From assembly GCA_965243025.1 (NCBI GenBank), contig CBDETY010000003.1, positions 1,216,001 to 1,280,000 of the forward strand: DNA of 64,000 nucleotides, in the 5' to 3' direction. The stretch is from Candidatus Latescibacterota bacterium. GTDB taxonomy: Bacteria; Latescibacterota; UBA2968; UBA8231. The notes beneath the pieces were generated by a model, which was given only the letters and a program-made list of their open reading frames with translations, did no database searches and was not told the origin of the DNA. A program made the position numbers and the translations under genes. Of the stretch, positions 1 through 64,000 are shown one piece after another (positions within the stretch are counted from its first letter, which is position 1; every line of letters starts with the position of its first letter).

Positions 1-1
1 G

Positions 2-340
2 CTCACCGATATCCCCGACCGCGCCATCGAGGCGATAAGCCTCTCTTCTCCGCTGTTCACCCCGAACGGAGACGGAGTCAACGACGCTCTCCGGATCGAG
101 TACGAGCTGGTGAACCTCAGCGGAGACGTTCCGGCTGTCGTCGGGGTGTACGACCTGGCCGGGCGCCGCGTCGGCGAGGTCGATGCCGCCGGCCCGGGGG
201 TGAGCGGCCTTTTCAGCGTTTCCTGGGACGGCACGGGCGAGGGCGGGGTCCTGCCCCCCGGGCTGTACCTGCTGCAGCTCGAGATCGCCACCGACACCGG
301 CAGCGACCGGGCCGGGCGCATCGTCTCGATCGCTTACTGA
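2..340 (+). CDS. 3' end of secreted protein with C-terminal FlgD-Ig-like domain (partial, runs off window start)
   Basis: Frame 2 is open from base 2: ...SPLFTPNGDGVNDALRIEYELVNL...VYDLAGRRV...WDG...PPGLYLL; same C-terminus as paralogs at 5538, 24274 and 35570. Confidence 0.85.
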   Translation, partial: LTDIPDRAIEAISLSSPLFTPNGDGVNDALRIEYELVNLSGDVPAVVGVYDLAGRRVGEVDAAGPGVSGLFSVSWDGTGEGGVLPPGLYLLQLEIATDTGSDRAGRIVSIAY

Positions 341-482
341 AAAGCGGGGTGAGGAATCGGAACAAGCCCGGACAGGCCGCTGTTCCCCCGTCCCTGGATC
401 CCTCAACCCCCGGAAAGAGCAGGTCCCGGCTTCCACCCCGGCCCCGGCCCTTCCGCCCCGGGATGTACCCTCCACTACTGAA

Positions 483-1952
483 ATGCGTGGAATGCGGTCG
501 CTGCGAAACGATCTTTCGGTGACCGAGACGAGAATCTGGCACCTGGCTCGGGCCGCGGATTTCACCGCCGGCCTTCCGATCGGGGACCGGGCGGCTCGCC
601 GCCATGGTTCTGGGAGACCCCGTTACCGAGCGCCTGGCCCTGAACCACGAATGGCTGTGGCGGGGCCGGAACCGGGACCGCGACACCCGGCCTTTCCTGG
701 AGCGCCCTGAGTGGGGGGAGCTGCTTCGATCCCACGAAGAGGTGTACCGAAGGCTCTACGGGGGTCTGGAACTGGGGGTGGACCTGCCGTCATCGACCCT
801 GCCGACCGACGAGCGGATCGCCGCGGCGCGGCGCGGAAGACCCCGGTCTGCCCCTTCTCTTTTTCAACTGCGGACGCTACCCTCACCTCGCCTCCACGGC
901 CAACGCCGACCTGCCTCGACCTGTACGACTGCGAGGGGGTGGTGATTCCGCTCGCTGCAGCCCGATCCCTGGGGGCGGGCGACCCCGGCATGGTACGGCT
1001 GGGACGTCTGGGTCGGCGGCCCCGCCTGGCTGGCCCAGCACTTCTGGTGGCACTACGAGTTCAGCCTCGACGCCCAATTCCTGCGGCGTCGGGCCTATCC
1101 CTTTTTCAGGGAGGTCGCCGCCTTCTACGCATCCTACCTGGTCGAGGACGAGGGCGGCACCTTGCAGATCGTTCCCTCACAATCTCCCGAGAACCGCTTT
1201 GCCGGCGGCGGCGACCTGCCGGTGACCCTCTGCGTCTCGGCGACCGCCGACGTCCTGCTCGCACGGCAGGTCCTGGGGTACGCGCGGCGCGCGGCCGAGC
1301 TGCTCGGGGTCGGCGAGGATAAGCGGCGCTCCTGGGGGAAACGGCGGCACGGCTGCCGGAGATCGGGATCGGGCGCTTCGGCCAGCTGATGGAGTGGAAC
1401 GAGGATTTCGAGGAGTGCGAGCCGGGGCACCGGCATTTCTCCCACCTGATCGGCATGTATCCCGGCGACTGCCTCGATCCCGAGGAAACTCCCGAGCTGT
1501 GGCAGGCCGCCCTCGTCTCGCTCGAGCGGCGGCTGAAGCACGGCGGCGGCAGCACCCCCTGGAGCCGCGCCTGGGCCTCCTGCCTCTCGGCCCGCGCCGG
1601 CAAGGGGGAGGAGGCCTGGGATCACCTGGTGCGACAGATCTCCGATTACGCCGGCGAAAGTCTGCTGAGCCTGCACACCGGCCCGGACCCGCCGCGGCTG
1701 TTCCAGATCGACGGCAATCTCGGGGCCGTCGCCGCGGTTCTCGAAATGCTGCTGCAGAGCTACCGCGGCGAGGTGCGTTTCCTGCCGGCCCTGCCAGCCG
1801 CCTGGAGGAGCGGCAGAGTGAGGGGGTTGCGCGCCCGGGGCGGCTTCGAGGTCGACCTGACCTGGGCGAACGGCGAGCTGACCCGTGCCCGGATCAGGGC
1901 GAGCGCCGCCGGCGCCTGCACCGTGACGCATGCCTCAGGCCGGTATCGCATA
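483..1952 (+). pseudogene. Decayed GH95 alpha-L-fucosidase
   Basis: GH95 motifs are spread over several frames: [101 protein letters not shown]. Total about 1.45 kb versus about 2.3 kb expected; own stop codon lost. Confidence 0.85.
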
Positions 1953-2663
1953 TCAGGAGGTGACGACCGCCTCGGCCAGCTGTTGGGGGCCGTAGACGCG
2001 GGCGTTCAGGACGATCCCGAAACGCGGTTCGCCGTCCGCCTCGACATGGGGGCCGGCGTGCCAGCTGTGGGTGAACCGCAGGGCGCAATCGGTACCGACT
2101 CCGACGAGGGTGGCTGGCGGGGCCCCGTACGGCATGCCGTCGGCCCGGACCCGGGTCGAGGGACCGGTCTCCATCTTGAACAGGGCGACATAGGGCCGCA
2201 GGAAGTGCGAGTGCCCGTTCTCGAAGTTGGGCGGCGTTCCCGGAAGGGTGCGGAAGACGTACAGCTCGATGAAGTTGCAGGGGCAGCCCTCGCGCTCGAG
2301 CTCGGCCAGCCTCGCGGCGGTGTACTCGACGAGGGGGCTCCCGAGCTCCTCGCCGAAAAAACCGGTGACCTGCCCGAAGCCCTCCCCGACCCCTTCCCAG
2401 CGCGACCCCCGGGGGCGCCGCCGGCCGCCTTCAGCGGGAAGCGGGTCCTTCCAGGCGAAACGCTTTCCGAAGTACCCCGCTTCGGGGTTCTCTCTCATGT
2501 AGCCGTCGATGATCCCGTACACCCGGCGCTGATGCCCCCGGTTCCAGATCGGTCCGGTGCGGATGACGCGCATCCGCCGCCAGGGCTGGAGGAGATCGAG
2601 GATGGCGGCGCCGGCGAACAACCGCCAGGCGCGCGGAGAACCGAGGCCGGTGAGGTATCGCAT
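1953..2663 (-). CDS. Hypothetical protein, possible cupin/2OG-Fe(II) oxygenase-like fold
   Basis: 236 aa with protein-like composition; GHSH...WHAGP...PRFGIVL resembles an HxH/D...H...R jelly-roll pattern (weak). Confidence 0.5.
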
Positions 2664-2723
2664 GAGGGGCTGCTAATTTGTAAAATCAGACCTTCCTGTC
2701 ACGCCCTCTTCCTGGATTTCCCC

Positions 2724-3620
2724 ATGCTGGTCGATGCCCATTCCCATTTCCTGCAGGACTACACACCCTGCGCGCGGCTGCCGCGGACCGCGGCCGATCT
2801 CGGCGGCGTCGACATGGGGGAGGTGCTGCGGACCATGGACGAGTCCGGCGTCGAGGTCGCCGTCACCCTCTCGCAGGAGATGACCCGCGTCCGCGGCGAC
2901 TGGCTCGGGTCGAACGAGCTGGCCGCGGACCTGCAGAGGAACTACGGCGGCCGCTTCGCCGGCGTCGCCAGCTTCGAGCCGCTGACCCCGGACGGGCGCT
3001 TCAACGGCGAGCGCTTCGAACAGGTGCGGGCGCAGCTGCGGGCAGGGGATGTGCGCGGCCTGCTGATCACCCCTCCCTACGGGCGCTTTCAGCTCAACGA
3101 CCGCAGGGCCTACCCCTTCTACCAGGCCGCGGCCGAAGCGGACGCCCCGGTATACATCCACCTCGTGCAGCCGGCCGGGGAGTGGGGAGAGGAGTTCAAC
3201 CCCCCGGACGAGGTCGAGGACTTCCCCACCCGCCTCGGCACCCTCGAGCAGGTGATCTCAGATTTTCCGCAACTCCGTTTCAACGTCGAGCACATGGCGC
3301 GCCCCCGCATCGACGACCTGCTGGGAATCATGGCGAAGTGCCCCCAGGTCTGGACCGACGTCACCAAGCTGCTCGGCGATCCGCAGCTGCCCCGCTACAT
3401 CCATACCGCTGCCGAGGGGGGCTTCCTCGATCGCGTGTTCTGGGGAACCGACTACGTCGGCCTGGACGCGGGGGAGTGGGCCGAGTGGGTCGGCGAGGGG
3501 GTTGACTTCGTGCGCGAAGGCCTCAACCGGGGCCTGAGGCGGGGCGGCTTCAGGCAGCTGTCCGCCTCCCGGATCGACGGGCTTCTCGGCGGAAACATCC
3601 GGCGTTTCCTGGGACTGTGA
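2724..3620 (+). CDS. Amidohydrolase family protein (Amidohydro_2)
   Basis: ATG at 2724 gives MLVDAHSH (DxHxH), PVYIH, VEHM and FWGTDY; this is the true gene inside the 1389..3620 ORF. Confidence 0.85.
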
Positions 3621-5521
3621 GCCGGATACAGGGGGCCGGCACCTTCCTGCTGGCGATGGCGCTGTGCGCCTTCCTCAACTTCGTCAGCGTCCGCAGCTAC
3701 CTGCTCCTGAGCCGCTACACCGGTTTCGCCGACCACTTCAACACCGTCGGGGTCATCTTCGTGCTGTTCTTCCTGCTGGCGGTCGGGCTGCTGCTTCGCG
3801 CCCTCCACCCGATCCTCGGCCTCAGCCCCGCCTCGTTCGCTCTCGTCTACGCCGCCCTCATGGTCGCCACCGTCATACCGACGATGGGGTTCGGCGGCTA
3901 CTTTCTGCCGTTCATCGCCGGACTGATCTACTACGCGACCCCGGAGAACAACTGGGAGGAGGTGCTGTGGCCGCACGTTCCCGAGTGGGTGGTTCCGCGC
4001 GATCCGGAACTGATCCGCCGGCTCTTCGAGGGCCTCTCCGCGGGGGAGTCAATTCCCTGGGAGCCATGGGTCGTACCGGTCCTCGTCTGGGCCTCCTTCT
4101 TCGTCGCTTTCTCCTGCGTCAGCCTGTCGTTCGTCAGCCTCGTCCACCACCAGTGGTCGCGGGAGGAGCGGCTCGTCTACCCCCTGGCGGCGACTCCCAC
4201 CCTCATGGTGGACAGCCTGAGAGACCCGTCGCGGAGCTTCCTGCGCAGCAGGCTGCTTTGGGCGGGGTTTCTCCTCGCCTGGTCGTACCCGACAGTCAAT
4301 CTTGCCGACCAGCTCTTCGACCTCTCCTGGATCGAGAGCTTCGGCATCCCCTCCGCCCACATTCGCTTCGAGGCCCTCGGCCTCGGCTACGCCCTCAACA
4401 CCGACCTGCTCGTCGTCGGCCTCAGCTTCCTGATCAGCCTGCAGGTGCTTTTCAGCGTCTGGTTCTGCCACCTCCTGCTCGCTTTCGAAAACAGCCTGCT
4501 CGGCTACCTCGGGGTTTCGCTGTCCCTGGCGGCGCAGCCCCACTCCGCCGGGGGCATTCTCATGGCCCACCAGCAGATCGGCTCCCTGGCCTTCCTGGTG
4601 ATCTCCTCGCTGTGGCTGTCGCGCCACTTCCTGCGCAGGCAGTGGCTGATCATCGCCGGCCGCGAGCAGGAGCAGGGGGACAACATCATCCACCCGCGGA
4701 CCGCGGCGATCATGGGGCTGCTCGGGTTCGTCTACATGGCGGTCTTCCTCAACGCCACCGGGCTGCCGCCGGTGTGGTCCATCCTCTTCCTGGTGGTAGC
4801 CCTGCTCGTCTTCTTCGGCACCACCCGCCTGCTCGCCCAGATCGGCTTCAGCCGCCTGCGCGCCGCCAACTCCATCCCGCCGCTGTTCACCAACTCGCTC
4901 GGCAGCGCCGCTTTCGGGGGCCGCGCCCTCAGCGCCATGGGTCTGAGCTTCATGTGGGCGGCGGACATCCAGCTGTTCCTGATGGGCACCCTGGCGCACG
5001 CCCTCAAGGTCTGCGAGGACTCGCGCCTGAGGATCGGCGGCCGCCGGCTTCTGTTTTACTTCGCCGCCGCCCTCTTCGTCAGCCTGGCCTCGATGATCGC
5101 CGTCTACCTCGACATGGGGTACCGCAACGGGCTGATCCACGGCATGAGCTGGTACTACGTCGCCTCCCCGCAGCTCTGCTGGGGCTGGGTGGCCAACAGC
5201 CTCAACACCCCGAGCGGGGGGGAGCCGCTGGCGGCGGTGTTCCTGGCTGCAGGCGCCGGCCTCGCCTGGATTCTCTCCTTCGCCACCCACCGCCTGCCGG
5301 GGTGGCCGCTGCATCCGGCGGGACTGGCGATCGCCCTGACCAACACGGTCAGCATCGACTGGTTCAGCGTATTCCTGGCTTGGCTGATCAAGGCGGTCGT
5401 GCTGCGCTACGGCGGCGTCGCCCTGTTCACCTCGATCCGGCCGTTCTTTCTCGGGCTGATTCTCGGCAAGTGCGTCGGCGTGGGCGGGGCGTCCCTCGTC
5501 CACTCCTTCTACTTCGCCTGA
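3617..5521 (+). CDS. DUF6785/DUF6784-type polytopic membrane protein (putative transporter)
   Basis: 634 aa with many TM segments; [31 protein letters not shown]...[10 protein letters not shown]; paralog at 42870. Confidence 0.8.
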
Positions 5522-5537
5522 CCTGCGGCCGGTCGTT

Positions 5538-7538
5538 TCAGTAGGCCAGCGAAACCAGCCGCCGGGCGCGTTCCTCGCCGCTGTCCGAGGCGACCGCGAG
5601 CTCGAGCAGGTAGAGGCCCGGAGGCAGCGGGGTTCCCCGCCGGTCGCGCCCGTCCCAGGAAGTCCGGTAGAGGCCGCTTGCGGCGCGGCCCCCTCCGACC
5701 TGTCCGACCCGGCGGCCGGAGAGATCGTACACGGCGATTCGCACCGGGACGTTCCCCGCAAGGTTGACCAGCTCGTACTCGATCTCCAGGAGGTCGTTGG
5801 CGCCGTCGCCGTTGGGGGTGAAGGCCGGCGGCGACAGGCGGAGGGTGTGGATCGGCCGGCGCGGTATCCGGACCAGGGCGACCCGCAGGCGGTCGCTGTC
5901 GCTGAGGTCGTCGGCGTTTCCGGCGATCACCGGCTGGGGAACCTCGAACGGCTGCCCGCTGCTGGTCAGCCCGACCCGGAACAGGGTGTCGTAGGCGAAG
6001 ATCTCCGCCTCGAAGCCGACCTCGACCAGCTCCTCGGTGCGCTCGATGCCGACGCCGGGGAACTGCACCGCGAATCCCTCATCGTCGAGACGGACGAGGT
6101 CGAGACCGACGTCGTTGCCCCCGAGGCGGCCGGTGGGATCGACCGCGGTGACGCGCGCGTCCGTAGCGACCGCCAGCCCGTCGAACCCGGGGTCTCCCGG
6201 CTCGAGCCTGGGCTTCACCTTGAGTGTGAACCGGCTCACCTCTCCGGCCGCTACCGCGGCGGGTACGATCTCACCAAGGGCTTCGGCGGCGAGCAGCGGG
6301 GAGGCGGCGAACTGCAGGTAGTCGATCTCCCCGCCGGCTTCCGGGGTCGCGGAGAAGGCGATGTCGAACTGCACGAAACGGCGCGGACGGTCGGCGTTGG
6401 GCAAGCCTCCGCCCGCGGCGAAGTCGTAGGATGCGTTCCAACCGTTCCAGTTCTCGAGGTCGTGGGTGATCGATCCGACCTCGGCGGGTTCCAGGCGTTC
6501 GTACTGCTGCCGGGTCAGGGGGCCGCCGTCCTCGCCGAAGGGCACCTCCTCCTCCCCGCGGAAAGTCCTGCGCCAGTAGACGTCGGGCTGGTCGTCCCCA
6601 CCGGTGCGCATGCGCAGCAGGTTTCTCGCAGGTTCCACTACGCGCCCGGCCCACGCCAACTCCCCGATGCTGAGCGACTCTCCGAGGTCGATGACGTTGG
6701 AACGGTAGGTCGCCACGGGAACGAATCCCTTGCCGAAGATCTCGAACTCCGCCACCTCCCAGGAAAGGCGGTCCTTCGCGAACACCTGGAAAAGCAGCCG
6801 CCGGGTGGGGATGGAGGGGAATTCGAGGTCGACCACGTCGGCCCCCGGTCCCTCGTGGACGACGTCGAAATCGAACCGGTACTCATGGGGGGTTCGGGAA
6901 GTGTATGGAGGATTGTGAGTCCGCCTCCCTTTTTTTGCCGGGTCTCCGTCGTTGGCGGCAAGGATGAAACGGGGGACGGGATCGAGGCCCCCGGAGCGGC
7001 ACTCCCCGGTCTGGAACCTGCCGAAACCGCAGGTGACCAGGCTGCCGTCGTCTTCGCGGGTGAAAAAGCGCACCCGGGTCAGGTGTACGGGGTGTCCGAG
7101 ATCGAACAGGAAGTTCCAACTGCGGGTATCCGTGTAGTACAGGTCCTTGTCGCGGTCGACCATCCGGACCGAGAAACGGATATCCCTGGTCCTCGACACG
7201 CGCCCCCAGGGAACCCAACCCAGGCGTCCTCCTCCGGGGAAATGGTCCAGAACGGCGAAGCGGTCCCCGTCCGGAAGGGGGGCGAGGTTGGAGTCCGGGT
7301 CGGTTCGCTCGGGGCGGATCGATTCCGGCCGCAGCTCGAGGCCGGCGGCCGTTCCGAAGCGGTCCTCGTCGACCTCGGTCCAGTGGAGCTGCACGAACTC
7401 GTGCTCGACCTCGAGATCGGGGGGCGGCTCACCCGATCCCCCGAGTCGCCAGAGGGTGAGGGCCGCGGCCGCGGCCGCCCGGAAGAAAACCAGACAGCCT
7501 GCGAACAGGCGGAAACCGTTTCGTCTGCTTGGGGTCAA
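5538..7538 (-). CDS. Secreted protein with C-terminal FlgD-Ig-like domain
   Basis: Signal peptide ending AAA-LTLWRLGG; EVAEFEIFGKGF, NW..WN.SY, FTPNGDGAND, WDGRD..G.PLPPGLY. Start uncertain (TTG 7538 chosen). Confidence 0.85.
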   Translation of the reverse strand: MTPSRRNGFRLFAGCLVFFRAAAAAALTLWRLGGSGEPPPDLEVEHEFVQLHWTEVDEDRFGTAAGLELRPESIRPERTDPDSNLAPLPDGDRFAVLDHFPGGGRLGWVPWGRVSRTRDIRFSVRMVDRDKDLYYTDTRSWNFLFDLGHPVHLTRVRFFTREDDGSLVTCGFGRFQTGECRSGGLDPVPRFILAANDGDPAKKGRRTHNPPYTSRTPHEYRFDFDVVHEGPGADVVDLEFPSIPTRRLLFQVFAKDRLSWEVAEFEIFGKGFVPVATYRSNVIDLGESLSIGELAWAGRVVEPARNLLRMRTGGDDQPDVYWRRTFRGEEEVPFGEDGGPLTRQQYERLEPAEVGSITHDLENWNGWNASYDFAAGGGLPNADRPRRFVQFDIAFSATPEAGGEIDYLQFAASPLLAAEALGEIVPAAVAAGEVSRFTLKVKPRLEPGDPGFDGLAVATDARVTAVDPTGRLGGNDVGLDLVRLDDEGFAVQFPGVGIERTEELVEVGFEAEIFAYDTLFRVGLTSSGQPFEVPQPVIAGNADDLSDSDRLRVALVRIPRRPIHTLRLSPPAFTPNGDGANDLLEIEYELVNLAGNVPVRIAVYDLSGRRVGQVGGGRAASGLYRTSWDGRDRRGTPLPPGLYLLELAVASDSGEERARRLVSLAY

Positions 7539-7663
7539 GTCACAGGTCCGGCGTTGAACCCGGAGCGCGGATTGCGCTTGTTTGCGGCGATGGATGAATT
7601 GCAAATGAACAGTGAACCGGAGCGACGGCCAAGGAAGCCTGCCAAGAGGAGCCCGACAAGGAA

Positions 7664-8272
7664 ATGACCGGCTCATTCACCGGTGAGAAGGCGCTGGAGC
7701 TGATGCGCGAATATACCCCCTCCGAGGGGTTGCGCCGCCATATGTACGCCGTCGAGACCGCCATGCGGGCATGCGCGCGCCAATGCGGGGCCGACGAGGA
7801 GGCCTGGGGGCTGACGGGCCTGCTCCACGACTTCGACTACGAGCGCTATCCCAACGAGGAGCATTCCGCCACCGAGGGGCACCCTGCCCACGGGGTCGCA
7901 CTGCTTCGCGAGCGCGGTTTTCCCGAGGAGCTGTGCCGGGCCATCCTCGGGCACGCTTCCTACTCGGGGGTTCCCCGCGACACCCCGGTCGCCCGCGCCC
8001 TGTTCGCCGTGGACGAGCTCTGCGGCTTCCTCGTCGCCTGTGCGCTGGTGCGCCCTTCGCGAAGCCTGGGGGACCTCACGGTCCGCAGCGTAAGGAAAAA
8101 GCTCCGGGACAAGGCGTTCGCCCGCGGCGTCGACCGGGATGAGCTGGTCCGGGGCGCCGAAGAGCTCGGAGTCGGTCTCGATGAGCACATCCTCTTCGTG
8201 ATCGAGGCGCTGCGGCCCGAGGAGGGAAAGCTCGGGCTCGGGCGGTCAGGAGAATCTGCTCCCGGTCCTTGA
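7664..8272 (+). CDS. HD/HDIG-domain metal-dependent phosphohydrolase
   Basis: LRRHMYAVE...GLLHDFDYE...H...AILGH...LFAVDELCGF...VRPS; SD AAGGA upstream. Confidence 0.9.
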   Translation: MTGSFTGEKALELMREYTPSEGLRRHMYAVETAMRACARQCGADEEAWGLTGLLHDFDYERYPNEEHSATEGHPAHGVALLRERGFPEELCRAILGHASYSGVPRDTPVARALFAVDELCGFLVACALVRPSRSLGDLTVRSVRKKLRDKAFARGVDRDELVRGAEELGVGLDEHILFVIEALRPEEGKLGLGRSGESAPGP

Positions 8273-8345
8273 CGCCGCCTGCCGGTTTCGCTTTTTCCGG
8301 CTTCCGACCGCATCCCCTCCAACCCACAACCCTGGAAAACCGTTC

Positions 8346-9524
8346 ATGGCAAAGTACCGCACCGCCATCATCGCCTGCGGCGTCATCGGCCGCGTCCACA
8401 CCCGCGGCTGGCTCGGAGTTCCCGGCCGGCCTGTCGAGATCGGCGCCCTTGCCGACACCAACCCGGACGCTCTGCGGGAGTTCGGGGACTTCTTCGGCGT
8501 CGGCGGGGAGCACCGCTACTCCGACTACCGCGAGATGCTCGACAAGGAGAGGCCGGACTTCGTCGATGTCTGCTCCTGGCACCAGCAGCACGCCGAGATG
8601 GTCATCGCCGCGGCGGCGCGGCGCCCGAAGGCGATCCTCTGCCAGAAACCGATGGCCAGCGACCTCGGGGAGGCCGACCGCATGCTGATGGCCTGCAGGC
8701 GCAACTTCGTCAAGCTCGTCATCGCCTTTCAGCGGCCTCACCACGCTGTCTGGCTCAAGGCCCGCGATCTCCTCGCCGAGGGGGTGGTCGGAGAGATCAG
8801 GCGCATCGAGCTCGAGTGCGGGGGCAACATGCTCAACACCAACTCCCACAACATCCGCCTCGGCCTGTTTCTGATGGGAGACCCGCGGGTCGAGTGGGTC
8901 GTCGGTACGACCGAGCGCACCGCCGACACCTACGAACGGGGCCTGCCGGCGGAGGACTCCACCCTCGGGATGGCCGGGTGCAGCAACGGGGCGACGCTGC
9001 TGATCTCGGGCGGGGATATCGCCACCGGCGACCTCGGTCAGGGCTGCCGGGTGCTGGGCTCCGAAGGGATCATGGAGCTCTCGATCGGACGCAAACCGGA
9101 CAGCGAGATCCCTTCCGACGAGGGGATGTACTCGCCGGAAGGACCTTCGGCCCGCTACAACGCCGAGTTCGGAACCGGCCGCTACCTCAATGCCTCGACC
9201 GGCGGCTGGAAGGAAATCGAGGCGCCTTTTCACGACTCCTGGGCGCACCAGTGCCAGGAGGCGATCGACTGGGTGGAGGGCCGCATCGACGACCCGATCA
9301 GCGGCGGCGAACACGGCCGCGCCGTTCAGGAAGTGATGATGGCCCTGTTCGAATCGGCGCGGAAGCGGCAGCGCATCCGCATGCCGCTGCGGACCAAGCT
9401 CAACCCCCTGGCGCGCATGATCGAAAACGGCGACCTGCCGGTCGAATGGCCCGGGTACTCGGAGGTGCGCTCCGGCATCGTGCGCGGCGAGGCGATGTCG
9501 TGGCACGATTCGCAAGCCTCCTGA
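8346..9524 (+). CDS. Gfo/Idh/MocA family oxidoreductase
   Basis: IIACGVIG Rossmann motif, ILCQKPMA, AFQRPH. Confidence 0.9.
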   Translation: MAKYRTAIIACGVIGRVHTRGWLGVPGRPVEIGALADTNPDALREFGDFFGVGGEHRYSDYREMLDKERPDFVDVCSWHQQHAEMVIAAAARRPKAILCQKPMASDLGEADRMLMACRRNFVKLVIAFQRPHHAVWLKARDLLAEGVVGEIRRIELECGGNMLNTNSHNIRLGLFLMGDPRVEWVVGTTERTADTYERGLPAEDSTLGMAGCSNGATLLISGGDIATGDLGQGCRVLGSEGIMELSIGRKPDSEIPSDEGMYSPEGPSARYNAEFGTGRYLNASTGGWKEIEAPFHDSWAHQCQEAIDWVEGRIDDPISGGEHGRAVQEVMMALFESARKRQRIRMPLRTKLNPLARMIENGDLPVEWPGYSEVRSGIVRGEAMSWHDSQAS

Positions 9525-9582
9525 AGATGAGCTGCATGGTACCGGAGGAGACCGGGATGCCCCCCGGGGGAGCAGGGAACCG

Positions 9583-10419
9583 GTGAAGCTCGGTTTCTCC
9601 ACCTGGGCCATGCCCGACCTGCCGATCGACACCTCGGTCCGGGAGCTGGCCGCCCTCGGTTTTCAGGGGGTCGAGATCACCGTGATTCCGCCCTACTCGA
9701 CCGAGCTCGACACCCTCGGCGCCGCCGAGCGGCTGCGCATCCGCAGGCTCTACGACGACTGCGGGGTGGAGATGCCGGCGGTGGCCGGGCACGCATCCCT
9801 GCTGGCCGCGGGGGACGCCCACGCCGAGAACTGGCGGCGCCTGACCAAGGCCGCCGACCTCTGCGTCGATTTCGCCGGCCCGGATGGACCGCCGGCGCTG
9901 AACACCACCCTCGGCAGCAGCATCGACAGCTTCGAACAGCAGCGGGATCTGATCGTCGAGCGCACCGGCAGGCTGACGGAGTACTGCGCCGCCCGCGGGG
10001 TGGTGCTGGCGATCGAGCCCCATTCCGGGGACGGCCTGCGCGACCCGGAGGAGTGCGTCTGGCTGCTCGAGGCGGCGGCCAGCCCCTTCCTCCGGCTCAA
10101 CTTCGACATCAGCCACTTCAACATTCAGGGCCTGCCGGTCGAGCGGACGGTTCCTTTGCTGGCGCCGCTTTCGGTCCACACCCACGTCAAGGACGAGCGC
10201 GGCCGGATTCCCCGGTCCGACTTTCTGATTCCCGGGGAGGGGGAGTTCGACTACGTCGGGTACCTGAGGGAAATGCGGAAGGCGGGGTACGAGGGGTACA
10301 TCACTGCGGAGATCAGCATGCAGGTGCAGCGGCGTCCGGGTTACGATCCGCTTGCCGCCGCGGCCATGACCTACGACACCCTGGACGCCGCCTTTCGCGA
10401 GGCGGGCATCGAGCGCTGA
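9583..10419 (+). CDS. Sugar phosphate isomerase/epimerase (AP endonuclease 2 TIM barrel)
   Basis: GFQGVE, AIEPH, NFDISH, HTHVKD, PGEGEFDY, GYEGYITAE. Confidence 0.9.
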   Translation: MKLGFSTWAMPDLPIDTSVRELAALGFQGVEITVIPPYSTELDTLGAAERLRIRRLYDDCGVEMPAVAGHASLLAAGDAHAENWRRLTKAADLCVDFAGPDGPPALNTTLGSSIDSFEQQRDLIVERTGRLTEYCAARGVVLAIEPHSGDGLRDPEECVWLLEAAASPFLRLNFDISHFNIQGLPVERTVPLLAPLSVHTHVKDERGRIPRSDFLIPGEGEFDYVGYLREMRKAGYEGYITAEISMQVQRRPGYDPLAAAAMTYDTLDAAFREAGIER

Positions 10420-10551
10420 GGCCTGCCGTGCCTGCCTGATCCCGGGAGTCCACGGGGGTGCAGGCCCGTCGGGGCCGGGCCCTGCCTCACTCGACCGCAG
10501 GCCGGCGTCTCAACAAACCGGATGCCGTCATCCAGGTTGGGCGCCTGGATT

Positions 10552-11448
10552 TCAGCCGCCGATGATCATCCCCTTGGGGTCGTGGCGCAGCTTCAGGTGC
10601 TTGGGGTCCTCGTCTCTCTTACCGCTCCTGATCCGCTCCATGTAGCTGGCGTGGCGCCGGGGCATCTCCGACTTGCGCCAGCGCAGGAAGGCGCGTTCGC
10701 AGCGGTCGCGGTTGCCCGGTGAGGCCGCCGCGGGAACCTCGATCGTCCCGAAGGTCACCGCCGTTTCCCGCCGCGACAGGCTGACGATTTCTCCCTTGCT
10801 GACGATGAGGGTCACGCCGACGTTCGCCTCGACGATGGGCACGCCGTTCTCGCGCGCCCGCGCCAGCACCGCCTTGTCCTGTTCCTTCGAACGCGTGCCG
10901 AAGGAGGGAATCAGCAGGTACTGCGCCCCGTCGAGGACGGGAATGCGGGCGATGTCGGGGTTCCAGCGGTCGTTGCAGATCAGGAACCCGCAGCGCCCGA
11001 AAGGGGTGTTGCAGGCGCGGCTCTTCTTCCCGAGGCGGTTGAACCACCAGGACCGGTGGGAGCCCTCGGCGAGCTGCATCTTGTGATACCTGCCGCGGAT
11101 GCGGCCCGTCTGGTCCATGAACACCGCGCAGTTGAACACCTGCCTGCCGATGCGCTCGGCGAGCCCGAAGGCCAGGCAGATCTCCAGCTCCCGCGCCAGC
11201 TCGCGAAAGCGGCCGATCACAGGGCTGCGCATGGTGAGGGCCACCTCCTTCATCCGTTCCGCCGGCTGCTCCCCGGAAATGATCGGGGTGACGACGTACC
11301 CTTCGAGGACCCCTTCCGGGGCAACGGCCAGCTGGGCGCCGCCGGCCGCGGCCTTGCGGAACATCTCCTCCAGCCGGTCCGCGTTCTTCTGCAGGCCGAA
11401 TTTCTCGGGAACGAACGAAATGGCGGCCGCGGTCACTTCCTGAAACAT
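10552..11448 (-). CDS. Carbon-nitrogen hydrolase (nitrilase superfamily)
   Basis: Catalytic E-K-C: APEG, YHKMQL, LICNDR; start MFQEV with SD GAGGAGG. Confidence 0.9.
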   Translation of the reverse strand: MFQEVTAAAISFVPEKFGLQKNADRLEEMFRKAAAGGAQLAVAPEGVLEGYVVTPIISGEQPAERMKEVALTMRSPVIGRFRELARELEICLAFGLAERIGRQVFNCAVFMDQTGRIRGRYHKMQLAEGSHRSWWFNRLGKKSRACNTPFGRCGFLICNDRWNPDIARIPVLDGAQYLLIPSFGTRSKEQDKAVLARARENGVPIVEANVGVTLIVSKGEIVSLSRRETAVTFGTIEVPAAASPGNRDRCERAFLRWRKSEMPRRHASYMERIRSGKRDEDPKHLKLRHDPKGMIIGG

Positions 11449-11545
11449 GGAACCCTCCTCGAGGTTCGGCCGGCGCGGGAAAATAGCCCTCTTGCCGGCC
11501 GGCATTGGGGAAAGATGGCATACCGAACCCCGTCGGCGCCGGCGG

Positions 11546-12619
11546 TCAGGGGGCAGCGTAGCGCCCGACCGCGTCCATGTCGAGGGTCACCCCGAGCCCG
11601 GGGCCGTCGGGAACCTGCACGGAGCCGTCGACGACGGGGAATTCCTCCTGCACGCAGTCGTCCTGCTTGGCCCAGAAACCGACGAAATCGTGCGGTCGCG
11701 ACAGGCTGGGCCCCGCCGCGCAGACATGCAGTCCGAGGGCGTTGTTGACTCCCAGGCCGACGTACTGCGTCCAGCAGGGGAGGCCGAGTTCCTCCGCCAT
11801 GGCCGACAGCCGCACGGTCTCGACGGCCCCCGGCGCCCCGATGATGGCGTAATCAAGGGCCTCGGCCGACCACATGGTCAGCAGCCGGTCCGCCCCTGTG
11901 TGCTCGGCGACCGGAAAGCCGATCCGCTGCCGCAGGCGCCGCCATTCACTGAAGCTGTCGCCGTGAGCGCCGGTGACGATCGGCGACTCCAGGCAGTCGA
12001 GGCGGTGTCCTTCGAGCCGCCTGGCCATCTCTTCGGCCGCCCACACCTCCTCGAGGCGGCGGCGGATGTCGGGGCGCACATCCATCTCCGGCAGCTCGCG
12101 GTGAATGGCCTCGACGCGGTCGACGACGTAGTCGATGCGCTCCTGCAGGTGGGGGGTCCCGACGATGCACTTCATCTTGTAGGTGCGGAAGCCGCGCTCC
12201 CAGCCCCAGACCGCGTCCGCTGCGGTGTTCTGGACGGTCTTGTAGCCGGTACACAGGGTGACCGGAACCCGGTCCCTGACGGCGCCGCCGAGCAGCTCGG
12301 AGACCGGGCATCCCAGCACCTTGCCGCGGATGTCGAGGGCGGCGCACTCGTACGCCTCCGCCGCGAGCGCTCCCTGCGGCAGCCGGGACTGCCTGAGCGG
12401 GTCGAGCCCGATCCACCCCTCGGCCGCGGCAGCGACGGCGGCCCGGTCGACCCCGCGCAGGTCGAGCTCTCCCAGACCCTCCACGCCTTCGTCGCAGCGC
12501 ACGACGACCAGCAGGTTCGCGGTCTGGCGGTGGGCGGGCATGCCGTTCTCCTCGTCCGACCAGGCCCAGGGCCGGTCCGGTACATTCACTTCATGCAGGT
12601 CAACAGCGGCGATCTTCAC
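11546..12619 (-). CDS. Mandelate racemase/muconate lactonizing enzyme family protein
   Basis: EGLGE, ALDIRGK..G.PV..LLGG.VRDR, YKMK, CLESP, VPDGPGLG. Confidence 0.9.
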   Translation of the reverse strand: MKIAAVDLHEVNVPDRPWAWSDEENGMPAHRQTANLLVVVRCDEGVEGLGELDLRGVDRAAVAAAAEGWIGLDPLRQSRLPQGALAAEAYECAALDIRGKVLGCPVSELLGGAVRDRVPVTLCTGYKTVQNTAADAVWGWERGFRTYKMKCIVGTPHLQERIDYVVDRVEAIHRELPEMDVRPDIRRRLEEVWAAEEMARRLEGHRLDCLESPIVTGAHGDSFSEWRRLRQRIGFPVAEHTGADRLLTMWSAEALDYAIIGAPGAVETVRLSAMAEELGLPCWTQYVGLGVNNALGLHVCAAGPSLSRPHDFVGFWAKQDDCVQEEFPVVDGSVQVPDGPGLGVTLDMDAVGRYAAP

Positions 12620-12633
12620 GTTTACTCTCCTCG

Positions 12634-12809
12634 AGATCGGGGCACCAGAGGGAACGGTGAATGCCTGATCCCCAGTCCGGTGGTCCGGAAGGTGACAGCC
12701 CGCGAACGGACGACGCGGAGCCGTCGTGGATGCCCGCCCGCCTCCCCGACCGGGCAGACCGGGTTGGGCCGCCAGGGCCAGGGTACCGGCAGGTCCGGGG
12801 TTTTTTTGC
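12634..12809 (+). ncRNA. Putative structured RNA/leader (3' part nhaA-I-riboswitch-like), ending in a U-tract
   Basis: Successive hairpins (TCCGG-tggt-CCGGA; ACGACG-cggagc-CGTCGT; TGCCCG..CGGGCA), then GGGTTGGGCCGCCAG and T7; family resemblance is from memory only. Confidence 0.4.
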
Positions 12810-12821
12810 CGCCGGACCGGG

Positions 12822-13919
12822 TCATGCCGCGGCCACGGTGAGCCGGCGCAGTTTCCCGTCGTCGAGCTCGACCCCCCAGCCGGGTCCCTCGAAAGGGTAG
12901 AGATGGCTGGCCTCGGCGCGGATGCGCTCCTTCGCCGGCGACTCCATGTACAGGACCGGTCCCATGGGATCGCACGGGAGCGAGAGGTTGGGCAGCGTGA
13001 TCCCCACCGCCACCTGGGCGGCGGTGCCGATCGTCGATTCCTGGTCGGTGCCGATCAGGCAGCGGAACCCCGCCGCCTCGGCGACCGCGGCGATGCGCCG
13101 GATGTAGGTGGGCCCGGAGGAAACGCAGGCGATGTTGAAGGCGGTGCCGGCACCCAGCTCCACTGCTTCTCGCGCCTGTTCCAGCGTGTCGATGTGGAGA
13201 CTGACGGGCAGGTCCCAGCGCCTGGTGAACCCGGCGTTTACCCGCATCGAGCGGCTCGGATGCTCGAAGTGGAAGGGGTCGTGGTGGCGCAGGACCTCGG
13301 CGTAGCGCAGGGCCGTGTCCCAGGCGTCGAAACGCAGCGACATGTCGATCGACTTCAGGCGGATGCGGTCTCCGAAACGGCTTTTCATTTCGGTGAGGAA
13401 GCGGTCGTCGAGCTCGCTGTCGCCGGAGACGTAGTAGCGGAACAGGTGGTGGCCGAGGTCGACGATCCGCTGCAGGAACCCCGCGGACTGCTCGAAATCC
13501 GCGGCGACCTGCGTGCCGAAGATCGGGTAGCAGCAGTACAGCCTGTCGCGCAGCTTGCCCCCCATCAGCTGGAAGGCGGGAACGCTGCGGGCTTTGGCGT
13601 TGAGGTCGTAGAGGGCGATGTCGACGGCCGAGGCGAGGTGGGCGTCGCTGACCGTGCTGCCGAACCGCTGGGCCCGCATCAGCTCGTTTATTTCGGTGAT
13701 GCAGGTGGCGTCCCGTCCTCTGAGCAGCTCGTTGCAGCGCGCGGCGATGGCGGGGACGTCGTCGGCCCTGCTGTCCGAAGCCTCCCCCAGGCCGACCGGC
13801 CCGTCGTCGGTGTGCACCTTGAAGACCACGTGTCCGGAGATCCCTCCGGAGTAACCGGGCAGTGTCTGGTAGTAGCGGGGGGTTTCGATCTGGATGACTT
13901 CGACTTTGCGGATCTTCAC
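12822..13919 (-). CDS. Enolase-superfamily acid-sugar dehydratase, galactarate dehydratase-II-like (R-x-Y subgroup)
   Basis: CYPIF, FRYYV (RxY instead of KxK), KSID, VSLH, FNI, GTDQES.IGTAA, DPMGP.LY; GTG start VKIRK. Confidence 0.8.
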   Translation of the reverse strand: MKIRKVEVIQIETPRYYQTLPGYSGGISGHVVFKVHTDDGPVGLGEASDSRADDVPAIAARCNELLRGRDATCITEINELMRAQRFGSTVSDAHLASAVDIALYDLNAKARSVPAFQLMGGKLRDRLYCCYPIFGTQVAADFEQSAGFLQRIVDLGHHLFRYYVSGDSELDDRFLTEMKSRFGDRIRLKSIDMSLRFDAWDTALRYAEVLRHHDPFHFEHPSRSMRVNAGFTRRWDLPVSLHIDTLEQAREAVELGAGTAFNIACVSSGPTYIRRIAAVAEAAGFRCLIGTDQESTIGTAAQVAVGITLPNLSLPCDPMGPVLYMESPAKERIRAEASHLYPFEGPGWGVELDDGKLRRLTVAAA

Positions 13920-14120
13920 GGCTCTTGCCAAGTGTGCTGTCCCGGGTACGCGCGGCGGCGGTTCCGCCCGAATTGGGCGTTCACGAGTCGAGGTGAGTCG
14001 ACAGGTCAGGCCGCGAACGGAGGTTCATCTGCTGCCGTCCGGGGAGCTTCCGGTCCGGGGAAAGGAAACCGGGAAATCCGAAAGATCGCCGGTATCCCGG
14101 CGGTGTTGGTCCATCGGCAG

Positions 14121-14990
14121 TCAATCCGAAATGAAAGCGGCGTACAGCGCCTCCACCTCGTCGGACGCCGGCTCTTCGGCGAGAACGGCGAAGCCGTAGC
14201 GCAGGCGCAGGGCGCCCCCTTCCCCGACTTCGAGATCTCCCTCCATCAGCAGCCCGGCCCCGAGGAGGTTGGCGCGCGTGAACCAGGTGACCGGGTGCCG
14301 GGGGTTGTCCGGGTGATCCATCATTACCACCGCGCCCCCGGCCGCGCCCGCGGCGCTCACCCAGCGCGCCCGCTGTCCCATGATGCTCTCGTGGCCGGAG
14401 GCTCCCTCGCTGCTGCGGTGGCGGGCTCCGGAAAAAGGGGGTCCCATGCGCAGCTCGAAGCCGCTGTAGTGCGACTTCCGCGACGCCCCCAGTCCGAGCG
14501 GACCGCCCACCGGCTCGATGCAGGTACGGACGTCCCAGTGGTAGGCGGCAGGGCTGCCGGTCCGGTGCACCCGGTACCGGCGGGTTTCGGTCGCCATGAC
14601 CTCGTCGGCGGGATCGAGCCAGCTCAGCTTCTCTTCGACGGCCACCCCGCCGTCCTGCTCTTCGATCTCCGGGAACCGGTCGTGACGCTGCATCCCGTGC
14701 GTGCCCTCGACCAGCTCGTAGCGGTCCTTCTCCGGGAGGTACCAGGGCCCGCCCCAGAGGTTGGCGCCGTTGGCGAAGACCCAGCCGAAGTAGAGGCCGG
14801 TGTGCCAGGGATGGTCGGCCGGCCGGTACTCGGTCACCAGCCCTCCGGCGGGGGTGTATATCGGGGCGAAGCAGGGTTTGGGGGACTCGCTGCGCGGCAG
14901 CTCCTCGCTCGCCCTGTAGAGGGCGGCAAGCCGCTCTCCGTCGAGGATCTCGAACCCGAGTGCGTTCCGCCGGATGTGCAATTTGGTCAT
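14121..14990 (-). CDS. DUF6807 / 'PmoA-family' sugar-locus protein
   Basis: KPCFAPIYTPAG..VT..RPADHPWHTGLYFGW, YSGF.LR, MDHPDNP.HP..W, LRLRYG. Confidence 0.75.
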   Translation of the reverse strand: MTKLHIRRNALGFEILDGERLAALYRASEELPRSESPKPCFAPIYTPAGGLVTEYRPADHPWHTGLYFGWVFANGANLWGGPWYLPEKDRYELVEGTHGMQRHDRFPEIEEQDGGVAVEEKLSWLDPADEVMATETRRYRVHRTGSPAAYHWDVRTCIEPVGGPLGLGASRKSHYSGFELRMGPPFSGARHRSSEGASGHESIMGQRARWVSAAGAAGGAVVMMDHPDNPRHPVTWFTRANLLGAGLLMEGDLEVGEGGALRLRYGFAVLAEEPASDEVEALYAAFISD

Positions 14991-15164
14991 CGGGTGATTT
15001 GCGCCGATTGTTGGGCAGTTTGCCCCATGCCCGGCCTGGTCCGTCAACCTTGCAGTCAGTGTCGGAACGCCAGGGCCGGCGGGCCTCGCCGCAGTGGAGC
15101 CGCCGCTTGCCCGCCGCGGGCGGAGAAGGAACGGCCAAACCAGTTGTCGCAGCAAGGAAGGGGT

Positions 15165-16769
15165 GTGAAAGTGACAGAGCGAAGAAGAAGGTTCGGGACG
15201 GTTGCCGGCCCCCATCCCAGGACCGCCCGCGCCGGAATGGCCATGCTTCGGGCCGGGGGAAACGCCGTCGACGCCGCGGTGGCGGCAGCCTTCACCGAGG
15301 GGGTGGTCGAGCCGCTGCACAACGGCATCGCCGGGTACGGCGGCTGCATGGTCCTTTACCTCGCCGAACGCCGGCGGGTCGTCGCCGTCGACTGCAACTC
15401 CACCGCCCCGGCAGCCGCCTCGGAGGGGATGTTCACCATCGAGAAAGCGCCGCCGCCCGCCGGGTACCGGGTTCCGGGAAGGGCCAACATTTTCGGTCCC
15501 CTCGCAGTCGGGGTTCCAGGTGTCGTGGCCGGGCTCTGCCTGGCCCTGCGCCGCTACGGCACCATGCCGCTTGCCCAGGTGGTGAAACCGGCGGTCAGCG
15601 CCGCCCGCTTCGGGTACGTTCCGGGGCGCCGGAACCGCCTCGGGCTGGTGGAGAACGCCGCGGTCTGGCGGCGCGATTTCCCGGAGACCGCGCGCCTCCT
15701 GCTCAAGGACGGGCGCCCTCCCCGCCGCGGGGAGCGGGTCACAAACCCCGAGCTGGCCCGCACCCTCGAGGAGCTGGCCGAAGGAGGCCCGTCGCTATTC
15801 TACGGCGGCCCCCTGGCGAAGAAGATCGCCTCCCGTGTCGAGGAGCTCGGCGGCTGCCTCACCGCCGGGGACATGCGCAGGTACCGGGCCCGGGTAGTCG
15901 AGCCGTACGCAGCGTCCTACCGGGACTGCCGGCTGTTCACCCCGCCCCTGGGGGCTGGAGGGCTGACGACGCTGCAGGTGCTGCGGCTGCTGGAGGCCTG
16001 CGAACCGGGGGAGATGACCGCAGCGGAACGGCTCCATCACCTCGCCGAGGCGATGAAGAGCTGCTGGCCGGAACGACTCCGGCGCTACGGGGACCCGGAA
16101 TTCGTCGATATCGAGGCCGGGGCCGAGCTCTCCGACGAGCTGGTCGGCCGCCTCAAGCGCCGCATGAAGCGGGGTCTCCGGTCCCCGGGACCGGGGCGTC
16201 TCGTTGCCCCGGAGCCGATAAGCTGCACCAGCCACATCTCGGCCGCCGACGTCGCCGGCAATCTCGTGAGCCTTACCCAGACCCACGGCGGACCGTTCGG
16301 TTCGATGGTCGCCGTTCCCGGGACCGGACTGCTGCTGGGGCACGGGGTCGCCCGTTTCGACCCCCGGCCCGGACTGCCGAACTCGATCGCGCCCGGCAAA
16401 CAGCCGCTGCACAACATGGCCCCGTTCCTGGCCCTGCGGGACGGGCGCCCCTTCGCCGCATTCGGTCTGCCGGGAGGGCGCACCATCCCCAACAACCAGG
16501 TGACCCTTGCGGTCGGGCTGATCGACCGCGGGCTCGACCCGCGGCAGGCGCTCGACGCGGCGCGCCTGCACACCGAGGGGGCGGAGCCGCTGGAGGTCGA
16601 GCGCAGGGCGGGGAAGCGGGTGCTCGAAGGCCTGCGCAAGCTCGGGCACCGCGTTGAACCCGTGACCGGAATCGGCGGCCCCGGCCACGTGGTGACGGTT
16701 GCCGGCGATCCGGCCCTTCAGGCTGGAGCCACCGACCCCCGGTTCGACGGGCTGGCGGTCTCGGCCTGA
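15165..16769 (+). CDS. ggt: Gamma-glutamyltransferase family protein
   Basis: LRAGGNAVDAAVAAAF..GVVEP...GIAG, VGVPG, nucleophile Thr in CTSHISAAD.AGN, PGKQPLHNM, GLPGGRTI, DPR. Confidence 0.9.
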   Translation: MKVTERRRRFGTVAGPHPRTARAGMAMLRAGGNAVDAAVAAAFTEGVVEPLHNGIAGYGGCMVLYLAERRRVVAVDCNSTAPAAASEGMFTIEKAPPPAGYRVPGRANIFGPLAVGVPGVVAGLCLALRRYGTMPLAQVVKPAVSAARFGYVPGRRNRLGLVENAAVWRRDFPETARLLLKDGRPPRRGERVTNPELARTLEELAEGGPSLFYGGPLAKKIASRVEELGGCLTAGDMRRYRARVVEPYAASYRDCRLFTPPLGAGGLTTLQVLRLLEACEPGEMTAAERLHHLAEAMKSCWPERLRRYGDPEFVDIEAGAELSDELVGRLKRRMKRGLRSPGPGRLVAPEPISCTSHISAADVAGNLVSLTQTHGGPFGSMVAVPGTGLLLGHGVARFDPRPGLPNSIAPGKQPLHNMAPFLALRDGRPFAAFGLPGGRTIPNNQVTLAVGLIDRGLDPRQALDAARLHTEGAEPLEVERRAGKRVLEGLRKLGHRVEPVTGIGGPGHVVTVAGDPALQAGATDPRFDGLAVSA

Positions 16770-16809
16770 GTGGCACCGGGTGGGCCGGGCAGAGAAACTC
16801 TTCGGTGCC

Positions 16810-16976
16810 CTGGCGTCCCGGGAATCCCTTGCCCTTCCCGGCGTCGGTCCATCCCGTCTCGCGGCGTTGCCTTCACTCGAGGAACACCCCGGGTACGACT
16901 CGCTCAGGCGCCTTGCGAGAGCCGGGCGCCCCGGCGCCCGGGATTTCTTCAAGTTGTCCGCGGGACGCGACACCAG
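16810..16976. repeat. Palindromic intergenic element (REP/MITE-like) between convergent ggt genes
   Basis: GCGTCCCG (16813) / CGGGACGC (16961) outer IR; TCTCGC..GCGAGA enclosing GCGGCGTTGC...GTAC...GCGCCTTG core; CGGGCGCC-cc-GGCGCCCG hairpin. Confidence 0.4.
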
Positions 16977-17014
16977 CGAGTGCAGTCGCGTGGAGGGAGC
17001 GGTAAACGGACGGG

Positions 17015-18652
17015 TCAGTAAACGACGGCGTACCCGTCCCGGCGGGGGTCGGATCCGGCGGCGAGGGCACCGGTTTCGTGGTCGATGCGGATGAACTGGG
17101 CATTTCCGGGGCCCTCCCAGTCCCCCAGGATCTCCAGCCGGTGGCCGCGCTTCTCCAGGCCTTCCCGGGTCGAGGCGGCAAAGCGGTTCTCCAGCTGCAG
17201 CAAGTCCTCGCAGGTGTGCGGCACCGTCGACTCCATGGGGTTCTGCAGGCTGCGCCAGCGCGGCGCCTCGACCGCCTCCTGGGGGGTCATGCCGAAGTGG
17301 ATGGCGTGGGTCAGCAGCTGCAGGTTGGTCTGCACCTGGGTGTCGGCCCCGGGCGTGCCGCAGACGATGGCCGCTTCGCCCTTCCGGGCGGCGATGACGG
17401 GGTTCATTGTGTGCCGCACCCGCTTGCCCGGCGCCAGGCAGTTGGCGTGCCCTTCCTCGAGGTGCCAGTAGGTCATGCGGTTGTTGAGCAGCACCCCCGT
17501 GTTCCCCGCTACCAGGCTGGAGCCGAAGCCCGACTGCAGGCTCTGCAGCACGCAGACGGCGTTGCCGGCCCCGTCGGCGACGCAGAAACAGGTGGTGTCC
17601 TCCCCCCGTTCCGGCGAGCCGGGCCCGACATCGGGGTTGACGCGCTCCAGGTCGATCCGGCGGGCGCGCTCGCGGGCGTACTGCTTGTCGAGAAGGCCGG
17701 CCAGCGGCACGTCGACCCAGTCCGGGTCGGCCATGAACTCCTCGCGGTCGGCGAAGGCGAGCCGCTTGGCCTCTACCATGACGTGGACGCTTTCCGGCGT
17801 CAGGCAGCCCATCCCCGCCAGGTCGAACTGCTCGACGAGGTTGAGCTCCTGCAGCAGCACGTGGCCGCTGGAGTTCGGCGGCATTTCCCAGACGCGGTAC
17901 CCGTGGTAGTCGACGTGGATCGGCTCCTCCCAGCGCGCCTGGAACGCCCCCAGGTCGGCGGCCGTGATCAGGCCGTCCTGCTCGCTGCTGAAGGAGGCGA
18001 TCTCCTGCGCCACGGACCCTTCGTAGAAAGCGGAGCGGCCCTCGCCGGCGATGCGGCGCAGGGTGGTCCCGAGGTCTTTCTGGACGAGAAGCTCCCCGGC
18101 CTCCAGCGGCCTTCCCCGGGGCTCGAAGAGCGCCCGGGTGATCGGGTCGGCGGAAAACAGTTCGTGCTCTCCGGCGAGCATGGCGGCGAGCTTCTCACCG
18201 ACCGGGAACCCGCGCTCGCACAAGTCGATCGCCGGGGCGAGAACCTCGGCGAGACTGAGCCTTCCGAAACGCTCGTGCGCCTTGAGCCAGCCGTCGACCA
18301 GGCCGGGAACCGAAACGCTGAGGATCCCCTTCATCGGTATGCCGCCGCGCTCGAGGTAGAGCTCGCGGGTGGCGCCCCCCGGTGCCGGACCGGTGGCGTT
18401 GAGGCCGTACGCCTGCCGCGTGGCGGCGTCGTGGATCAGGATGAACCCGTCTCCTCCCACCCCGGACATCGGCAGCTCCACCACCCCGAGTGCCGCCGCC
18501 GTGGCGATCGCCGCGTCTACGGCGCTGCCCCCTGCCTGCATCGTGCGGATGCCGGCCTGCGAGGCGAGAGGGTCCCCCGAGGCGACGGCGCCGTTGCGGC
18601 CGCGCACCGAGGGGCGGTACGAATGATGGGTTGCCCCGTGAGGAGAGGACAC
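17015..18652 (-). CDS. ggt: Gamma-glutamyltransferase family protein (YwrD-like)
   Basis: GGSAVDAAIA, SGVGGDGF, MPPNSSG, DTTCFCVADGAGN, PGKRVRHTMNP, GTPGADTQ.Q, SDPRRDG. Confidence 0.92.
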   Translation of the reverse strand: MSSPHGATHHSYRPSVRGRNGAVASGDPLASQAGIRTMQAGGSAVDAAIATAAALGVVELPMSGVGGDGFILIHDAATRQAYGLNATGPAPGGATRELYLERGGIPMKGILSVSVPGLVDGWLKAHERFGRLSLAEVLAPAIDLCERGFPVGEKLAAMLAGEHELFSADPITRALFEPRGRPLEAGELLVQKDLGTTLRRIAGEGRSAFYEGSVAQEIASFSSEQDGLITAADLGAFQARWEEPIHVDYHGYRVWEMPPNSSGHVLLQELNLVEQFDLAGMGCLTPESVHVMVEAKRLAFADREEFMADPDWVDVPLAGLLDKQYARERARRIDLERVNPDVGPGSPERGEDTTCFCVADGAGNAVCVLQSLQSGFGSSLVAGNTGVLLNNRMTYWHLEEGHANCLAPGKRVRHTMNPVIAARKGEAAIVCGTPGADTQVQTNLQLLTHAIHFGMTPQEAVEAPRWRSLQNPMESTVPHTCEDLLQLENRFAASTREGLEKRGHRLEILGDWEGPGNAQFIRIDHETGALAAGSDPRRDGYAVVY

Positions 18653-18668
18653 CGGCCTGCCGGGGAGC

Positions 18669-19700
18669 TCAGCCGCAGGCGGCGAGGAGCGGCTGCATGA
18701 CGACGCGGTCGAAGTTGTCGCCCATCACCTCGATGCCGTCGCCGTTCGGGTGGCACTCGTCCTCGGCGTACCTGGCAATCAGATCGAGGCCGAAGACATC
18801 GAGGCCGTCGAAACAGTAGAGGTTGCCGTCCCCCATCGCCGCGAGCCTGTCCCCGGCGTCGGCTATCGCCTCCCTCATGTCGGAGATCGAGTACCCGACC
18901 GCGTTGGGACGGGTCTCGTGCGGGGGATAGCCGATCGGCGAAACCAGGCCGATCGGGATGTCGGGGTGACCTGCGCGAATGATGCCGACCAGGCCGATCA
19001 CCGCGGCCGGGAAAGTGCGGGCGTTGAACGAGCCGCCCGGCATGCAGTTGATCCCCAGCTTCAGGGTGATCAGGTCCGCGGGCTGTCCGGCGATGGCCAT
19101 GCCGACCTGGGGGTCGAGGTGGCACTGGCCGGCGAACCCGAGACTTGCCAGGTGCAGGCCGTTCCGCCTGGCGACGATGGCCGGCCAGATGCGCGCCGGG
19201 CTGTGGGCGCGGGTGCAGTGGGTCAGCGAGCTGCCGTAGGTGATCCACCTTCGGCGTCCGTCGGCCGCGGCAGAGCAGGGTGCTCCGTCGTCGCTGGCGA
19301 GGCCGCGGAGGCTGACCGGGATCTCCTGGGGCAGCCAGACCTCGACGACCTTGTCCACTTCCGGCAGCCCGGACAGCAGAACCTCCCCGGCGCCGGGCAG
19401 GGCCCTGGCGGTGGCTACCAGCTCCCCGTCGACGGTGGCGTCGAAGCAGAAATGTCCGCGCCCGGCCGCGGGAGGGCCTTCGCCCAGGGGCAGGAAGCGG
19501 AGCCCGAGGGCGGTCGAGGCGGTGGCGAAGCGCAGGCGCACGCCGCTGGCGTTTTCCGCCCTGGCCATCAGGGCGTCGTCGGGTGAGGGAAAGAGCGCCC
19601 TGCGGTCGTGGGGGAGCCGCCAGGGCTTGATCCAGCCGTTCCCGCGTTCGAGCGACAGGTGGCCCTGGAAGAACTCAGGTTGCAGCGGATTGTCCCGCAT
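18669..19700 (-). CDS. SGNH/GDSL hydrolase with N-terminal domain
   Basis: YGSSLTH, LGFAGQC.LD, KLGIN, DECHPNGDG. Confidence 0.85.
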   Translation of the reverse strand: MRDNPLQPEFFQGHLSLERGNGWIKPWRLPHDRRALFPSPDDALMARAENASGVRLRFATASTALGLRFLPLGEGPPAAGRGHFCFDATVDGELVATARALPGAGEVLLSGLPEVDKVVEVWLPQEIPVSLRGLASDDGAPCSAAADGRRRWITYGSSLTHCTRAHSPARIWPAIVARRNGLHLASLGFAGQCHLDPQVGMAIAGQPADLITLKLGINCMPGGSFNARTFPAAVIGLVGIIRAGHPDIPIGLVSPIGYPPHETRPNAVGYSISDMREAIADAGDRLAAMGDGNLYCFDGLDVFGLDLIARYAEDECHPNGDGIEVMGDNFDRVVMQPLLAACG

Positions 19701-19711
19701 CGATCGGCGTT

Positions 19712-20551
19712 TCACCCCTGCAGCCCGAGCAGCCGAGCCATGTTGTCCCCGAGGATCAGGTCCATGTCCCGGTCGCGAATGAAGGAGCAGTGGGTGCGCA
19801 CCGCCTCCAGGGACTGCCGGTAGGTCATGAAGGGCAGCACCACCGGGTAGTCCGAGGCCCAGCACAGCCGCTCCGGTCCGAAGTGGGCGTAAAGGGTGCG
19901 CACGATGGAAATGGCGTCGGGGTAGGGGTAGTCCCACCCGACCTGGGAGACGTAGTGGAACCCGGACAGCTTGAGGTAGATGTTGGGCACCTCGGCCGAC
20001 TCGAGCAGCTCGAGCATCGAGGGGTACGGAGGCCCTTCGGCGGCGCGGCAGCCGGCCATGTGGTGGCAGAGGAAGACGAGGCCGGGAAAACGCCGCGCCA
20101 CCCTGCGCAGCGGTTCCTGCCAGGCGGTGCCGAGGGCGAAGCTGACGATCAGCTCGAGCTCGGCGGCCTTTTCGAGAAACGCCGTTCCCTCCGCGGTTTC
20201 GAAGTAGCCGTAGTCGTCCTTGAGGTACTGGGTGAACCCCTTGAGGCGGTACTTCTCCGCGGCTTCGGCGAGACGCGCCGCGGCTCCCGGCTGGTGGTAG
20301 GTCGGCCACCAGGAGCAGTCGACGTCGGCGAAGTTGACGAAGCGGTCCGGGTGGTCGAGGGCGCACTCGAGGCCGTACTCGTTGTTTTCGGGGTTGTGGT
20401 CGATGCGGGCGTTGACGAGCACCGCCCTGTCGACGCCGACCCGGTCCATTTCCCACAGCAGCTGCCCGGCGCGGCCCCGGCTCTCGGGGTCGGGCACTTC
20501 GGGCTGGTAGGGCCAGTACGTCCAGGCGTGGGTGTGGCAGTCGATGATCAT
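19712..20551 (-). CDS. Amidohydrolase family protein (Amidohydro_2)
   Basis: IIDCHTH, LCHHM, YLKLSG, FGPERLCWASDYP. Confidence 0.9.
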   Translation of the reverse strand: MIIDCHTHAWTYWPYQPEVPDPESRGRAGQLLWEMDRVGVDRAVLVNARIDHNPENNEYGLECALDHPDRFVNFADVDCSWWPTYHQPGAAARLAEAAEKYRLKGFTQYLKDDYGYFETAEGTAFLEKAAELELIVSFALGTAWQEPLRRVARRFPGLVFLCHHMAGCRAAEGPPYPSMLELLESAEVPNIYLKLSGFHYVSQVGWDYPYPDAISIVRTLYAHFGPERLCWASDYPVVLPFMTYRQSLEAVRTHCSFIRDRDMDLILGDNMARLLGLQG

Positions 20552-20785
20552 GCTTCCCTTTCCGCAGGTCCGGGCACCCGGCGCGGGAGCCGGGGAACTC
20601 CGCGGTCAGCGCCTTGAGTTGCAATCAATCTGGTTTCGCCGCGGTGTCGCGCGGGGGTACGGTTCGCAGGCAGGGTGGAAACGGCTGCCGGCCCCCGTCT
20701 CCTGATGGCGACTCCTGCTGCGGGGCGCCTATTATAGGGCGGCCCCTCCGTCCCCGACAGAACCCGAGACAGGACCGGTGAGCTC

Positions 20786-21913
20786 ATGCGCATCGTCGAC
20801 AGCGGTATCCTCCACGTCAACCCGGAGCCCGCCTACCGGCACGTCTCCATCTTCTACCCAAACGTCGTGCAGCTTTCGGAGAGCGAGCTTCTGTGCGTGT
20901 ACCAGCACGGCGACGGACTGTACGCGCCGAACAACACCCTCGGGGTGCTCCGTTCGCTCGACGGAGGCCGCACCTGGGAAGACGAGGGTGACCTGCACGA
21001 CCGCTCCCGGGACGACCGTCCCTGTTCCTACATGGCCAGCTTCCTGTCGCGGATGGGCGACGGAACCCTGGCGGTGTCCCCGTTCCGCATCGACCGCAGC
21101 GACCCGGGAGTTCGTCTCTTCGACGACAATGCCGGACTGATCGACAACGATCCCATCCTGTTCACCTCATCCGACGGGGGCCGCACCTGGTCGGATCCGC
21201 AGGTCCAGGAGTTGCCAGGCGGCATGAACCTCACTGCGGCGCAGGGGCTGGTCGAGCTCGACGACGGCCGCTGGCTGGCGACCTTCGACCAGTGGCCTGC
21301 GTTCGGCGGTTCCGGGGCCTACGAGCCGCGCATGTGGTCCTGCACCTCCGCGGACCGCGGCCGCACCTGGAGCGGCATGACGGTCATGGCCGACGGCGCC
21401 GGGGAAGGCAAGGGGTACTGGCACGGCCGCGCCCTCAGGCTGTCGGACGGCCGCATCTTCTCGCTGCTGTGGGCGGCGGACATGACCCGGCCGCAAAAGG
21501 GGCCGGTCAACCTGAAGAACCACTTCACGGTCTCCGATCCGGCGGCCAGCGCCTGGGAGAAACCGGCGGAGACCAACCTTCCTGGGCAGACCAGCTGCAC
21601 GGCGCAGCTTGCCGACGGCCGCCTCGCCGCGGTCTACACCTGCCGCGAGGCCGGCAGTCCCGGTTTCTTCGTGGCCCTGTCAGAAGATCTCGGCCCCACC
21701 TGGGACCTCGGGAGCCAGGTGCAGGTGTGGGACGCCAGCGGCTGGACGGCCATCGGTTACGACAGCGCCGAGAAGTACCCGCACAGCCACGACACCATCG
21801 CCTATGGAGCTCCTTCTCTGATCGTGCTGACGGGCGGGGAGCTGCTGGCGACCTGGTGGTGCACCGGGGCCAGCCTGGTGCACGCCCGCTGGGCGAAGCT
21901 CGCGGTCGATTGA
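20786..21913 (+). CDS. Sialidase-like BNR/Asp-box beta-propeller
   Basis: Asp boxes SLDGGRTW, SSDGGRTW, SADRGRTW, SEDLGPTW. Confidence 0.85.
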   Translation: MRIVDSGILHVNPEPAYRHVSIFYPNVVQLSESELLCVYQHGDGLYAPNNTLGVLRSLDGGRTWEDEGDLHDRSRDDRPCSYMASFLSRMGDGTLAVSPFRIDRSDPGVRLFDDNAGLIDNDPILFTSSDGGRTWSDPQVQELPGGMNLTAAQGLVELDDGRWLATFDQWPAFGGSGAYEPRMWSCTSADRGRTWSGMTVMADGAGEGKGYWHGRALRLSDGRIFSLLWAADMTRPQKGPVNLKNHFTVSDPAASAWEKPAETNLPGQTSCTAQLADGRLAAVYTCREAGSPGFFVALSEDLGPTWDLGSQVQVWDASGWTAIGYDSAEKYPHSHDTIAYGAPSLIVLTGGELLATWWCTGASLVHARWAKLAVD

Positions 21914-21994
21914 CCCCCCGGAGCAGGTCCGGGCTGTTCGATGCCGGGAGGGGAAACACGGGGAGTGGACCGGCGGTCCGGCTTTGCCGGGCGG

Positions 21995-23098
21995 TCAGGG
22001 TCTCCAGATCGTCGCCGCGGAGTGGGTGACGTTGTCGGCGGGCGTGATGTAGTAGGCGGTCAGAACCTCGCTCTCGGCGAGCTGGATCGAAAAGGGGTAG
22101 CCGACGTCTCCGGCGCCGGTTCCCTCGCCGCGATGGGGGGAATGGCCGCCCCCGTCATCCCGCAGGACTACGGGGTTGTCGGTATCCCAGGTCTCGCCGT
22201 CGTCCTCGCTCAGCAGGGCGCGCACCCCCATCGGGTGCCGCCGGTACCCATGGGTGCAGAGGACGCGCCCGTCCTTGAGCTTCATCAGGTGGGCGGGATG
22301 GCCCCAGATCCCGGTCCTTGCCGGTTCGCTCCAGGTCACGCCTCCGTCCTCGGACCACAACTGCAGGAGACGGTGGTCATGCGGATCGGACTCCCCTCGC
22401 ACGAGAGCGGTCAGCCTGCCCGGACCGGTTTCGCAGATCGCCGCTTCGCTGGCGGGAACCCCGGCGGCGTGCGCGCACAGGTCGTGCAGGCGCCAGGTAC
22501 GTCCGCGGTCGGCCGAACGCAGGGCGTAGGGCCGCTGCAGGCCCTCCTGGTCGACGCCGTAGACGCCGACGACGATGGTTCCGTCCGCCATCAGGGTGCC
22601 GCGGTTGAAACACCACATCCCCCGGACGCCGGCCACCTCCCACTCGCGCCGCTCCCAGGTCCGCCCCCCGTCCGGGGAACGCTGGCAGCACAGGAGCGGC
22701 GATTGCACCGCGATCCATTCCGGCCGCTCCGGGATCTCGCGGATCCAGCGCCCCAGTGAGCGGGCCTCTTCCAGCCGGCTTGCCTCCCAGGCTTCGAAGC
22801 CGCGGGCGCCGACGGCGACGAAGGTCCCGTCGGGCAGGATGACGGCGAAGCGGTCCATGCGCTCGTCCGCGGTCGCCGCGGGCCAGTTTGCCGGGTGGGC
22901 GGGATCGCCGCTCGCCTCCCAGCTGCGCCCTTCGTCTCGCGAGGCGAAGGCGAGAAACCTCCCGAAAACAGACGCCCCGGGATGGCTGCCGACAGGGGAG
23001 GTGACGACGCCGGCCCCGATGCCGCCGTCGGGCAGCCGCCAGAGAACCGGCCACGGGGAGTAGGCATTCTCGTCCCGGTAGAGCACGGCGTGCTGCAT
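21995..23098 (-). CDS. Sialidase-like BNR/Asp-box beta-propeller
   Basis: Asp boxes SRDEGRSW, SPDGGRTW, SADRGRTW, SEDGGVTW, SEDDGETW; D.GYP. Confidence 0.85.
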   Translation of the reverse strand: MQHAVLYRDENAYSPWPVLWRLPDGGIGAGVVTSPVGSHPGASVFGRFLAFASRDEGRSWEASGDPAHPANWPAATADERMDRFAVILPDGTFVAVGARGFEAWEASRLEEARSLGRWIREIPERPEWIAVQSPLLCCQRSPDGGRTWERREWEVAGVRGMWCFNRGTLMADGTIVVGVYGVDQEGLQRPYALRSADRGRTWRLHDLCAHAAGVPASEAAICETGPGRLTALVRGESDPHDHRLLQLWSEDGGVTWSEPARTGIWGHPAHLMKLKDGRVLCTHGYRRHPMGVRALLSEDDGETWDTDNPVVLRDDGGGHSPHRGEGTGAGDVGYPFSIQLAESEVLTAYYITPADNVTHSAATIWRP

Positions 23099-23106
23099 GG
23101 TACGGC

Positions 23107-23895
23107 TCAGTTTCGGTCATCCCGGCGCCAGGCCTCGTACTCGGCGCGGCCTTCATCGTTGAGTGGGTAGTACTTGTAGAGCGACCCCCCCTCGGTCAGC
23201 TTCATGCGGCTGAAGCTCTCCCAGTCCTCGTGCTCCCTGGTGATTTCGGCGACCGCGGCCGCCATCTGCAGCGGCACCACCACGGCTCCGTCGTCGTCGG
23301 CGATGATTACGTCTCCCGGCATGACGAGGACGCTGGCGACCGCGACCGGAACGTTGCAGGCCCATGGAAACAGGTGAGTCTGCGAAGCGTAGTTCGGGGT
23401 GAAGCCGCGCAGCCACATCGGGAGGCCGATCTCGCGGATGCGCGGCCAGTCGCGGACGCAGCCGTCGGCGACCAGGCCGACACCTCCCTGCACCTTGAAA
23501 TAGGTCGTCAGCATCTCCCCCACGCAGCCGGTGTACATGTCTCCGTAGGCCTGGATGCAGAGCAGGTCTCCCGGCTGCACGTGGCGGAAGACCTGCCACA
23601 GGGCCGACGACTTTTCGACGTTTTCCTGGGCCGCGCCCGAAGCGACGTCTTCGCGCTGGGGCATGAACTGCAAGGTGAGGGCGGAGCCGACGACCTTGGC
23701 GCCCGGGGTGCGCGGCCTCGGTCCCTGAATGAAGGTCTGGCGAATTCCCATCTTGTGCAGCATGGCCGCGGCCGTGGCGCTGCTGACCTCCCGCATCTCC
23801 TCGAGAAGCTCCGGGGACGGGCGTTTGTAGGGTGCCCCCTGGATCGGGAGTTCCAGTCCCTCTGGCGGTCTCAGCTCGACATCGGGTGCATTCAT
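23107..23895 (-). CDS. RraA-like / HMG-CHA aldolase family protein
   Basis: VG.ALTLQF.P.RED, G.VGEML, VADGCVRD, V.PGDVIIADDDGAVVVP. Confidence 0.85.
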   Translation of the reverse strand: MNAPDVELRPPEGLELPIQGAPYKRPSPELLEEMREVSSATAAAMLHKMGIRQTFIQGPRPRTPGAKVVGSALTLQFMPQREDVASGAAQENVEKSSALWQVFRHVQPGDLLCIQAYGDMYTGCVGEMLTTYFKVQGGVGLVADGCVRDWPRIREIGLPMWLRGFTPNYASQTHLFPWACNVPVAVASVLVMPGDVIIADDDGAVVVPLQMAAAVAEITREHEDWESFSRMKLTEGGSLYKYYPLNDEGRAEYEAWRRDDRN

Positions 23896-24273
23896 CTTCT
23901 TCTCCGTGGGCCGGTCAAGCCGGCGGGGTATCGGGTGAAGGGATTCCGGTTCGCAGCTGGTTCGCTAAGAAGACCTAAAAGTCCGGAAAGGGAAACAGCT
24001 CCGCTCCGGCATTCCCGGGATGCGCAGGGATGCTCGTCCGCTTTAATTAGCAAGGGTATCATCAAACCGCGGCACCGGGATTTCCGGGGGGCGCTGCAGA
24101 TCAGCCGGTATCCGGTGTCGGAAGCCAGCCTGCGGGCAGGCGCGCCAACGCGCCAGGAGATTCGGGTGATTCCGGGAAGGGCATTCATCGCGGCGGGCCG
24201 GCAGGCTGCTCATTCCATCTTCCACCATCCTGCCCGGGACGGAGGACAGCGAGTGGCTTATTTTATCCAGACA

Positions 24274-26274
24274 ATGGAAACGAAGAGATTGCCCATCTGC
24301 GCGGCGGCATTGTTCGCCGTCGCCCTCTACTGGACGGAATCCGGCGCCCTCACGATCTACCGCTTCGGGGGCGAGGAACTGCCGCCCCCTCACGAGGCGG
24401 AGAACGAGGGAGTCGTGTTCATCCCGCGCAGCTGGGCCGATCCCGTCGATGAAGACCTGGGGGGTGAAGTCTACCAGGTGGATCTCGGCGACCGCACCCT
24501 CAAGGCTCTCCAGTACGACCCCGGGATCAACATGGCTCCAACCGCAAAGGAGCGGGGGGAAGGTATCCGGGTGTCCACGAGGCAGGCCGATCACGAAAAG
24601 GCTGTGGACGGCGACCTGTCGACCGCCTGGTTTCCCGCCCAGTACCTTTGCGCCAACTACGATCCCAACCAGGTCGGCAGCAGGAGATGCCCGGCGAACA
24701 GCGACTACCTGGCCCCCCCTCCTCCCTACTTCCTCGGCGGCGGCCGCCGGTTCATCGCCGGCGGATACGGTCTCGGAGGCTGGACCTTCGGCCTCGGCGG
24801 ACTGTTCCTCATCGAAAAGGTCAGGATCATCTCCGGTCTCGAGGACGAGAGCGGGATCATGAAGAACTTCAAGCTCCTCGCCGCGGCGGGAAGCACTGCC
24901 GATCCCCGGGGCAGCATCCAGCATTTCAACGAGATCGTCGAGATCAGGGGAAACCAGCGGAAGGTTCTCGACATCGAGTTCCCTCCCGGTCAGCGGTTCG
25001 ATTTCCTGTCGATCCTGCACGCCGAGCACAACACCCCCTGGGCGGTGCACGAGGTGGAGGTTTACGCGCGGGGATTCGTCGAAAGGTCCTCGTACGTTTC
25101 CGAGGTCATCGAGTTCGACCGCGACATGGCCTGGGGCGAGCTTTCCTGGTCGGGGACCCGGGATCCCGGTGCGGAGATGCTCATCCACACCCGCAGCGGC
25201 AACACCTCCGACCAGAACCTCTACTGGCGGTTCACGGGGCTCGGGGGAACGGTGCAGGTGGAGGACGCCAAGGCCTACAACCGCCTCGCCCTCGGCGAGA
25301 GGGCGGGAACCACGTACGACCGCGACAACTGGACCTTCTGGTCGGCTCCGTACGACCTGCCGGACAGCTCGGGAACCCCGATTGTCAGCCTCGGGCCCCG
25401 CAGGTTCCTGCAGTTCAAGGTCGACATGCTTCCCGGGGAGGATTCGGGAAGCGAGCTCAGGTTCCTGGAGTTCCGCGCCTCCGAGCCGCTGGCGGCCAGG
25501 CTGGTCGGCGAGGTGTATCCGACCCGGGCGCCGGTTGCCGAGCCAACGTCGTTCACCTATTACCTGCGACCGTCGATTTCGGGGGACAACTCCGGTTTCG
25601 ACGGCCTCGAGATGACGACCACCTCGATCGTCAACGCGGTCAGCCAGGTGCGGATCGGGGAGCGGGAATGGCCCTTCTCGATCACCCCTCTCGATACCGA
25701 CGGAAGTGAACTGCCGGAATTTCCCGCGCATCGCTTCGAGTTGACTCTCGTCGACACCAAGCTGGTATCGCGGGCCAGCAGCACCCCGGTCGAGATCGAC
25801 TTCGAGGCTCGCGTGTTGAGGTCCGGTTCGGTCTTCGACCTGCGGGTCTTCGACAGCGGACGTCCCCTGGAGGTGCGGCAGAGCGTGGCGGAAGGGGATG
25901 CCAACAACCTGATAGAAGGGGACCGGGTGTCGGTGACGACTACCGCCGACGCCTCGTCCCTGCTGCAGGCCGTGGTGTCTCCGGCGGTCTTCACTCCCAA
26001 CGGAGACCAGGTCAACGACGCCGTCCGCATCTCCTACGATCTGCTGGAAATCATCGGGCTCGCCTCGGTCACCATTGACATTACCGATCTGTCAGGCCGC
26101 GTGGTCAGACGCCTTTACGAGGGAGACGACGCCATCGGCAACTACCGGAGGGAGTGGGACGGCAGGGACGGGTCGGGGGAGATGGTCCCCCCCGGGATAT
26201 ACCTCTACTCCATCGTGGCCGATACCGACCGGGGCAGGGTGGCCAGACTCGGCAGCCTCAACATCGCCCGCTGA
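24274..26274 (+). CDS. Secreted protein with C-terminal FlgD-Ig-like domain
   Basis: Signal peptide METKR...SGA-LTIYRFGG; AVDGDLSTAW, EVEVYARGFV, TRSG, NWTFWSAPY, FTPNGDQVND, WDGRDGSG..VPPGIY. Confidence 0.88.
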   Translation: METKRLPICAAALFAVALYWTESGALTIYRFGGEELPPPHEAENEGVVFIPRSWADPVDEDLGGEVYQVDLGDRTLKALQYDPGINMAPTAKERGEGIRVSTRQADHEKAVDGDLSTAWFPAQYLCANYDPNQVGSRRCPANSDYLAPPPPYFLGGGRRFIAGGYGLGGWTFGLGGLFLIEKVRIISGLEDESGIMKNFKLLAAAGSTADPRGSIQHFNEIVEIRGNQRKVLDIEFPPGQRFDFLSILHAEHNTPWAVHEVEVYARGFVERSSYVSEVIEFDRDMAWGELSWSGTRDPGAEMLIHTRSGNTSDQNLYWRFTGLGGTVQVEDAKAYNRLALGERAGTTYDRDNWTFWSAPYDLPDSSGTPIVSLGPRRFLQFKVDMLPGEDSGSELRFLEFRASEPLAARLVGEVYPTRAPVAEPTSFTYYLRPSISGDNSGFDGLEMTTTSIVNAVSQVRIGEREWPFSITPLDTDGSELPEFPAHRFELTLVDTKLVSRASSTPVEIDFEARVLRSGSVFDLRVFDSGRPLEVRQSVAEGDANNLIEGDRVSVTTTADASSLLQAVVSPAVFTPNGDQVNDAVRISYDLLEIIGLASVTIDITDLSGRVVRRLYEGDDAIGNYRREWDGRDGSGEMVPPGIYLYSIVADTDRGRVARLGSLNIAR

Positions 26275-26446
26275 CAGCCGTACTGCGGCGCGGCGGATCC
26301 CCGGGGGCCGGGGATCGGTCGCGCCATCTTCCCAGGCGTTAAGAAACCCGACGATCTGAAGACCGATGCCGGTGTCTTGGCGACGGGGCCGGGCACCCCC
26401 GGGGACCTCCGGTCTGGCCAGCCGTCGTCCGGGCAGGGCCGGCCCG

Positions 26447-28291
26447 TCAGGCTGCCGGCAGGGTGAAACCGAAAGTCGACCCGCGGCCGAGCACGCTGTC
26501 GACGAAGACGCGCTCGCCGTGCGCCTCGACCACGTGGCGGACGATGGAGAGCCCGAGGCCGGTTCCCCCCATTTCCCGGGAGCGGCCCTTGTCGACGCGA
26601 TAGAAGCGCTCGAAAACCCGCGTGACCGCCTCGGACGGGATGCCGATCCCGGTATCGGCGACCTCGAGGACGATGGTGGGAACCCCTCTTCCGCCGTCTT
26701 CGGCAGGATCCTGCACGGCCCCGCCGCTCCAGCTCTTCCCGGCGAGGAAGGGCTTCAAATCCTCCCTGGACAGGACCCGGGCGCCGACTTCGACCCGTCC
26801 GTTTTCAGCCGAGTACTTCACCGCGTTCCCGATCAGGTTGACCAGGGCCTGCTCGATCAGCTTGCGGTCGCACAGGGCGCGCGTCTCCGCCGTCACCGAA
26901 ACCTCGATGTGGATCTTCCGGCGCGCCGCCATCTGGGCAACCGACTCGACCGAGGACTCCGCCAGGGCCCGCAGGTTGCAGGGGGCCGGATCGATCTCGA
27001 GTTCATCCGCCTCGAGGCGGGAGAGGTCGAGAAGGTCGTTCAGCAGGTTGGTCAGGCGGTCTGAATGAGTGGCGATTACCTGGAGAAAACGCCCTGCCGC
27101 TTCGCCGTCGTCGATGGCCCCGTCGACGAGCGTCTCCGCACAGCCCTTGATTGCGGTCAGAGGGGTTCGCAGCTCGTGCGACACGTTGGCGACGAAATCC
27201 TTGCGCATGGTCTCCAGGCGGCGCTGGCGGGTGATGTCGTAAAACACCGCAACCGTCCCGCGGCCGAGACGCTCGGTAACGACCGGCGCCACCCTGATGT
27301 CGATATGGCGCTCTTCGCCGCTGAGCTCGACCTCGAGATCCGTTCCCCTCCCCGACCTCGAGGTTTCGGCGATCGCTTCCTCGACGCGGGTGTTGCGCAC
27401 CAGCTCGACAAGGGGCATGCCGGGACGCCAGGCGTCGAGCCCGAACATTCCGGTCAGGGCGGGATTGGCCAGGAGGACGCGATTGTCGGGGCCGGTTACC
27501 AGGATCCCTTCGGAGACGCTGTCGAGAATGGTCTCGAGCCGCGTTTTCTCGGTGCTGAGCTGGACGACGCGATCCTGGATCTGGCTGTACATGTCGCGCA
27601 GGGCCCTGGCGAGGTCGTGGAGCTCCCTGGCCGCCAGGGCGGTTCCAGGTATGTGGCCGCCGTATTCCCCGGTGGCCATCTCCCGGGCGCTGCGGGTCAT
27701 CTCGACCACCGGGCGCGATTCGAAGCGCGAAGCCCCGTAGGCGAGGACGATGGCGACAGCGAGGCCGAGCAGGGAGGCCAGCCAGACGGCGTCCCGGACA
27801 TGGTCCTGCACATTTTCGACCTCGTCGAGCGGCATCGCCAGGCGCAGCACGAGCCGGTCGTCGCCGGGAACGAGCCGGGCGACGTAGAGCATGTCGGTCT
27901 TCAGGGTGTTGCTGAAGCGCAGGCTGCGGCCGACGCCCCCGGCCCGGGCCGCTTTCACCTCGGGCCTGTCGGCGTGGTTGTCGAGCCCTGGCAGGGCTGC
28001 TGTTGGAACCTGGGAATCGCCGACCACCACGCCGTCGGCGTCGATGAGGGTCAGACGCAGGGCAAGGCGGTGGCCCAGGAGGTCGGCCTGGGCGTCGAAC
28101 GCTTCGACGTCGAGCGTCGGCTGCATCCGCTGCCAGGTCTCGCCGGCCAGCCGCGAGTCACGGGCGAGGTTGTCGGCGATGTGGTCGACGAGGAAGTTCC
28201 GCAGGTTGCGGTCGAGGTACCACTGGACGCAGACCAGGACCACGACGACCACCAGCACGTAGGTCACCATCAGTTTCCAGTGGAGGCGCAT
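26447..28291 (-). CDS. phoR: Phosphate regulon sensor histidine kinase
   Basis: Two TM, HAMP, PAS, DFVANVSHELRTPLT, NL..NAVKY, FERFYRVDK.RSR..GGTGLGLSIV; in pst-pho operon. Confidence 0.92.
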   Translation of the reverse strand: MRLHWKLMVTYVLVVVVVLVCVQWYLDRNLRNFLVDHIADNLARDSRLAGETWQRMQPTLDVEAFDAQADLLGHRLALRLTLIDADGVVVGDSQVPTAALPGLDNHADRPEVKAARAGGVGRSLRFSNTLKTDMLYVARLVPGDDRLVLRLAMPLDEVENVQDHVRDAVWLASLLGLAVAIVLAYGASRFESRPVVEMTRSAREMATGEYGGHIPGTALAARELHDLARALRDMYSQIQDRVVQLSTEKTRLETILDSVSEGILVTGPDNRVLLANPALTGMFGLDAWRPGMPLVELVRNTRVEEAIAETSRSGRGTDLEVELSGEERHIDIRVAPVVTERLGRGTVAVFYDITRQRRLETMRKDFVANVSHELRTPLTAIKGCAETLVDGAIDDGEAAGRFLQVIATHSDRLTNLLNDLLDLSRLEADELEIDPAPCNLRALAESSVESVAQMAARRKIHIEVSVTAETRALCDRKLIEQALVNLIGNAVKYSAENGRVEVGARVLSREDLKPFLAGKSWSGGAVQDPAEDGGRGVPTIVLEVADTGIGIPSEAVTRVFERFYRVDKGRSREMGGTGLGLSIVRHVVEAHGERVFVDSVLGRGSTFGFTLPAA

Positions 28292-28319
28292 GTCGCTAAC
28301 GTGCGGGAGGTTACAGGTG

Positions 28320-29024
28320 CTACTCGACCCAGCGTTTGAAGCGGTAACCGACGCCGCGCACGGTCTCGACCAGCGAGGCGTCGGCTCCGAGCTTTTCGCG
28401 CAGCCGCCTGACGTGGGTGTCGACGGTGCGCGCGTAACCGGCGTACTCGTACTCCCAGACGGTGGTGAGCAGCTCCTGGCGGCTCTGCACCCGCCCGCGG
28501 CGCTCGACGAGAGTGCGCAGCAGCTTGAACTCCGTCGCCGTCAGCTCGAGGGGCTCCCCGCGCAGACAGGCGCGGTACTCCAGGGGGTCGATGCGCAGGG
28601 GACCCGCCTCGATCGCGGCGCCTTCCTCCGCCGGGGGGGCCTCCCGGCCGGCGCGGCTGCGCCGCAGAATCGCCCGCACCCTCAGCACCAGCTCCCGGGG
28701 GGAGAACGGCTTGACCACGTAGTCGTCGGCTCCCAGCTCGAGACCGACGATGCGGTCCACCTCCTCGGACCTCGCCGTAAGCATCAGCACCGGTATCTCC
28801 CTGGCCGCCTCGTTCTGCTTCAGCATGCGGCAGACTTCGAGGCCGTCGACACCGGGCAGCATCAGGTCGAGGATGACGAGGTCGGGATCCTCCCGCTCGA
28901 TGCTCTCGAGGGCGGTCTCGCCGTCGTCGGCGGTCGCCACTTCGAATCCGGATTGCCTGAGATTGTAGCTGACGACTTCCTGGATGTCGGGTTCGTCCTC
29001 GACTACGAGCACTTTCGAGCTCAT
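28320..29024 (-). CDS. phoB: Phosphate regulon response regulator (OmpR/PhoB family)
   Basis: VLVVEDE, LDLMLP, GADDYVVKPFS, RTVDTHVRRLR.KL, TVRGVGYR; ATGA overlap with phoU. Confidence 0.92.
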   Translation of the reverse strand: MSSKVLVVEDEPDIQEVVSYNLRQSGFEVATADDGETALESIEREDPDLVILDLMLPGVDGLEVCRMLKQNEAAREIPVLMLTARSEEVDRIVGLELGADDYVVKPFSPRELVLRVRAILRRSRAGREAPPAEEGAAIEAGPLRIDPLEYRACLRGEPLELTATEFKLLRTLVERRGRVQSRQELLTTVWEYEYAGYARTVDTHVRRLREKLGADASLVETVRGVGYRFKRWVE

Positions 29025-29728
29025 GGTTCGACTCCATCGGTAGGTGGTCCCTTGCCCTCCCCCCACCAGGATTCCTTCTGGTGGCGGACGATTCTGCCCT
29101 CGACCAGGAAGGCGGCGTTCTCGGCGATGTTGGAAGCGTGATCGCCGATGCGTTCGAAGTGCCTGCTTATCAGGATCAGGTGAATGGCGCGGTCGACGGT
29201 GTCCGGCTGGCCGCCTTTCAGGTAGGTGAGAAGCTCGCGGAAGATCTGGTCCCGCAGCATGTCGACGTCGTCGTCGCGCCTGCACACCTGGCGGGCGACG
29301 TCGACGTTGCGCCGCACGAAGGCGTCGAGGGCGTCCTTGACCATGCGCTGGGTCATCTCGGACATGCGCGGGATGTCGATCAGCGGCTTGAGCAGCGGAA
29401 GCTTGTTGAGGACCAGGGCGCGCTCGGCGATGTTGACGGCCTGGTCGTTTATGCGCTCGAGGTCGTAGTTGACCTTCATCATCATGGCGAGCTGGCGCAG
29501 GTCCGAGGCGACCGGCTGGTGAGTCGCCAGCAGCTTGAGGATCTCCTCTTCGATCGCCACTTCCCAGTCGTCGATGCGGGCGTTGCCGGCGATCACCTCC
29601 TCGGCCAGGCGGTCGTCCTGGTCGACGAGGGCGCGGTTGGCGTCGGCGATCGATTCCTCGACGGCTGCCCCCATTTTCAGGAACTCGCTCTTCAGTTCGT
29701 CGATCTTGTGGGTCAGTTGTGATTCCAT
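29021..29728 (-). CDS. phoU: Phosphate signalling protein PhoU
   Basis: QPVASDLR, LERINDQA.NIA, DD.VD, ERIGDHASNIAE. Confidence 0.95.
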   Translation of the reverse strand: MESQLTHKIDELKSEFLKMGAAVEESIADANRALVDQDDRLAEEVIAGNARIDDWEVAIEEEILKLLATHQPVASDLRQLAMMMKVNYDLERINDQAVNIAERALVLNKLPLLKPLIDIPRMSEMTQRMVKDALDAFVRRNVDVARQVCRRDDDVDMLRDQIFRELLTYLKGGQPDTVDRAIHLILISRHFERIGDHASNIAENAAFLVEGRIVRHQKESWWGEGKGPPTDGVEP

Positions 29729-29746
29729 TTTTCGCTGTCCGCCGTC

Positions 29747-30574
29747 TCAGCCGAAACGGCCGGTTACGTAATCCTCGGTCTGGTCCAGGCGAGGATTGGT
29801 GAAGATCTGGTCGGTGCGCCCCATCTCGACGAGGCGGCCCATGTAGAAGAAGGCGGTGTAGTCCGAAACGCGGGAAGCCTGCTGCATGTTGTGGGTGACG
29901 ATGACGATGGTGTAGCGCTGCTTGAGCTCGGCGATCGTCTCCTCGACGCGCGCCGTGGCGATCGGGTCGAGGGCCGAGCAGGGCTCGTCCATCAGCAGCA
30001 CCGACGGCTCGACCGCCAGCGCCCGCGCGATGCACAGCCTCTGCTGCTGCCCTCCCGACAGCTCGAGGGCGTTGTCGTCGAGACGGTCCTTGACCTCCTC
30101 CCACAGGGCGGCCGACCTGAGGCCGTGCTCGACCGCTTCGTCGAGGGTGGACCTGTCCTTCTCCCCGGCGATGCGCAGGCCGTAGGCGACGTTCTCGTAC
30201 ACCGATTTGGGGAAGGGGTTCGGCCTCTGAAACACCATGCCGACGCGGCGGCGCAGGTCTATGGGGTCGAAACCGGGAGCGTAGATGTCCTCCCCCTCCA
30301 GGGTCAGGGTGCCCTCGATGCGGACCGAATCGATCAGATCGTTGAGGCGGTTGATGCAGCGCAGCAGGGTGGACTTGCCGCATCCGGAGGGGCCGATCAG
30401 GGCGCACACATGGTTCCCGGGGATCTGCAGGACGATCTGGAACAGCGCCTGGGTATCGCCGTAGTAGAGACTCAGGCTGCCGACGTCGATCACGGGCCTC
30501 GCGATCTCCACGGACGCCCTCCGGGGAACGACGTCGTCCCCCTCGGTCAGAACCCCGACAGCCGGATCGCTCAT
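29747..30574 (-). CDS. pstB: Phosphate ABC transporter ATP-binding protein
   Basis: [52 protein letters not shown]. Confidence 0.96.
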
Positions 30575-30582
30575 GGGGCAGT

Positions 30583-32199
30583 CTACAAGGCAGTGGGCGC
30601 GTAGCGCAGGCGCAGGCGCTTGCGCACGACGATGGCGGTGAGGTTGAGGACCAGAACCAGGGCGAGGAGCAGGAAAGTCGTCGCGTACACCATCGGCCTC
30701 GCCGCCTCGACGTTGGGGGACTGGAAACCGACGTCGTAGATGTGAAACCCGAGGTGCATGAACTTGCGCTCGAGGTGGAGGAACGGAAAAACGCCGTCCA
30801 GGGGGAGGTCGGGCGCCAGTTTCACCACCCCGGTAATCATCAACGGCGCCACCTCCCCGGCGCCGCGGGCGGTCGCCAGGATGACGCCGGTGAGGATTCC
30901 GGGCAGCGCCCCCGGCAGGACGACGCGCCAGATCATCTGCAGCTTGGTCGAGCCGAGGGCCAGCGAGCCCTCGCGAATGCCTGCCGGGACGGAGCCCAGC
31001 GCTTCCTCGGTGGCGACGATGACGACCGGGAGGGTGAGCAGGGCGAGGGTAAGGGAAGCCCACAGGATTCCGCCGGTGCCGAACGTCGGCGCCGGCAGGG
31101 CCGCGGAAAAAAACAGGTGATCGATAACCGCCCCGACGCCGTAGACGAAGAACCCGAGGCCGAACATCCCGAAGACGATCGAGGGGACGCCGGCGAGATT
31201 GTTGACGGCGATGCGGATCAGGCGGACAAGCGGTCCCTGGCGCGCGTACTCGCCCAGGTACAGTGACGCCAGAACCCCGAACGGGACCACCGCGAGGGTC
31301 ATGATGATGACCATCATCACGGTGCCGAACAGCGCCGGGAAGATGCCCCCCTCGGTGTTCGACTCGCGCGGCTGCCCGCTGAGGAACTCCCACGCCTTGC
31401 CGGCGTAGAGGGCCGCCTTGCGGGCGGTTCCCATCTGGTTGGGCAGGTAGAGCCTGACTGCGTCGGCGAGCTTTACCCTGCGCGTTTCCCCGGATGCGAG
31501 AGCGACGAGGATTTCGTCTTCATCCCCCTGGCGGCGCAGGTCGGACAGGCGCGCGGTCAGGATTTCGTACCGCTTCCAGAGCACCTCCCGGCGCGAGGCG
31601 AGCCGTTCCAGCCCGGACGCGGACCGGTCCTCGAGCTGCAGCTGGCGCTCGCGCAGCCGGATCTCCTCGATCTCGGCGTTGACCGCGGCGATCTCGTCCC
31701 GTTCCAGCCGCCGGATCCGCTTCCGCAGAGCGTCGACGCGGGCGCGGGCGGCGGCGAGCTGCTCCCAGGCAAGGGGAGTGTCGAGGGCCACCGGCTCCCC
31801 TCCGTCGACGGCGAAGGAGGTGGGAACCCCGAGCATGTCCCCCCACTCGACACGCTCCAGGACGGCCGCCCCGGCGGGGAAGGTCGTGGAGAGGATCTCG
31901 GCTTCGGGGATCCAGCGGAAATCCAGCCCGTACACGTCGCGGTTTCCGGTCTTGATCTGGAGGCGGTGGGCGGCCGCGGCCCCGGCATCCTCTGCGGGGA
32001 TCTCCTGGCGCCGGAGGATCTCGCCGAAGACGGCGGTGCCGTCGGCGAGCTCGAGCCGGGCGACGTCCCGGGGCCAGAAGAACCCCAGGCCGTTGACGGC
32101 GACGACGGCGACGAGCCCGGCGACGATCAGCAGGCAGAAGGCCAGCGCACTTCCCGCCAGCCAGATGAAGGGGTCGCCGCTGCGCAGGAAGGCTTTCAT
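30583..32199 (-). CDS. pstA: Phosphate ABC transporter permease PstA (long form with periplasmic coiled insert)
   Basis: [39 protein letters not shown]. Confidence 0.93.
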
Positions 32200-34457
32200 A
32201 CCCGCCTGTACCTCTCCCGGAGGCGCTGGCGCACCCCTTCCGCCGCGGTGTTGAGCAGGAAGGTGACGGCGAACAGCAGCAGGCCGCTGAGGAACAGCAC
32301 GCGGTAGAGGGAGCCCTCGTGGGGGGCCTCCGGCAACTCGACGGCGATGTTGGCCGAGATCGTGCGCATGCCGTTGAAGATCGACCAGTCCATGATCGGG
32401 GTGTTTCCGGTGGCCATCAGCACGATCATGGTCTCTCCCACGGCGCGACCGAAGCCGATCATGGTCGCCGAGAAGAGACCCGGCAGCGCCATCGGCAGGA
32501 CCACCCGGGTCGCGGTCTGCCAGCGGGTCGCCCCCAGCGCCAGGGAGCCTGCCCGCAAGTCCCGGGGGACGCTGGAGAGGGAGTCCTCGCAGATCGTGAA
32601 GATCAGGGGGATTACCGCGAAGCCCATGGCGAAGCCGATGACGATGGCGTTGCGCTGGTCGTAGCGCACCCCGGTATCCCTGAGCCAGTGCTGGAATCCG
32701 CCGTCGAAAAGCATGTTCTCGAAAGCCGGGCCGGCGGTCAGGGCGATGGCCGATCCGGCGGCGGTCACCGCTGTCAGAACCGCGAACTCGGCGTGAACCG
32801 GCACCAGACGGCGCAGGCCGGGGGTGGAGTGCAACAGCCAGGAGGTCCCCGCTGCCGCCAGGGGCACGGTGCACAACAGGGCGGCGACACCGATTACGTG
32901 GTGCTGCAGCAGGGGGGCGAGCCACAGTCCGGCGAGAAAACCGAGGATCACGCTCGGCAGCGAGGCCATGATCTCCACCGCCGGCTTGACGACGTTGCGG
33001 ATCCCGGGACGGGCGAACTCGGCGGTGTAGATGGCGGCGAGCACGGCCAGCGGCAGGGCGAAGAGCAGGGCGTATACCGTTCCTTTCACGGTGCCGAAGA
33101 CCAGCGGCACCATGCTGAGCTTCGGCTCGAACTCGTCGGTGCCCCCGGTCGACTGCCAGACGTATTCCGGTTCCGGGTAGCCTTCGTACCAGACTTTGCC
33201 GAACAGCGACCGCAGGCTGATCTCCGGGTGGGGATTCGAAAGCTCGAACAGGCTCACCTCACGGGTACCGCCGGCGAGGAAACCATCCGCTTTCGGGGCG
33301 CAGGAAATGGAGGCGACCGGGCCTGCCCCGGAGTCGATGTCGAAGAAGGTCTGTTCCGAAGTGGCGTGGTGCAGGGCGACCCGCCCGGATCTGGAGCCGG
33401 TGAGAAACTGCCTGTCCCGGGCGGAGGGAGCGATGCAGGTGATGGCGCTTTCCCGGGCCGGGAAGGTGTGGATCCGCCGGTACCTCCTCGCCCCGGACTC
33501 CCCGGGCTCGGGCACTTCGAACCAGACGCTCAACCCCCCCGAGGCGTCGCCGACGGCAAGCGACAGGTCGCCCAGCAGGAATTCGAGCGCCGTAACCGGG
33601 TGCTCCGAGACGCTCAGGGTCCGGGAATACCGCGGTGGGGTTCGGGGGCCTTCCAGGGACCACTCGATGATTTCCCCCGAGGCGGTCCCGGCCAGCAGCT
33701 GGCGCCCCGATCCGTCGACGACGACGCTGCTGGCGGGTGCCGGCAGCTGCCGGGTCAGGTCGTGAACTCCCCGGTCAACCACCTCGCCACGACCGGGGGG
33801 GCTGCGTCTCCAGGCGCTGATCACGGCCTGCAGTTCGCCCGCCGCGGAGATGCTGGCAAGCACCGATCTCGAGTCGCCGTCGCCGCGGTAGGAAAGCCGC
33901 AAGGGCGGGTCTCCGACTTCGTGCACCTGCAGCGGCGGGGAGAAGGAGACCTCCGGGGTAACGACGCGCCGGCCGTCGACGAACCCGATTTCGAAGCGGA
34001 TGGTTCCGGTCTGGACGCTCCCGTCGGACAGTCCGAGGGCGATCTGCCCGCCGCGGTGGCAGGCCGCGGTGACCAGCACCTTGCCGCTGTCGCGGGGGGC
34101 GACCCGGCGCTCGACCCTTCCGGAAGGAAGGCTCCGGAACTCCAATCCGTTCGGGACCACCGCGAAGGCGATTTCCCGGTAGGGATCGAGCCCCACCGCC
34201 AGCGGCGCTCCTGCCGGGGCCGGGATCGATCCGGTGCGGGCGATTTCCGCATCGCCGAAGAGCGGGTAGGTCTCCCGGGCGACGAACACGAAGATCCCCA
34301 GGACCGCGGCGATGATTCCGATGCCCCCGCCGGCAATGAGGCAGCCTCCGAGGCGGTCGAGAAGCCTGGCGCGTCGACCGACCCTCCCCCGGGACCCCGG
34401 CCCCCCGGGAGGGGACAGGGGACCCCGCGCCGGGTTATTTGGAGCCGGCTGTTTCAA
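32196..34457 (-). CDS. pstC: Phosphate ABC transporter permease PstC (long form with WD40-like periplasmic domain)
   Basis: LFGKVWYEGYPEP..VWQSTGG...EPKLS, PSVILG, GRAVGETMIVLM. Confidence 0.92.
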   Translation of the reverse strand: MKQPAPNNPARGPLSPPGGPGSRGRVGRRARLLDRLGGCLIAGGGIGIIAAVLGIFVFVARETYPLFGDAEIARTGSIPAPAGAPLAVGLDPYREIAFAVVPNGLEFRSLPSGRVERRVAPRDSGKVLVTAACHRGGQIALGLSDGSVQTGTIRFEIGFVDGRRVVTPEVSFSPPLQVHEVGDPPLRLSYRGDGDSRSVLASISAAGELQAVISAWRRSPPGRGEVVDRGVHDLTRQLPAPASSVVVDGSGRQLLAGTASGEIIEWSLEGPRTPPRYSRTLSVSEHPVTALEFLLGDLSLAVGDASGGLSVWFEVPEPGESGARRYRRIHTFPARESAITCIAPSARDRQFLTGSRSGRVALHHATSEQTFFDIDSGAGPVASISCAPKADGFLAGGTREVSLFELSNPHPEISLRSLFGKVWYEGYPEPEYVWQSTGGTDEFEPKLSMVPLVFGTVKGTVYALLFALPLAVLAAIYTAEFARPGIRNVVKPAVEIMASLPSVILGFLAGLWLAPLLQHHVIGVAALLCTVPLAAAGTSWLLHSTPGLRRLVPVHAEFAVLTAVTAAGSAIALTAGPAFENMLFDGGFQHWLRDTGVRYDQRNAIVIGFAMGFAVIPLIFTICEDSLSSVPRDLRAGSLALGATRWQTATRVVLPMALPGLFSATMIGFGRAVGETMIVLMATGNTPIMDWSIFNGMRTISANIAVELPEAPHEGSLYRVLFLSGLLLFAVTFLLNTAAEGVRQRLRERYRRV

Positions 34458-35415
34458 TCTTGGCCAATTCCTCCAGGAGGACTTCCAGGGGAATCGGCAT
34501 GTAGCCGTCCTTGACGACGATTTCCTGGCCTTCCCTGGAAAAAACGAAGCGGCAGAACTCGCGGATCATCGGGTCGAGCGGCTCGCCCGGCCGCCGGTTG
34601 ATGTAGAGGAACAGGTACCGACCCAGGGGGTAGGTTCCATCCAGGACGTTCTCGTAGGTCGCCTCCCTGAAGGGACCCTCTTCCCCGGCAAGGGGCACCA
34701 CCCTTACCCCGGAGGTGCGGTATCCGATCCCGCTGTATCCGATTGCGCTCAGCTCTTCGGTCACCCCCTGGACGACCGACGCGGACCCGGGCTGCTCCTT
34801 TACCGTGTCTTTGTAATCCCCCTCGGAGAGGGCGACTTTCTTGAAATACCCGTAGGTTCCCGAGGCGGAGTTGCGGCCGTAGAGGCTGATGGGCGCCCGG
34901 GCCCAGGAGCCCCCCAGGCCGAGCTGTCCCCAGCTGCTGATCTCGTCGGCAAGCCCTCCGCGCCTGGTTTTCGAGAAGATGGCGTCGACCTCGGCAAGGG
35001 TGAGCCCGGCGACCGGGTTGTCCTTGTTGACGAAGAGGGCGACGGCATCGAGGGAGGTGCGCAGGGGAGTCGGTTCGTACCCGTACTTCGCCTCGAATCT
35101 GTCGACCTCGGTCGGCTTCATGGCTCGCGACATCGGCGCGAACTGGGCGGTGCCCTCGATAAGGGCCGGGGGAGCGGTACTGCTGCCCTTTCCTTCGATC
35201 TGAATGGTGACCGAAGGGTAGTATCTGCGGAAACCCTCGAGCCACAGGGCCATCAGGTTGTTCATCGTGTCCGAGCCGATGCTGCCGGCGCTTCCCGAGA
35301 TACCTCTGGCCTTCTCGTACGGTCCTACCCCGGAATCGATCTGGATGGTGCCCGACAGGGAGGCCTGTGCCCCGACAAGCAGAAGCAACGCCGCCGGAAG
35401 GGATCTCCGTAACAT
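34435..35415 (-). CDS. pstS: Phosphate ABC transporter substrate-binding protein
   Basis: Signal peptide; GSDTM, EGKGSST, GRNSASGTY.YF, YPLGRYL. Confidence 0.95.
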   Translation of the reverse strand: MLRRSLPAALLLLVGAQASLSGTIQIDSGVGPYEKARGISGSAGSIGSDTMNNLMALWLEGFRRYYPSVTIQIEGKGSSTAPPALIEGTAQFAPMSRAMKPTEVDRFEAKYGYEPTPLRTSLDAVALFVNKDNPVAGLTLAEVDAIFSKTRRGGLADEISSWGQLGLGGSWARAPISLYGRNSASGTYGYFKKVALSEGDYKDTVKEQPGSASVVQGVTEELSAIGYSGIGYRTSGVRVVPLAGEEGPFREATYENVLDGTYPLGRYLFLYINRRPGEPLDPMIREFCRFVFSREGQEIVVKDGYMPIPLEVLLEELAKIETAGSK

Positions 35416-35478
35416 TGCCCCTCGATCAGAACTGGTTGCAGGAAAGGGAGCTGCGGTCGCTGTAACAATCAGAAAGGA

Positions 35479-35511
35479 ATTTGTTACAGAAATGTTACAC
35501 AAATGTTACGC
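35479..35511 (-). promoter_or_regulatory. Pho box (three 11-bp direct repeats) upstream of pstS
   Basis: Minus strand GCGTAACATTT GTGTAACATTT CTGTAACAAAT, an AT-rich island 64 bp upstream of the pstS start. Confidence 0.85.
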
Positions 35512-35569
35512 TTTTTTTAAGGCGCACGGATCCCTTCCGAAAGCCGGGAGCGGGGGGTAAGTCCCCAGA

Positions 35570-38182
35570 TCAGTAGACGACGTGAACGAGCCGGTGGGCA
35601 GTCGTCGCCGTGGCCGATTCGGAATCGGTGTTCACCTCGATGCGGGCGATGTAAGTCCCGGGGGGAGTGACGGTTCCGGAGGCGTCGCGCCCGTTCCACG
35701 TCATCGTGTAACTGCCCCTTGGGTCGGTGCGTTTCTCGATCAGCTCCTCGACGACGGCACCGCGAAGGTCGAAAACGGTGAGCGCGACGGTCTGCACGGC
35801 GCTGATCCGGGTAACGCTGAAGTCGAAACTCACTTCGTCGTGGATGCCGTCTCCGTTCGGGGTCAGCACCCGGTTGCCGGCCTCGAGATCGCGGATTACC
35901 TGGTTGCCCTCCAGGGCCAGCACGGTCGTGGTCTGGCTGTCGACGAGATCGGTGGCGTCTCCGGGGTCGACCCGCTGCCAACCCGGCGAGCGCGAATTCT
36001 GTCCGGCGGCCCTGAATGACGTACTGGTGGAATAGGTGGTCGCCAGAAAGCGCACTTCCACCAGTTCGACGCGGCGGTTCAAAGGTTCGGGAAAGCGAAA
36101 CCGCAGGCTTCCGGGAGGAGAATCGATCACCTCCAGATCCGGCAGTTCGAATACCGTTTCCCCACCGAGCCCGAAGTCCCCGTCGCTTCCGGCGCGCGCC
36201 TCGACGAGCTCGAGGGTTGCGTCCCCACTCGCCTCTATCCTGATCTCGTCGAACACCTGCCGGGAGGAGCCGAAGAAGGGACGCAGGAAGAAGGATAGTT
36301 CTCCGGGCCTGCCCAGCTGGTCGATCAGGGTCGGTGAGACTTCCCCGATCAGCCGGTCGGCGACCGGGTCGGAGAGATTCACCTGGATGGAGTGCAGGCG
36401 GGCGGCCTCATGCGGGTTCCCGGACAGGACCGACGCCCTGATCTGCATGTACTGACGGGGGCTGGGGGAAGTGATTTCAGCTCCCTTCCGCACGTACGGA
36501 ACGCTCCACGGGCTCCAGTCCCCTGACGGCTCGAACCGGGTTTCGATATCTCCCCGCTTCGACTTGGGCAGCCGGTCGTAGCGGCTCCCGGAGATGACGT
36601 TGCCCCCCGAGTCGTAGTAGACGCTGGTCTCGTCCAGGGTGTCGCCCGACCGGGTTCGCAGCTGCACGCTGGTTCCCGGAGGGGTATCGGCCTCCCATTC
36701 CAGCGACAGCAGGTTCTTGCTGCTGTCGAGAAGTATCAGGTCGGAGGTCAGCTCGACGCCGGCCACGAACCCCTCCCCGTATACCAGCATTTCGAGGATG
36801 CCCCACCACAGCTTCCGGTTCATGAAGCGTCCGAAATTTCCGAAGGGAGCCCTGATGTAGCGGGCGGCGACGGGCTCCATCGAGAACTGGAAATACTTCG
36901 CCCTGTTGTCGGCCGCAGGAATCTCCTGCAGGGCGCCGGCGACGCTGTTTCCGGCCACCCGCGTCCAGGCGAGACCGCCGTCCGGGGTGCGCGACCCGTC
37001 GGAGACCTCGACGGAAAGCTCGTCGATGCCCCCTTCGCCGTCGTTGAGGAACTGCACGGTTTCGATCCAGTAGTGGGCCCCGAGGTCCACGAGTATGTGG
37101 TAGACGAGACCGCCGAAAATGGTGCCGTTGTGCCCGGTCGAGTACATCCCGTCGGAAATGGTGTTGCCGAGGTTCTTCGGGGTCGGGGAGTCGATCTCCA
37201 CGGTCGCGAGTCCGCCGCGCCGGGCGAGGCCGAACAGGAGATTGTCGCCAACCGTCCAGGCCTCGACCTCGGCCAGGCGGGGCAGCTCCCTCCGGTAGTA
37301 CCGGATCCGTCCCCGTCTCTCCGGTGCAAGGTCCCCGAATTCCTCCTCGGTTACCGCTGTTTCCCTGCCGGAGGGTTCGCTCCGGAAATACTCGACCGCT
37401 CCTTTGCTGCCGGCGGGCAGCAGCTCGTAGGCTTCGGCCGGCACCTCTTCGGCGCGGTCGAGGTCGCTGTCGGTGACGACCACACGGATCTTCTCGAGGG
37501 CGTCGCCGGCGAAGCCGCCCCTGGTAACGATGGTGCGGTGGCCCACTCCGCCGGACTGGGACCTCGGTGCCGGGAAGTATTCGAAGACCCGCCGATCCTT
37601 GTTGGGGCGGTCCGTCCTGCCGATTTCCCAGTAGTTGGGAACGCTGGTGCCGTCGAGGTAGAAATCGGGAGCCGACACCGGGGGAGGAGTGTGCCAGAGC
37701 AGGACCTTGAACTGGTTGAACGGGTCGCCGTCTCCCTCCCCGGCGAAGCGAAGAACGATCCGGTCGACGACGACGATGCGCCCCAGGTTGACCTCGACCC
37801 ACCAGTTTTCCCGGCCGCTGTCGAGATCGGGGCTCCAGGCGGTGTTCATGTCACCGTCGATGAGGAAGCGCGCATTTCCGGGGTTGGAGCCGGCCGTCGC
37901 TCCGCCCTGGTTGTCCTCGGTCGCGAATTCCGCCGCTTCGAGGGCGGCATTGACGTTCTTGCGAATGAACCGCGGCCCGACGGATCCGGAGGGGGAGATC
38001 TCGACAGTCCCGCCGGCAACCTCCCAGGCACCCCAGTGGGAGCTGCGGTCGACGACGATCCGGTTTCCCGCAACGAGGTGGCCCTGCTGTGCCTGGGAGC
38101 TCCAGGCGCAGAAGAGGCAGAGACAGGCTGCCGCGAATGCAACCGGCAGGCGCGGCAAGCGGGGTGTGCCTGGGTGTGTCAT
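35570..38182 (-). CDS. Large secreted protein with discoidin-like repeats and C-terminal FlgD-Ig-like domain
   Basis: SD AAGGAGG, signal peptide; LIDGDMNTAW, VNLGR, LVYGEGFV, RTRSG, DWSPWSVPY, LTPNGDGIHD, WNGRD.SG..TPPGTY. Confidence 0.88.
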   Translation of the reverse strand: MTHPGTPRLPRLPVAFAAACLCLFCAWSSQAQQGHLVAGNRIVVDRSSHWGAWEVAGGTVEISPSGSVGPRFIRKNVNAALEAAEFATEDNQGGATAGSNPGNARFLIDGDMNTAWSPDLDSGRENWWVEVNLGRIVVVDRIVLRFAGEGDGDPFNQFKVLLWHTPPPVSAPDFYLDGTSVPNYWEIGRTDRPNKDRRVFEYFPAPRSQSGGVGHRTIVTRGGFAGDALEKIRVVVTDSDLDRAEEVPAEAYELLPAGSKGAVEYFRSEPSGRETAVTEEEFGDLAPERRGRIRYYRRELPRLAEVEAWTVGDNLLFGLARRGGLATVEIDSPTPKNLGNTISDGMYSTGHNGTIFGGLVYHILVDLGAHYWIETVQFLNDGEGGIDELSVEVSDGSRTPDGGLAWTRVAGNSVAGALQEIPAADNRAKYFQFSMEPVAARYIRAPFGNFGRFMNRKLWWGILEMLVYGEGFVAGVELTSDLILLDSSKNLLSLEWEADTPPGTSVQLRTRSGDTLDETSVYYDSGGNVISGSRYDRLPKSKRGDIETRFEPSGDWSPWSVPYVRKGAEITSPSPRQYMQIRASVLSGNPHEAARLHSIQVNLSDPVADRLIGEVSPTLIDQLGRPGELSFFLRPFFGSSRQVFDEIRIEASGDATLELVEARAGSDGDFGLGGETVFELPDLEVIDSPPGSLRFRFPEPLNRRVELVEVRFLATTYSTSTSFRAAGQNSRSPGWQRVDPGDATDLVDSQTTTVLALEGNQVIRDLEAGNRVLTPNGDGIHDEVSFDFSVTRISAVQTVALTVFDLRGAVVEELIEKRTDPRGSYTMTWNGRDASGTVTPPGTYIARIEVNTDSESATATTAHRLVHVVY

Positions 38183-38369
38183 GTGCCGTCCCTCCTTTCC
38201 CGAGGCCATGGAGCGGGTCCCGGCCTGACGGATCACGCCATGAGGAAGGTTGGACCTTTCATCAACGGAAACGGCCCGGTCCAGGTCGGGAACCGCCCGG
38301 AAGCACCCTCCGGCACATGACCATCTGAAAGAGACTGCTGTTCCAGGTGGCCTGCCGGCGCCGAGGGAT

Positions 38370-39488
38370 TCAGAAATTCCAGGTGAAGTGAAGATCCACC
38401 CTGTTGGCCGTCCCGTCGTCCAGGCCTTTGTACTCGGTTGTCCAGTGCAGGTACTCGACCGCGGCCTGGAAGCTCTTCCAGGGCCGGTAGCGGTTCACCA
38501 GGTAGACTGCGTGATTCCTGGTGCGCCCCCCTTCCGGCACCGCCTCCTCGTCGGGGGTGTCCGTCATCGCTCCCACGTACAGCTTCCAACCCTGGCCCGG
38601 CTTGACCAGAACATGGACCCAGCCTCCGGAGGAGGGGATCTCCTCGCCGGTCTGCGTGTTGACTCCCTGACCGATGCCGCCGCGGATGTCGGAGAGATTG
38701 CTGCCCGTCCAGCCCTCTCCCTCGACGGTCAGCCTGTCGGCCGCCGATACCGAGAAGTCGACGCCTGCCACCGACGAGGTGAAGTCGGAGGAATTGCCGG
38801 CCACCGGGGTGGCTGTCTTCTCCGACCCTCTGTGGGCCCAGGCTCCGGCCTTGAACTTGCCATGCTCAATTCCGACCCTGGCCTGCAGGAACGGCACCGC
38901 CGCCTCCCAGCCGTCGAGAATCCCGTTTTTGTCCAGGTCCTGCTTGTCCACCGCCCCTGTCTGACCGAGGGCGACTGCCGCGGAGAAACCGGTCCCGGGC
39001 TTGTAGGTCAGGCGCGCCTGGGGATGGCGGTCGCCCAGGTTGCCGGTGTTCCACATCATGCCGTCGTTGTTGGCTGCCGGGAACAGGGGGGAGATCAGGT
39101 CCCAGGTCTGGCCGGCCAGGAAGTGCCAATCCCCTTTCTTCAGGTTGAAATACGCCTTGCGCAGGCGCAGAATCTGGCGCGACTCGCTGCCGCCGTTCTG
39201 GAAATCGGCCTCGATGACTCCGCTGATCTCGCTGCCCTCGCCCACTTCGGCCGGCGAAAATCTGGCTCCGACCCGGGTCAGGCGGGGGTAGATGGTCAGG
39301 TTGCCGTTGTTTTCCGCGCCTGGCGGCTCCGATTTCACCCAGTTGGGGTACTGGTGGTGCGACAGCCTCGAGTCGTCGAAGACGGCGTCGAAGCGGACAA
39401 AGCCGTAGGGTGTGATCTCGCCCGCGGACCCAGGCTCCGGTCCACTCATCAGGCAGACGAACACAGATGCGGCAATTGCTTTCTTCAC
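38370..39488 (-). CDS. Outer-membrane beta-barrel porin (DcaP-like)
   Basis: SD AAGGAG, GTG start, signal peptide; YGFVRFDA, TR.G, IEADF, LRLRKAY, LAGQTWD; C-terminal Phe (FTWNF). Confidence 0.8.
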   Translation of the reverse strand: MKKAIAASVFVCLMSGPEPGSAGEITPYGFVRFDAVFDDSRLSHHQYPNWVKSEPPGAENNGNLTIYPRLTRVGARFSPAEVGEGSEISGVIEADFQNGGSESRQILRLRKAYFNLKKGDWHFLAGQTWDLISPLFPAANNDGMMWNTGNLGDRHPQARLTYKPGTGFSAAVALGQTGAVDKQDLDKNGILDGWEAAVPFLQARVGIEHGKFKAGAWAHRGSEKTATPVAGNSSDFTSSVAGVDFSVSAADRLTVEGEGWTGSNLSDIRGGIGQGVNTQTGEEIPSSGGWVHVLVKPGQGWKLYVGAMTDTPDEEAVPEGGRTRNHAVYLVNRYRPWKSFQAAVEYLHWTTEYKGLDDGTANRVDLHFTWNF

Positions 39489-39806
39489 GAATCGCTCCTT
39501 TTGAGGTTGATGCGGGCCGGACAGGGCCGGCACCGCTTCCCGACCATGGCAAACCGGATCGATCGATGGCCGGGGGCCCATCCTGTTCCGAGGGGCCGCT
39601 CTTCGGACCGCCGATGTTCTCGAGGTTCCAAACTTCGTCAAAACCATAACGGTGACAAGGTAAAAAAAATGGCAACGACCGGGGGAAACCGGACCAGCCG
39701 ATGCCGGCCGGTTTTTCCCGCCATTCGTCGAGAGTTGCAGACAGGAATCCTGTCTCTATGTTTCCCGGTCGCAATCCAACCCGGAAATGGAAACAGGAGA
39801 AAAACC

Positions 39807-40328
39807 ATGTCGCGCACTGGAGTCGTAACCTTCGCGGGGGGACCGCTGACCCTGGCAGGAGAGGGGTTGAGCGTCGGCGAGCAGGCCCCCGGCTTCGTTC
39901 TGCACTACTTCGAGGACGGCATGCAGACCATTACCCTGGAGGATCTCAAGGGAAAGCCGTCCATCGTCAGCGTGGTGCCTTCCCTCGACACCCCGGTCTG
40001 CGCCGTGCAGACCAGGCGATTCAACGAAGAGCTCTCCTCCCTGGGGGACGGGGTAAACGCCCTGACGGTCAGCTGCGACCTGCCGTTCGCCATGGCCCGC
40101 TTCTGCGGCAGTGAGGGGATCGCGAGCATGCGCACCGGCAGCGATTACCAGGACCGCCGCTTCGGGGAGGACTGGGGGTTGACGATCGAAGAGCTGAAAA
40201 TCCTGACCCGGGCGGTCTTCGTGCTCGACGCGGATGGAACGATCGTCTACTGCCAGGTCGTTCCCGAGGTTACGGACGAACCCGACTACGACGCGGCGTT
40301 GGCCGCACTCCGGGAGTTGTCCGCCTGA
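39807..40328 (+). CDS. tpx: Thiol peroxidase (atypical 2-Cys peroxiredoxin)
   Basis: SVVPSLDTPVC, S.DLPFA.ARFC, RAVFV, EPDYDAAL; SD AGGAG. Confidence 0.95.
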   Translation: MSRTGVVTFAGGPLTLAGEGLSVGEQAPGFVLHYFEDGMQTITLEDLKGKPSIVSVVPSLDTPVCAVQTRRFNEELSSLGDGVNALTVSCDLPFAMARFCGSEGIASMRTGSDYQDRRFGEDWGLTIEELKILTRAVFVLDADGTIVYCQVVPEVTDEPDYDAALAALRELSA

Positions 40329-40389
40329 ACTGCCCGGATTCGGGACTCGCCACGCCTCCCGGCTGCATGCCGGGTAGCCGGTTCCCGCG

Positions 40390-41547
40390 TCAGCTTCTCA
40401 CGCAGCGCCGGATCCAGTCGAGGTTGGGGCGGGGCATGACGCCGTAGTTGTAGAAGGAGAACTGTTCCCCCCCGCATTCCCCGGCGGCGGCGTAAACGGC
40501 TGCGAGCGTTTCCGCGTCGCCGGCGCACGGGTGGTAGGCCTGCAATCCGACCACCATCCTCCGGGGTTCGATCCTCGCCTGTTCCAGGGCGGCCGCGACC
40601 CTTTCCTCGACGACGGCAGGGCTGTCGGTGTAAACCAGGGCTCCGAGGAGGTCGCACCGGGAAGCGATCTTTTCCGGCCTGATTCCCGCCAGCCAGCGGT
40701 CCCCCATCAACAGGAAGGAGACCTCCGGGGCGCCGCTTTCCGCCTTGATCCGGCCGATCAGCGAGGTCACCAGGTCTTCCCGCATCTCCTGAAAGGCAGC
40801 GAGCTCCGGGTGCGATTCCACGAAAGAGGGAATGTCCCCTTCCAGCGGCCGCCCCGAGGCGAAAACCCGGTCCAGCTGCCCGATGACCCAGGACCTCAGC
40901 CCCTCGGCGTCGATGCCGCGCCGTTCCGCCCCGGCCATGCAACCGGCAGAGAAGCAGAGGCTGTAGAGGTAGTTTCCGACCGTTCCGAGGGGAACGCCGT
41001 TCTTTGTATGGTAATGGGAATGTCCATACCCGCCGTAGTTGCAGGTCTCCAGCTCGACGCGCCGGACTCCGTAGTTCGCCGCCAGATCGGTGCAGAGGGC
41101 GGTGACATAGGCGCGCACCTCATCCTCGCCCGGACACAGGATCCAGCCGAGGTTGTCGCCGTAAGCGGTCTGCTGGGCGTACCGGGGATAGGTCTGCGCC
41201 AGGCGGCTGGTGTGCAGGCACACCGTCCAGCTGATGAGGTCCAGGCCCTGTCCGGAACAGGCTTCGGCCAGCTCCTCCAGCGGGTTTGAGTCGCGGGCCA
41301 GCGGGGCGACGTGGGGCTGTATGGCGGTATCGCTGTAAAAGCGGCCGTCGGGGCGGAAGTAGACGGCGGCGGCGTCGCCCGTGAGCAGCTTCCGCCCCTG
41401 CCGGTGGGGGCGCACCTGCTGGAAGGTGTGGTATGCGGTGGCGACGCTGATCGCGTCGAGGCCGACCTCGTTGCGCAGATAGCGGACCGATTCGGGGATT
41501 CCGTCGTCGCAGAGATCCCACAGATATGCCCATATGGTGTTGTACAT
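40390..41547 (-). CDS. Hypothetical protein, glycoside-hydrolase-like TIM barrel
   Basis: 385 aa; WAYLWD, ATAYH, WTVCLH, LCP..EVR.Y, ELE, FYNYG. Confidence 0.7.
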   Translation of the reverse strand: MYNTIWAYLWDLCDDGIPESVRYLRNEVGLDAISVATAYHTFQQVRPHRQGRKLLTGDAAAVYFRPDGRFYSDTAIQPHVAPLARDSNPLEELAEACSGQGLDLISWTVCLHTSRLAQTYPRYAQQTAYGDNLGWILCPGEDEVRAYVTALCTDLAANYGVRRVELETCNYGGYGHSHYHTKNGVPLGTVGNYLYSLCFSAGCMAGAERRGIDAEGLRSWVIGQLDRVFASGRPLEGDIPSFVESHPELAAFQEMREDLVTSLIGRIKAESGAPEVSFLLMGDRWLAGIRPEKIASRCDLLGALVYTDSPAVVEERVAAALEQARIEPRRMVVGLQAYHPCAGDAETLAAVYAAAGECGGEQFSFYNYGVMPRPNLDWIRRCVRS

Positions 41548-41797
41548 GCGTTCGGTGCTCCGTCGGAAACGGTCGGAAAGACCCCGAATGGCTGGGAGAA
41601 AAACCAGAAATCTGCTGCTGCGACAGGCGAATATAAGCCCCTGGGCAAGATAGAAGGTTTTGGTTGCCTGCCAGTCTGGTGGTATGTATCATTAGCGTCA
41701 ACTTGTGACTGGGCAGGCCGAGGTTTTCGCCGCTTCCCCCATCATTTTACTGGCCAGCAGCCGACTGCCCGGCCACGAAAACCAAAGGAGCGAGAAC

Positions 41798-42745
41798 ATG
41801 ACAAGGAGAATGACAGCGGTCCTTGCGACTGCTAGCGCGCTGTTGTTCGCAGGCAGCCTCCTGGCTCAGGAAGTTCCCGAGCGTATAAGGGAGCTGCCGA
41901 AATTCAAGGTGCCGCCGATCATCGACGGCGATCGGTTCTCGGTTGCCGACGAGTGGACCGGAGCAGACGAGCACGAGTGCTCCCCGAGCCAGATTCTCAG
42001 GGAGGGCGCCGAATATGGTTGGCGCGACGTCGAGTTGCAGCGAGGCGAGATCAGCGCCAACCAGCTGAACCAGAGCGAAGGGGAAGACGCGGCCGAAGCC
42101 CTCACTGACGCCGACATCTTCGGGATTTTCTGGACCGGTTGGGACGACGAGGCGCTCTACTACATCGTGGAGGTGGCCGACAATATCCGCGATGTCGAGA
42201 ACAGCGTCGCCACGGCCTGGTGGGAGCGCGACAGCATTTCCCTGTATCTCGACCTGCTCAACGAGGATACTGGCGGGGACATCACCGGTGAATACGTCAA
42301 CCTCAATATCATCAACTTTACCGCCGCCCCGCAGAACTCGAGCGAGACCACGGTCACGTTGACGAGGACCGTTCAGGCTTCCCGGACCTTCGAGCAGGAG
42401 CAGGATATCATTGAAGGGCTCGAGTACGGTTTCATCGATCGAGGCGACGAGTACGGCGGGGAAGCCGACTATTCGCAAGAAGGGAAGATCCCGTGGGCGA
42501 CCATGATCCGCGGCGGAAACCTGCCGGCGGCTCCCGAGGTGGGATCCGAGATGGGCTACTCCTGGATCATCCTCGATCCGGACGGCGACGAAGCGTACGG
42601 CGGCCAGATCCTGTGTGAGGGCTGGGCGAGCGAGGCAGCCAACTACGCCACCCTGTTGTTCACCGACAATCACGTCGGTCCCCAGCCTGGGGAAACTGCT
42701 GTCGAGACGGACAGCTGGGCTCGCATAAAAGCGACTTTTCACTAG
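41798..42745 (+). CDS. Secreted acidic protein with CBM9/DOMON-like sugar-binding domain
   Basis: SD AAGGAG, signal peptide, PIIDGD...EW, WDDEALY..V.V.D, DSISLYLD, E.KIPW, D.DG; C-terminal TAVETDSWARIKATFH. Confidence 0.75.
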   Translation: MTRRMTAVLATASALLFAGSLLAQEVPERIRELPKFKVPPIIDGDRFSVADEWTGADEHECSPSQILREGAEYGWRDVELQRGEISANQLNQSEGEDAAEALTDADIFGIFWTGWDDEALYYIVEVADNIRDVENSVATAWWERDSISLYLDLLNEDTGGDITGEYVNLNIINFTAAPQNSSETTVTLTRTVQASRTFEQEQDIIEGLEYGFIDRGDEYGGEADYSQEGKIPWATMIRGGNLPAAPEVGSEMGYSWIILDPDGDEAYGGQILCEGWASEAANYATLLFTDNHVGPQPGETAVETDSWARIKATFH

Positions 42746-42804
42746 TTTCAAAAGCAACCGGAACCGGGGACGCGGCCATCGGTCGTCGTCCCCGCGAATC
42801 TTTT

Positions 42805-42843
42805 AGAAGGGGCACCCTCGCTGCTGGGTGCCCCTTCTTCTTT
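42805..42843 (+). terminator. Strong intercistronic hairpin (terminator or mRNA stabiliser)
   Basis: 13-bp perfect stem AGAAGGGGCACCC / GGGTGCCCCTTCT followed by TCTTT. Confidence 0.7.
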
Positions 42844-42869
42844 GGCAGGTGCCTGAGGCTATCGGGAAG

Positions 42870-44834
42870 ATGGCGCGAGAAACGAGCGAGTCCACTGGCG
42901 GCCTGACCTGGCGCTCCCTGCTTCTGGGGTGCGGCCTGGTCGTCCTGCTGTCGGTCGGTGGTTCCTACGCGATCTGGACCCTGGGGGCTTCGGAGATCAC
43001 ATGGTCCTTCTTTCCGTCCGGGGTCGGGTTTCCCTTTTTCTGCCTGATCCTTCTCAACATCCTGCTGAAGACGGTAAACCCGGGCTGGGGCATGCGGCCG
43101 GCCGAGTTGATAACCGTCCTGGTAATGGGACTGGTCATCATCGGCGTTCCGGTTTTCCTGGTAGGCTACCTGCTCGCCATTCCCACCACTCCATACTACT
43201 TCGCTTCGGCGGAGAACCAGTGGGGCAGCCTGCTCGTTCCCCACATGCCGGCGTGGCTGTTACCTGGCAACGAGGCCTTCGCCATGACCTGGTTCTTCGA
43301 AGGCTTGCCGTATGGGGAGAGCATGCCCTGGGTCACCCTCCTGAACGCCTGGGTAATGCCGCTGTTCTGGTGGATGAGCTTCATCGGCACCCTGTTCTTC
43401 GTCTGCTTTACGCTCGTCGTCATCATGCGCAAGCAGTGGGTGGAGCGCGAAAGACTGTCGTTTCCCCTGATGCAGGTGCCCCAGGCCCTCGTCGCCGAAG
43501 CCGACCGCAACTCGCGCGTCCCTGCGGTGATGCGCGACAAGCTGTTCTGGATCGGCGCCGCCATTCCGGTGTCGCTGATCTCGTGGAACATCGTCGGGTA
43601 TTTCTTTCACTTCGTACCCAAGATCGAATGGTTCTACCCGGTTCAGGTAGCTTACGGGTTTCCCGCCCTGCACATATATCTCTACCTGCCGGTAATCGGC
43701 TTCATTTACTTCGTCAATCTCAACGTTTCATTCAGTATCTGGCTGTTTTATCTCCTGATTTTCATCGAGGAAGGGATCTTCAACCGCTTCGGGTTGGGAG
43801 TGGTCGAGACCGATGCCTTCGTCTGGAGTTTCCCGTCGACATCCTGGCAGTCCTGGGGGGCCTTCGTGGTCATGGTGCTATGGGGGTTGTGGATGGGGCG
43901 GGGACACATCTCCGGGGTCTGCAGAAAAGCCTGGAATCCCCGTGGAGGCCTCGATGACTCCGGGGAGCTGCTGACTTACCGGACCTCGGTGATCGGACTC
44001 GTCCTGGGGTTTGCCTATATGCTGGCCTGGCTGCACGAGGCCGGCATGCCCCTCCTCGTAGCCGCCTTCTTTCTTGCCGGGGTGCTGATCGCTTATCTCG
44101 GAATCACGCGGCTGGTGATTCAGGCCGGCATCTATTACATAACCACCCCGATCGTTTCCCAGGCGATGACCGTAACGACCTTCGGCACCGGTGTCATTAC
44201 CGCACCGGGGCTCGCAACCCTCGGCCTGACTTATTCCTTCTTCGGCGATGTACAGTCGATTTTCATGGTCGGAGCCGCACATGCGGCCAAACTTCAGGAC
44301 TCCATGCGGATCAGCCGTCGCGGCCTCTGTCTGGCGATTGCCCTCGCCGTTGTCATCGGCCTGACCGTATCTACCGTCAACATCATTCACATGGCGTACG
44401 ATCAGGGAGCGTCCAACTTCAATTCCTGGATATACCGGGTATCGTCCGGAGCCGGGGTCCACTCGTTCGATTACATCGCCGCAAAGATCAAAACCCCTGT
44501 GGAGACGGACGCGAAAAAGCTGACCTACTTCGGTGCAGGAGCGGCGGCAATGTCGATTCTCACCTTTTTTCAGTACCGCTTCCCGTGGTGGCCCCTGCAC
44601 CCCATCGGTTTGACCGTGGCTTCGATCTGGATGATCCGCAGGCAGGTTTTCTCCGTCTTCATCGGCTGGGCGGCCAAGAGTCTGATCATGCGCTTCGGAG
44701 GCATCGAGCTCTATCGCAAGGCATCCCCCTTCTTTATCGGGCTGATCCTGGGCCAGTTCCTCGGGGTGGGCATTTCATTCATCACGGACATGATTTTTTT
44801 CCCGGGCAACGGGCATCGGGTTCTGCACGGTTAA
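42870..44834 (+). CDS. DUF6785/DUF6784-type polytopic membrane protein (putative transporter)
   Basis: GLTWRS..LG, YYFASAENQW, RKQWVERERLSFPL, WWPLHPIG, RFGG..LYRKA.PFFIGLILG. Confidence 0.82.
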   Translation: MARETSESTGGLTWRSLLLGCGLVVLLSVGGSYAIWTLGASEITWSFFPSGVGFPFFCLILLNILLKTVNPGWGMRPAELITVLVMGLVIIGVPVFLVGYLLAIPTTPYYFASAENQWGSLLVPHMPAWLLPGNEAFAMTWFFEGLPYGESMPWVTLLNAWVMPLFWWMSFIGTLFFVCFTLVVIMRKQWVERERLSFPLMQVPQALVAEADRNSRVPAVMRDKLFWIGAAIPVSLISWNIVGYFFHFVPKIEWFYPVQVAYGFPALHIYLYLPVIGFIYFVNLNVSFSIWLFYLLIFIEEGIFNRFGLGVVETDAFVWSFPSTSWQSWGAFVVMVLWGLWMGRGHISGVCRKAWNPRGGLDDSGELLTYRTSVIGLVLGFAYMLAWLHEAGMPLLVAAFFLAGVLIAYLGITRLVIQAGIYYITTPIVSQAMTVTTFGTGVITAPGLATLGLTYSFFGDVQSIFMVGAAHAAKLQDSMRISRRGLCLAIALAVVIGLTVSTVNIIHMAYDQGASNFNSWIYRVSSGAGVHSFDYIAAKIKTPVETDAKKLTYFGAGAAAMSILTFFQYRFPWWPLHPIGLTVASIWMIRRQVFSVFIGWAAKSLIMRFGGIELYRKASPFFIGLILGQFLGVGISFITDMIFFPGNGHRVLHG

Positions 44835-44960
44835 GGCGAGGGCCAGGCTGGCCTCGCGGCGGAAGCGAACGTCCTGCCGGCCGGGTGTGGCTGTTCGGGG
44901 AGAACGCGGTCTGTCCGCACAGCCGCTCTCGGCAAAGGCAACCCGGCCGCAGCGGCGTCT

Positions 44961-46367
44961 TTACCAGCCGGTTCGGGGGGCGGGGATGTCGCCGTACTCC
45001 CGGTGCCGGGCAATGTCTCGCGGCATGGTTTTGACGTAGTTCCCGCGGATGGCGTAGAGTCGGGCGCTGTCGAGCTCGATCTCCAGGCGCAGGAAGCGGT
45101 CGCTCAGGGCGTCCATTTTCCCGCCATCGTTCCAGACCGGGATCCAGGCGGTGTCGTCGCCGGAGAAGGGGTGGCAGTCCTCGAAGCCGTATCCCTCCAG
45201 GGGTGTTCCCATCTCGTCGGTGACCTGGGCGCGCACCCGGCCTCCCTGGCTGGCGACGTTGAGCTCGACTTCGCCGCCGTTCCAGTAGACCGGACGGATT
45301 CCGACCAGCCCCGGACCGCCGCCGCTCTCCAGGAAACAGAACCCGTCGCGCCGCAGCCGGTACACCACAATCGAGCCGGAGCCGGCAGGGGGGACGCCGT
45401 GCTCGTGGGTGCAGGCCGAGGCGTAGATCAGCAGGGACCCGTCCCCCATGGCGGCGATCGAGCCGGGGTACACGCAGCCAGAATCCGGCTCGCCGGGAGG
45501 GCCGTTGGGGATGAAGGGATCGCGCAGGCCGCGGTGCCAGTGCCAGCCGTTCAGGCTGTAGGCGAGCTGGCAGTCGACGTGGCCTCCCTGGAAGCGGCGG
45601 ATGTTCGGGTCCCAGGGGACCGTGTGGAAGAGCCACAGGAAAGCCAGGTAGTAACCTTCGTAGGGAAACACCGGCATGCCGTACGGCTCCGTCAGGGGGG
45701 CGTCGAGAGCGTCGGGCTGGATGACGAGCTCCGGCGCGGTGTAGTTCCGCCAGTCGGTGGTTTCCACCGCGGCGATGCGCCGATCCAGTACCTCGGGGCG
45801 GGTGAGAACGACATAGCTCCCGCGCACTTCGTTCCAGAAAGCGAAGACCCCGGGGTCCGCCCCCTTTTCGAGCCAGGCTCCCCCTTCCCTGGGAGTCCAG
45901 CGGATGCCGTCCGGCGACGCGAGAAGCACGGCGCGTCCACCGCCGGCGATGCCATGGGGAAAGGAGATCTTGAACGCCTTGAGGCGTTCCTCCGGGCCCG
46001 CGCGTTCATCGACGAAACAGGAAGCCCACTCCGTATGCTCCTCGAGGGTGGCGATCTGGTGCGGAAAACGCCGGTCGGCAAGGTCGATCTCGTCGGTGGT
46101 GTCCTTCAGCTTCCACTCGATCCCGTCCCTGCTTTCCGCCAGGACCTGTGCATGGGGGATCCCGCGACCCTGCCCTGCGTGGATCTGGTAGGCCATCCGC
46201 CAGGTGCGGCTCTCTTCATGGCGGAAAACCGAAGGGTAGCCGAAAGCGGGATTCCCGCAGGGGTCGCGATGGACCGCCTCTGCGATGCGCTCCGGGCGGC
46301 CTGGCTTGCGCACGACGTTGTCAAGCCGGTTGAGTCTCTGGTCGTCGAACAAGAGTGTCGTGGTCAT
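44961..46367 (-). CDS. GH32/GH43-like beta-propeller protein
   Basis: LLFDD, AES.DGI.W, SPDGIRW, E.YGM, QLAYS.NG.HW, LRRDGF, LELN. Confidence 0.75.
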   Translation of the reverse strand: MTTTLLFDDQRLNRLDNVVRKPGRPERIAEAVHRDPCGNPAFGYPSVFRHEESRTWRMAYQIHAGQGRGIPHAQVLAESRDGIEWKLKDTTDEIDLADRRFPHQIATLEEHTEWASCFVDERAGPEERLKAFKISFPHGIAGGGRAVLLASPDGIRWTPREGGAWLEKGADPGVFAFWNEVRGSYVVLTRPEVLDRRIAAVETTDWRNYTAPELVIQPDALDAPLTEPYGMPVFPYEGYYLAFLWLFHTVPWDPNIRRFQGGHVDCQLAYSLNGWHWHRGLRDPFIPNGPPGEPDSGCVYPGSIAAMGDGSLLIYASACTHEHGVPPAGSGSIVVYRLRRDGFCFLESGGGPGLVGIRPVYWNGGEVELNVASQGGRVRAQVTDEMGTPLEGYGFEDCHPFSGDDTAWIPVWNDGGKMDALSDRFLRLEIELDSARLYAIRGNYVKTMPRDIARHREYGDIPAPRTGW

Positions 46368-46606
46368 GGAGGCAGAATTCCGTCAAGTCGTTGGTTCATT
46401 GGAGCGGGAGCATGCTCTGGTCGATATTCGATTTTGCCATTTCGCGACTCACCGGTAAGCCGCCTGCGAGCCTTCCGGAAAGGGCTTTCCGGCGGCAGAC
46501 TGAAATCCCCACGGTCAAATCTCCCGCTGGCGGGAACCGAGGGCCCCGGGCCCGGTTTCGTTTACAATCCGATTTTGTGGGGACACGCCTTCCCGAAGAG
46601 GCAAGA

Positions 46607-47548
46607 ATGATCGATTCAATCGACGTCGACCGCCATTTGCACGAACTGAAGGATTCGGGATACACCGTTGTCGAAGGCCTGCTCGAGGAAGCGGAACTGG
46701 CCGAGTTGAAAGCGGAGACCGACCGCGAGATCGAACAGGCGCTGAACGATCCCTGGGACCCGGGCGATTCGGCTCCGTCCCACCCGGACGACGTGGAGAT
46801 CGAAGCGTTCTTCCGCAGCTCCTACCCGACCTGCCCCGAGGAGGAGTACGGACGCATCATGCGTCTGGTTCGGCATACCCGCCACGAGAATTACGATACG
46901 CCGTTCCCCCTTCCGGTCGCAAAGGTGCTGAAGAACTTCCTGCATCGGCCCGCAATCGAGGACGGCGGCCGCACGGTGTACCTCCATGAGCTGGCGACCC
47001 GTGCCCCGGTCTTCGCCAGGCTGGCCGAAGCCCCGGTGCTGCTTGAGCTGGCCCGGGGTGTTCTGAACGAGGATTGCGTCCTCGCCGACGTCGGCGGCAA
47101 CAGCATAGGCCCCCACACCGATGGCGGCGCCTGGCACGTCGACGTGCCGCTGGGCCAGCTGCCCGAGCCGTTGCCTGAATTCGCGCTGACGACTCAGAAC
47201 GTCTGGATGGTCGACGACTTCACCCCCGGGAACGGGGCCACGAGGGTGGTGCCGGGCAGCCACAGGAGCCGCAGGAAGCCTCCATGGGTGCGCCAGCCCC
47301 TCGACGGCGAGGTTGCGGTGACCGGACCCGCCGGATCGATGGCGATCTGGCTGTCGAGCACCTGGCATCGGCCCGGCCCCAACAGGACCGACCGCGCCCG
47401 TCGCGCCGTGCTCTGCTACTTCTCCCGCTCCTGGATAAAGGGGTGGTCGGACTTCCGGCCGACGGTCAACGCGGAGAAGGCGGAGGAGCTGTCTCCGACT
47501 TTAAGGTACCTGCTCGGCTTTTCGTCGAATCCGATCGTCAGGGGCTGA
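46607..47548 (+). CDS. Phytanoyl-CoA dioxygenase (PhyH) family protein
   Basis: GY.VVEGLL, WHVD (HxD), NGATRVVPGSH, G.AGS...W...TWH...N.T.R.R. Confidence 0.9.
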   Translation: MIDSIDVDRHLHELKDSGYTVVEGLLEEAELAELKAETDREIEQALNDPWDPGDSAPSHPDDVEIEAFFRSSYPTCPEEEYGRIMRLVRHTRHENYDTPFPLPVAKVLKNFLHRPAIEDGGRTVYLHELATRAPVFARLAEAPVLLELARGVLNEDCVLADVGGNSIGPHTDGGAWHVDVPLGQLPEPLPEFALTTQNVWMVDDFTPGNGATRVVPGSHRSRRKPPWVRQPLDGEVAVTGPAGSMAIWLSSTWHRPGPNRTDRARRAVLCYFSRSWIKGWSDFRPTVNAEKAEELSPTLRYLLGFSSNPIVRG

Positions 47549-47578
47549 TCCGGCCTGCCCCGGGTACACCGCGGGATT

Positions 47579-49783
47579 TCAGAAATACAGCTTGTGCAGC
47601 ACCCGCAGGTTGCGGCCCGGCTCGGGCAGGATCTCCTTGACCCGGTTGAGGTGGCGGCGATAGACCGCGTTCGTGGCGTTTTCCAGGGTCGCCGAAAAGG
47701 CGTGCAGGCGCCCGCCCCAATTGGCGAGGTACTGCCCGGACAGGTCGAGCACGGCGTAGCCGTCGGTCGGTTTCTCGAACTCGCCGGGACGGTCCTGGTC
47801 CGCGGCGAGGCGAAGCCCGACGGTGCCGCTCAGGGACTCCCGTTCCGCGGTCAGACTGAAGCGCCCCTGCAGCGGAGGCAGGCGGGGAAGCGGCTCGTCG
47901 CCGCGGTCGCTCAACACCCCGCGCACATGGCTGGCGGTGACCGTGGTCTTCAAGCTCCGCCACAGGTCCCAGTCGAGGGCGACCTCGGCGCCGCGCATGT
48001 TGACGCGTTCGCCGACCGTCCGGTAGAGAAACAGGTCGGCGCGCCGCGGGCTGAGCACGCCGGTGTTCCTCGGGAAGATGAAGCCGTCGATGTCGTTGCG
48101 GTAAACGGCGAGACGGAGATGCCCCCGGGTGTGGTGGTAGTCGGCGAAAAGCTCGATCCCCCGTCCGCGCTCGCTGTCGAGGGCCCCGTTTCCGACTTCG
48201 TAGGAGTAGGCGGCCAGGTGCGGCCCCTCCGAGAACAGCTCCTCGATTCCGGGGGCCCGGAAGGTGCGCATCAGGGTGGTGCCGAGGGTCAGAGCTTCCA
48301 CGGGGCGAAACTGAGCGGACAGGCCCCCTGAGAATCCGGCGAAGTCCCGCCGCTGTATGCGCCCGACCTGGTTGGAATGACGCTCCTCCCGCGGCTGGAC
48401 GCGGCGCACGTCGAAGCGGACCGCCCCTTTCGCTGCCCAGTCCCCGCGGATCAACTCCTGGTAGGTGAAGCAGGCGCCGGCGTACTCGGTTGCCGGAGGT
48501 GTGAAGTTGAGGCCCGCGGCAGCGTAGTTCCGGTATTCGTACCAGACCCCGGCGGCCCCCTTCTCGAAAGGACCCACCGGGTTCAGGCGGGCGAGGCTCG
48601 CGAGGTGGTGGGTCAGGAGGCCGAACTCCATGCCCAGCGATCCGCCGGCCTCGAACTCCCCGTGATGGTAGCGGGAGAAGGTGTGGTGCAGCTCGAGTTG
48701 TCTGATCCGGTCGGAAAGGGTGAGGAATTCGGCGCGCGTTTCCAGGTGCTGGCGCTCCAGCAGGATCGACACCCCGGACGGGTGTGAGCCGACCGGGTCG
48801 GGAGGGATGCCGTACTCGGAATCGTAGAGGCTGCCGGATACCCCGAGGTGGCCCCACGGCCGCACCAGGCTGATCCCCAGCGATCCGTTGCCGGTGCGGA
48901 TATCGGTGTTGACCAGGGGGCCGCGCGGGGTCGAGACATCCCCGGCATTGCGCAGGCTGCTGTCGAAGCGCATGGCCAGCGGCCCCAGCGGCTGTTCGAA
49001 CGCCAGCCCCGCCGACAGGCCGCCGGTGACGCTTTCCGCTTGCCAGGTGAAGGAACCGTTGCGCCCCTGCGGCTGCTCGGAAGGGACGTATCCGCGGACG
49101 ACGTTGACGACTCCCCCCAACGCGTTGGAACCGTACAGCAGGGTCCCCGGTCCCCGCACCACCTCGATCCGTTCGGTGGTCATCGGTTCGATCGCCACCG
49201 CGTGGTCCGACGACGACGCCGACAGGTCGCCGGTGCGCTCCCCGTCCTCGAGCACGAGCAGGCGGTCGCCGCTCAGTCCGCGCAGCACGGGACGGGCCGG
49301 CGCCGGTCCCATGGTGCGCTGCGTCACCCCGGGCTCGTAGTCCATGGTCTCGGCGATGGTGCGGCTCAGGTTCTGGCGGAGCTTGCTGCCGCTGAAAACG
49401 ACTTCCGGCTTCTGCAGCGGGGAAAGCGGCCGTTCGTGATCGTCCTCGACCACGGTCTCGTCCATGTGCAGGGGTTCATGGCCGATCCAGAGATCGACGT
49501 GGGTGGTGTCCCCCGGCTCGATCCGCACCTCGAAACGGGCGTCGCGGTATCCGAGGTGCAGCGTCTGCAGGATGTACACCCCCGGGGTCAGGGCGGGAAA
49601 GAGGAAATACCCTCCGGTGTCGCTGACGCGGCCGCGGTTGATCCCCTCGATGACCACGGTGGCCCAGGGCACCGGCTCCCCCGTGTCGGAGTCTACGACG
49701 TGGCCTGCGAGCGCCCCTGTTTCAGCGGCGTACAGGGGCGCGGCCGCCAGGAATGCGGCAAGGGCTGCCGCGCCGAAGATCAA
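47579..49783 (-). CDS. TonB-dependent receptor (ZnuD-like, probable metal uptake)
   Basis: N-terminal carboxypeptidase-regulatory-like domain, RPVLRGL.GDR, S.S.DHAV, RGP.TLLYGSNA.GGVVN, ELFSEGPHLA, PGRN, terminal Phe. Confidence 0.9.
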   Translation of the reverse strand: MIFGAAALAAFLAAAPLYAAETGALAGHVVDSDTGEPVPWATVVIEGINRGRVSDTGGYFLFPALTPGVYILQTLHLGYRDARFEVRIEPGDTTHVDLWIGHEPLHMDETVVEDDHERPLSPLQKPEVVFSGSKLRQNLSRTIAETMDYEPGVTQRTMGPAPARPVLRGLSGDRLLVLEDGERTGDLSASSSDHAVAIEPMTTERIEVVRGPGTLLYGSNALGGVVNVVRGYVPSEQPQGRNGSFTWQAESVTGGLSAGLAFEQPLGPLAMRFDSSLRNAGDVSTPRGPLVNTDIRTGNGSLGISLVRPWGHLGVSGSLYDSEYGIPPDPVGSHPSGVSILLERQHLETRAEFLTLSDRIRQLELHHTFSRYHHGEFEAGGSLGMEFGLLTHHLASLARLNPVGPFEKGAAGVWYEYRNYAAAGLNFTPPATEYAGACFTYQELIRGDWAAKGAVRFDVRRVQPREERHSNQVGRIQRRDFAGFSGGLSAQFRPVEALTLGTTLMRTFRAPGIEELFSEGPHLAAYSYEVGNGALDSERGRGIELFADYHHTRGHLRLAVYRNDIDGFIFPRNTGVLSPRRADLFLYRTVGERVNMRGAEVALDWDLWRSLKTTVTASHVRGVLSDRGDEPLPRLPPLQGRFSLTAERESLSGTVGLRLAADQDRPGEFEKPTDGYAVLDLSGQYLANWGGRLHAFSATLENATNAVYRRHLNRVKEILPEPGRNLRVLHKLYF

Positions 49784-49789
49784 CCCCTT

Positions 49790-50305
49790 CTAGCCTTCCT
49801 CGTCGTGATCCTCGTCGGCGTGGGAGTCCTCGGAGCCCGGGCCCCCTTCTTCGACGTGGATCTCGATATCCTTCGAGACGAAATCGGCGTGGTCGTTGTG
49901 GTTCAGCTTGATCACCAGGGTGGTCTGGCCTTCTTCCAGGCCGGCGATGTGGAAGGCCCAGGGGCCGTCCTCCTCGTGGTGCTCGACTTCGGCGATGCTC
50001 TCGTCGCCGATTTCCCAGTCGAGACCATACCCGTCGTCGGCGTCCGGGGTGAACTCGTCGCCGTCCTCGGCGAGGAAGCGCACCGACAGCAGGGCTGTTT
50101 CCAGGCCGTGCCCGACTTCGATTTCGCCTTCCACCTCGCCGCTTTCCTGGCGGACGAGCTCCTCGCCGCTGCCGAAGATGACCAGGCCGAACGCCTCGGC
50201 GTGCTCTTCCCCCTCATGGGGGTCTACGGGATTGTCGTCGTCGCCGCAGCCGGCAAACAACAGTACGGCGAGAAGGGATGAAATGGTTGAGCTGATCCTG
50301 AGCAT
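49790..50305 (-). CDS. His/acidic-rich lipoprotein (putative metal-binding)
   Basis: Lipobox FAGC, HEGEEHAEA, H..HADF; directly upstream of the TBDR. Confidence 0.8.
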   Translation of the reverse strand: MLRISSTISSLLAVLLFAGCGDDDNPVDPHEGEEHAEAFGLVIFGSGEELVRQESGEVEGEIEVGHGLETALLSVRFLAEDGDEFTPDADDGYGLDWEIGDESIAEVEHHEEDGPWAFHIAGLEEGQTTLVIKLNHNDHADFVSKDIEIHVEEGGPGSEDSHADEDHDEEG

Positions 50306-50527
50306 GGTACGGTTCTCCGGGTAATGTCTCTGTGACCAGATGGCCCCAGGGAGGGATGTGATGTATATGTGAACCGGACGGGAAGGCTGAGGAGCGATGA
50401 GTCCTTCAGCCTGCTCCGAACGGGGCCGGGAGAACGCATCCGCACGCCGCCGATCCGGGTGGCGCCGAAGCGCCGGGCCTCGACGCCGGGAAGGCGGGAA
50501 TGGACTGCGTGCAGCGGGTGCGGATGC

Positions 50528-50839
50528 TCAGGTGCGGGGTGGGGCGCGGTTTGCGAAGGAGTAGCCGCGGAAGAAAAGCGGCAGAGGGACGGACAAGAGC
50601 CTCCCCCCGCAGATGCGGGTGCCGGCGCTCAAAAAAAGGAGCGGAAGGATGACGACCACGAGCAGCACGAGGCTGCTCTCGATCATGCGGACCGGGCAGT
50701 TCTCCGGCTCGGCTCCCACCTCGTGAAACAGCTGGTGACCGAAGGGAAGCGCCAGGAAGAGTCCGATCAGCAGGGCCCCGAAGCAGAGCACTGCCAGGTT
50801 GGCGGGCCATCGGCGGTCTCTGTTGAATCCGGTCGGCAT
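50528..50839 (-). CDS. DUF2946-like leader protein ending in RAPP
   Basis: Hydrophobic N-terminal segment, H..FH......CP, second hydrophobic stretch, C-terminal NRAPPRT; start uncertain. Confidence 0.65.
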   Translation of the reverse strand: MPTGFNRDRRWPANLAVLCFGALLIGLFLALPFGHQLFHEVGAEPENCPVRMIESSLVLLVVVILPLLFLSAGTRICGGRLLSVPLPLFFRGYSFANRAPPRT

Positions 50840-50971
50840 GATCAAAACACTGGGTTCAATGTACTCCTGCTGCGGATGGAGAGTCAAAATCGGTTTCGGG
50901 GTTCACGAGGGATCGCCATGTGAAAGAGATGATGTCGGTTTTTACGTTTCTCGGCGGCAGCGAGGCGGATC

Positions 50972-51887
50972 ATGAAGGGTTGCGGTGTCGTTTCTCTTGC
51001 GGTCCTGGCAGCTTCCCTGTCGACCGCATTTTCCCAGATGCGCTGGGATATTCGGGCGGCGGACCACTACGAATGGACCGGCGGCAGGGCCTTTCTCGTG
51101 AATCATCCCACCTCGACCCGGGATCTGCGCGAAAAGTCCCGGCAAGGCATCGAGGCCCTGGCGCGCCGGTTCGCCCCGGAAGAGGCGATCATGGTGGTCC
51201 ACCACGGACCCTTCGCGAAAAATCCCCTCAATGCAGGGGAGTCCGCCCGCCGCTACTACCTCTCCGGCGACGACGTGGGCCTGATCGTGCGCAGCCCCTC
51301 CGGGGAGCACCCCCTGCAGTTTCCGGAGGGGGCGACGGTCTATCTGGCTGGGGGCGGCTTCCTCCTCTGCCTTTTGCGGGGCGTTCCGGGATGTCCTGCG
51401 CGGAACCTCCGGGGACGCGGCGGCCGTGTTCGTGACCGATGGCATCTATCACACCCTGTCGAGGTTCGCACCTGCTGTCGCGGAGATGACCGAGGAGGAG
51501 TTGGAGGTTGCCCTGGATGCAAGGGTGCCCTTGCTGGGTGATTCTATGCAATTCCTCAGTGGCCTCGGCTTCCTCCGGTTTCTGCGCGAACGCCTGCTCG
51601 GATCGGGCGGCGACAGGGGGATCTGCCCGTTTCAGCCGGAAAGTCCGGGCGACCGCCTCCCGCTTCGAGCGGAGTCGCTCACCTTCCACGTCTTCAACGA
51701 AGCGGGCTACCTCGGTCCGATCGCCGGCGGGGAAAGGGAAATCGCGTTGCATTTTCTGCCCTCCCGGCGGGTTCCCGATCCCGCCCTCGAGGGCGGGGCC
51801 GGCGCCGCTGCCGCAATCCGGCGGCGGACGTGGGGAATCATCAGGGGGACTCGACAGCCGCGGTCCGCAACTGTGCGAGCTCCTTGA
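50972..51887 (+). pseudogene. Hypothetical exported protein split by a frameshift near 51372-51375
   Basis: Protein-like frame to GGGFLLCL continues as CGAFRDVLRG...VFVTDGIY in the next frame if one T of CTTTTG is removed. Confidence 0.55.
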
Positions 51888-52505
51888 TGGCGGCGTTGCC
51901 GGGGTCGTCCCCGCTATTCCGGCGGCTCTCCCATTCGGCCAGGGCAACCTCGACAGCTGCCTCGTCGCCGCGGCGCCAGATCGTCACGGTGGGGCGGTCG
52001 AACGCCGTCATCGTCGGTTCGTCGTACGCTCTGGGGAACCCCACCGGTCCCGCCGGGGGGCCCCTGCCGGACAAGCGGGGGAACATCCTCGACCTCGACG
52101 GCCGGCCGTGCCTGCACCAAAAAGAACCGGGCCGAGTTCCCGGGGTCGGCGGCGGGTGTCCCCCATTTCGCGGAACCCCTGCGCAGATTGGGTCGTCACA
52201 CCGTTCTCCGGCCGGGCCCGCGCCGGCAGCCGTGGCCTGAACGACATCGGTTCCCCGGACCGTTACAGGAGCCGGCACCGTCGATCGCGCTCATTCCCGA
52301 TGGGCTCCCGGCGGTGCCGATGGGATTCCCGATCCATCCGGCAGGGTCCCGGACAAGCAGGGACCGGTCCACGGTCTCCCGGTCTCCAGACCGTGACCGG
52401 ACAGCGTCACACGACCGGATGAACCTTCACCTTCCCTTAACAAGGCACCCTTTTTTTCGAAAGTAGCGGGAGCCGCTCCCCGCCTCACCGACAGTCCTTC
52501 CCCGA

Positions 52506-53327
52506 ATGCCCCAGACCTTCACGGTCCTGATACCGTACTACAACGAGGAGGCATTCCTCGAGCGGACGCTTGCCTCATGGAGAGCGCAGACACGGCCCCC
52601 GGAAAGGATCGTCGCCGTCGACAATGGCTCGACGGACAGGTCGCAACAGGTCTGCCGCTCCACCCTGGCCGGCTGGGACGTGCCCGAGGTCATTCACCTG
52701 ACGGAAAACAGGCCCGGAAAGATCCACGCGCTGCAGGCAGGGTGCGCCCACCTGGCCGGGACGTTCGTGGTTCTGGCAGACGCCGATACCTGGTACCCGC
52801 CGCATTATCTCGCCTTGTGCGAAAAGCTCGCGGACGACCAATCCGAAAGCGCCGTCTCCCTGATGGCGCTGCCGGCGGCTGACGCGGACACGGTGCCGTC
52901 GCGGCTCCGCAGGAGGGCGGTGGTGATGCTTGCCAGGCTGTTCCGCCGCCAGGGGTTCGTGGGGGGGTACGGCCAGATCCTGAGGAGGGACGTCCTGCAG
53001 CGAGCGGGGGGATTCTCGACGCGCTACTGGAGCTACGTCCTTCTCGATCACGAGATCCTCAACCGCGTGTTTCGGTACGGGTACGCCTTGCATCACGTCG
53101 ACCTGTGGTGCCGGCCTTCCAGGCGGCGGGGAAACCGCAGCAGGGTGCGCTGGAACCTGTTCGAGCGCACCCTCTACCACCTCGTCCCCTACCGCCTTCA
53201 CGACTGGTACTTCTACGATTTCCTCGATTTCCTCGCCCCGAGGCTGGCGGACAGGGGCCTCGATCAGTTGAAGCTGCGCGAGCAGCCCTGGCAACGGCAG
53301 CCGGTCCAGGAGGGGAGGGAGATCTGA
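52506..53327 (+). CDS. Glycosyltransferase family 2
   Basis: VLIPYYNEE, VDNGSTD, GK..AL, ADAD, GGF. Confidence 0.9.
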   Translation: MPQTFTVLIPYYNEEAFLERTLASWRAQTRPPERIVAVDNGSTDRSQQVCRSTLAGWDVPEVIHLTENRPGKIHALQAGCAHLAGTFVVLADADTWYPPHYLALCEKLADDQSESAVSLMALPAADADTVPSRLRRRAVVMLARLFRRQGFVGGYGQILRRDVLQRAGGFSTRYWSYVLLDHEILNRVFRYGYALHHVDLWCRPSRRRGNRSRVRWNLFERTLYHLVPYRLHDWYFYDFLDFLAPRLADRGLDQLKLREQPWQRQPVQEGREI

Positions 53328-54106
53328 AAGCGTCCCGTCCCGCGTTGCCGCGGCGGGGCAGGCGGGGACCTGGCGCCCCGGGCCTGTACGGGAAGCTGTT
53401 CTGGGCCGGGGTGGCGGTCTGCATTCCTGCCGACGACGGCGCCAGGGCGGAGCGGGACCGGGGATCTCCACTGCCGATCGTTGTGGCCGACTTCGAGTCG
53501 CAGACACCGGGCGTGCATCCTGTCGGGTGGAAGTACCTGCACGAGCGCCGGCTGGTTCCGTTCGGGCCGAGGTTCAACCGCCCCGACGAACGCTTTCTGG
53601 TCGCCAGGAACGGCGGCGACACCTTTGTCAGCTCCCGCACTTCGGGGGAGGCGATCCGCATCATCCTGCCCAACGGGGATGGATACCGCTGGCGTCTCGA
53701 GACCCACCCACGCCTGCAGTGGAGCTGGAGGGCGCGCGTTCTGCCCCAGGGGGCCCGGGAGGACCGCCGCGAACGCAACGATACCGGCGCCGCCCTGTAT
53801 GTCACGATGTCGCGGGACTGGCTGGGACGCCCGCGGACGATCAAGTACTCCTACAGCTCGACCCTCCCTGTCGGATCGACCGCTTCGTACGGCAACCTGA
53901 AGGTCCTGGTGGTGGCGAGCGCCCGTGACGGAGTGGGGGTCTGGCAGACCGTGGTCCGCGACGTCGTCGAGGACTACCGGTCCCTGTTCGGAGGGAGACC
54001 GCCCCCGGAGCCGGCCGCCATCGCCCTCTGGAACGACTCCGACTCCACGCAGCTGGCCGCGGAAAGCGATTTCGACGACATCCTGCTGCTGCCTTCCGGG
54101 CGCTGA
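53324..54106 (+). CDS. DUF3047 domain protein
   Basis: P.L.W.WR...LP.G..E....ND..A.LYV, I.Y.YS..LPVG, W....RDV..DY..LFG, IAL..DSD; start uncertain (CTGA overlap, strong SD). Confidence 0.8.
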   Translation: MKASRPALPRRGRRGPGAPGLYGKLFWAGVAVCIPADDGARAERDRGSPLPIVVADFESQTPGVHPVGWKYLHERRLVPFGPRFNRPDERFLVARNGGDTFVSSRTSGEAIRIILPNGDGYRWRLETHPRLQWSWRARVLPQGAREDRRERNDTGAALYVTMSRDWLGRPRTIKYSYSSTLPVGSTASYGNLKVLVVASARDGVGVWQTVVRDVVEDYRSLFGGRPPPEPAAIALWNDSDSTQLAAESDFDDILLLPSGR

Positions 54107-54109
54107 CCC

Positions 54110-55161
54110 GTGCTGACTCCGCTCTTCGGGCGCCTGCGGCCCTTCGTCCGCTGCATCGGGACCCACGGACACGCGGTACTGGCGGGCGCCCTCCTGCTGA
54201 CGCTGGCCTGTACCCCGCTGGCCCTGCGCCTGGAGATCGACGCCGAGCTCTCCAACCTGCTGCCCCCGGATTACCCCACCATCCAGGCGCTCGAGCGCCT
54301 GCGCGAGACCATCGGCGGCGGGGAGGACGTCGCCGTTGCCGTATCGAGCCCGGATTTCGCCGCCAACCGCGCCTTCGCCGAGACCCTGATTGAGGCCGCC
54401 ATGAGGCTGCGCTCACCCGAAGGCGAGCCCTGCTTCAGCCGCTTCGAGTACCGCCGCGACACCGGGTTCCTCGAGCGCAACGCCCTCTACTTCGCGACCG
54501 GCGAAGAGCTCGATGCCCTGGAGGAGTATCTCGACGTGCGGCTGGCGCGGGCGCGGCTCGAATCCAGCCCCCTCTACTTCGACCTGGAGGAGGGTGGAAA
54601 GTCCGGGGAGGACTCCCTGGCGCGGCGCCTGGAGAGTACCTACGGCCGCCTCGTCCCCGGGGAGTACCCGGTTTCGCCGGACAGCACGGTGCTGGCGGTG
54701 AGGTTTCACCCCTCGGTGTCCCAGACCGACTTCGAGCAGATCCGGCAGGTTTACGCCGCCCTCGACTCGCTGGCCGCCGCCCTTGAGCCGGAAACCTTTC
54801 ACCCCGCCATGGAGGTCACCACCGCCGGCCGCCTGCTGCGGCGGCTGCACGAGATCAGGGCGATCTCCAGCGATGTCGGACGTTCGTTCGGGGCCGGGGT
54901 GCTCGCCGTCCTGGTTGCCGTGGTGCTCTACTTCTCCTGCAAGTCGTATGCGCCCTCGCCGGGGAGGTCCCGCGCCGCCAGCCTTGCCGCCATTGTCGGG
55001 CGAATGCCGGTATTGGCGGTCGTAATCGGTCTGCCCTTCCTGATGAGCCTGAGCTGGACCTTTGCGGTTACCTACCTGTGGCTGGGCGGGCTCAACCTGA
55101 TGACTTCGACACTGGCGCTGCTTCTGTTCGGGCTGGGAATCGACTACGGGATACACTTTTA
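54110..55161 (+). pseudogene. MMPL/RND family transporter, 5' part (interrupted by transposon)
   Basis: L.ID..LSNLLP.D, LLFGLGIDYGIHF, then a stop created at the insertion junction. Confidence 0.9.
55154..55161 (+). repeat. Target-site duplication, left copy (CACTTTTA)
   Basis: Identical 8-mer at 61166-61173. Confidence 0.95.
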
Positions 55162-55185
55162 GGAACTTATACCGGTGGGTTACGG
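55162..55185 (+). repeat. Terminal inverted repeat (left)
   Basis: GGAACTTATACCGGTGGGTTACGG. Confidence 0.95.
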
Positions 55186-55269
55186 AAGCTGATTTCTTAG
55201 CTTTCAGCTTCCCGGCGTGAGAGCCGAAAAAAAGGGCCTCAGGGAAACACTTTGAAGGGGAGATGTCCT

Positions 55270-55569
55270 ATGGCCGCTTACCAGACATTTCATCAGGCAT
55301 ATGATGAAGCCATTCTGAGAATCGGATGGAAACAGATACAGAATGGAGCAGCCGCATTTCAGGAGGTGGAATTAGAGATAGAGTCCGTATTAGTTTCAGA
55401 ACTACGATCTCATAAGAAGGCTCGTTTTATCGAGGTCAATAATGCGTTAATGATTCAGCTGACTGATGACGGGAAAAACGCCTTTATTGCATTGGCAATG
55501 GAGCGGAAACAATCAGCTGATCAGTACACAGAAAAGAGCTTGATGGAGGCTCTCTTACTCACCTCCTGA
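55270..55569 (+). CDS. Hypothetical passenger protein
   Basis: 99 aa, SD GGAG, lower GC. Confidence 0.65.
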   Translation: MAAYQTFHQAYDEAILRIGWKQIQNGAAAFQEVELEIESVLVSELRSHKKARFIEVNNALMIQLTDDGKNAFIALAMERKQSADQYTEKSLMEALLLTS

Positions 55570-55767
55570 TTCTTCCTCACCTTCCGTGCCGCTTCTGTCA
55601 CCTTGTATCCGCTCGATCTCTAACAGCTTCAAGCAGAGATCGATACGTTGATTAAGACAGTTACTCGGATCCGCGATGAACTTTTTCAGATCCATCTTTA
55701 GGCTGAGTACTGCCGCATCTGTGCTGAGTGACGGTTGTTCTTTTTTGCTGGTTTCCACTTGAATCAT
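55555..55767 (-). CDS. Hypothetical passenger protein
   Basis: 70 aa; AAGGAG immediately upstream of the ATG. Confidence 0.55.
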   Translation of the reverse strand: MIQVETSKKEQPSLSTDAAVLSLKMDLKKFIADPSNCLNQRIDLCLKLLEIERIQGDRSGTEGEEESGGE

Positions 55768-55781
55768 TCTCCTTGAGCGTG

Positions 55782-55816
55782 AAAAACGTCCCTCCGCGCA
55801 GGAGCAGAGGGGCGTT
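55782..55816 (-). terminator. Intrinsic terminator after passenger operon
   Basis: Minus strand AACGCCCCTC...GAGGGACGTT followed by a T-run. Confidence 0.65.
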
Positions 55817-55843
55817 GGTGTTTTCGATTCGCGTCAGGTTGAC

Positions 55844-56095
55844 CTATTTCAGGCGCCGGTAGAAGCCATCCTGAATCATCTCGATTTTACCCTGACGTGG
55901 AAGTTGTCGAGTCAAAACTTCTGAAAGAGAATTATATGGGTTCTCTGCTCTTGATTTTGTCTTTTTCAAAATCCTGTCAAACCGAACCCTGACCTTGAGA
56001 TCGGCAGCATAGAAAGTGCACCCGCAGGGTACGAAACTCACGATTTCATCCCATACGGCTTGTTTCCATGAGATTCTCTTTTCAGACTGGCTCAT
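55844..56095 (-). CDS. Small winged-helix protein (DpnI-C-terminal-like)
   Basis: SWKQAV...TF...L...NP.NSLS.VL.R.L...G.IEMI.DG.YR. Confidence 0.6.
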   Translation of the reverse strand: MSQSEKRISWKQAVWDEIVSFVPCGCTFYAADLKVRVRFDRILKKTKSRAENPYNSLSEVLTRQLPRQGKIEMIQDGFYRRLK

Positions 56096-56193
56096 CTTGC
56101 TCGGTTCCGCCTCCTTCCCGGTTCCGGTTCGGCGAATCCGCTCACCGGTCATGACCGGTCAGGGATCGCCAGCAAGCCGGTGGGGTTCCCCCT

Positions 56194-56433
56194 CTATGTA
56201 GATATGGATACGGAAAGGAATGATCCAGATCGGCTTGGATGTATTATCAATAAATTTGCTTCATGCGGTTTTCGATCTATGTGATGATTCCACTCATCGA
56301 TTCCGGACTTGATGGTGGCCGGGGTCAGGAGGCGCCAGCTTTTCTGGTCAGCCACCATCTCGCGGAGGGAATTGCTCTTCCTTGACTTGAAATCTTCCCC
56401 TCCTACCAGAATTTCAGCATAACAAAGGTCCAT
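56194..56433 (-). CDS. Hypothetical passenger protein
   Basis: 79-aa ORF in a tightly packed minus-strand run. Confidence 0.45.
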   Translation of the reverse strand: MDLCYAEILVGGEDFKSRKSNSLREMVADQKSWRLLTPATIKSGIDEWNHHIDRKPHEANLLIIHPSRSGSFLSVSIST

Positions 56434-56738
56434 CTAAGCCACTCGGATAGGGATTTTCGTCTAGAAAGACGTGGGTTAGGGGATAGTATGTTAGGTTCCT
56501 CGCATAGCCTACGGATAAGACTCATGTCTTTTGTGATCGTCTCATTGAGGAGGTGTAATGATTCCCTAGGCATACCCGATCCATTATCTTCCGAAGCTAG
56601 GCCAATGGTGTTTCTAAGGTGAGATTGGATGTCCTCAGTTGACATGCCTCTGCTCTTAAAGTCTCTGGCACACATTAGAGCAACGATAATTCTAAGAGAG
56701 TATATGTGTGCCAGTAGCTGATGTTCTTGACATGACAT
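56403..56738 (-). CDS. Hypothetical passenger protein
   Basis: 111 aa, SD GAGG, 3 bp from upstream ORF. Confidence 0.55.
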   Translation of the reverse strand: MSCQEHQLLAHIYSLRIIVALMCARDFKSRGMSTEDIQSHLRNTIGLASEDNGSGMPRESLHLLNETITKDMSLIRRLCEEPNILSPNPRLSRRKSLSEWLRWTFVMLKFW

Positions 56739-56741
56739 ATA

Positions 56742-56996
56742 TCATACCTCTGGTATGTTAAATTCATCCACTATATTCTGTACTGGAATGTCTCTGTTAA
56801 TACACCACTCAACGGCCGATTGCGTTGTGAAAAGAACTTTCCAACTATTCGTCCTATCTTGAGTCAAATAATAGATGTTTCCTCTGGATCGGTACCGAAA
56901 TAGCTTTTCGAGTTTGGTGGAACATGTGTCTATGGGTTCCGCATTCTCGGTGTTAAAAGCCATCTGTCCGTCAATAGTCTCTCCGATTATTTTCAT
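56742..56996 (-). CDS. Hypothetical passenger protein
   Basis: 84 aa, SD GGGAG; E.LFR..S.G..YL pattern. Confidence 0.65.
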   Translation of the reverse strand: MKIIGETIDGQMAFNTENAEPIDTCSTKLEKLFRYRSRGNIYYLTQDRTNSWKVLFTTQSAVEWCINRDIPVQNIVDEFNIPEV

Positions 56997-57005
56997 AATA
57001 CTCCC

Positions 57006-57287
57006 TCAGTCTCGTAGATCCGGGACCACAGCGGCGACTCTCGCCGCTATTCCAGTCTGACGGCCCAGAGCGGATAGCTCGCTCAGGGCCTTCTGGCGTT
57101 TCTGCTCCGCCCGATTGCAAGACATGGCTACCTGATGGATTTCTTCATGGTATGGACGCGAGAGGAGATGGGCGAACTCCGGCTTGCGGTTAGTGTCATG
57201 CACAATCCACGACCGCGCTCTTCCAGTTACCCGGTAGCTAACCTGAATCGCCATCAGCCGGTCCTTTCGATCCTTCTGAGGTGTCAT
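57006..57287 (-). CDS. Hypothetical passenger protein
   Basis: Up to 93 aa; likely internal start MAIQVSY. Confidence 0.5.
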   Translation of the reverse strand: MTPQKDRKDRLMAIQVSYRVTGRARSWIVHDTNRKPEFAHLLSRPYHEEIHQVAMSCNRAEQKRQKALSELSALGRQTGIAARVAAVVPDLRD

Positions 57288-57441
57288 CTGGCCGATTGGG
57301 CTTACGCAGCGACGGATCTGGCGGGTTGGCGGTGGCGAAGATGGCCTGAGCCAGCTCCTCCGGGGTGCAGTCGATCTTCAGGCGCCACTCAGGGCGGCCC
57401 TTCTGCTTGGCGCTGTCGTCTGAATCTGCGCGGTCAGTCAT
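57238..57441 (-). CDS. Small IS1595-associated ORF
   Basis: GRPE..LKID.TPEELA.AIF motif, recalled from small ORFs near IS1595 transposases (unverified). Confidence 0.55.
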   Translation of the reverse strand: MTDRADSDDSAKQKGRPEWRLKIDCTPEELAQAIFATANPPDPSLRKPNRPDDTSEGSKGPADGDSG

Positions 57442-57462
57442 GCTCGGAAATTACCCCCCGGC

Positions 57463-58293
57463 TCATTCTGGGTCAATTACGAAAGCGTCGTAGGAGACGG
57501 GCAGGCTGACCCGCTGGCCTACGGCCTGAAGATGCTCTATTCCATTAGAAGGTTCTTCTGTGAATCCGAGCGGCTCCCACATGGCTGCGGAGTCCCGGAC
57601 CATGATGACGGCCCGCCCGTCAGGGGCCAACATCATGTGGATCTTGTCCACGTCCTTTGCGCTCAGGAGTCCGTCATGGCCGTGCAACACGAGGATCTGG
57701 TCGTACGGCTCCGTGGGATACCAGTGACCGAATGAGCAGTTGTGCAGCCGATCTGCGAATAACGGGTTCCTGCTGGCGCACACGCGGAGCATGTTTTCCG
57801 ACAGGTCGATTCCGCAGTAGTTCTGGGGTCGGATGTCCGGGCAGTTTCTCAGTAACCAGCCGGTGCCGCAGCCTACGTCGAGGATGCGCTGGCCGGTCAG
57901 ATCGCCCAACAGGGCCAGGAGGGGCTCGCCTCCGTGGTCATTAACCATTGCCTGATCGTACTGGTGGGCAACCTCATCATATGGCGTCTCGTAGTGCATC
58001 CGGGCGCGATTCAGGATGGTGGTTTTGGCTGGCGGCCATCCCATCGTCCAGTAGTAGTGCCCGTTCAGCGTCAGGCTGCGGTAGTACTGGCGATTACCGT
58101 ACCTGCGCCGGTAGCCGTAGGTCTGGACCATCTCCACGACTTCCTCGAACTCGTCCTCCGGCCAATTCACCCTGACGGTGTAGAAATGAGGTTTTTCGGG
58201 TATCGTCTTGGCGAATCGGAACGAGGCCGCGCCTACCAGCTCGGCCACCCGGAAAAGGCGCTCATGACTAATGGTGGGATCATTATCGAACAT
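57463..58293 (-). CDS. Class I SAM-dependent methyltransferase with N-terminal unknown domain
   Basis: YD..A..YD, ILDVGCGTG, GIDLS.NML, L.PDGR; N-terminal FAKT.P..PH.Y.VR...YWTMG...LNRA. Confidence 0.85.
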   Translation of the reverse strand: MFDNDPTISHERLFRVAELVGAASFRFAKTIPEKPHFYTVRVNWPEDEFEEVVEMVQTYGYRRRYGNRQYYRSLTLNGHYYWTMGWPPAKTTILNRARMHYETPYDEVAHQYDQAMVNDHGGEPLLALLGDLTGQRILDVGCGTGWLLRNCPDIRPQNYCGIDLSENMLRVCASRNPLFADRLHNCSFGHWYPTEPYDQILVLHGHDGLLSAKDVDKIHMMLAPDGRAVIMVRDSAAMWEPLGFTEEPSNGIEHLQAVGQRVSLPVSYDAFVIDPE

Positions 58294-58318
58294 GGCTGAT
58301 TCCTTGATAGGGGAAGGA

Positions 58319-58900
58319 CTACCCGGCCAGCAGAATGCCCAGATAACTGCCGTATCGGATCAGTCCATCGGGGTCCGTGATGACGATCTTGCCATCGGAA
58401 ATTTCACACGTCGGGGCCGTCTGGAAGGACGAGGCGAACAGCTCGCCCCAGGCACCAAACTCCATCCAGTTGGAGCCGCCTACATCGTCGTACCCGGTTA
58501 CGTCGACAATGTCCTCTGAGACCCTGCTGCGTTCCAGATAGACGCCGAGGATATTGTCTTCCGAGAAGTTTTCGTTCGTGATGGTCCAGGATCGGGCCCC
58601 TCGACTGTTCCCGGAACCCGCGTGAAGTCCTACTTCGATGAAGGCGAACAGATTCCCAAAGGTAGTGGTAGTACTGCCGGTATCGACCGCTACGGTGTCG
58701 TAAACCGTGACGGTGTTTGTGTCTGGATTATCGCCTTGGTAGACGACAGTTTCACCGGTGATATTGATCACCACACAGGCGGTGGTATCGGCGGCTTGTT
58801 CGGCGGTGGTCTTGGGAGAGGTGGCCGGGCCCATCGGGCCCTCGGGGCCCTGACAGGCCGACAGCAGGTAGGCGGCGAGCAGGATGGCTGAATACTGCAT
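58319..58900 (-). CDS. Lipoprotein with short collagen-like motif
   Basis: SD AAGGAG, lipobox LSAC, GPEGPMGPA, Thr-rich linker. Confidence 0.75.
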   Translation of the reverse strand: MQYSAILLAAYLLSACQGPEGPMGPATSPKTTAEQAADTTACVVINITGETVVYQGDNPDTNTVTVYDTVAVDTGSTTTTFGNLFAFIEVGLHAGSGNSRGARSWTITNENFSEDNILGVYLERSRVSEDIVDVTGYDDVGGSNWMEFGAWGELFASSFQTAPTCEISDGKIVITDPDGLIRYGSYLGILLAG

Positions 58901-59189
58901 GGTCCCTGTCTCCTTGAGGCGGGTGGGTTGACCCCGGCTCCGCTGTGGGGCCGGGCCTTGTCAAGCCTACACGCCAAGAGACAGCGGGAAGGATCCTGCT
59001 ATTCGCCAGCTGAGAGGTAGCTAGCCCCCCAGCTCGGATGGTACGGCTGTTGTATTCACAGGAGACCCGACATCAGGGACCTCCTGACGCATAGACTTGA
59101 CGGGTGGTAATTTGCAGCCTGAGCGGCTGGCCATCAAGTCAATTCTGCGCTAATTGCTTATTCCAGCTTGTGTTAGGTGGTTGATCTCG

Positions 59190-60356
59190 TCAGATCGCGA
59201 TCCCCCGCTCGCCCCCGGTCAGCTCGTCATATCGAAGACGCTTTCCGGTCATACCTCGGGCGAGAACCACCATCATCTCAATCGTGTCCTTGTCGCGGAT
59301 GTTATGACGGCCGGCGAACTCGTTCAGGTATCGCTGCAGGTGCTTGAATGACATACGGAAGAAAGTACCTCCATAAGCCCGTTTCAGCACCGCCCAGTAT
59401 CCCTCGGCGGAGTTGGTATGCGCCATGCCCCGGACGTATTCCCCGACACCGTGATTCACGGACTCATGGTTGGGGAGCCCCTTGTAGCCGTGGTGCTGAT
59501 CGGTGTACTTCTTGGCATTCGGCTTGACGTTCGCCATCACCTGAGCCTGAAGCGTGATGGCCGTCACGTCAGGCACCGTTACGGCCCGGATTTCATTGGT
59601 TTTCCGATCCACGATTGCGACGACCGCCTGTTTGCCCACCGTGCCGCGCCCTTTCCGTAGCTTCTTGCGAGCGTGCTTGTTGGGCTCCTTGCCGCCGAAG
59701 TAGCTCTCGTCAATTTCCACCGGACCTTCCATCAGCTCGCCGGTGTTTTTCACGAATGCTTCCCGGATGCGGTGCATCAGGAACCAGGCACTCTTGTACG
59801 TGATTCCAAGGTGACGGCGTACCTGTATGGCGCTCACACCTCGCAGATGAGTGGTCACCAGAAACAGGCCGATTGCCCACTTCTGGTACCCCAACTTGGA
59901 GCCCTCCATCACGGTACCCTTTTTCACCGAGAAAAACTGATGACAGTCCCGACACCGATACGGCATTTTCGGGTGCTTCGAAACCGAGGTGCTGACCGAT
60001 CCGCAGGCCGGACAATACCGCTGGTCATTTGGCCACCTCTGCTCCTCGAACCATTTCTCCGCCGCCTTGTCGTCAGGGAACATGCGCATCAGTTCAGGGA
60101 GAGTAATCCCCTTGCGGTAGGCCCGTCCGGGTCCCTTGGAGCTATAGTTTGTCGGAAACTTGCTCATATCGGTATATGCTCGCTCATCGTCGTAATAAAT
60201 ATCAGCCATTATCCGCTTTTTGTCAAGGTCTAAGTCGTTGTTTTCAAAGAGTTTAGGCTTAAGGAGACGGTGAGGGATCGCCCTGGTGGGCTCTGGCGGT
60301 ACACCCGGTGAATTGGGCTTGACAACTCGTTTCTTAGTCCTGAACTTAGTACGCAT
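59190..60356 (-). CDS. IS1595-family DDE transposase
   Basis: Zn ribbon CPACG..YRCRDC, HTH (KSAWFLMHRIR), VEIDESYFGG, YTDQ, HTNSAEGYW, S.KHL.RY..EF..R.N; start either 60356 (strong SD) or 60167. Confidence 0.95.
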   Translation of the reverse strand: MRTKFRTKKRVVKPNSPGVPPEPTRAIPHRLLKPKLFENNDLDLDKKRIMADIYYDDERAYTDMSKFPTNYSSKGPGRAYRKGITLPELMRMFPDDKAAEKWFEEQRWPNDQRYCPACGSVSTSVSKHPKMPYRCRDCHQFFSVKKGTVMEGSKLGYQKWAIGLFLVTTHLRGVSAIQVRRHLGITYKSAWFLMHRIREAFVKNTGELMEGPVEIDESYFGGKEPNKHARKKLRKGRGTVGKQAVVAIVDRKTNEIRAVTVPDVTAITLQAQVMANVKPNAKKYTDQHHGYKGLPNHESVNHGVGEYVRGMAHTNSAEGYWAVLKRAYGGTFFRMSFKHLQRYLNEFAGRHNIRDKDTIEMMVVLARGMTGKRLRYDELTGGERGIAI

Positions 60357-60457
60357 AACGCCCTCCTTACTGTAGGTGGGTGGAGGTCAGCAAAAAGCTC
60401 ATCCCGCGAATCGAGAGTGGCTTTCTGCTGACTGTGGATGCGAGAAGTAACGGAATC

Positions 60458-60497
60458 AGCCGATCTGGTCGTCGTCAGCGACCTGATCGGCTTTTTT
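60458..60497 (+). terminator. Intrinsic terminator with no obvious upstream + strand CDS
   Basis: AGCCGATC-t-GGTCG loop CGACC-t-GATCGGCT followed by TTTTT. Confidence 0.75.
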
Positions 60498-60589
60498 CGT
60501 GCTTCTCGTCGAAATTCACATACAATATACATATCCCGCTGGGTTTCCGCAGGGGGCGGGATACTTCCACATATGACTGGGTACTGAAA

Positions 60590-61063
60590 ATGGATGCTCT
60601 CAAACCCTTTAGCGATGTCCTCGTTTCGCTACTGCCCGAATCCGATTCAGGCAAAATAATCTGGCTGATTGTTTTCGGTCTTTTCGTCTTGATTGTAACT
60701 GGACGTCTGAAATTGGAATGGATTGGACAAGGGATTCTATGGATCGTACAAGTCGTTATACGGATTGCAAAACACTTTTGGAGCCAAGCACAGAACAGGA
60801 AGGAACGAGAACGGATCAGGCGTCAACAGGCACGGGATAGTAGGGAACAACAACGGATCAAGCGTCAATATTGTTCAATTGGAAGACATTTCTTCCAAGG
60901 GATAGAGGGGATTAGGACTGTGACTTTTACTTGTAGATTCTGTCGGATAGAAAAGAAATTTGGCGAAATCGAATTTGATGAAGATTTTGAGTGGTGTTCC
61001 TATGGCCTTGAGGGGTCCGGGTGGGGTACATTGAAAGACCATGATGCCACCAAGGGTAGCTGA
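60590..61063 (+). CDS. Membrane-anchored passenger protein with C-x4-H...CxxC motif
   Basis: TM IIWLIVFGLFVLIV, charged coiled segment, CSIGRH...CRFC. Confidence 0.65.
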   Translation: MDALKPFSDVLVSLLPESDSGKIIWLIVFGLFVLIVTGRLKLEWIGQGILWIVQVVIRIAKHFWSQAQNRKERERIRRQQARDSREQQRIKRQYCSIGRHFFQGIEGIRTVTFTCRFCRIEKKFGEIEFDEDFEWCSYGLEGSGWGTLKDHDATKGS

Positions 61064-61141
61064 ATACCTGTGGGCTGTTAATCCGGAAAATCGACCATCT
61101 GAGCAGGGTAACATCAAAGCCAAAAGCTAAGAGTCATTCAC

Positions 61142-61165
61142 CCGTAACCCTCCGGTATAAGTTCC
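61142..61165 (-). repeat. Terminal inverted repeat (right)
   Basis: Reverse complement GGAACTTATACCGGAGGGTTACGG. Confidence 0.95.
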
Positions 61166-61173
61166 CACTTTTA
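61166..61173 (+). repeat. Target-site duplication, right copy (CACTTTTA)
   Basis: Identical to 55154-55161. Confidence 0.95.
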
Positions 61174-62677
61174 CGCGCGCTATGCCGAGGAGCGGGGCAA
61201 TGGCCTGGACGTGCCGGCCGCCATCGAGGTCACCTTTGCGAGCACGGGGCAGGCGATAGCGGTCGGGGCCATGACCACCGCGGGGGGCCTCGCGGTCCTG
61301 GTGGTGGGGGACTTCAGGGGATTCAGCCACTTCGGGCTGATTGCCGCGGTCGGAATCGGGTTCGCCCTGCTGGCGATGATCGTCGTGATGCCGGCGCTGG
61401 TGGCGGTCTGCGAGCAGCTGGGGCTGTTGTCCCTTGGCCTCCGCGCCCGGGACCAGGCCCGGGTACCGGGAAACAGCCGCTTTCCCCTGGCCGGCCTGGT
61501 GACCGCGGCGGCCCTCGTCTCGGTCCTGGTTGGAATCCTGGCGTTTCCGAGAACCGAGTTCGAGTACCGGTTCGGCGAGCTGGAGCCGGTATACGGCGAA
61601 TACAACAAACGGCGGGACAGGGTTCGGCAGGTATTCCCGCCCGCAGGGACACGCAACCAGGCCTACATCATCGCCGATTCCCCTGCGCAGGCGGCCGCCG
61701 CCGCCGCGGCCGTGAGGGAGCGCGCGGCGGCCGACACCCTGACACCGACCATCGCCGGGGTCGCCACCCTGCAGGACCGCTTTCCCGTGGAGGCCGCCGA
61801 ACAGCAGCGGAAACTGCGGCGCATCGCCGCCATCAGGGAGCGGCTCGAGGAGCCGTTGCTGCGGGCCGCCGGCGGTGAGCAGCTGCGCCGCCTGCGCGTC
61901 GCCGCCCAGACCCGGACCCCGCTGTCCTCCGACGACCTTCCCGCCTCCCTGAAGGACCCCTTTCTGACCAGGACCGGGGAGATCGGACACTTCGTGCGCA
62001 TCTCCCCGTCCGTGGGACTTTCGGACGGCCGCAACTCCATCGCCTTTCTCGAGGATGCCGGGACGGTGCGGAGCGCCGACGGAACGGTCTTCCACGCCGG
62101 CTCCCCCGCCCTCGCTGCGGCCGCGATCCTCCGGCGCGTGCGCGGCGAGTCCCCCTGGATGGTGGCCGCCTCGGCGATCCTGGTGACGCTGCTGATGTGG
62201 CTGAACTTCACCTCGCTGCGCTGGGCGGCGGTCGCCCTTTTGCCCCTTCTGGTAGGCGTCCTGTGGATGGTGACCGCCATGGCCGTTTTCGGCCTGCGCC
62301 TGAACTTCTACAACATGATCGTGCTGCCGGCGGTCCTCGGGATCGGCAACGACGCCGGGGCCCATCTCGCCCACCGCTACCGGGAGGAAGGCCCCGGCTC
62401 CATCCGGCGGGTGCTCGCCTCCACGGGGGAACACATCAGCGTCGGCTCGCTGACGACGGCGATCGCCTTTGCCGGCCCCCTGCTGAGCTTCCACCCCGGT
62501 CTTCGAACCATCGGAGTGCTGGCGATTACCGGCCTGGCGGCGACCTGGCTGGCCGCCCTCGTGGTGACCCCGGCGGTCCTGCAGTTCCTGTCCGACCGCG
62601 GGCAGTTGCCCGGGTTCAACCCGCGGAGGGAACCCGGTTCGGACGGCTCCCCGGACGCGGCCGGGAATCCCGCCTGA
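61166..62677 (+). pseudogene. MMPL/RND family transporter, 3' part
   Basis: HFYARYAEER...TG.AI..GA.TT, FRGFSHFG, LGIGNDAG.H..HRY.E, SLTT.I.F. Confidence 0.9.
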
Positions 62678-63849
62678 GATCGTGCACCAGCTGCGCCATC
62701 AGGCGGACGTGACAGTCGGCGATCACCGGCCAGCGGAACTGGCGCGTCTTGTCGGAGGCGCGGACGCGAGCCGCGTCGAGCCCACCCGGGTCCGTGTAGT
62801 AACGGAGTATGGCGTCGCGGAATTCCCCGGGGTGGCCGCTGCGGACGAGATGCCCGTTCTCCTCCTCGGTGATGACGTCCTGGATGCCCTCGAGCCGCGA
62901 GGCGATCGTCGGCAGTCCGCACAGCCCCGCCTCGAGCATTACGACCCCGAACCCCTCCATGGTGCCCGGAACCGGCACGTTGGGCATGATGAACAGGTCG
63001 GATCCGCGGTAGAGGCTGTGGAGGTGTTCGTCGGGCACGGCTCCGAGAAGGCGGACGCGATCCTCCAGGCCGCGGCGCGATGCCGCTTCCCGGATGTTTC
63101 CCGCTTCCGGCCCGGAGCCGGCCAGCCAGTAGTGGATGCTGTCCGGCAGCTCGGGCATCACCGCGTCGACGAACCAGCCGAACCCCTTGCGCTCCACCTG
63201 CCTGCCGACGCTGCAGAGCAGGAAGGCGTCCCCCCCCCGGCGGAGAGCCGAAGGGGCGCAACAGCTCCCGGCGCGGAACCTGGTGCCCGGCAGGCGGGGA
63301 AGGAGCGCCGGCAAAGCGGTCCTCGCGGATCCCGTTGGGGATGACGTGGAGCCTGGAGGGGGGCAACCCCCTGGCGACGCACTCCTCGCCGGTTGCCCGG
63401 CTGACCGCGGCGACTCCGTCGAGCGCCTCGAAGGCGTGCTCCAGAACGCGGCGGTAGGGAGCGAACGGCCAGGTGACGTCCTGACCGTGGGCTATCGCCA
63501 GGGTCGCGACCCCGGTATCGCGCAGCAGGCCCCGCAGGGGGGCGGCGAGGGCGGCGGGGATCATCGAGGAGAACAGCACGACGTCGACTGCCCCGGAACG
63601 GGCGGCCTCCTCGATGGCGCGGTATGCCCGCACCAGGTAGGGCGGGGTGCGCATGTAGATCCAGCGCCAGGAACTGCGCAGCACGACATCGCGAAGGGCG
63701 ACCTCGGGGTGCCGCGTCAGGGCACCGTGCAGATCGACGGCGACCCGCTGCATGCCGCCGACGTTGGCCAGCGGCCGGTCCGCAGGGGGAAAGGTGTGGG
63801 ACACGAAGAGCACTCCGAGCTGGCGGCGTTCGTTCTCTTCTGCAGGCAT
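62616..63849 (-). pseudogene. Glycosyltransferase family 4, frameshifted at a G9 tract (63230-63238)
   Basis: N-half FPP...GGMQ, AHGQD, IPNG in one frame; C-half SVGR..ERKG, EGFGVV.LEA in another; G9 to G8 joins them. Confidence 0.85.
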
Positions 63850-64000
63850 TGGGGCTCCGTTGGCGGGGAGTTGTGGGTGAGGCGGTCGTGGATCGCCGCA
63901 GCCGCGGTCGGATCCCGGGAAACGCCCCGGGAACCGGGAAATGGTTGGAAAACCTCAGGGGTGCGCAGCAACCTGGCCGGTTCCGCCCCCGGCTGTTTCC

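What the first reader, a model, noticed from the sequence alone, without database searches (positions are those of the whole stretch)
55154..61173. 6-kb IS1595 cargo transposon freshly inserted in an MMPL gene
Seen: one transposase, near-perfect 24-bp TIRs, an exact 8-bp TSD, about 10 passenger ORFs on both sides of the transposase, and both host-gene halves still open and rejoinable in frame (DYGIHF|YARYAEER), so the insertion is recent. Knowledge: IS1595 elements are usually about 1 kb, make 8-bp TSDs, and some carry passengers. Inference: this is an unusually large single-transposase element with phage-like small ORFs, a methyltransferase, a lipoprotein and RNA-like segments, possibly a family of gene-capturing elements with variable cargo.
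Basis: partly seen in the sequence, partly recalled or inferred. Interest (0 to 1): 0.85.

Follow-up and report, generated by a model that had tools for sequence, protein, structure and literature searches.

The report
Six-kilobase IS1595 cargo-carrying insertion sequence
This is a real jumping gene, recently moved, that carries about five kilobases of extra genes and has split a membrane-transporter gene in an uncultured bacterium; elements of this kind are already known, so it is a well-documented new example and not a new kind of element.

Summary
Window 55162-61165 is a 6004-bp element. It has 24-bp terminal inverted repeats (23 of 24 complementary), an exact 8-bp target duplication (CACTTTTA) and one intact IS1595-type transposase. 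It sits inside an MMPL transporter gene.

Three new results show that it moves as a unit and moved recently:
- A second, 100% identical copy lies elsewhere in the genome with its own 8-bp duplication, AAAAAATA.
- A same-genus genome has the MMPL gene uninterrupted, with one copy of the target.
- Contigs of a run from another study join the two flanks exactly, skipping the element plus one duplication copy.

It is a transporter IS (tIS) of the IS1595 family, which is a known kind. Its relatives, with about 50% identical transposases in other phyla, are 2.5-4.1 kb. They mostly carry restriction-modification genes between the transposase and a conserved, unannotated protein of about 55 aa, which this element also has.

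Supported cargo here is a class I SAM methyltransferase, a lipoprotein and a 157-aa membrane ORF. The six small low-GC ORFs have no detectable relatives. The labels "phage-like" and "RNA-like" are not supported.

Verdict: new member of a known kind, of modest interest.

The parts
55154..55161 (.). left copy of the 8-bp target-site duplication (CACTTTTA)
   Evidence: present once in the uninterrupted orthologue of G001 and at the joint in run X6 ('both' = 8)
55162..55185 (+). left terminal inverted repeat (24 bp)
   Evidence: I2, 96% complementary; identical at the second copy
55195..55210 (+). left subterminal repeat, pairs with 61117-61132
   Evidence: I11, 16 nt, 88%
55252..55569 (+). orfA, 105 aa, orphan ORF in the low-GC left arm
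   Evidence: no Pfam, NCBIfam or PADLOC hit; no viral relative
55555..57287 (-). run of small same-strand ORFs: orfB 55555-55767, orfC 55844-56152, orfD 56194-56433, orfE 56403-56738, orfF 56742-56996, orfG 57006-57287; all unverified
   Evidence: no family hits; orfE has no homologue; orfC and orfE have no viral relative; five ORFs of 70 aa or more on one strand of the arm 55186-57237, P = 0.005 against 1000 Markov simulations, but the longest ORF alone is not unusual, P = 0.41
57238..57441 (-). conserved small protein (67 aa) with motifs G-R-P and T-P-E..A.A.F; a core gene of this IS1595 clade
   Evidence: 213 cluster representatives at E <= 0.001; lies next to clade transposases or their remnants
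57463..58293 (-). class I SAM-dependent methyltransferase (276 aa) with a conserved N-terminal domain of about 100 aa and unknown function
58319..58900 (-). putative lipoprotein (193 aa; signal peptide ending L-S-A-C, read by eye)
   Evidence: for the sequence; 58% and 42% identical homologues beside IS1595 transposase genes or fragments in G001; no family
58901..59189 (-). intergenic region between the transposase and lipoprotein genes, with a modest folding signal
   Evidence: z = -3.46; 1 of 200 shuffles as stable; lies within the 77%-identical stretch shared with G001
59190..60356 (-). IS1595-family DDE transposase (388 aa), zinc ribbon plus DDE domain, all clade-invariant residues kept
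60590..61063 (+). orfR: a 157-aa ORF from the internal Met (the frame is open from 60380), hydrophobic N-part and Cys-rich C-part by eye; right-hand cargo bay
   Evidence: ORF length P = 0.001 against simulations; no homologue; G001 carries other genes at this position
61117..61132 (-). right subterminal repeat
   Evidence: I11; inside the 48 bp conserved with G001's right end
61142..61165 (-). right terminal inverted repeat (24 bp)
61166..61173 (.). right copy of the target-site duplication
54110..55162 (+). N-terminal half of the interrupted MMPL-family transporter gene (350 aa, stop created at the junction)
61166..62677 (+). C-terminal half of the interrupted MMPL-family transporter gene
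   Evidence: (PF03176 4.8e-21)

Best explanation
Window 55162-61165 is an autonomous transporter insertion sequence (tIS) of the IS1595 family. A single zinc-ribbon/DDE transposase recognises imperfect terminal inverted repeats of about 50 bp. It inserts the whole 6004-bp unit, passenger genes included, into AT-rich 8-bp targets, which are duplicated on insertion. The element has done this at least twice in this genome in the recent past. One insertion truncates an MMPL-family membrane transporter gene; the other is intergenic. The element belongs to a clade that spans several phyla and has a two-gene core: the transposase and a protein of about 55 aa with a G-R-P motif. These two genes bracket a variable cargo bay. 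In this member the bay holds a lipoprotein and a SAM methyltransferase. Two further low-GC segments sit just inside each end. Shown: the structure, the two copies, the empty sites, the intact catalytic motifs and the variable cargo in relatives. Inferred: the transposition chemistry (copy-out/paste-in through a circle, as reported for the IS1595-family element MTnSag1), a role for the small protein in transposition, and what the cargo does.
For: TIR and TSD. Transposase domains. The invariant D, D and E positions, the Lys/Arg after the E and the CxxC pairs are all kept in an alignment with 7 relatives. A second copy at G000:C3:666353-672356 is 100% identical over 6004 bp and has a different exact 8-bp TSD. 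Only these two copies carry this TIR in the genome. Empty site in same-genus G001: the left and right flank matches overlap by exactly 8 bp and the ORF reads through. Empty site in run X6 of another study: two contigs join 55152/55153 to 61165/61166, skipping 6012 bases. One of them has 1 mismatch and 1 gap over 353 nt, with 8 letters fitting either side. G001 has no element at the second site. Ten relatives are delimited by a TIR starting GGG(A/G)ATTATA or GGNNCTTATA plus an exact 8-bp TSD: 2451, 2458, 2699, 2780, 2977, 3006, 3316, 3588, 3994 and 4137 bp. Of the 12 TSDs, 11 have 5 or more A/T. The literature describes the tIS concept and IS1595-family elements with 25-bp TIRs, 8-bp repeats and a circular intermediate (passages of PMC5704250; PMC11891212; PMC3129680).
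Against: No circle junction or excision product was seen; only contigs could be laid, and they cannot show rare forms. In runs X1, X4 and X5 the flank contigs reach only 28 and 30 nt into the element. That is under the tool's 31-nt rule for bridging, so the junctions rest on the genome assembly itself, and these runs may be its own source. No expression data exist. The transposase has not been compared with ISfinder, so an identical catalogued element cannot be excluded. In relatives the small protein gene lies 30-1000 bp from the distal end and the transposase gene starts 70-110 bp from the proximal end. Here 2.07 kb and about 0.65 kb of low-GC DNA lie in those places, and nothing explains how they got there.
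Confidence: 0.9

Rival explanations
1. Nested or chimeric origin. An inner element of about 3.3 kb, of the usual clade type (transposase, cargo, small protein), became embedded in, or recombined with, a low-GC non-autonomous cassette carrying compatible ends. The 6-kb unit would then be a fusion that now moves on the outer ends.
For: There are sharp GC steps near 57000-57240 and 60500: arms 0.42-0.51 against core 0.55-0.61, and GC3 of 0.44-0.53 against 0.68-0.76. In most delimited relatives the small protein gene and the transposase start lie close to the ends.
Against: No inner TIR-like motif sits at the GC steps; the only interior hit, with 3 mismatches, is at 55927, far from them. No inner inverted repeat is listed. 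G001's relative shares the outermost 48 bp of the right end (83%) next to the same transposase lineage, with other genes in the bay, so the outer end belongs to this transposase lineage. Relatives L054 and L056 also have 0.55-1.0 kb beyond the small protein gene.
Confidence: 0.2
2. The 6-kb unit is not self-mobile. It would be a segmental duplication, or an island moved by another system such as phage, an integrase or conjugation.
For: Most cargo ORFs have no known function. 20 other IS1595-type transposase genes in the genome could in principle act in trans.
Against: Both copies end at exactly the same bases and each has its own perfect 8-bp duplication. No integrase or relaxase family hit was found in any ORF. 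The other transposases are only 36-46% identical and none sits near this TIR. There is no match to phages and only transposase-gene matches to plasmids.
Confidence: 0.04
3. Assembly artefact: a repeat placed wrongly into the MMPL gene.
For: The element is a separate repeat contig in the de Bruijn contigs of X1, X4 and X5.
Against: A misplaced repeat would not create an exact 8-bp duplication of a target that is single in G001 and in X6. The flank contigs run 28-30 nt into the element ends.
Confidence: 0.02

Closest known systems
tISCpe8 and MTnSag1 (IS1595-family elements with passenger genes). Known to me here only through passages of the review PMC5704250; the primary papers are not held.
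   Same: An IS1595-type DDE transposase as the only recombinase, terminal inverted repeats of about 25 bp, 8-bp direct repeats, and passenger genes inside the ends. A circular form was reported for MTnSag1.
   Different: By that passage, those elements are small and mobilisable. As I recall (not stated in that passage), they carry a lincosamide-resistance gene and an oriT. This one is 6.0 kb, has no resistance gene and no recognisable transfer function, and its host is an uncultured Latescibacterota bacterium. Its transposase is less than 40% identical to any plasmid-borne IS1595 transposase in PLSDB.
ISNwi1-with-passengers and ISNha5 subgroups of the IS1595 family (ISfinder; Siguier, Gagnevin & Chandler 2009). 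Recalled, not seen here.
   Same: Ends beginning GG...TTAT, a D-D-E triad with a Lys seven residues after the Glu, an E-x3-R motif, 8-bp duplications and passenger genes. The recalled size ranges are 1.75-4.75 kb and 3.45-7.9 kb.
   Different: Membership could not be tested without ISfinder sequences. I do not recall the conserved small second gene and the three separate cargo positions being described.
Transposon-like restriction-modification units (Furuta et al. 2010, PMC2853133; passages read)
   Same: Units with inverted repeats and an 8-bp target duplication, shown by empty-site comparison. One unit (26-bp repeats) has a COG3677 transposase-like gene. That paper cites Siguier 2009 for RM or solitary M genes in IS elements. 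Six relatives of the present element carry DNA methylase, with or without restriction enzyme genes, in the same bay.
   Different: The present element's methyltransferase resembles small-molecule class I enzymes, not DNA methylases, and no nuclease was recognised. That paper's supplementary tables, which I could not see, may list IS1595-type cases.

Membership tests
IS1595 family | DDE transposase with the ISXO2-like/IS1595 catalytic domain | tested here: met
   PF12762 3.4e-33 (cut-off 27 bits, score 115); NF033547 3.8e-51
IS1595 family | N-terminal zinc-ribbon domain | tested here: met
   PF12760 9.3e-08, 32.4 bits against a cut-off of 25.4; both CxxC pairs are invariant in the alignment
IS1595 family | terminal inverted repeats and an 8-bp target duplication | tested here: met
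   24-bp TIR matching at 23 of 24; exact 8-bp TSD at both copies
ISNwi1 subgroup (definition recalled from ISfinder) | end consensus ggnnatTAT; D-D-E-K plus E-x3-R motifs | tested here: inconclusive
   The ends read GGAACTTAT, with one departure from the recalled consensus. Relatives read GGGAATTAT. E then K at +7 and E-x3-R are present. The definition itself comes from memory, not from a call.
ISNwi1 subgroup | transposase clusters with ISNwi1 in a tree | not testable with these tools
   No ISfinder sequences are available
transporter IS (tIS) | genes unrelated to transposition lie inside the IS ends and move with it | tested here: met
   Two 100% identical 6004-bp copies, each with its own TSD; the definition is from passages of PMC11891212 and PMC3129680
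composite transposon | two IS copies flanking the cargo | tested here: not met
   One transposase gene; no inner ends
integrative mobilisable element (as tISCpe8/MTnSag1) | oriT or a mobilisation function | not testable with these tools
   No relaxase family hit; an oriT cannot be recognised from sequence here
restriction-modification cargo unit (as in clade relatives) | DNA methyltransferase plus nuclease in the bay | tested here: not met
   The methyltransferase matches Methyltransf_23/25 and small-molecule enzymes in the PDB, not N6_N4_Mtase; there is no nuclease hit

The most novel reading that the evidence does not exclude
The element is the largest member seen here of an undescribed IS1595 sub-clade. 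The clade's core would be two genes: the transposase, and a protein of about 55 aa with a G-R-P motif that has no family and no name. Together they bracket a cargo bay. The clade would work as a cross-phylum shuttle (Latescibacterota, Acidobacteriota, Dadabacteria, Proteobacteria) for restriction-modification and toxin-antitoxin modules. The small protein would be an end-binding or regulatory partner of the transposase.
Probability: 0.3. Interest if true: 0.5.

Novelty: new member of a known kind. Interest (0 to 1): 0.35.

Why it matters
It gives a fully documented case of recent transposition in an uncultured phylum that has almost no mobile-element biology on record: both ends, two copies, and empty sites in a sister genome and in an independent run. 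It shows that single-transposase IS elements can move 5 kb of cargo there. The wider pattern is more useful than the element itself. A transposase clade shared across phyla repeatedly carries restriction-modification genes next to a conserved, unannotated small protein. That offers a testable candidate for an accessory transposition factor and a route by which defence genes spread. The disrupted MMPL transporter is a natural knockout that is polymorphic between populations.

Tried and rejected
The "phage-like" label was rejected.
- For the passenger ORFs, PHROGs gave only the generic methyltransferase hit (phrog_4752, 1.1e-08) and hits at E 0.005-0.009 for orfA and orfR.
- The element has no DNA match in the phage collection.
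- The TIR pattern has no match in viral contigs.
- None of 4 ORFs tried (orfA, orfC, orfE, orfR) has a relative in viral contigs.

The "RNA-like" label was rejected.
- Rfam at E <= 1 gave three matches at 17-22 bits, against gathering scores of 37-52.
- There is no tRNA or tmRNA.
- One intergenic stretch folds at z = -3.46, which is not enough to name an RNA.

A defence-system reading of this element's own cargo was rejected. PADLOC hit only the generic methyltransferase domain (mad2, 1e-08).

Searches for more copies found little.
- The TIR pattern in metagenome contigs gave one locus (L044). It shares only the 23-bp end, at a contig edge.
- The plasmid collection matched only 60-90 nt inside the transposase gene.

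Homologue searches for orfE and orfR found nothing. These were length-restricted, word-seeded searches, so they are weak evidence of absence.

Promoter and terminator scans gave counts equal to shuffles.

No RNA holder was listed among the sequencing runs. No circle junction was listed (contigs only). Contig depths of the element were higher than those of its flanks in X1, X4 and X5. I do not use them as a copy number, because the tool warns against that.

The literature searches found no open-access paper that describes the small conserved protein or an IS1595 clade specialised in RM cargo. Siguier 2009, the ISfinder reviews and the tISCpe8 and MTnSag1 papers are not held. Supplements were not consulted, so prior description cannot be excluded.


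Full report
THE OBSERVATION

The repeat finder reports arms 55162-55185 and 61142-61165, 24 nt and 96% complementary. A second subterminal pair lies at 55195-55210 / 61117-61132, so the two ends are related over about 50 bp. Reading the junctions shows CACTTTTA directly outside each arm, at 55154-55161 and 61166-61173. The element is therefore 6004 bp. GC falls from about 0.70 in the flanks to 0.42-0.61 inside.

The only transposase is 59190-60356 on the minus strand. It matches PF12762 at 3.4e-33, the IS1595 zinc ribbon PF12760 at 9.3e-08, and NCBIfam NF033547 at 3.8e-51. Aligned with seven relatives, it keeps every invariant residue: the two CxxC pairs, the D of V-E-x-D-E, the D of T-D, the E of H-T-N-x-x-E, the K-R after that E, and E-F-x-G-R.

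The left host ORF, 54110-55162, stops at a TAG built from the last two duplicated bases and the first base of the repeat. The right half reads open from 61166 to 62677 and matches MMPL (PF03176, 4.8e-21), starting at profile position 224 of 333.

IS IT MOBILE, AND IS THE INSERTION RECENT?

The window is G000:C3:1216001-1280000. The same 6004 bp occur again at C3:666353-672356, 100% identical. There they are flanked by a different exact octamer, AAAAAATA. A genome-wide search for the TIR found only these four ends. A search for a TIR plus exact 8-bp duplication around all 23 IS1595-type transposase hits found only these two elements.

In G001, a same-genus genome, the left and right flanks of the MMPL site match one continuous stretch. 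G001's contig length equals that of a record titled Candidatus Latescibacterota MAG. The two matches overlap by exactly 8 bp. The gene there reads ...GIDYGIHFYARYAEERG... without interruption.

Contigs of four public runs were laid on the region. In X1, X4 and X5 the element is a separate contig, 55160-61165. The flank contigs end 28 and 30 nt inside it, as expected for a repeat in a k-mer graph, but that is short of the tool's 31-nt rule for bridging. These runs may also be the assembly's own source.

In X6, from a different study, two contigs join 55152/55153 to 61165/61166. They skip 6012 bases, which is the element plus one duplication copy. One contig differs from the window by one mismatch and one gap over 353 nt, and eight letters fit either side of the joint. 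The element interior has almost no cover in that run. That is an empty site in a nearly identical strain.

The second insertion lies 20 nt upstream of an ORF, in intergenic DNA. G001 has no element there, although its spacer differs by about 90 bp, so that site is unoccupied but not cleanly comparable. Taken together, the unit has transposed as a whole at least twice, and recently enough to be polymorphic between populations.

WHAT IT CARRIES

In the orientation of the transposase, the order is:
- right end;
- a low-GC bay of about 0.65 kb with orfR on the opposite strand (157 aa from its internal Met at 60590);
- the transposase;
- a 289-bp spacer;
- a lipoprotein-like ORF (58319-58900);
- a methyltransferase (57463-58293);
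- a 67-aa ORF (57238-57441);
- a low-GC arm of 2.07 kb with six or seven small ORFs;
- left end.

The methyltransferase matches Methyltransf_23 and Methyltransf_25. It matches small-molecule and sugar N-methyltransferases in the PDB only over residues of about 100-250. Its first 100 residues or so form a domain conserved across 49 aligned homologues, with invariant H36, Y81, W82, M84 and N95, and with no family or structure match. It lacks a DNA-methylase signature by Pfam.

The lipoprotein has no family. It has 58% and 42% identical homologues in G001, both next to an IS1595 transposase gene or fragment.

orfR is far longer than chance allows in its 600-nt arm (P = 0.001), but it has no homologue. 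The left-arm ORFs have no hit in Pfam, NCBIfam, PHROGs (at E below 0.005) or PADLOC. They have no paralogue in the genome beyond the second copy. orfE found not even itself in the protein collection, so it was probably never called as a gene. Five ORFs of 70 aa or more on one strand is unusual (P = 0.005), but the longest one alone is not (P = 0.41).

I therefore count four supported passenger genes and six or seven unverified ones. No Rfam family or tRNA is present.

THE RELATIVES

A scan of one genome per species found ten loci with transposases 48-75% identical. Searches with the small ORF found more, both in those genomes and in 168 genomes of the phylum. Ten relatives are cleanly delimited by inverted repeats beginning GGG(A/G)ATTATA or GGNNCTTATA, plus an exact 8-bp duplication. 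Their sizes are 2451, 2458, 2699, 2780, 2977, 3006, 3316, 3588, 3994 and 4137 bp. Counting the two sites here, 11 of 12 duplicated octamers have five or more A/T.

Their cargo differs from element to element, but it is often restriction-modification:
- N6_N4 methylase plus ThaI-like nuclease (L039);
- methylase fused to HNH (L041);
- Mom-like protein plus PvuII-like nuclease (L040);
- N6_N4 methylase (L080);
- D12 methylase (L081);
- N6 methylase plus EcoRI-like nuclease (L083).

Cargo ORFs of four others (L036, L054, L056, L058) and part of L084 gave no family hit.

The same-genus relative in G001 shares the methyltransferase N-part (86% aa), the lipoprotein (58%), the transposase (75%) and the last 48 bp of the right end (83% nt). 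In the right bay, however, it carries a Panacea antitoxin-domain ORF and a 168-aa ORF instead of orfR. Its methyltransferase is cut by an rve-type transposase gene, and its left end was not found. G002 has the methyltransferase alone, at 82% aa.

THE CONSERVED SMALL PROTEIN

The 67-aa ORF aligns with ORFs in the relatives, with invariant G-R-P, T-P-E, A, A and F. A profile of five members finds 213 cluster representatives at E <= 0.001 among 1.84 billion, mostly 45-80 aa. Ten of them, looked up, carry no name, and Pfam has no model for it. In G000 it occurs only in the two element copies.

Association with the transposase was scored in three sets of loci:
- Ten loci found through the transposase. 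The small ORF lies downstream on the same strand in six (one of these has an internal stop), is weak in one, and is absent in three.
- Five further loci found through the small ORF in those same genomes. Three lie inside a delimited element with the transposase, one is ambiguous at a contig edge, and one has no transposase within 6 kb.
- Twelve loci from the phylum sample outside G000. Four have a full transposase (one with the small ORF on the opposite strand), three have a transposase remnant, and five have none within 6 kb.

The first two sets are biased by how they were found. The third is the fairer one, and it gives 7 of 12. I read this as a second core gene of the clade, with decayed solo copies. 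Its role in transposition is inference only.

HOW IT MOST LIKELY WORKS, AND THE RIVALS

The best reading is an autonomous IS1595-family tIS. A review passage states that related elements (MTnSag1, tISCpe8) have 25-bp repeats and 8-bp duplications, that a circular form exists, and that excision may be replicative (PMC5704250). Two identical copies here fit that, but no circle was seen.

The main rival concerns origin, not identity. The sharp GC steps, and the unusual distance of the transposase and the small gene from the ends, suggest that the two low-GC arms were added to an ordinary element of about 3.3 kb, perhaps by fusion with a cassette. No inner ends exist at the steps. G001 shows that the outer right end belongs to this transposase lineage, with a different bay content. 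Two relatives also carry DNA beyond the small gene. I therefore favour cargo gain at three positions over a single nesting event.

Segmental duplication, movement by another system and misassembly are each contradicted by the two independent exact duplications and by the empty sites.

COMPARISON WITH WHAT IS KNOWN

Transporter IS elements, and IS1595 members with passenger genes, are established (passages in PMC11891212 and PMC3129680; both cite Siguier 2009, which I could not read). Furuta et al. 2010 describe restriction-modification units with inverted repeats and 8-bp duplications, one with a COG3677 transposase-like gene, and cite Siguier 2009 for such genes within IS elements (PMC2853133 passages).

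From memory, ISfinder lists ISNwi1-type elements with passengers up to 4.75 kb and ISNha5-type elements up to 7.9 kb. The ends and motifs here fit the recalled ISNwi1 definition with one departure. That comparison rests on recall, and subgroup membership could not be tested. I found no description of the small conserved protein in six literature searches, but the key papers are not in the library.

VERDICT

This is a real, active-looking element, well delimited and recently moved. It is a new member of a known kind. The element itself is of modest interest. The clade-level pattern (two-gene core, restriction-modification cargo, spread across phyla) is the part worth a follow-up.

Noticed in passing
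G000:C3, about 0.85-1.03, 1.30-1.34, 1.94-1.99, 4.23-4.29 and 6.01-6.06 Mb (outside the window): Besides the two element copies, the search gave 21 more IS1595-type transposase hits, about 20 of them genes and three of those partial; the 18 longest were compared. They fall into three subfamilies (72-99% aa identity within, 36-60% between). They are arranged B-A-B or C-A-C in five lower-GC islands. The repeat units around them are about 1.9-2.4 kb at 82-95% nt identity. No terminal inverted repeats or target duplications were found. Unexplained.
   Followed up: partly
L029 (G001:C11:343000-362000) 8631-13661: The same-genus relative of the element carries a SocA/Panacea antitoxin-domain ORF plus a 168-aa ORF where this element has orfR. 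Its methyltransferase is interrupted by an rve-type transposase gene, and its left end is missing.
   Followed up: partly
L039 1757-3285; L040 8936-10115; L041 9560-10834; L080 3966-6018; L081 4229-6026; L083 6268-7597: Six relatives of the clade, from several phyla, carry DNA methylases, with or without restriction endonuclease-like genes (ThaI, PvuII, EcoRI, HNH, Mom-like), in the bay between the transposase and the small conserved ORF.
   Followed up: partly
L078, L079, L085, L086, L087: These are solo copies of the small conserved ORF with no IS1595 transposase within 6 kb. They are either remnants of decayed elements or an independent life of this gene.
   Followed up: no
window 58901-59189 (-): The spacer between the transposase and the lipoprotein gene folds more stably than shuffles (z = -3.46; 1 of 200 as stable). 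It lies within the 77%-identical stretch shared with G001. No Rfam match.
   Followed up: no
window 60785-60868: A 42-nt tandem duplication (79% identical) lies inside orfR and encodes a repeated Arg/Gln/Glu-rich stretch.
   Followed up: no
L084 (G092:C15:143300-155400) 5126-7576: A 2451-bp clade member in which the small conserved ORF lies on the strand opposite to the transposase.
   Followed up: no
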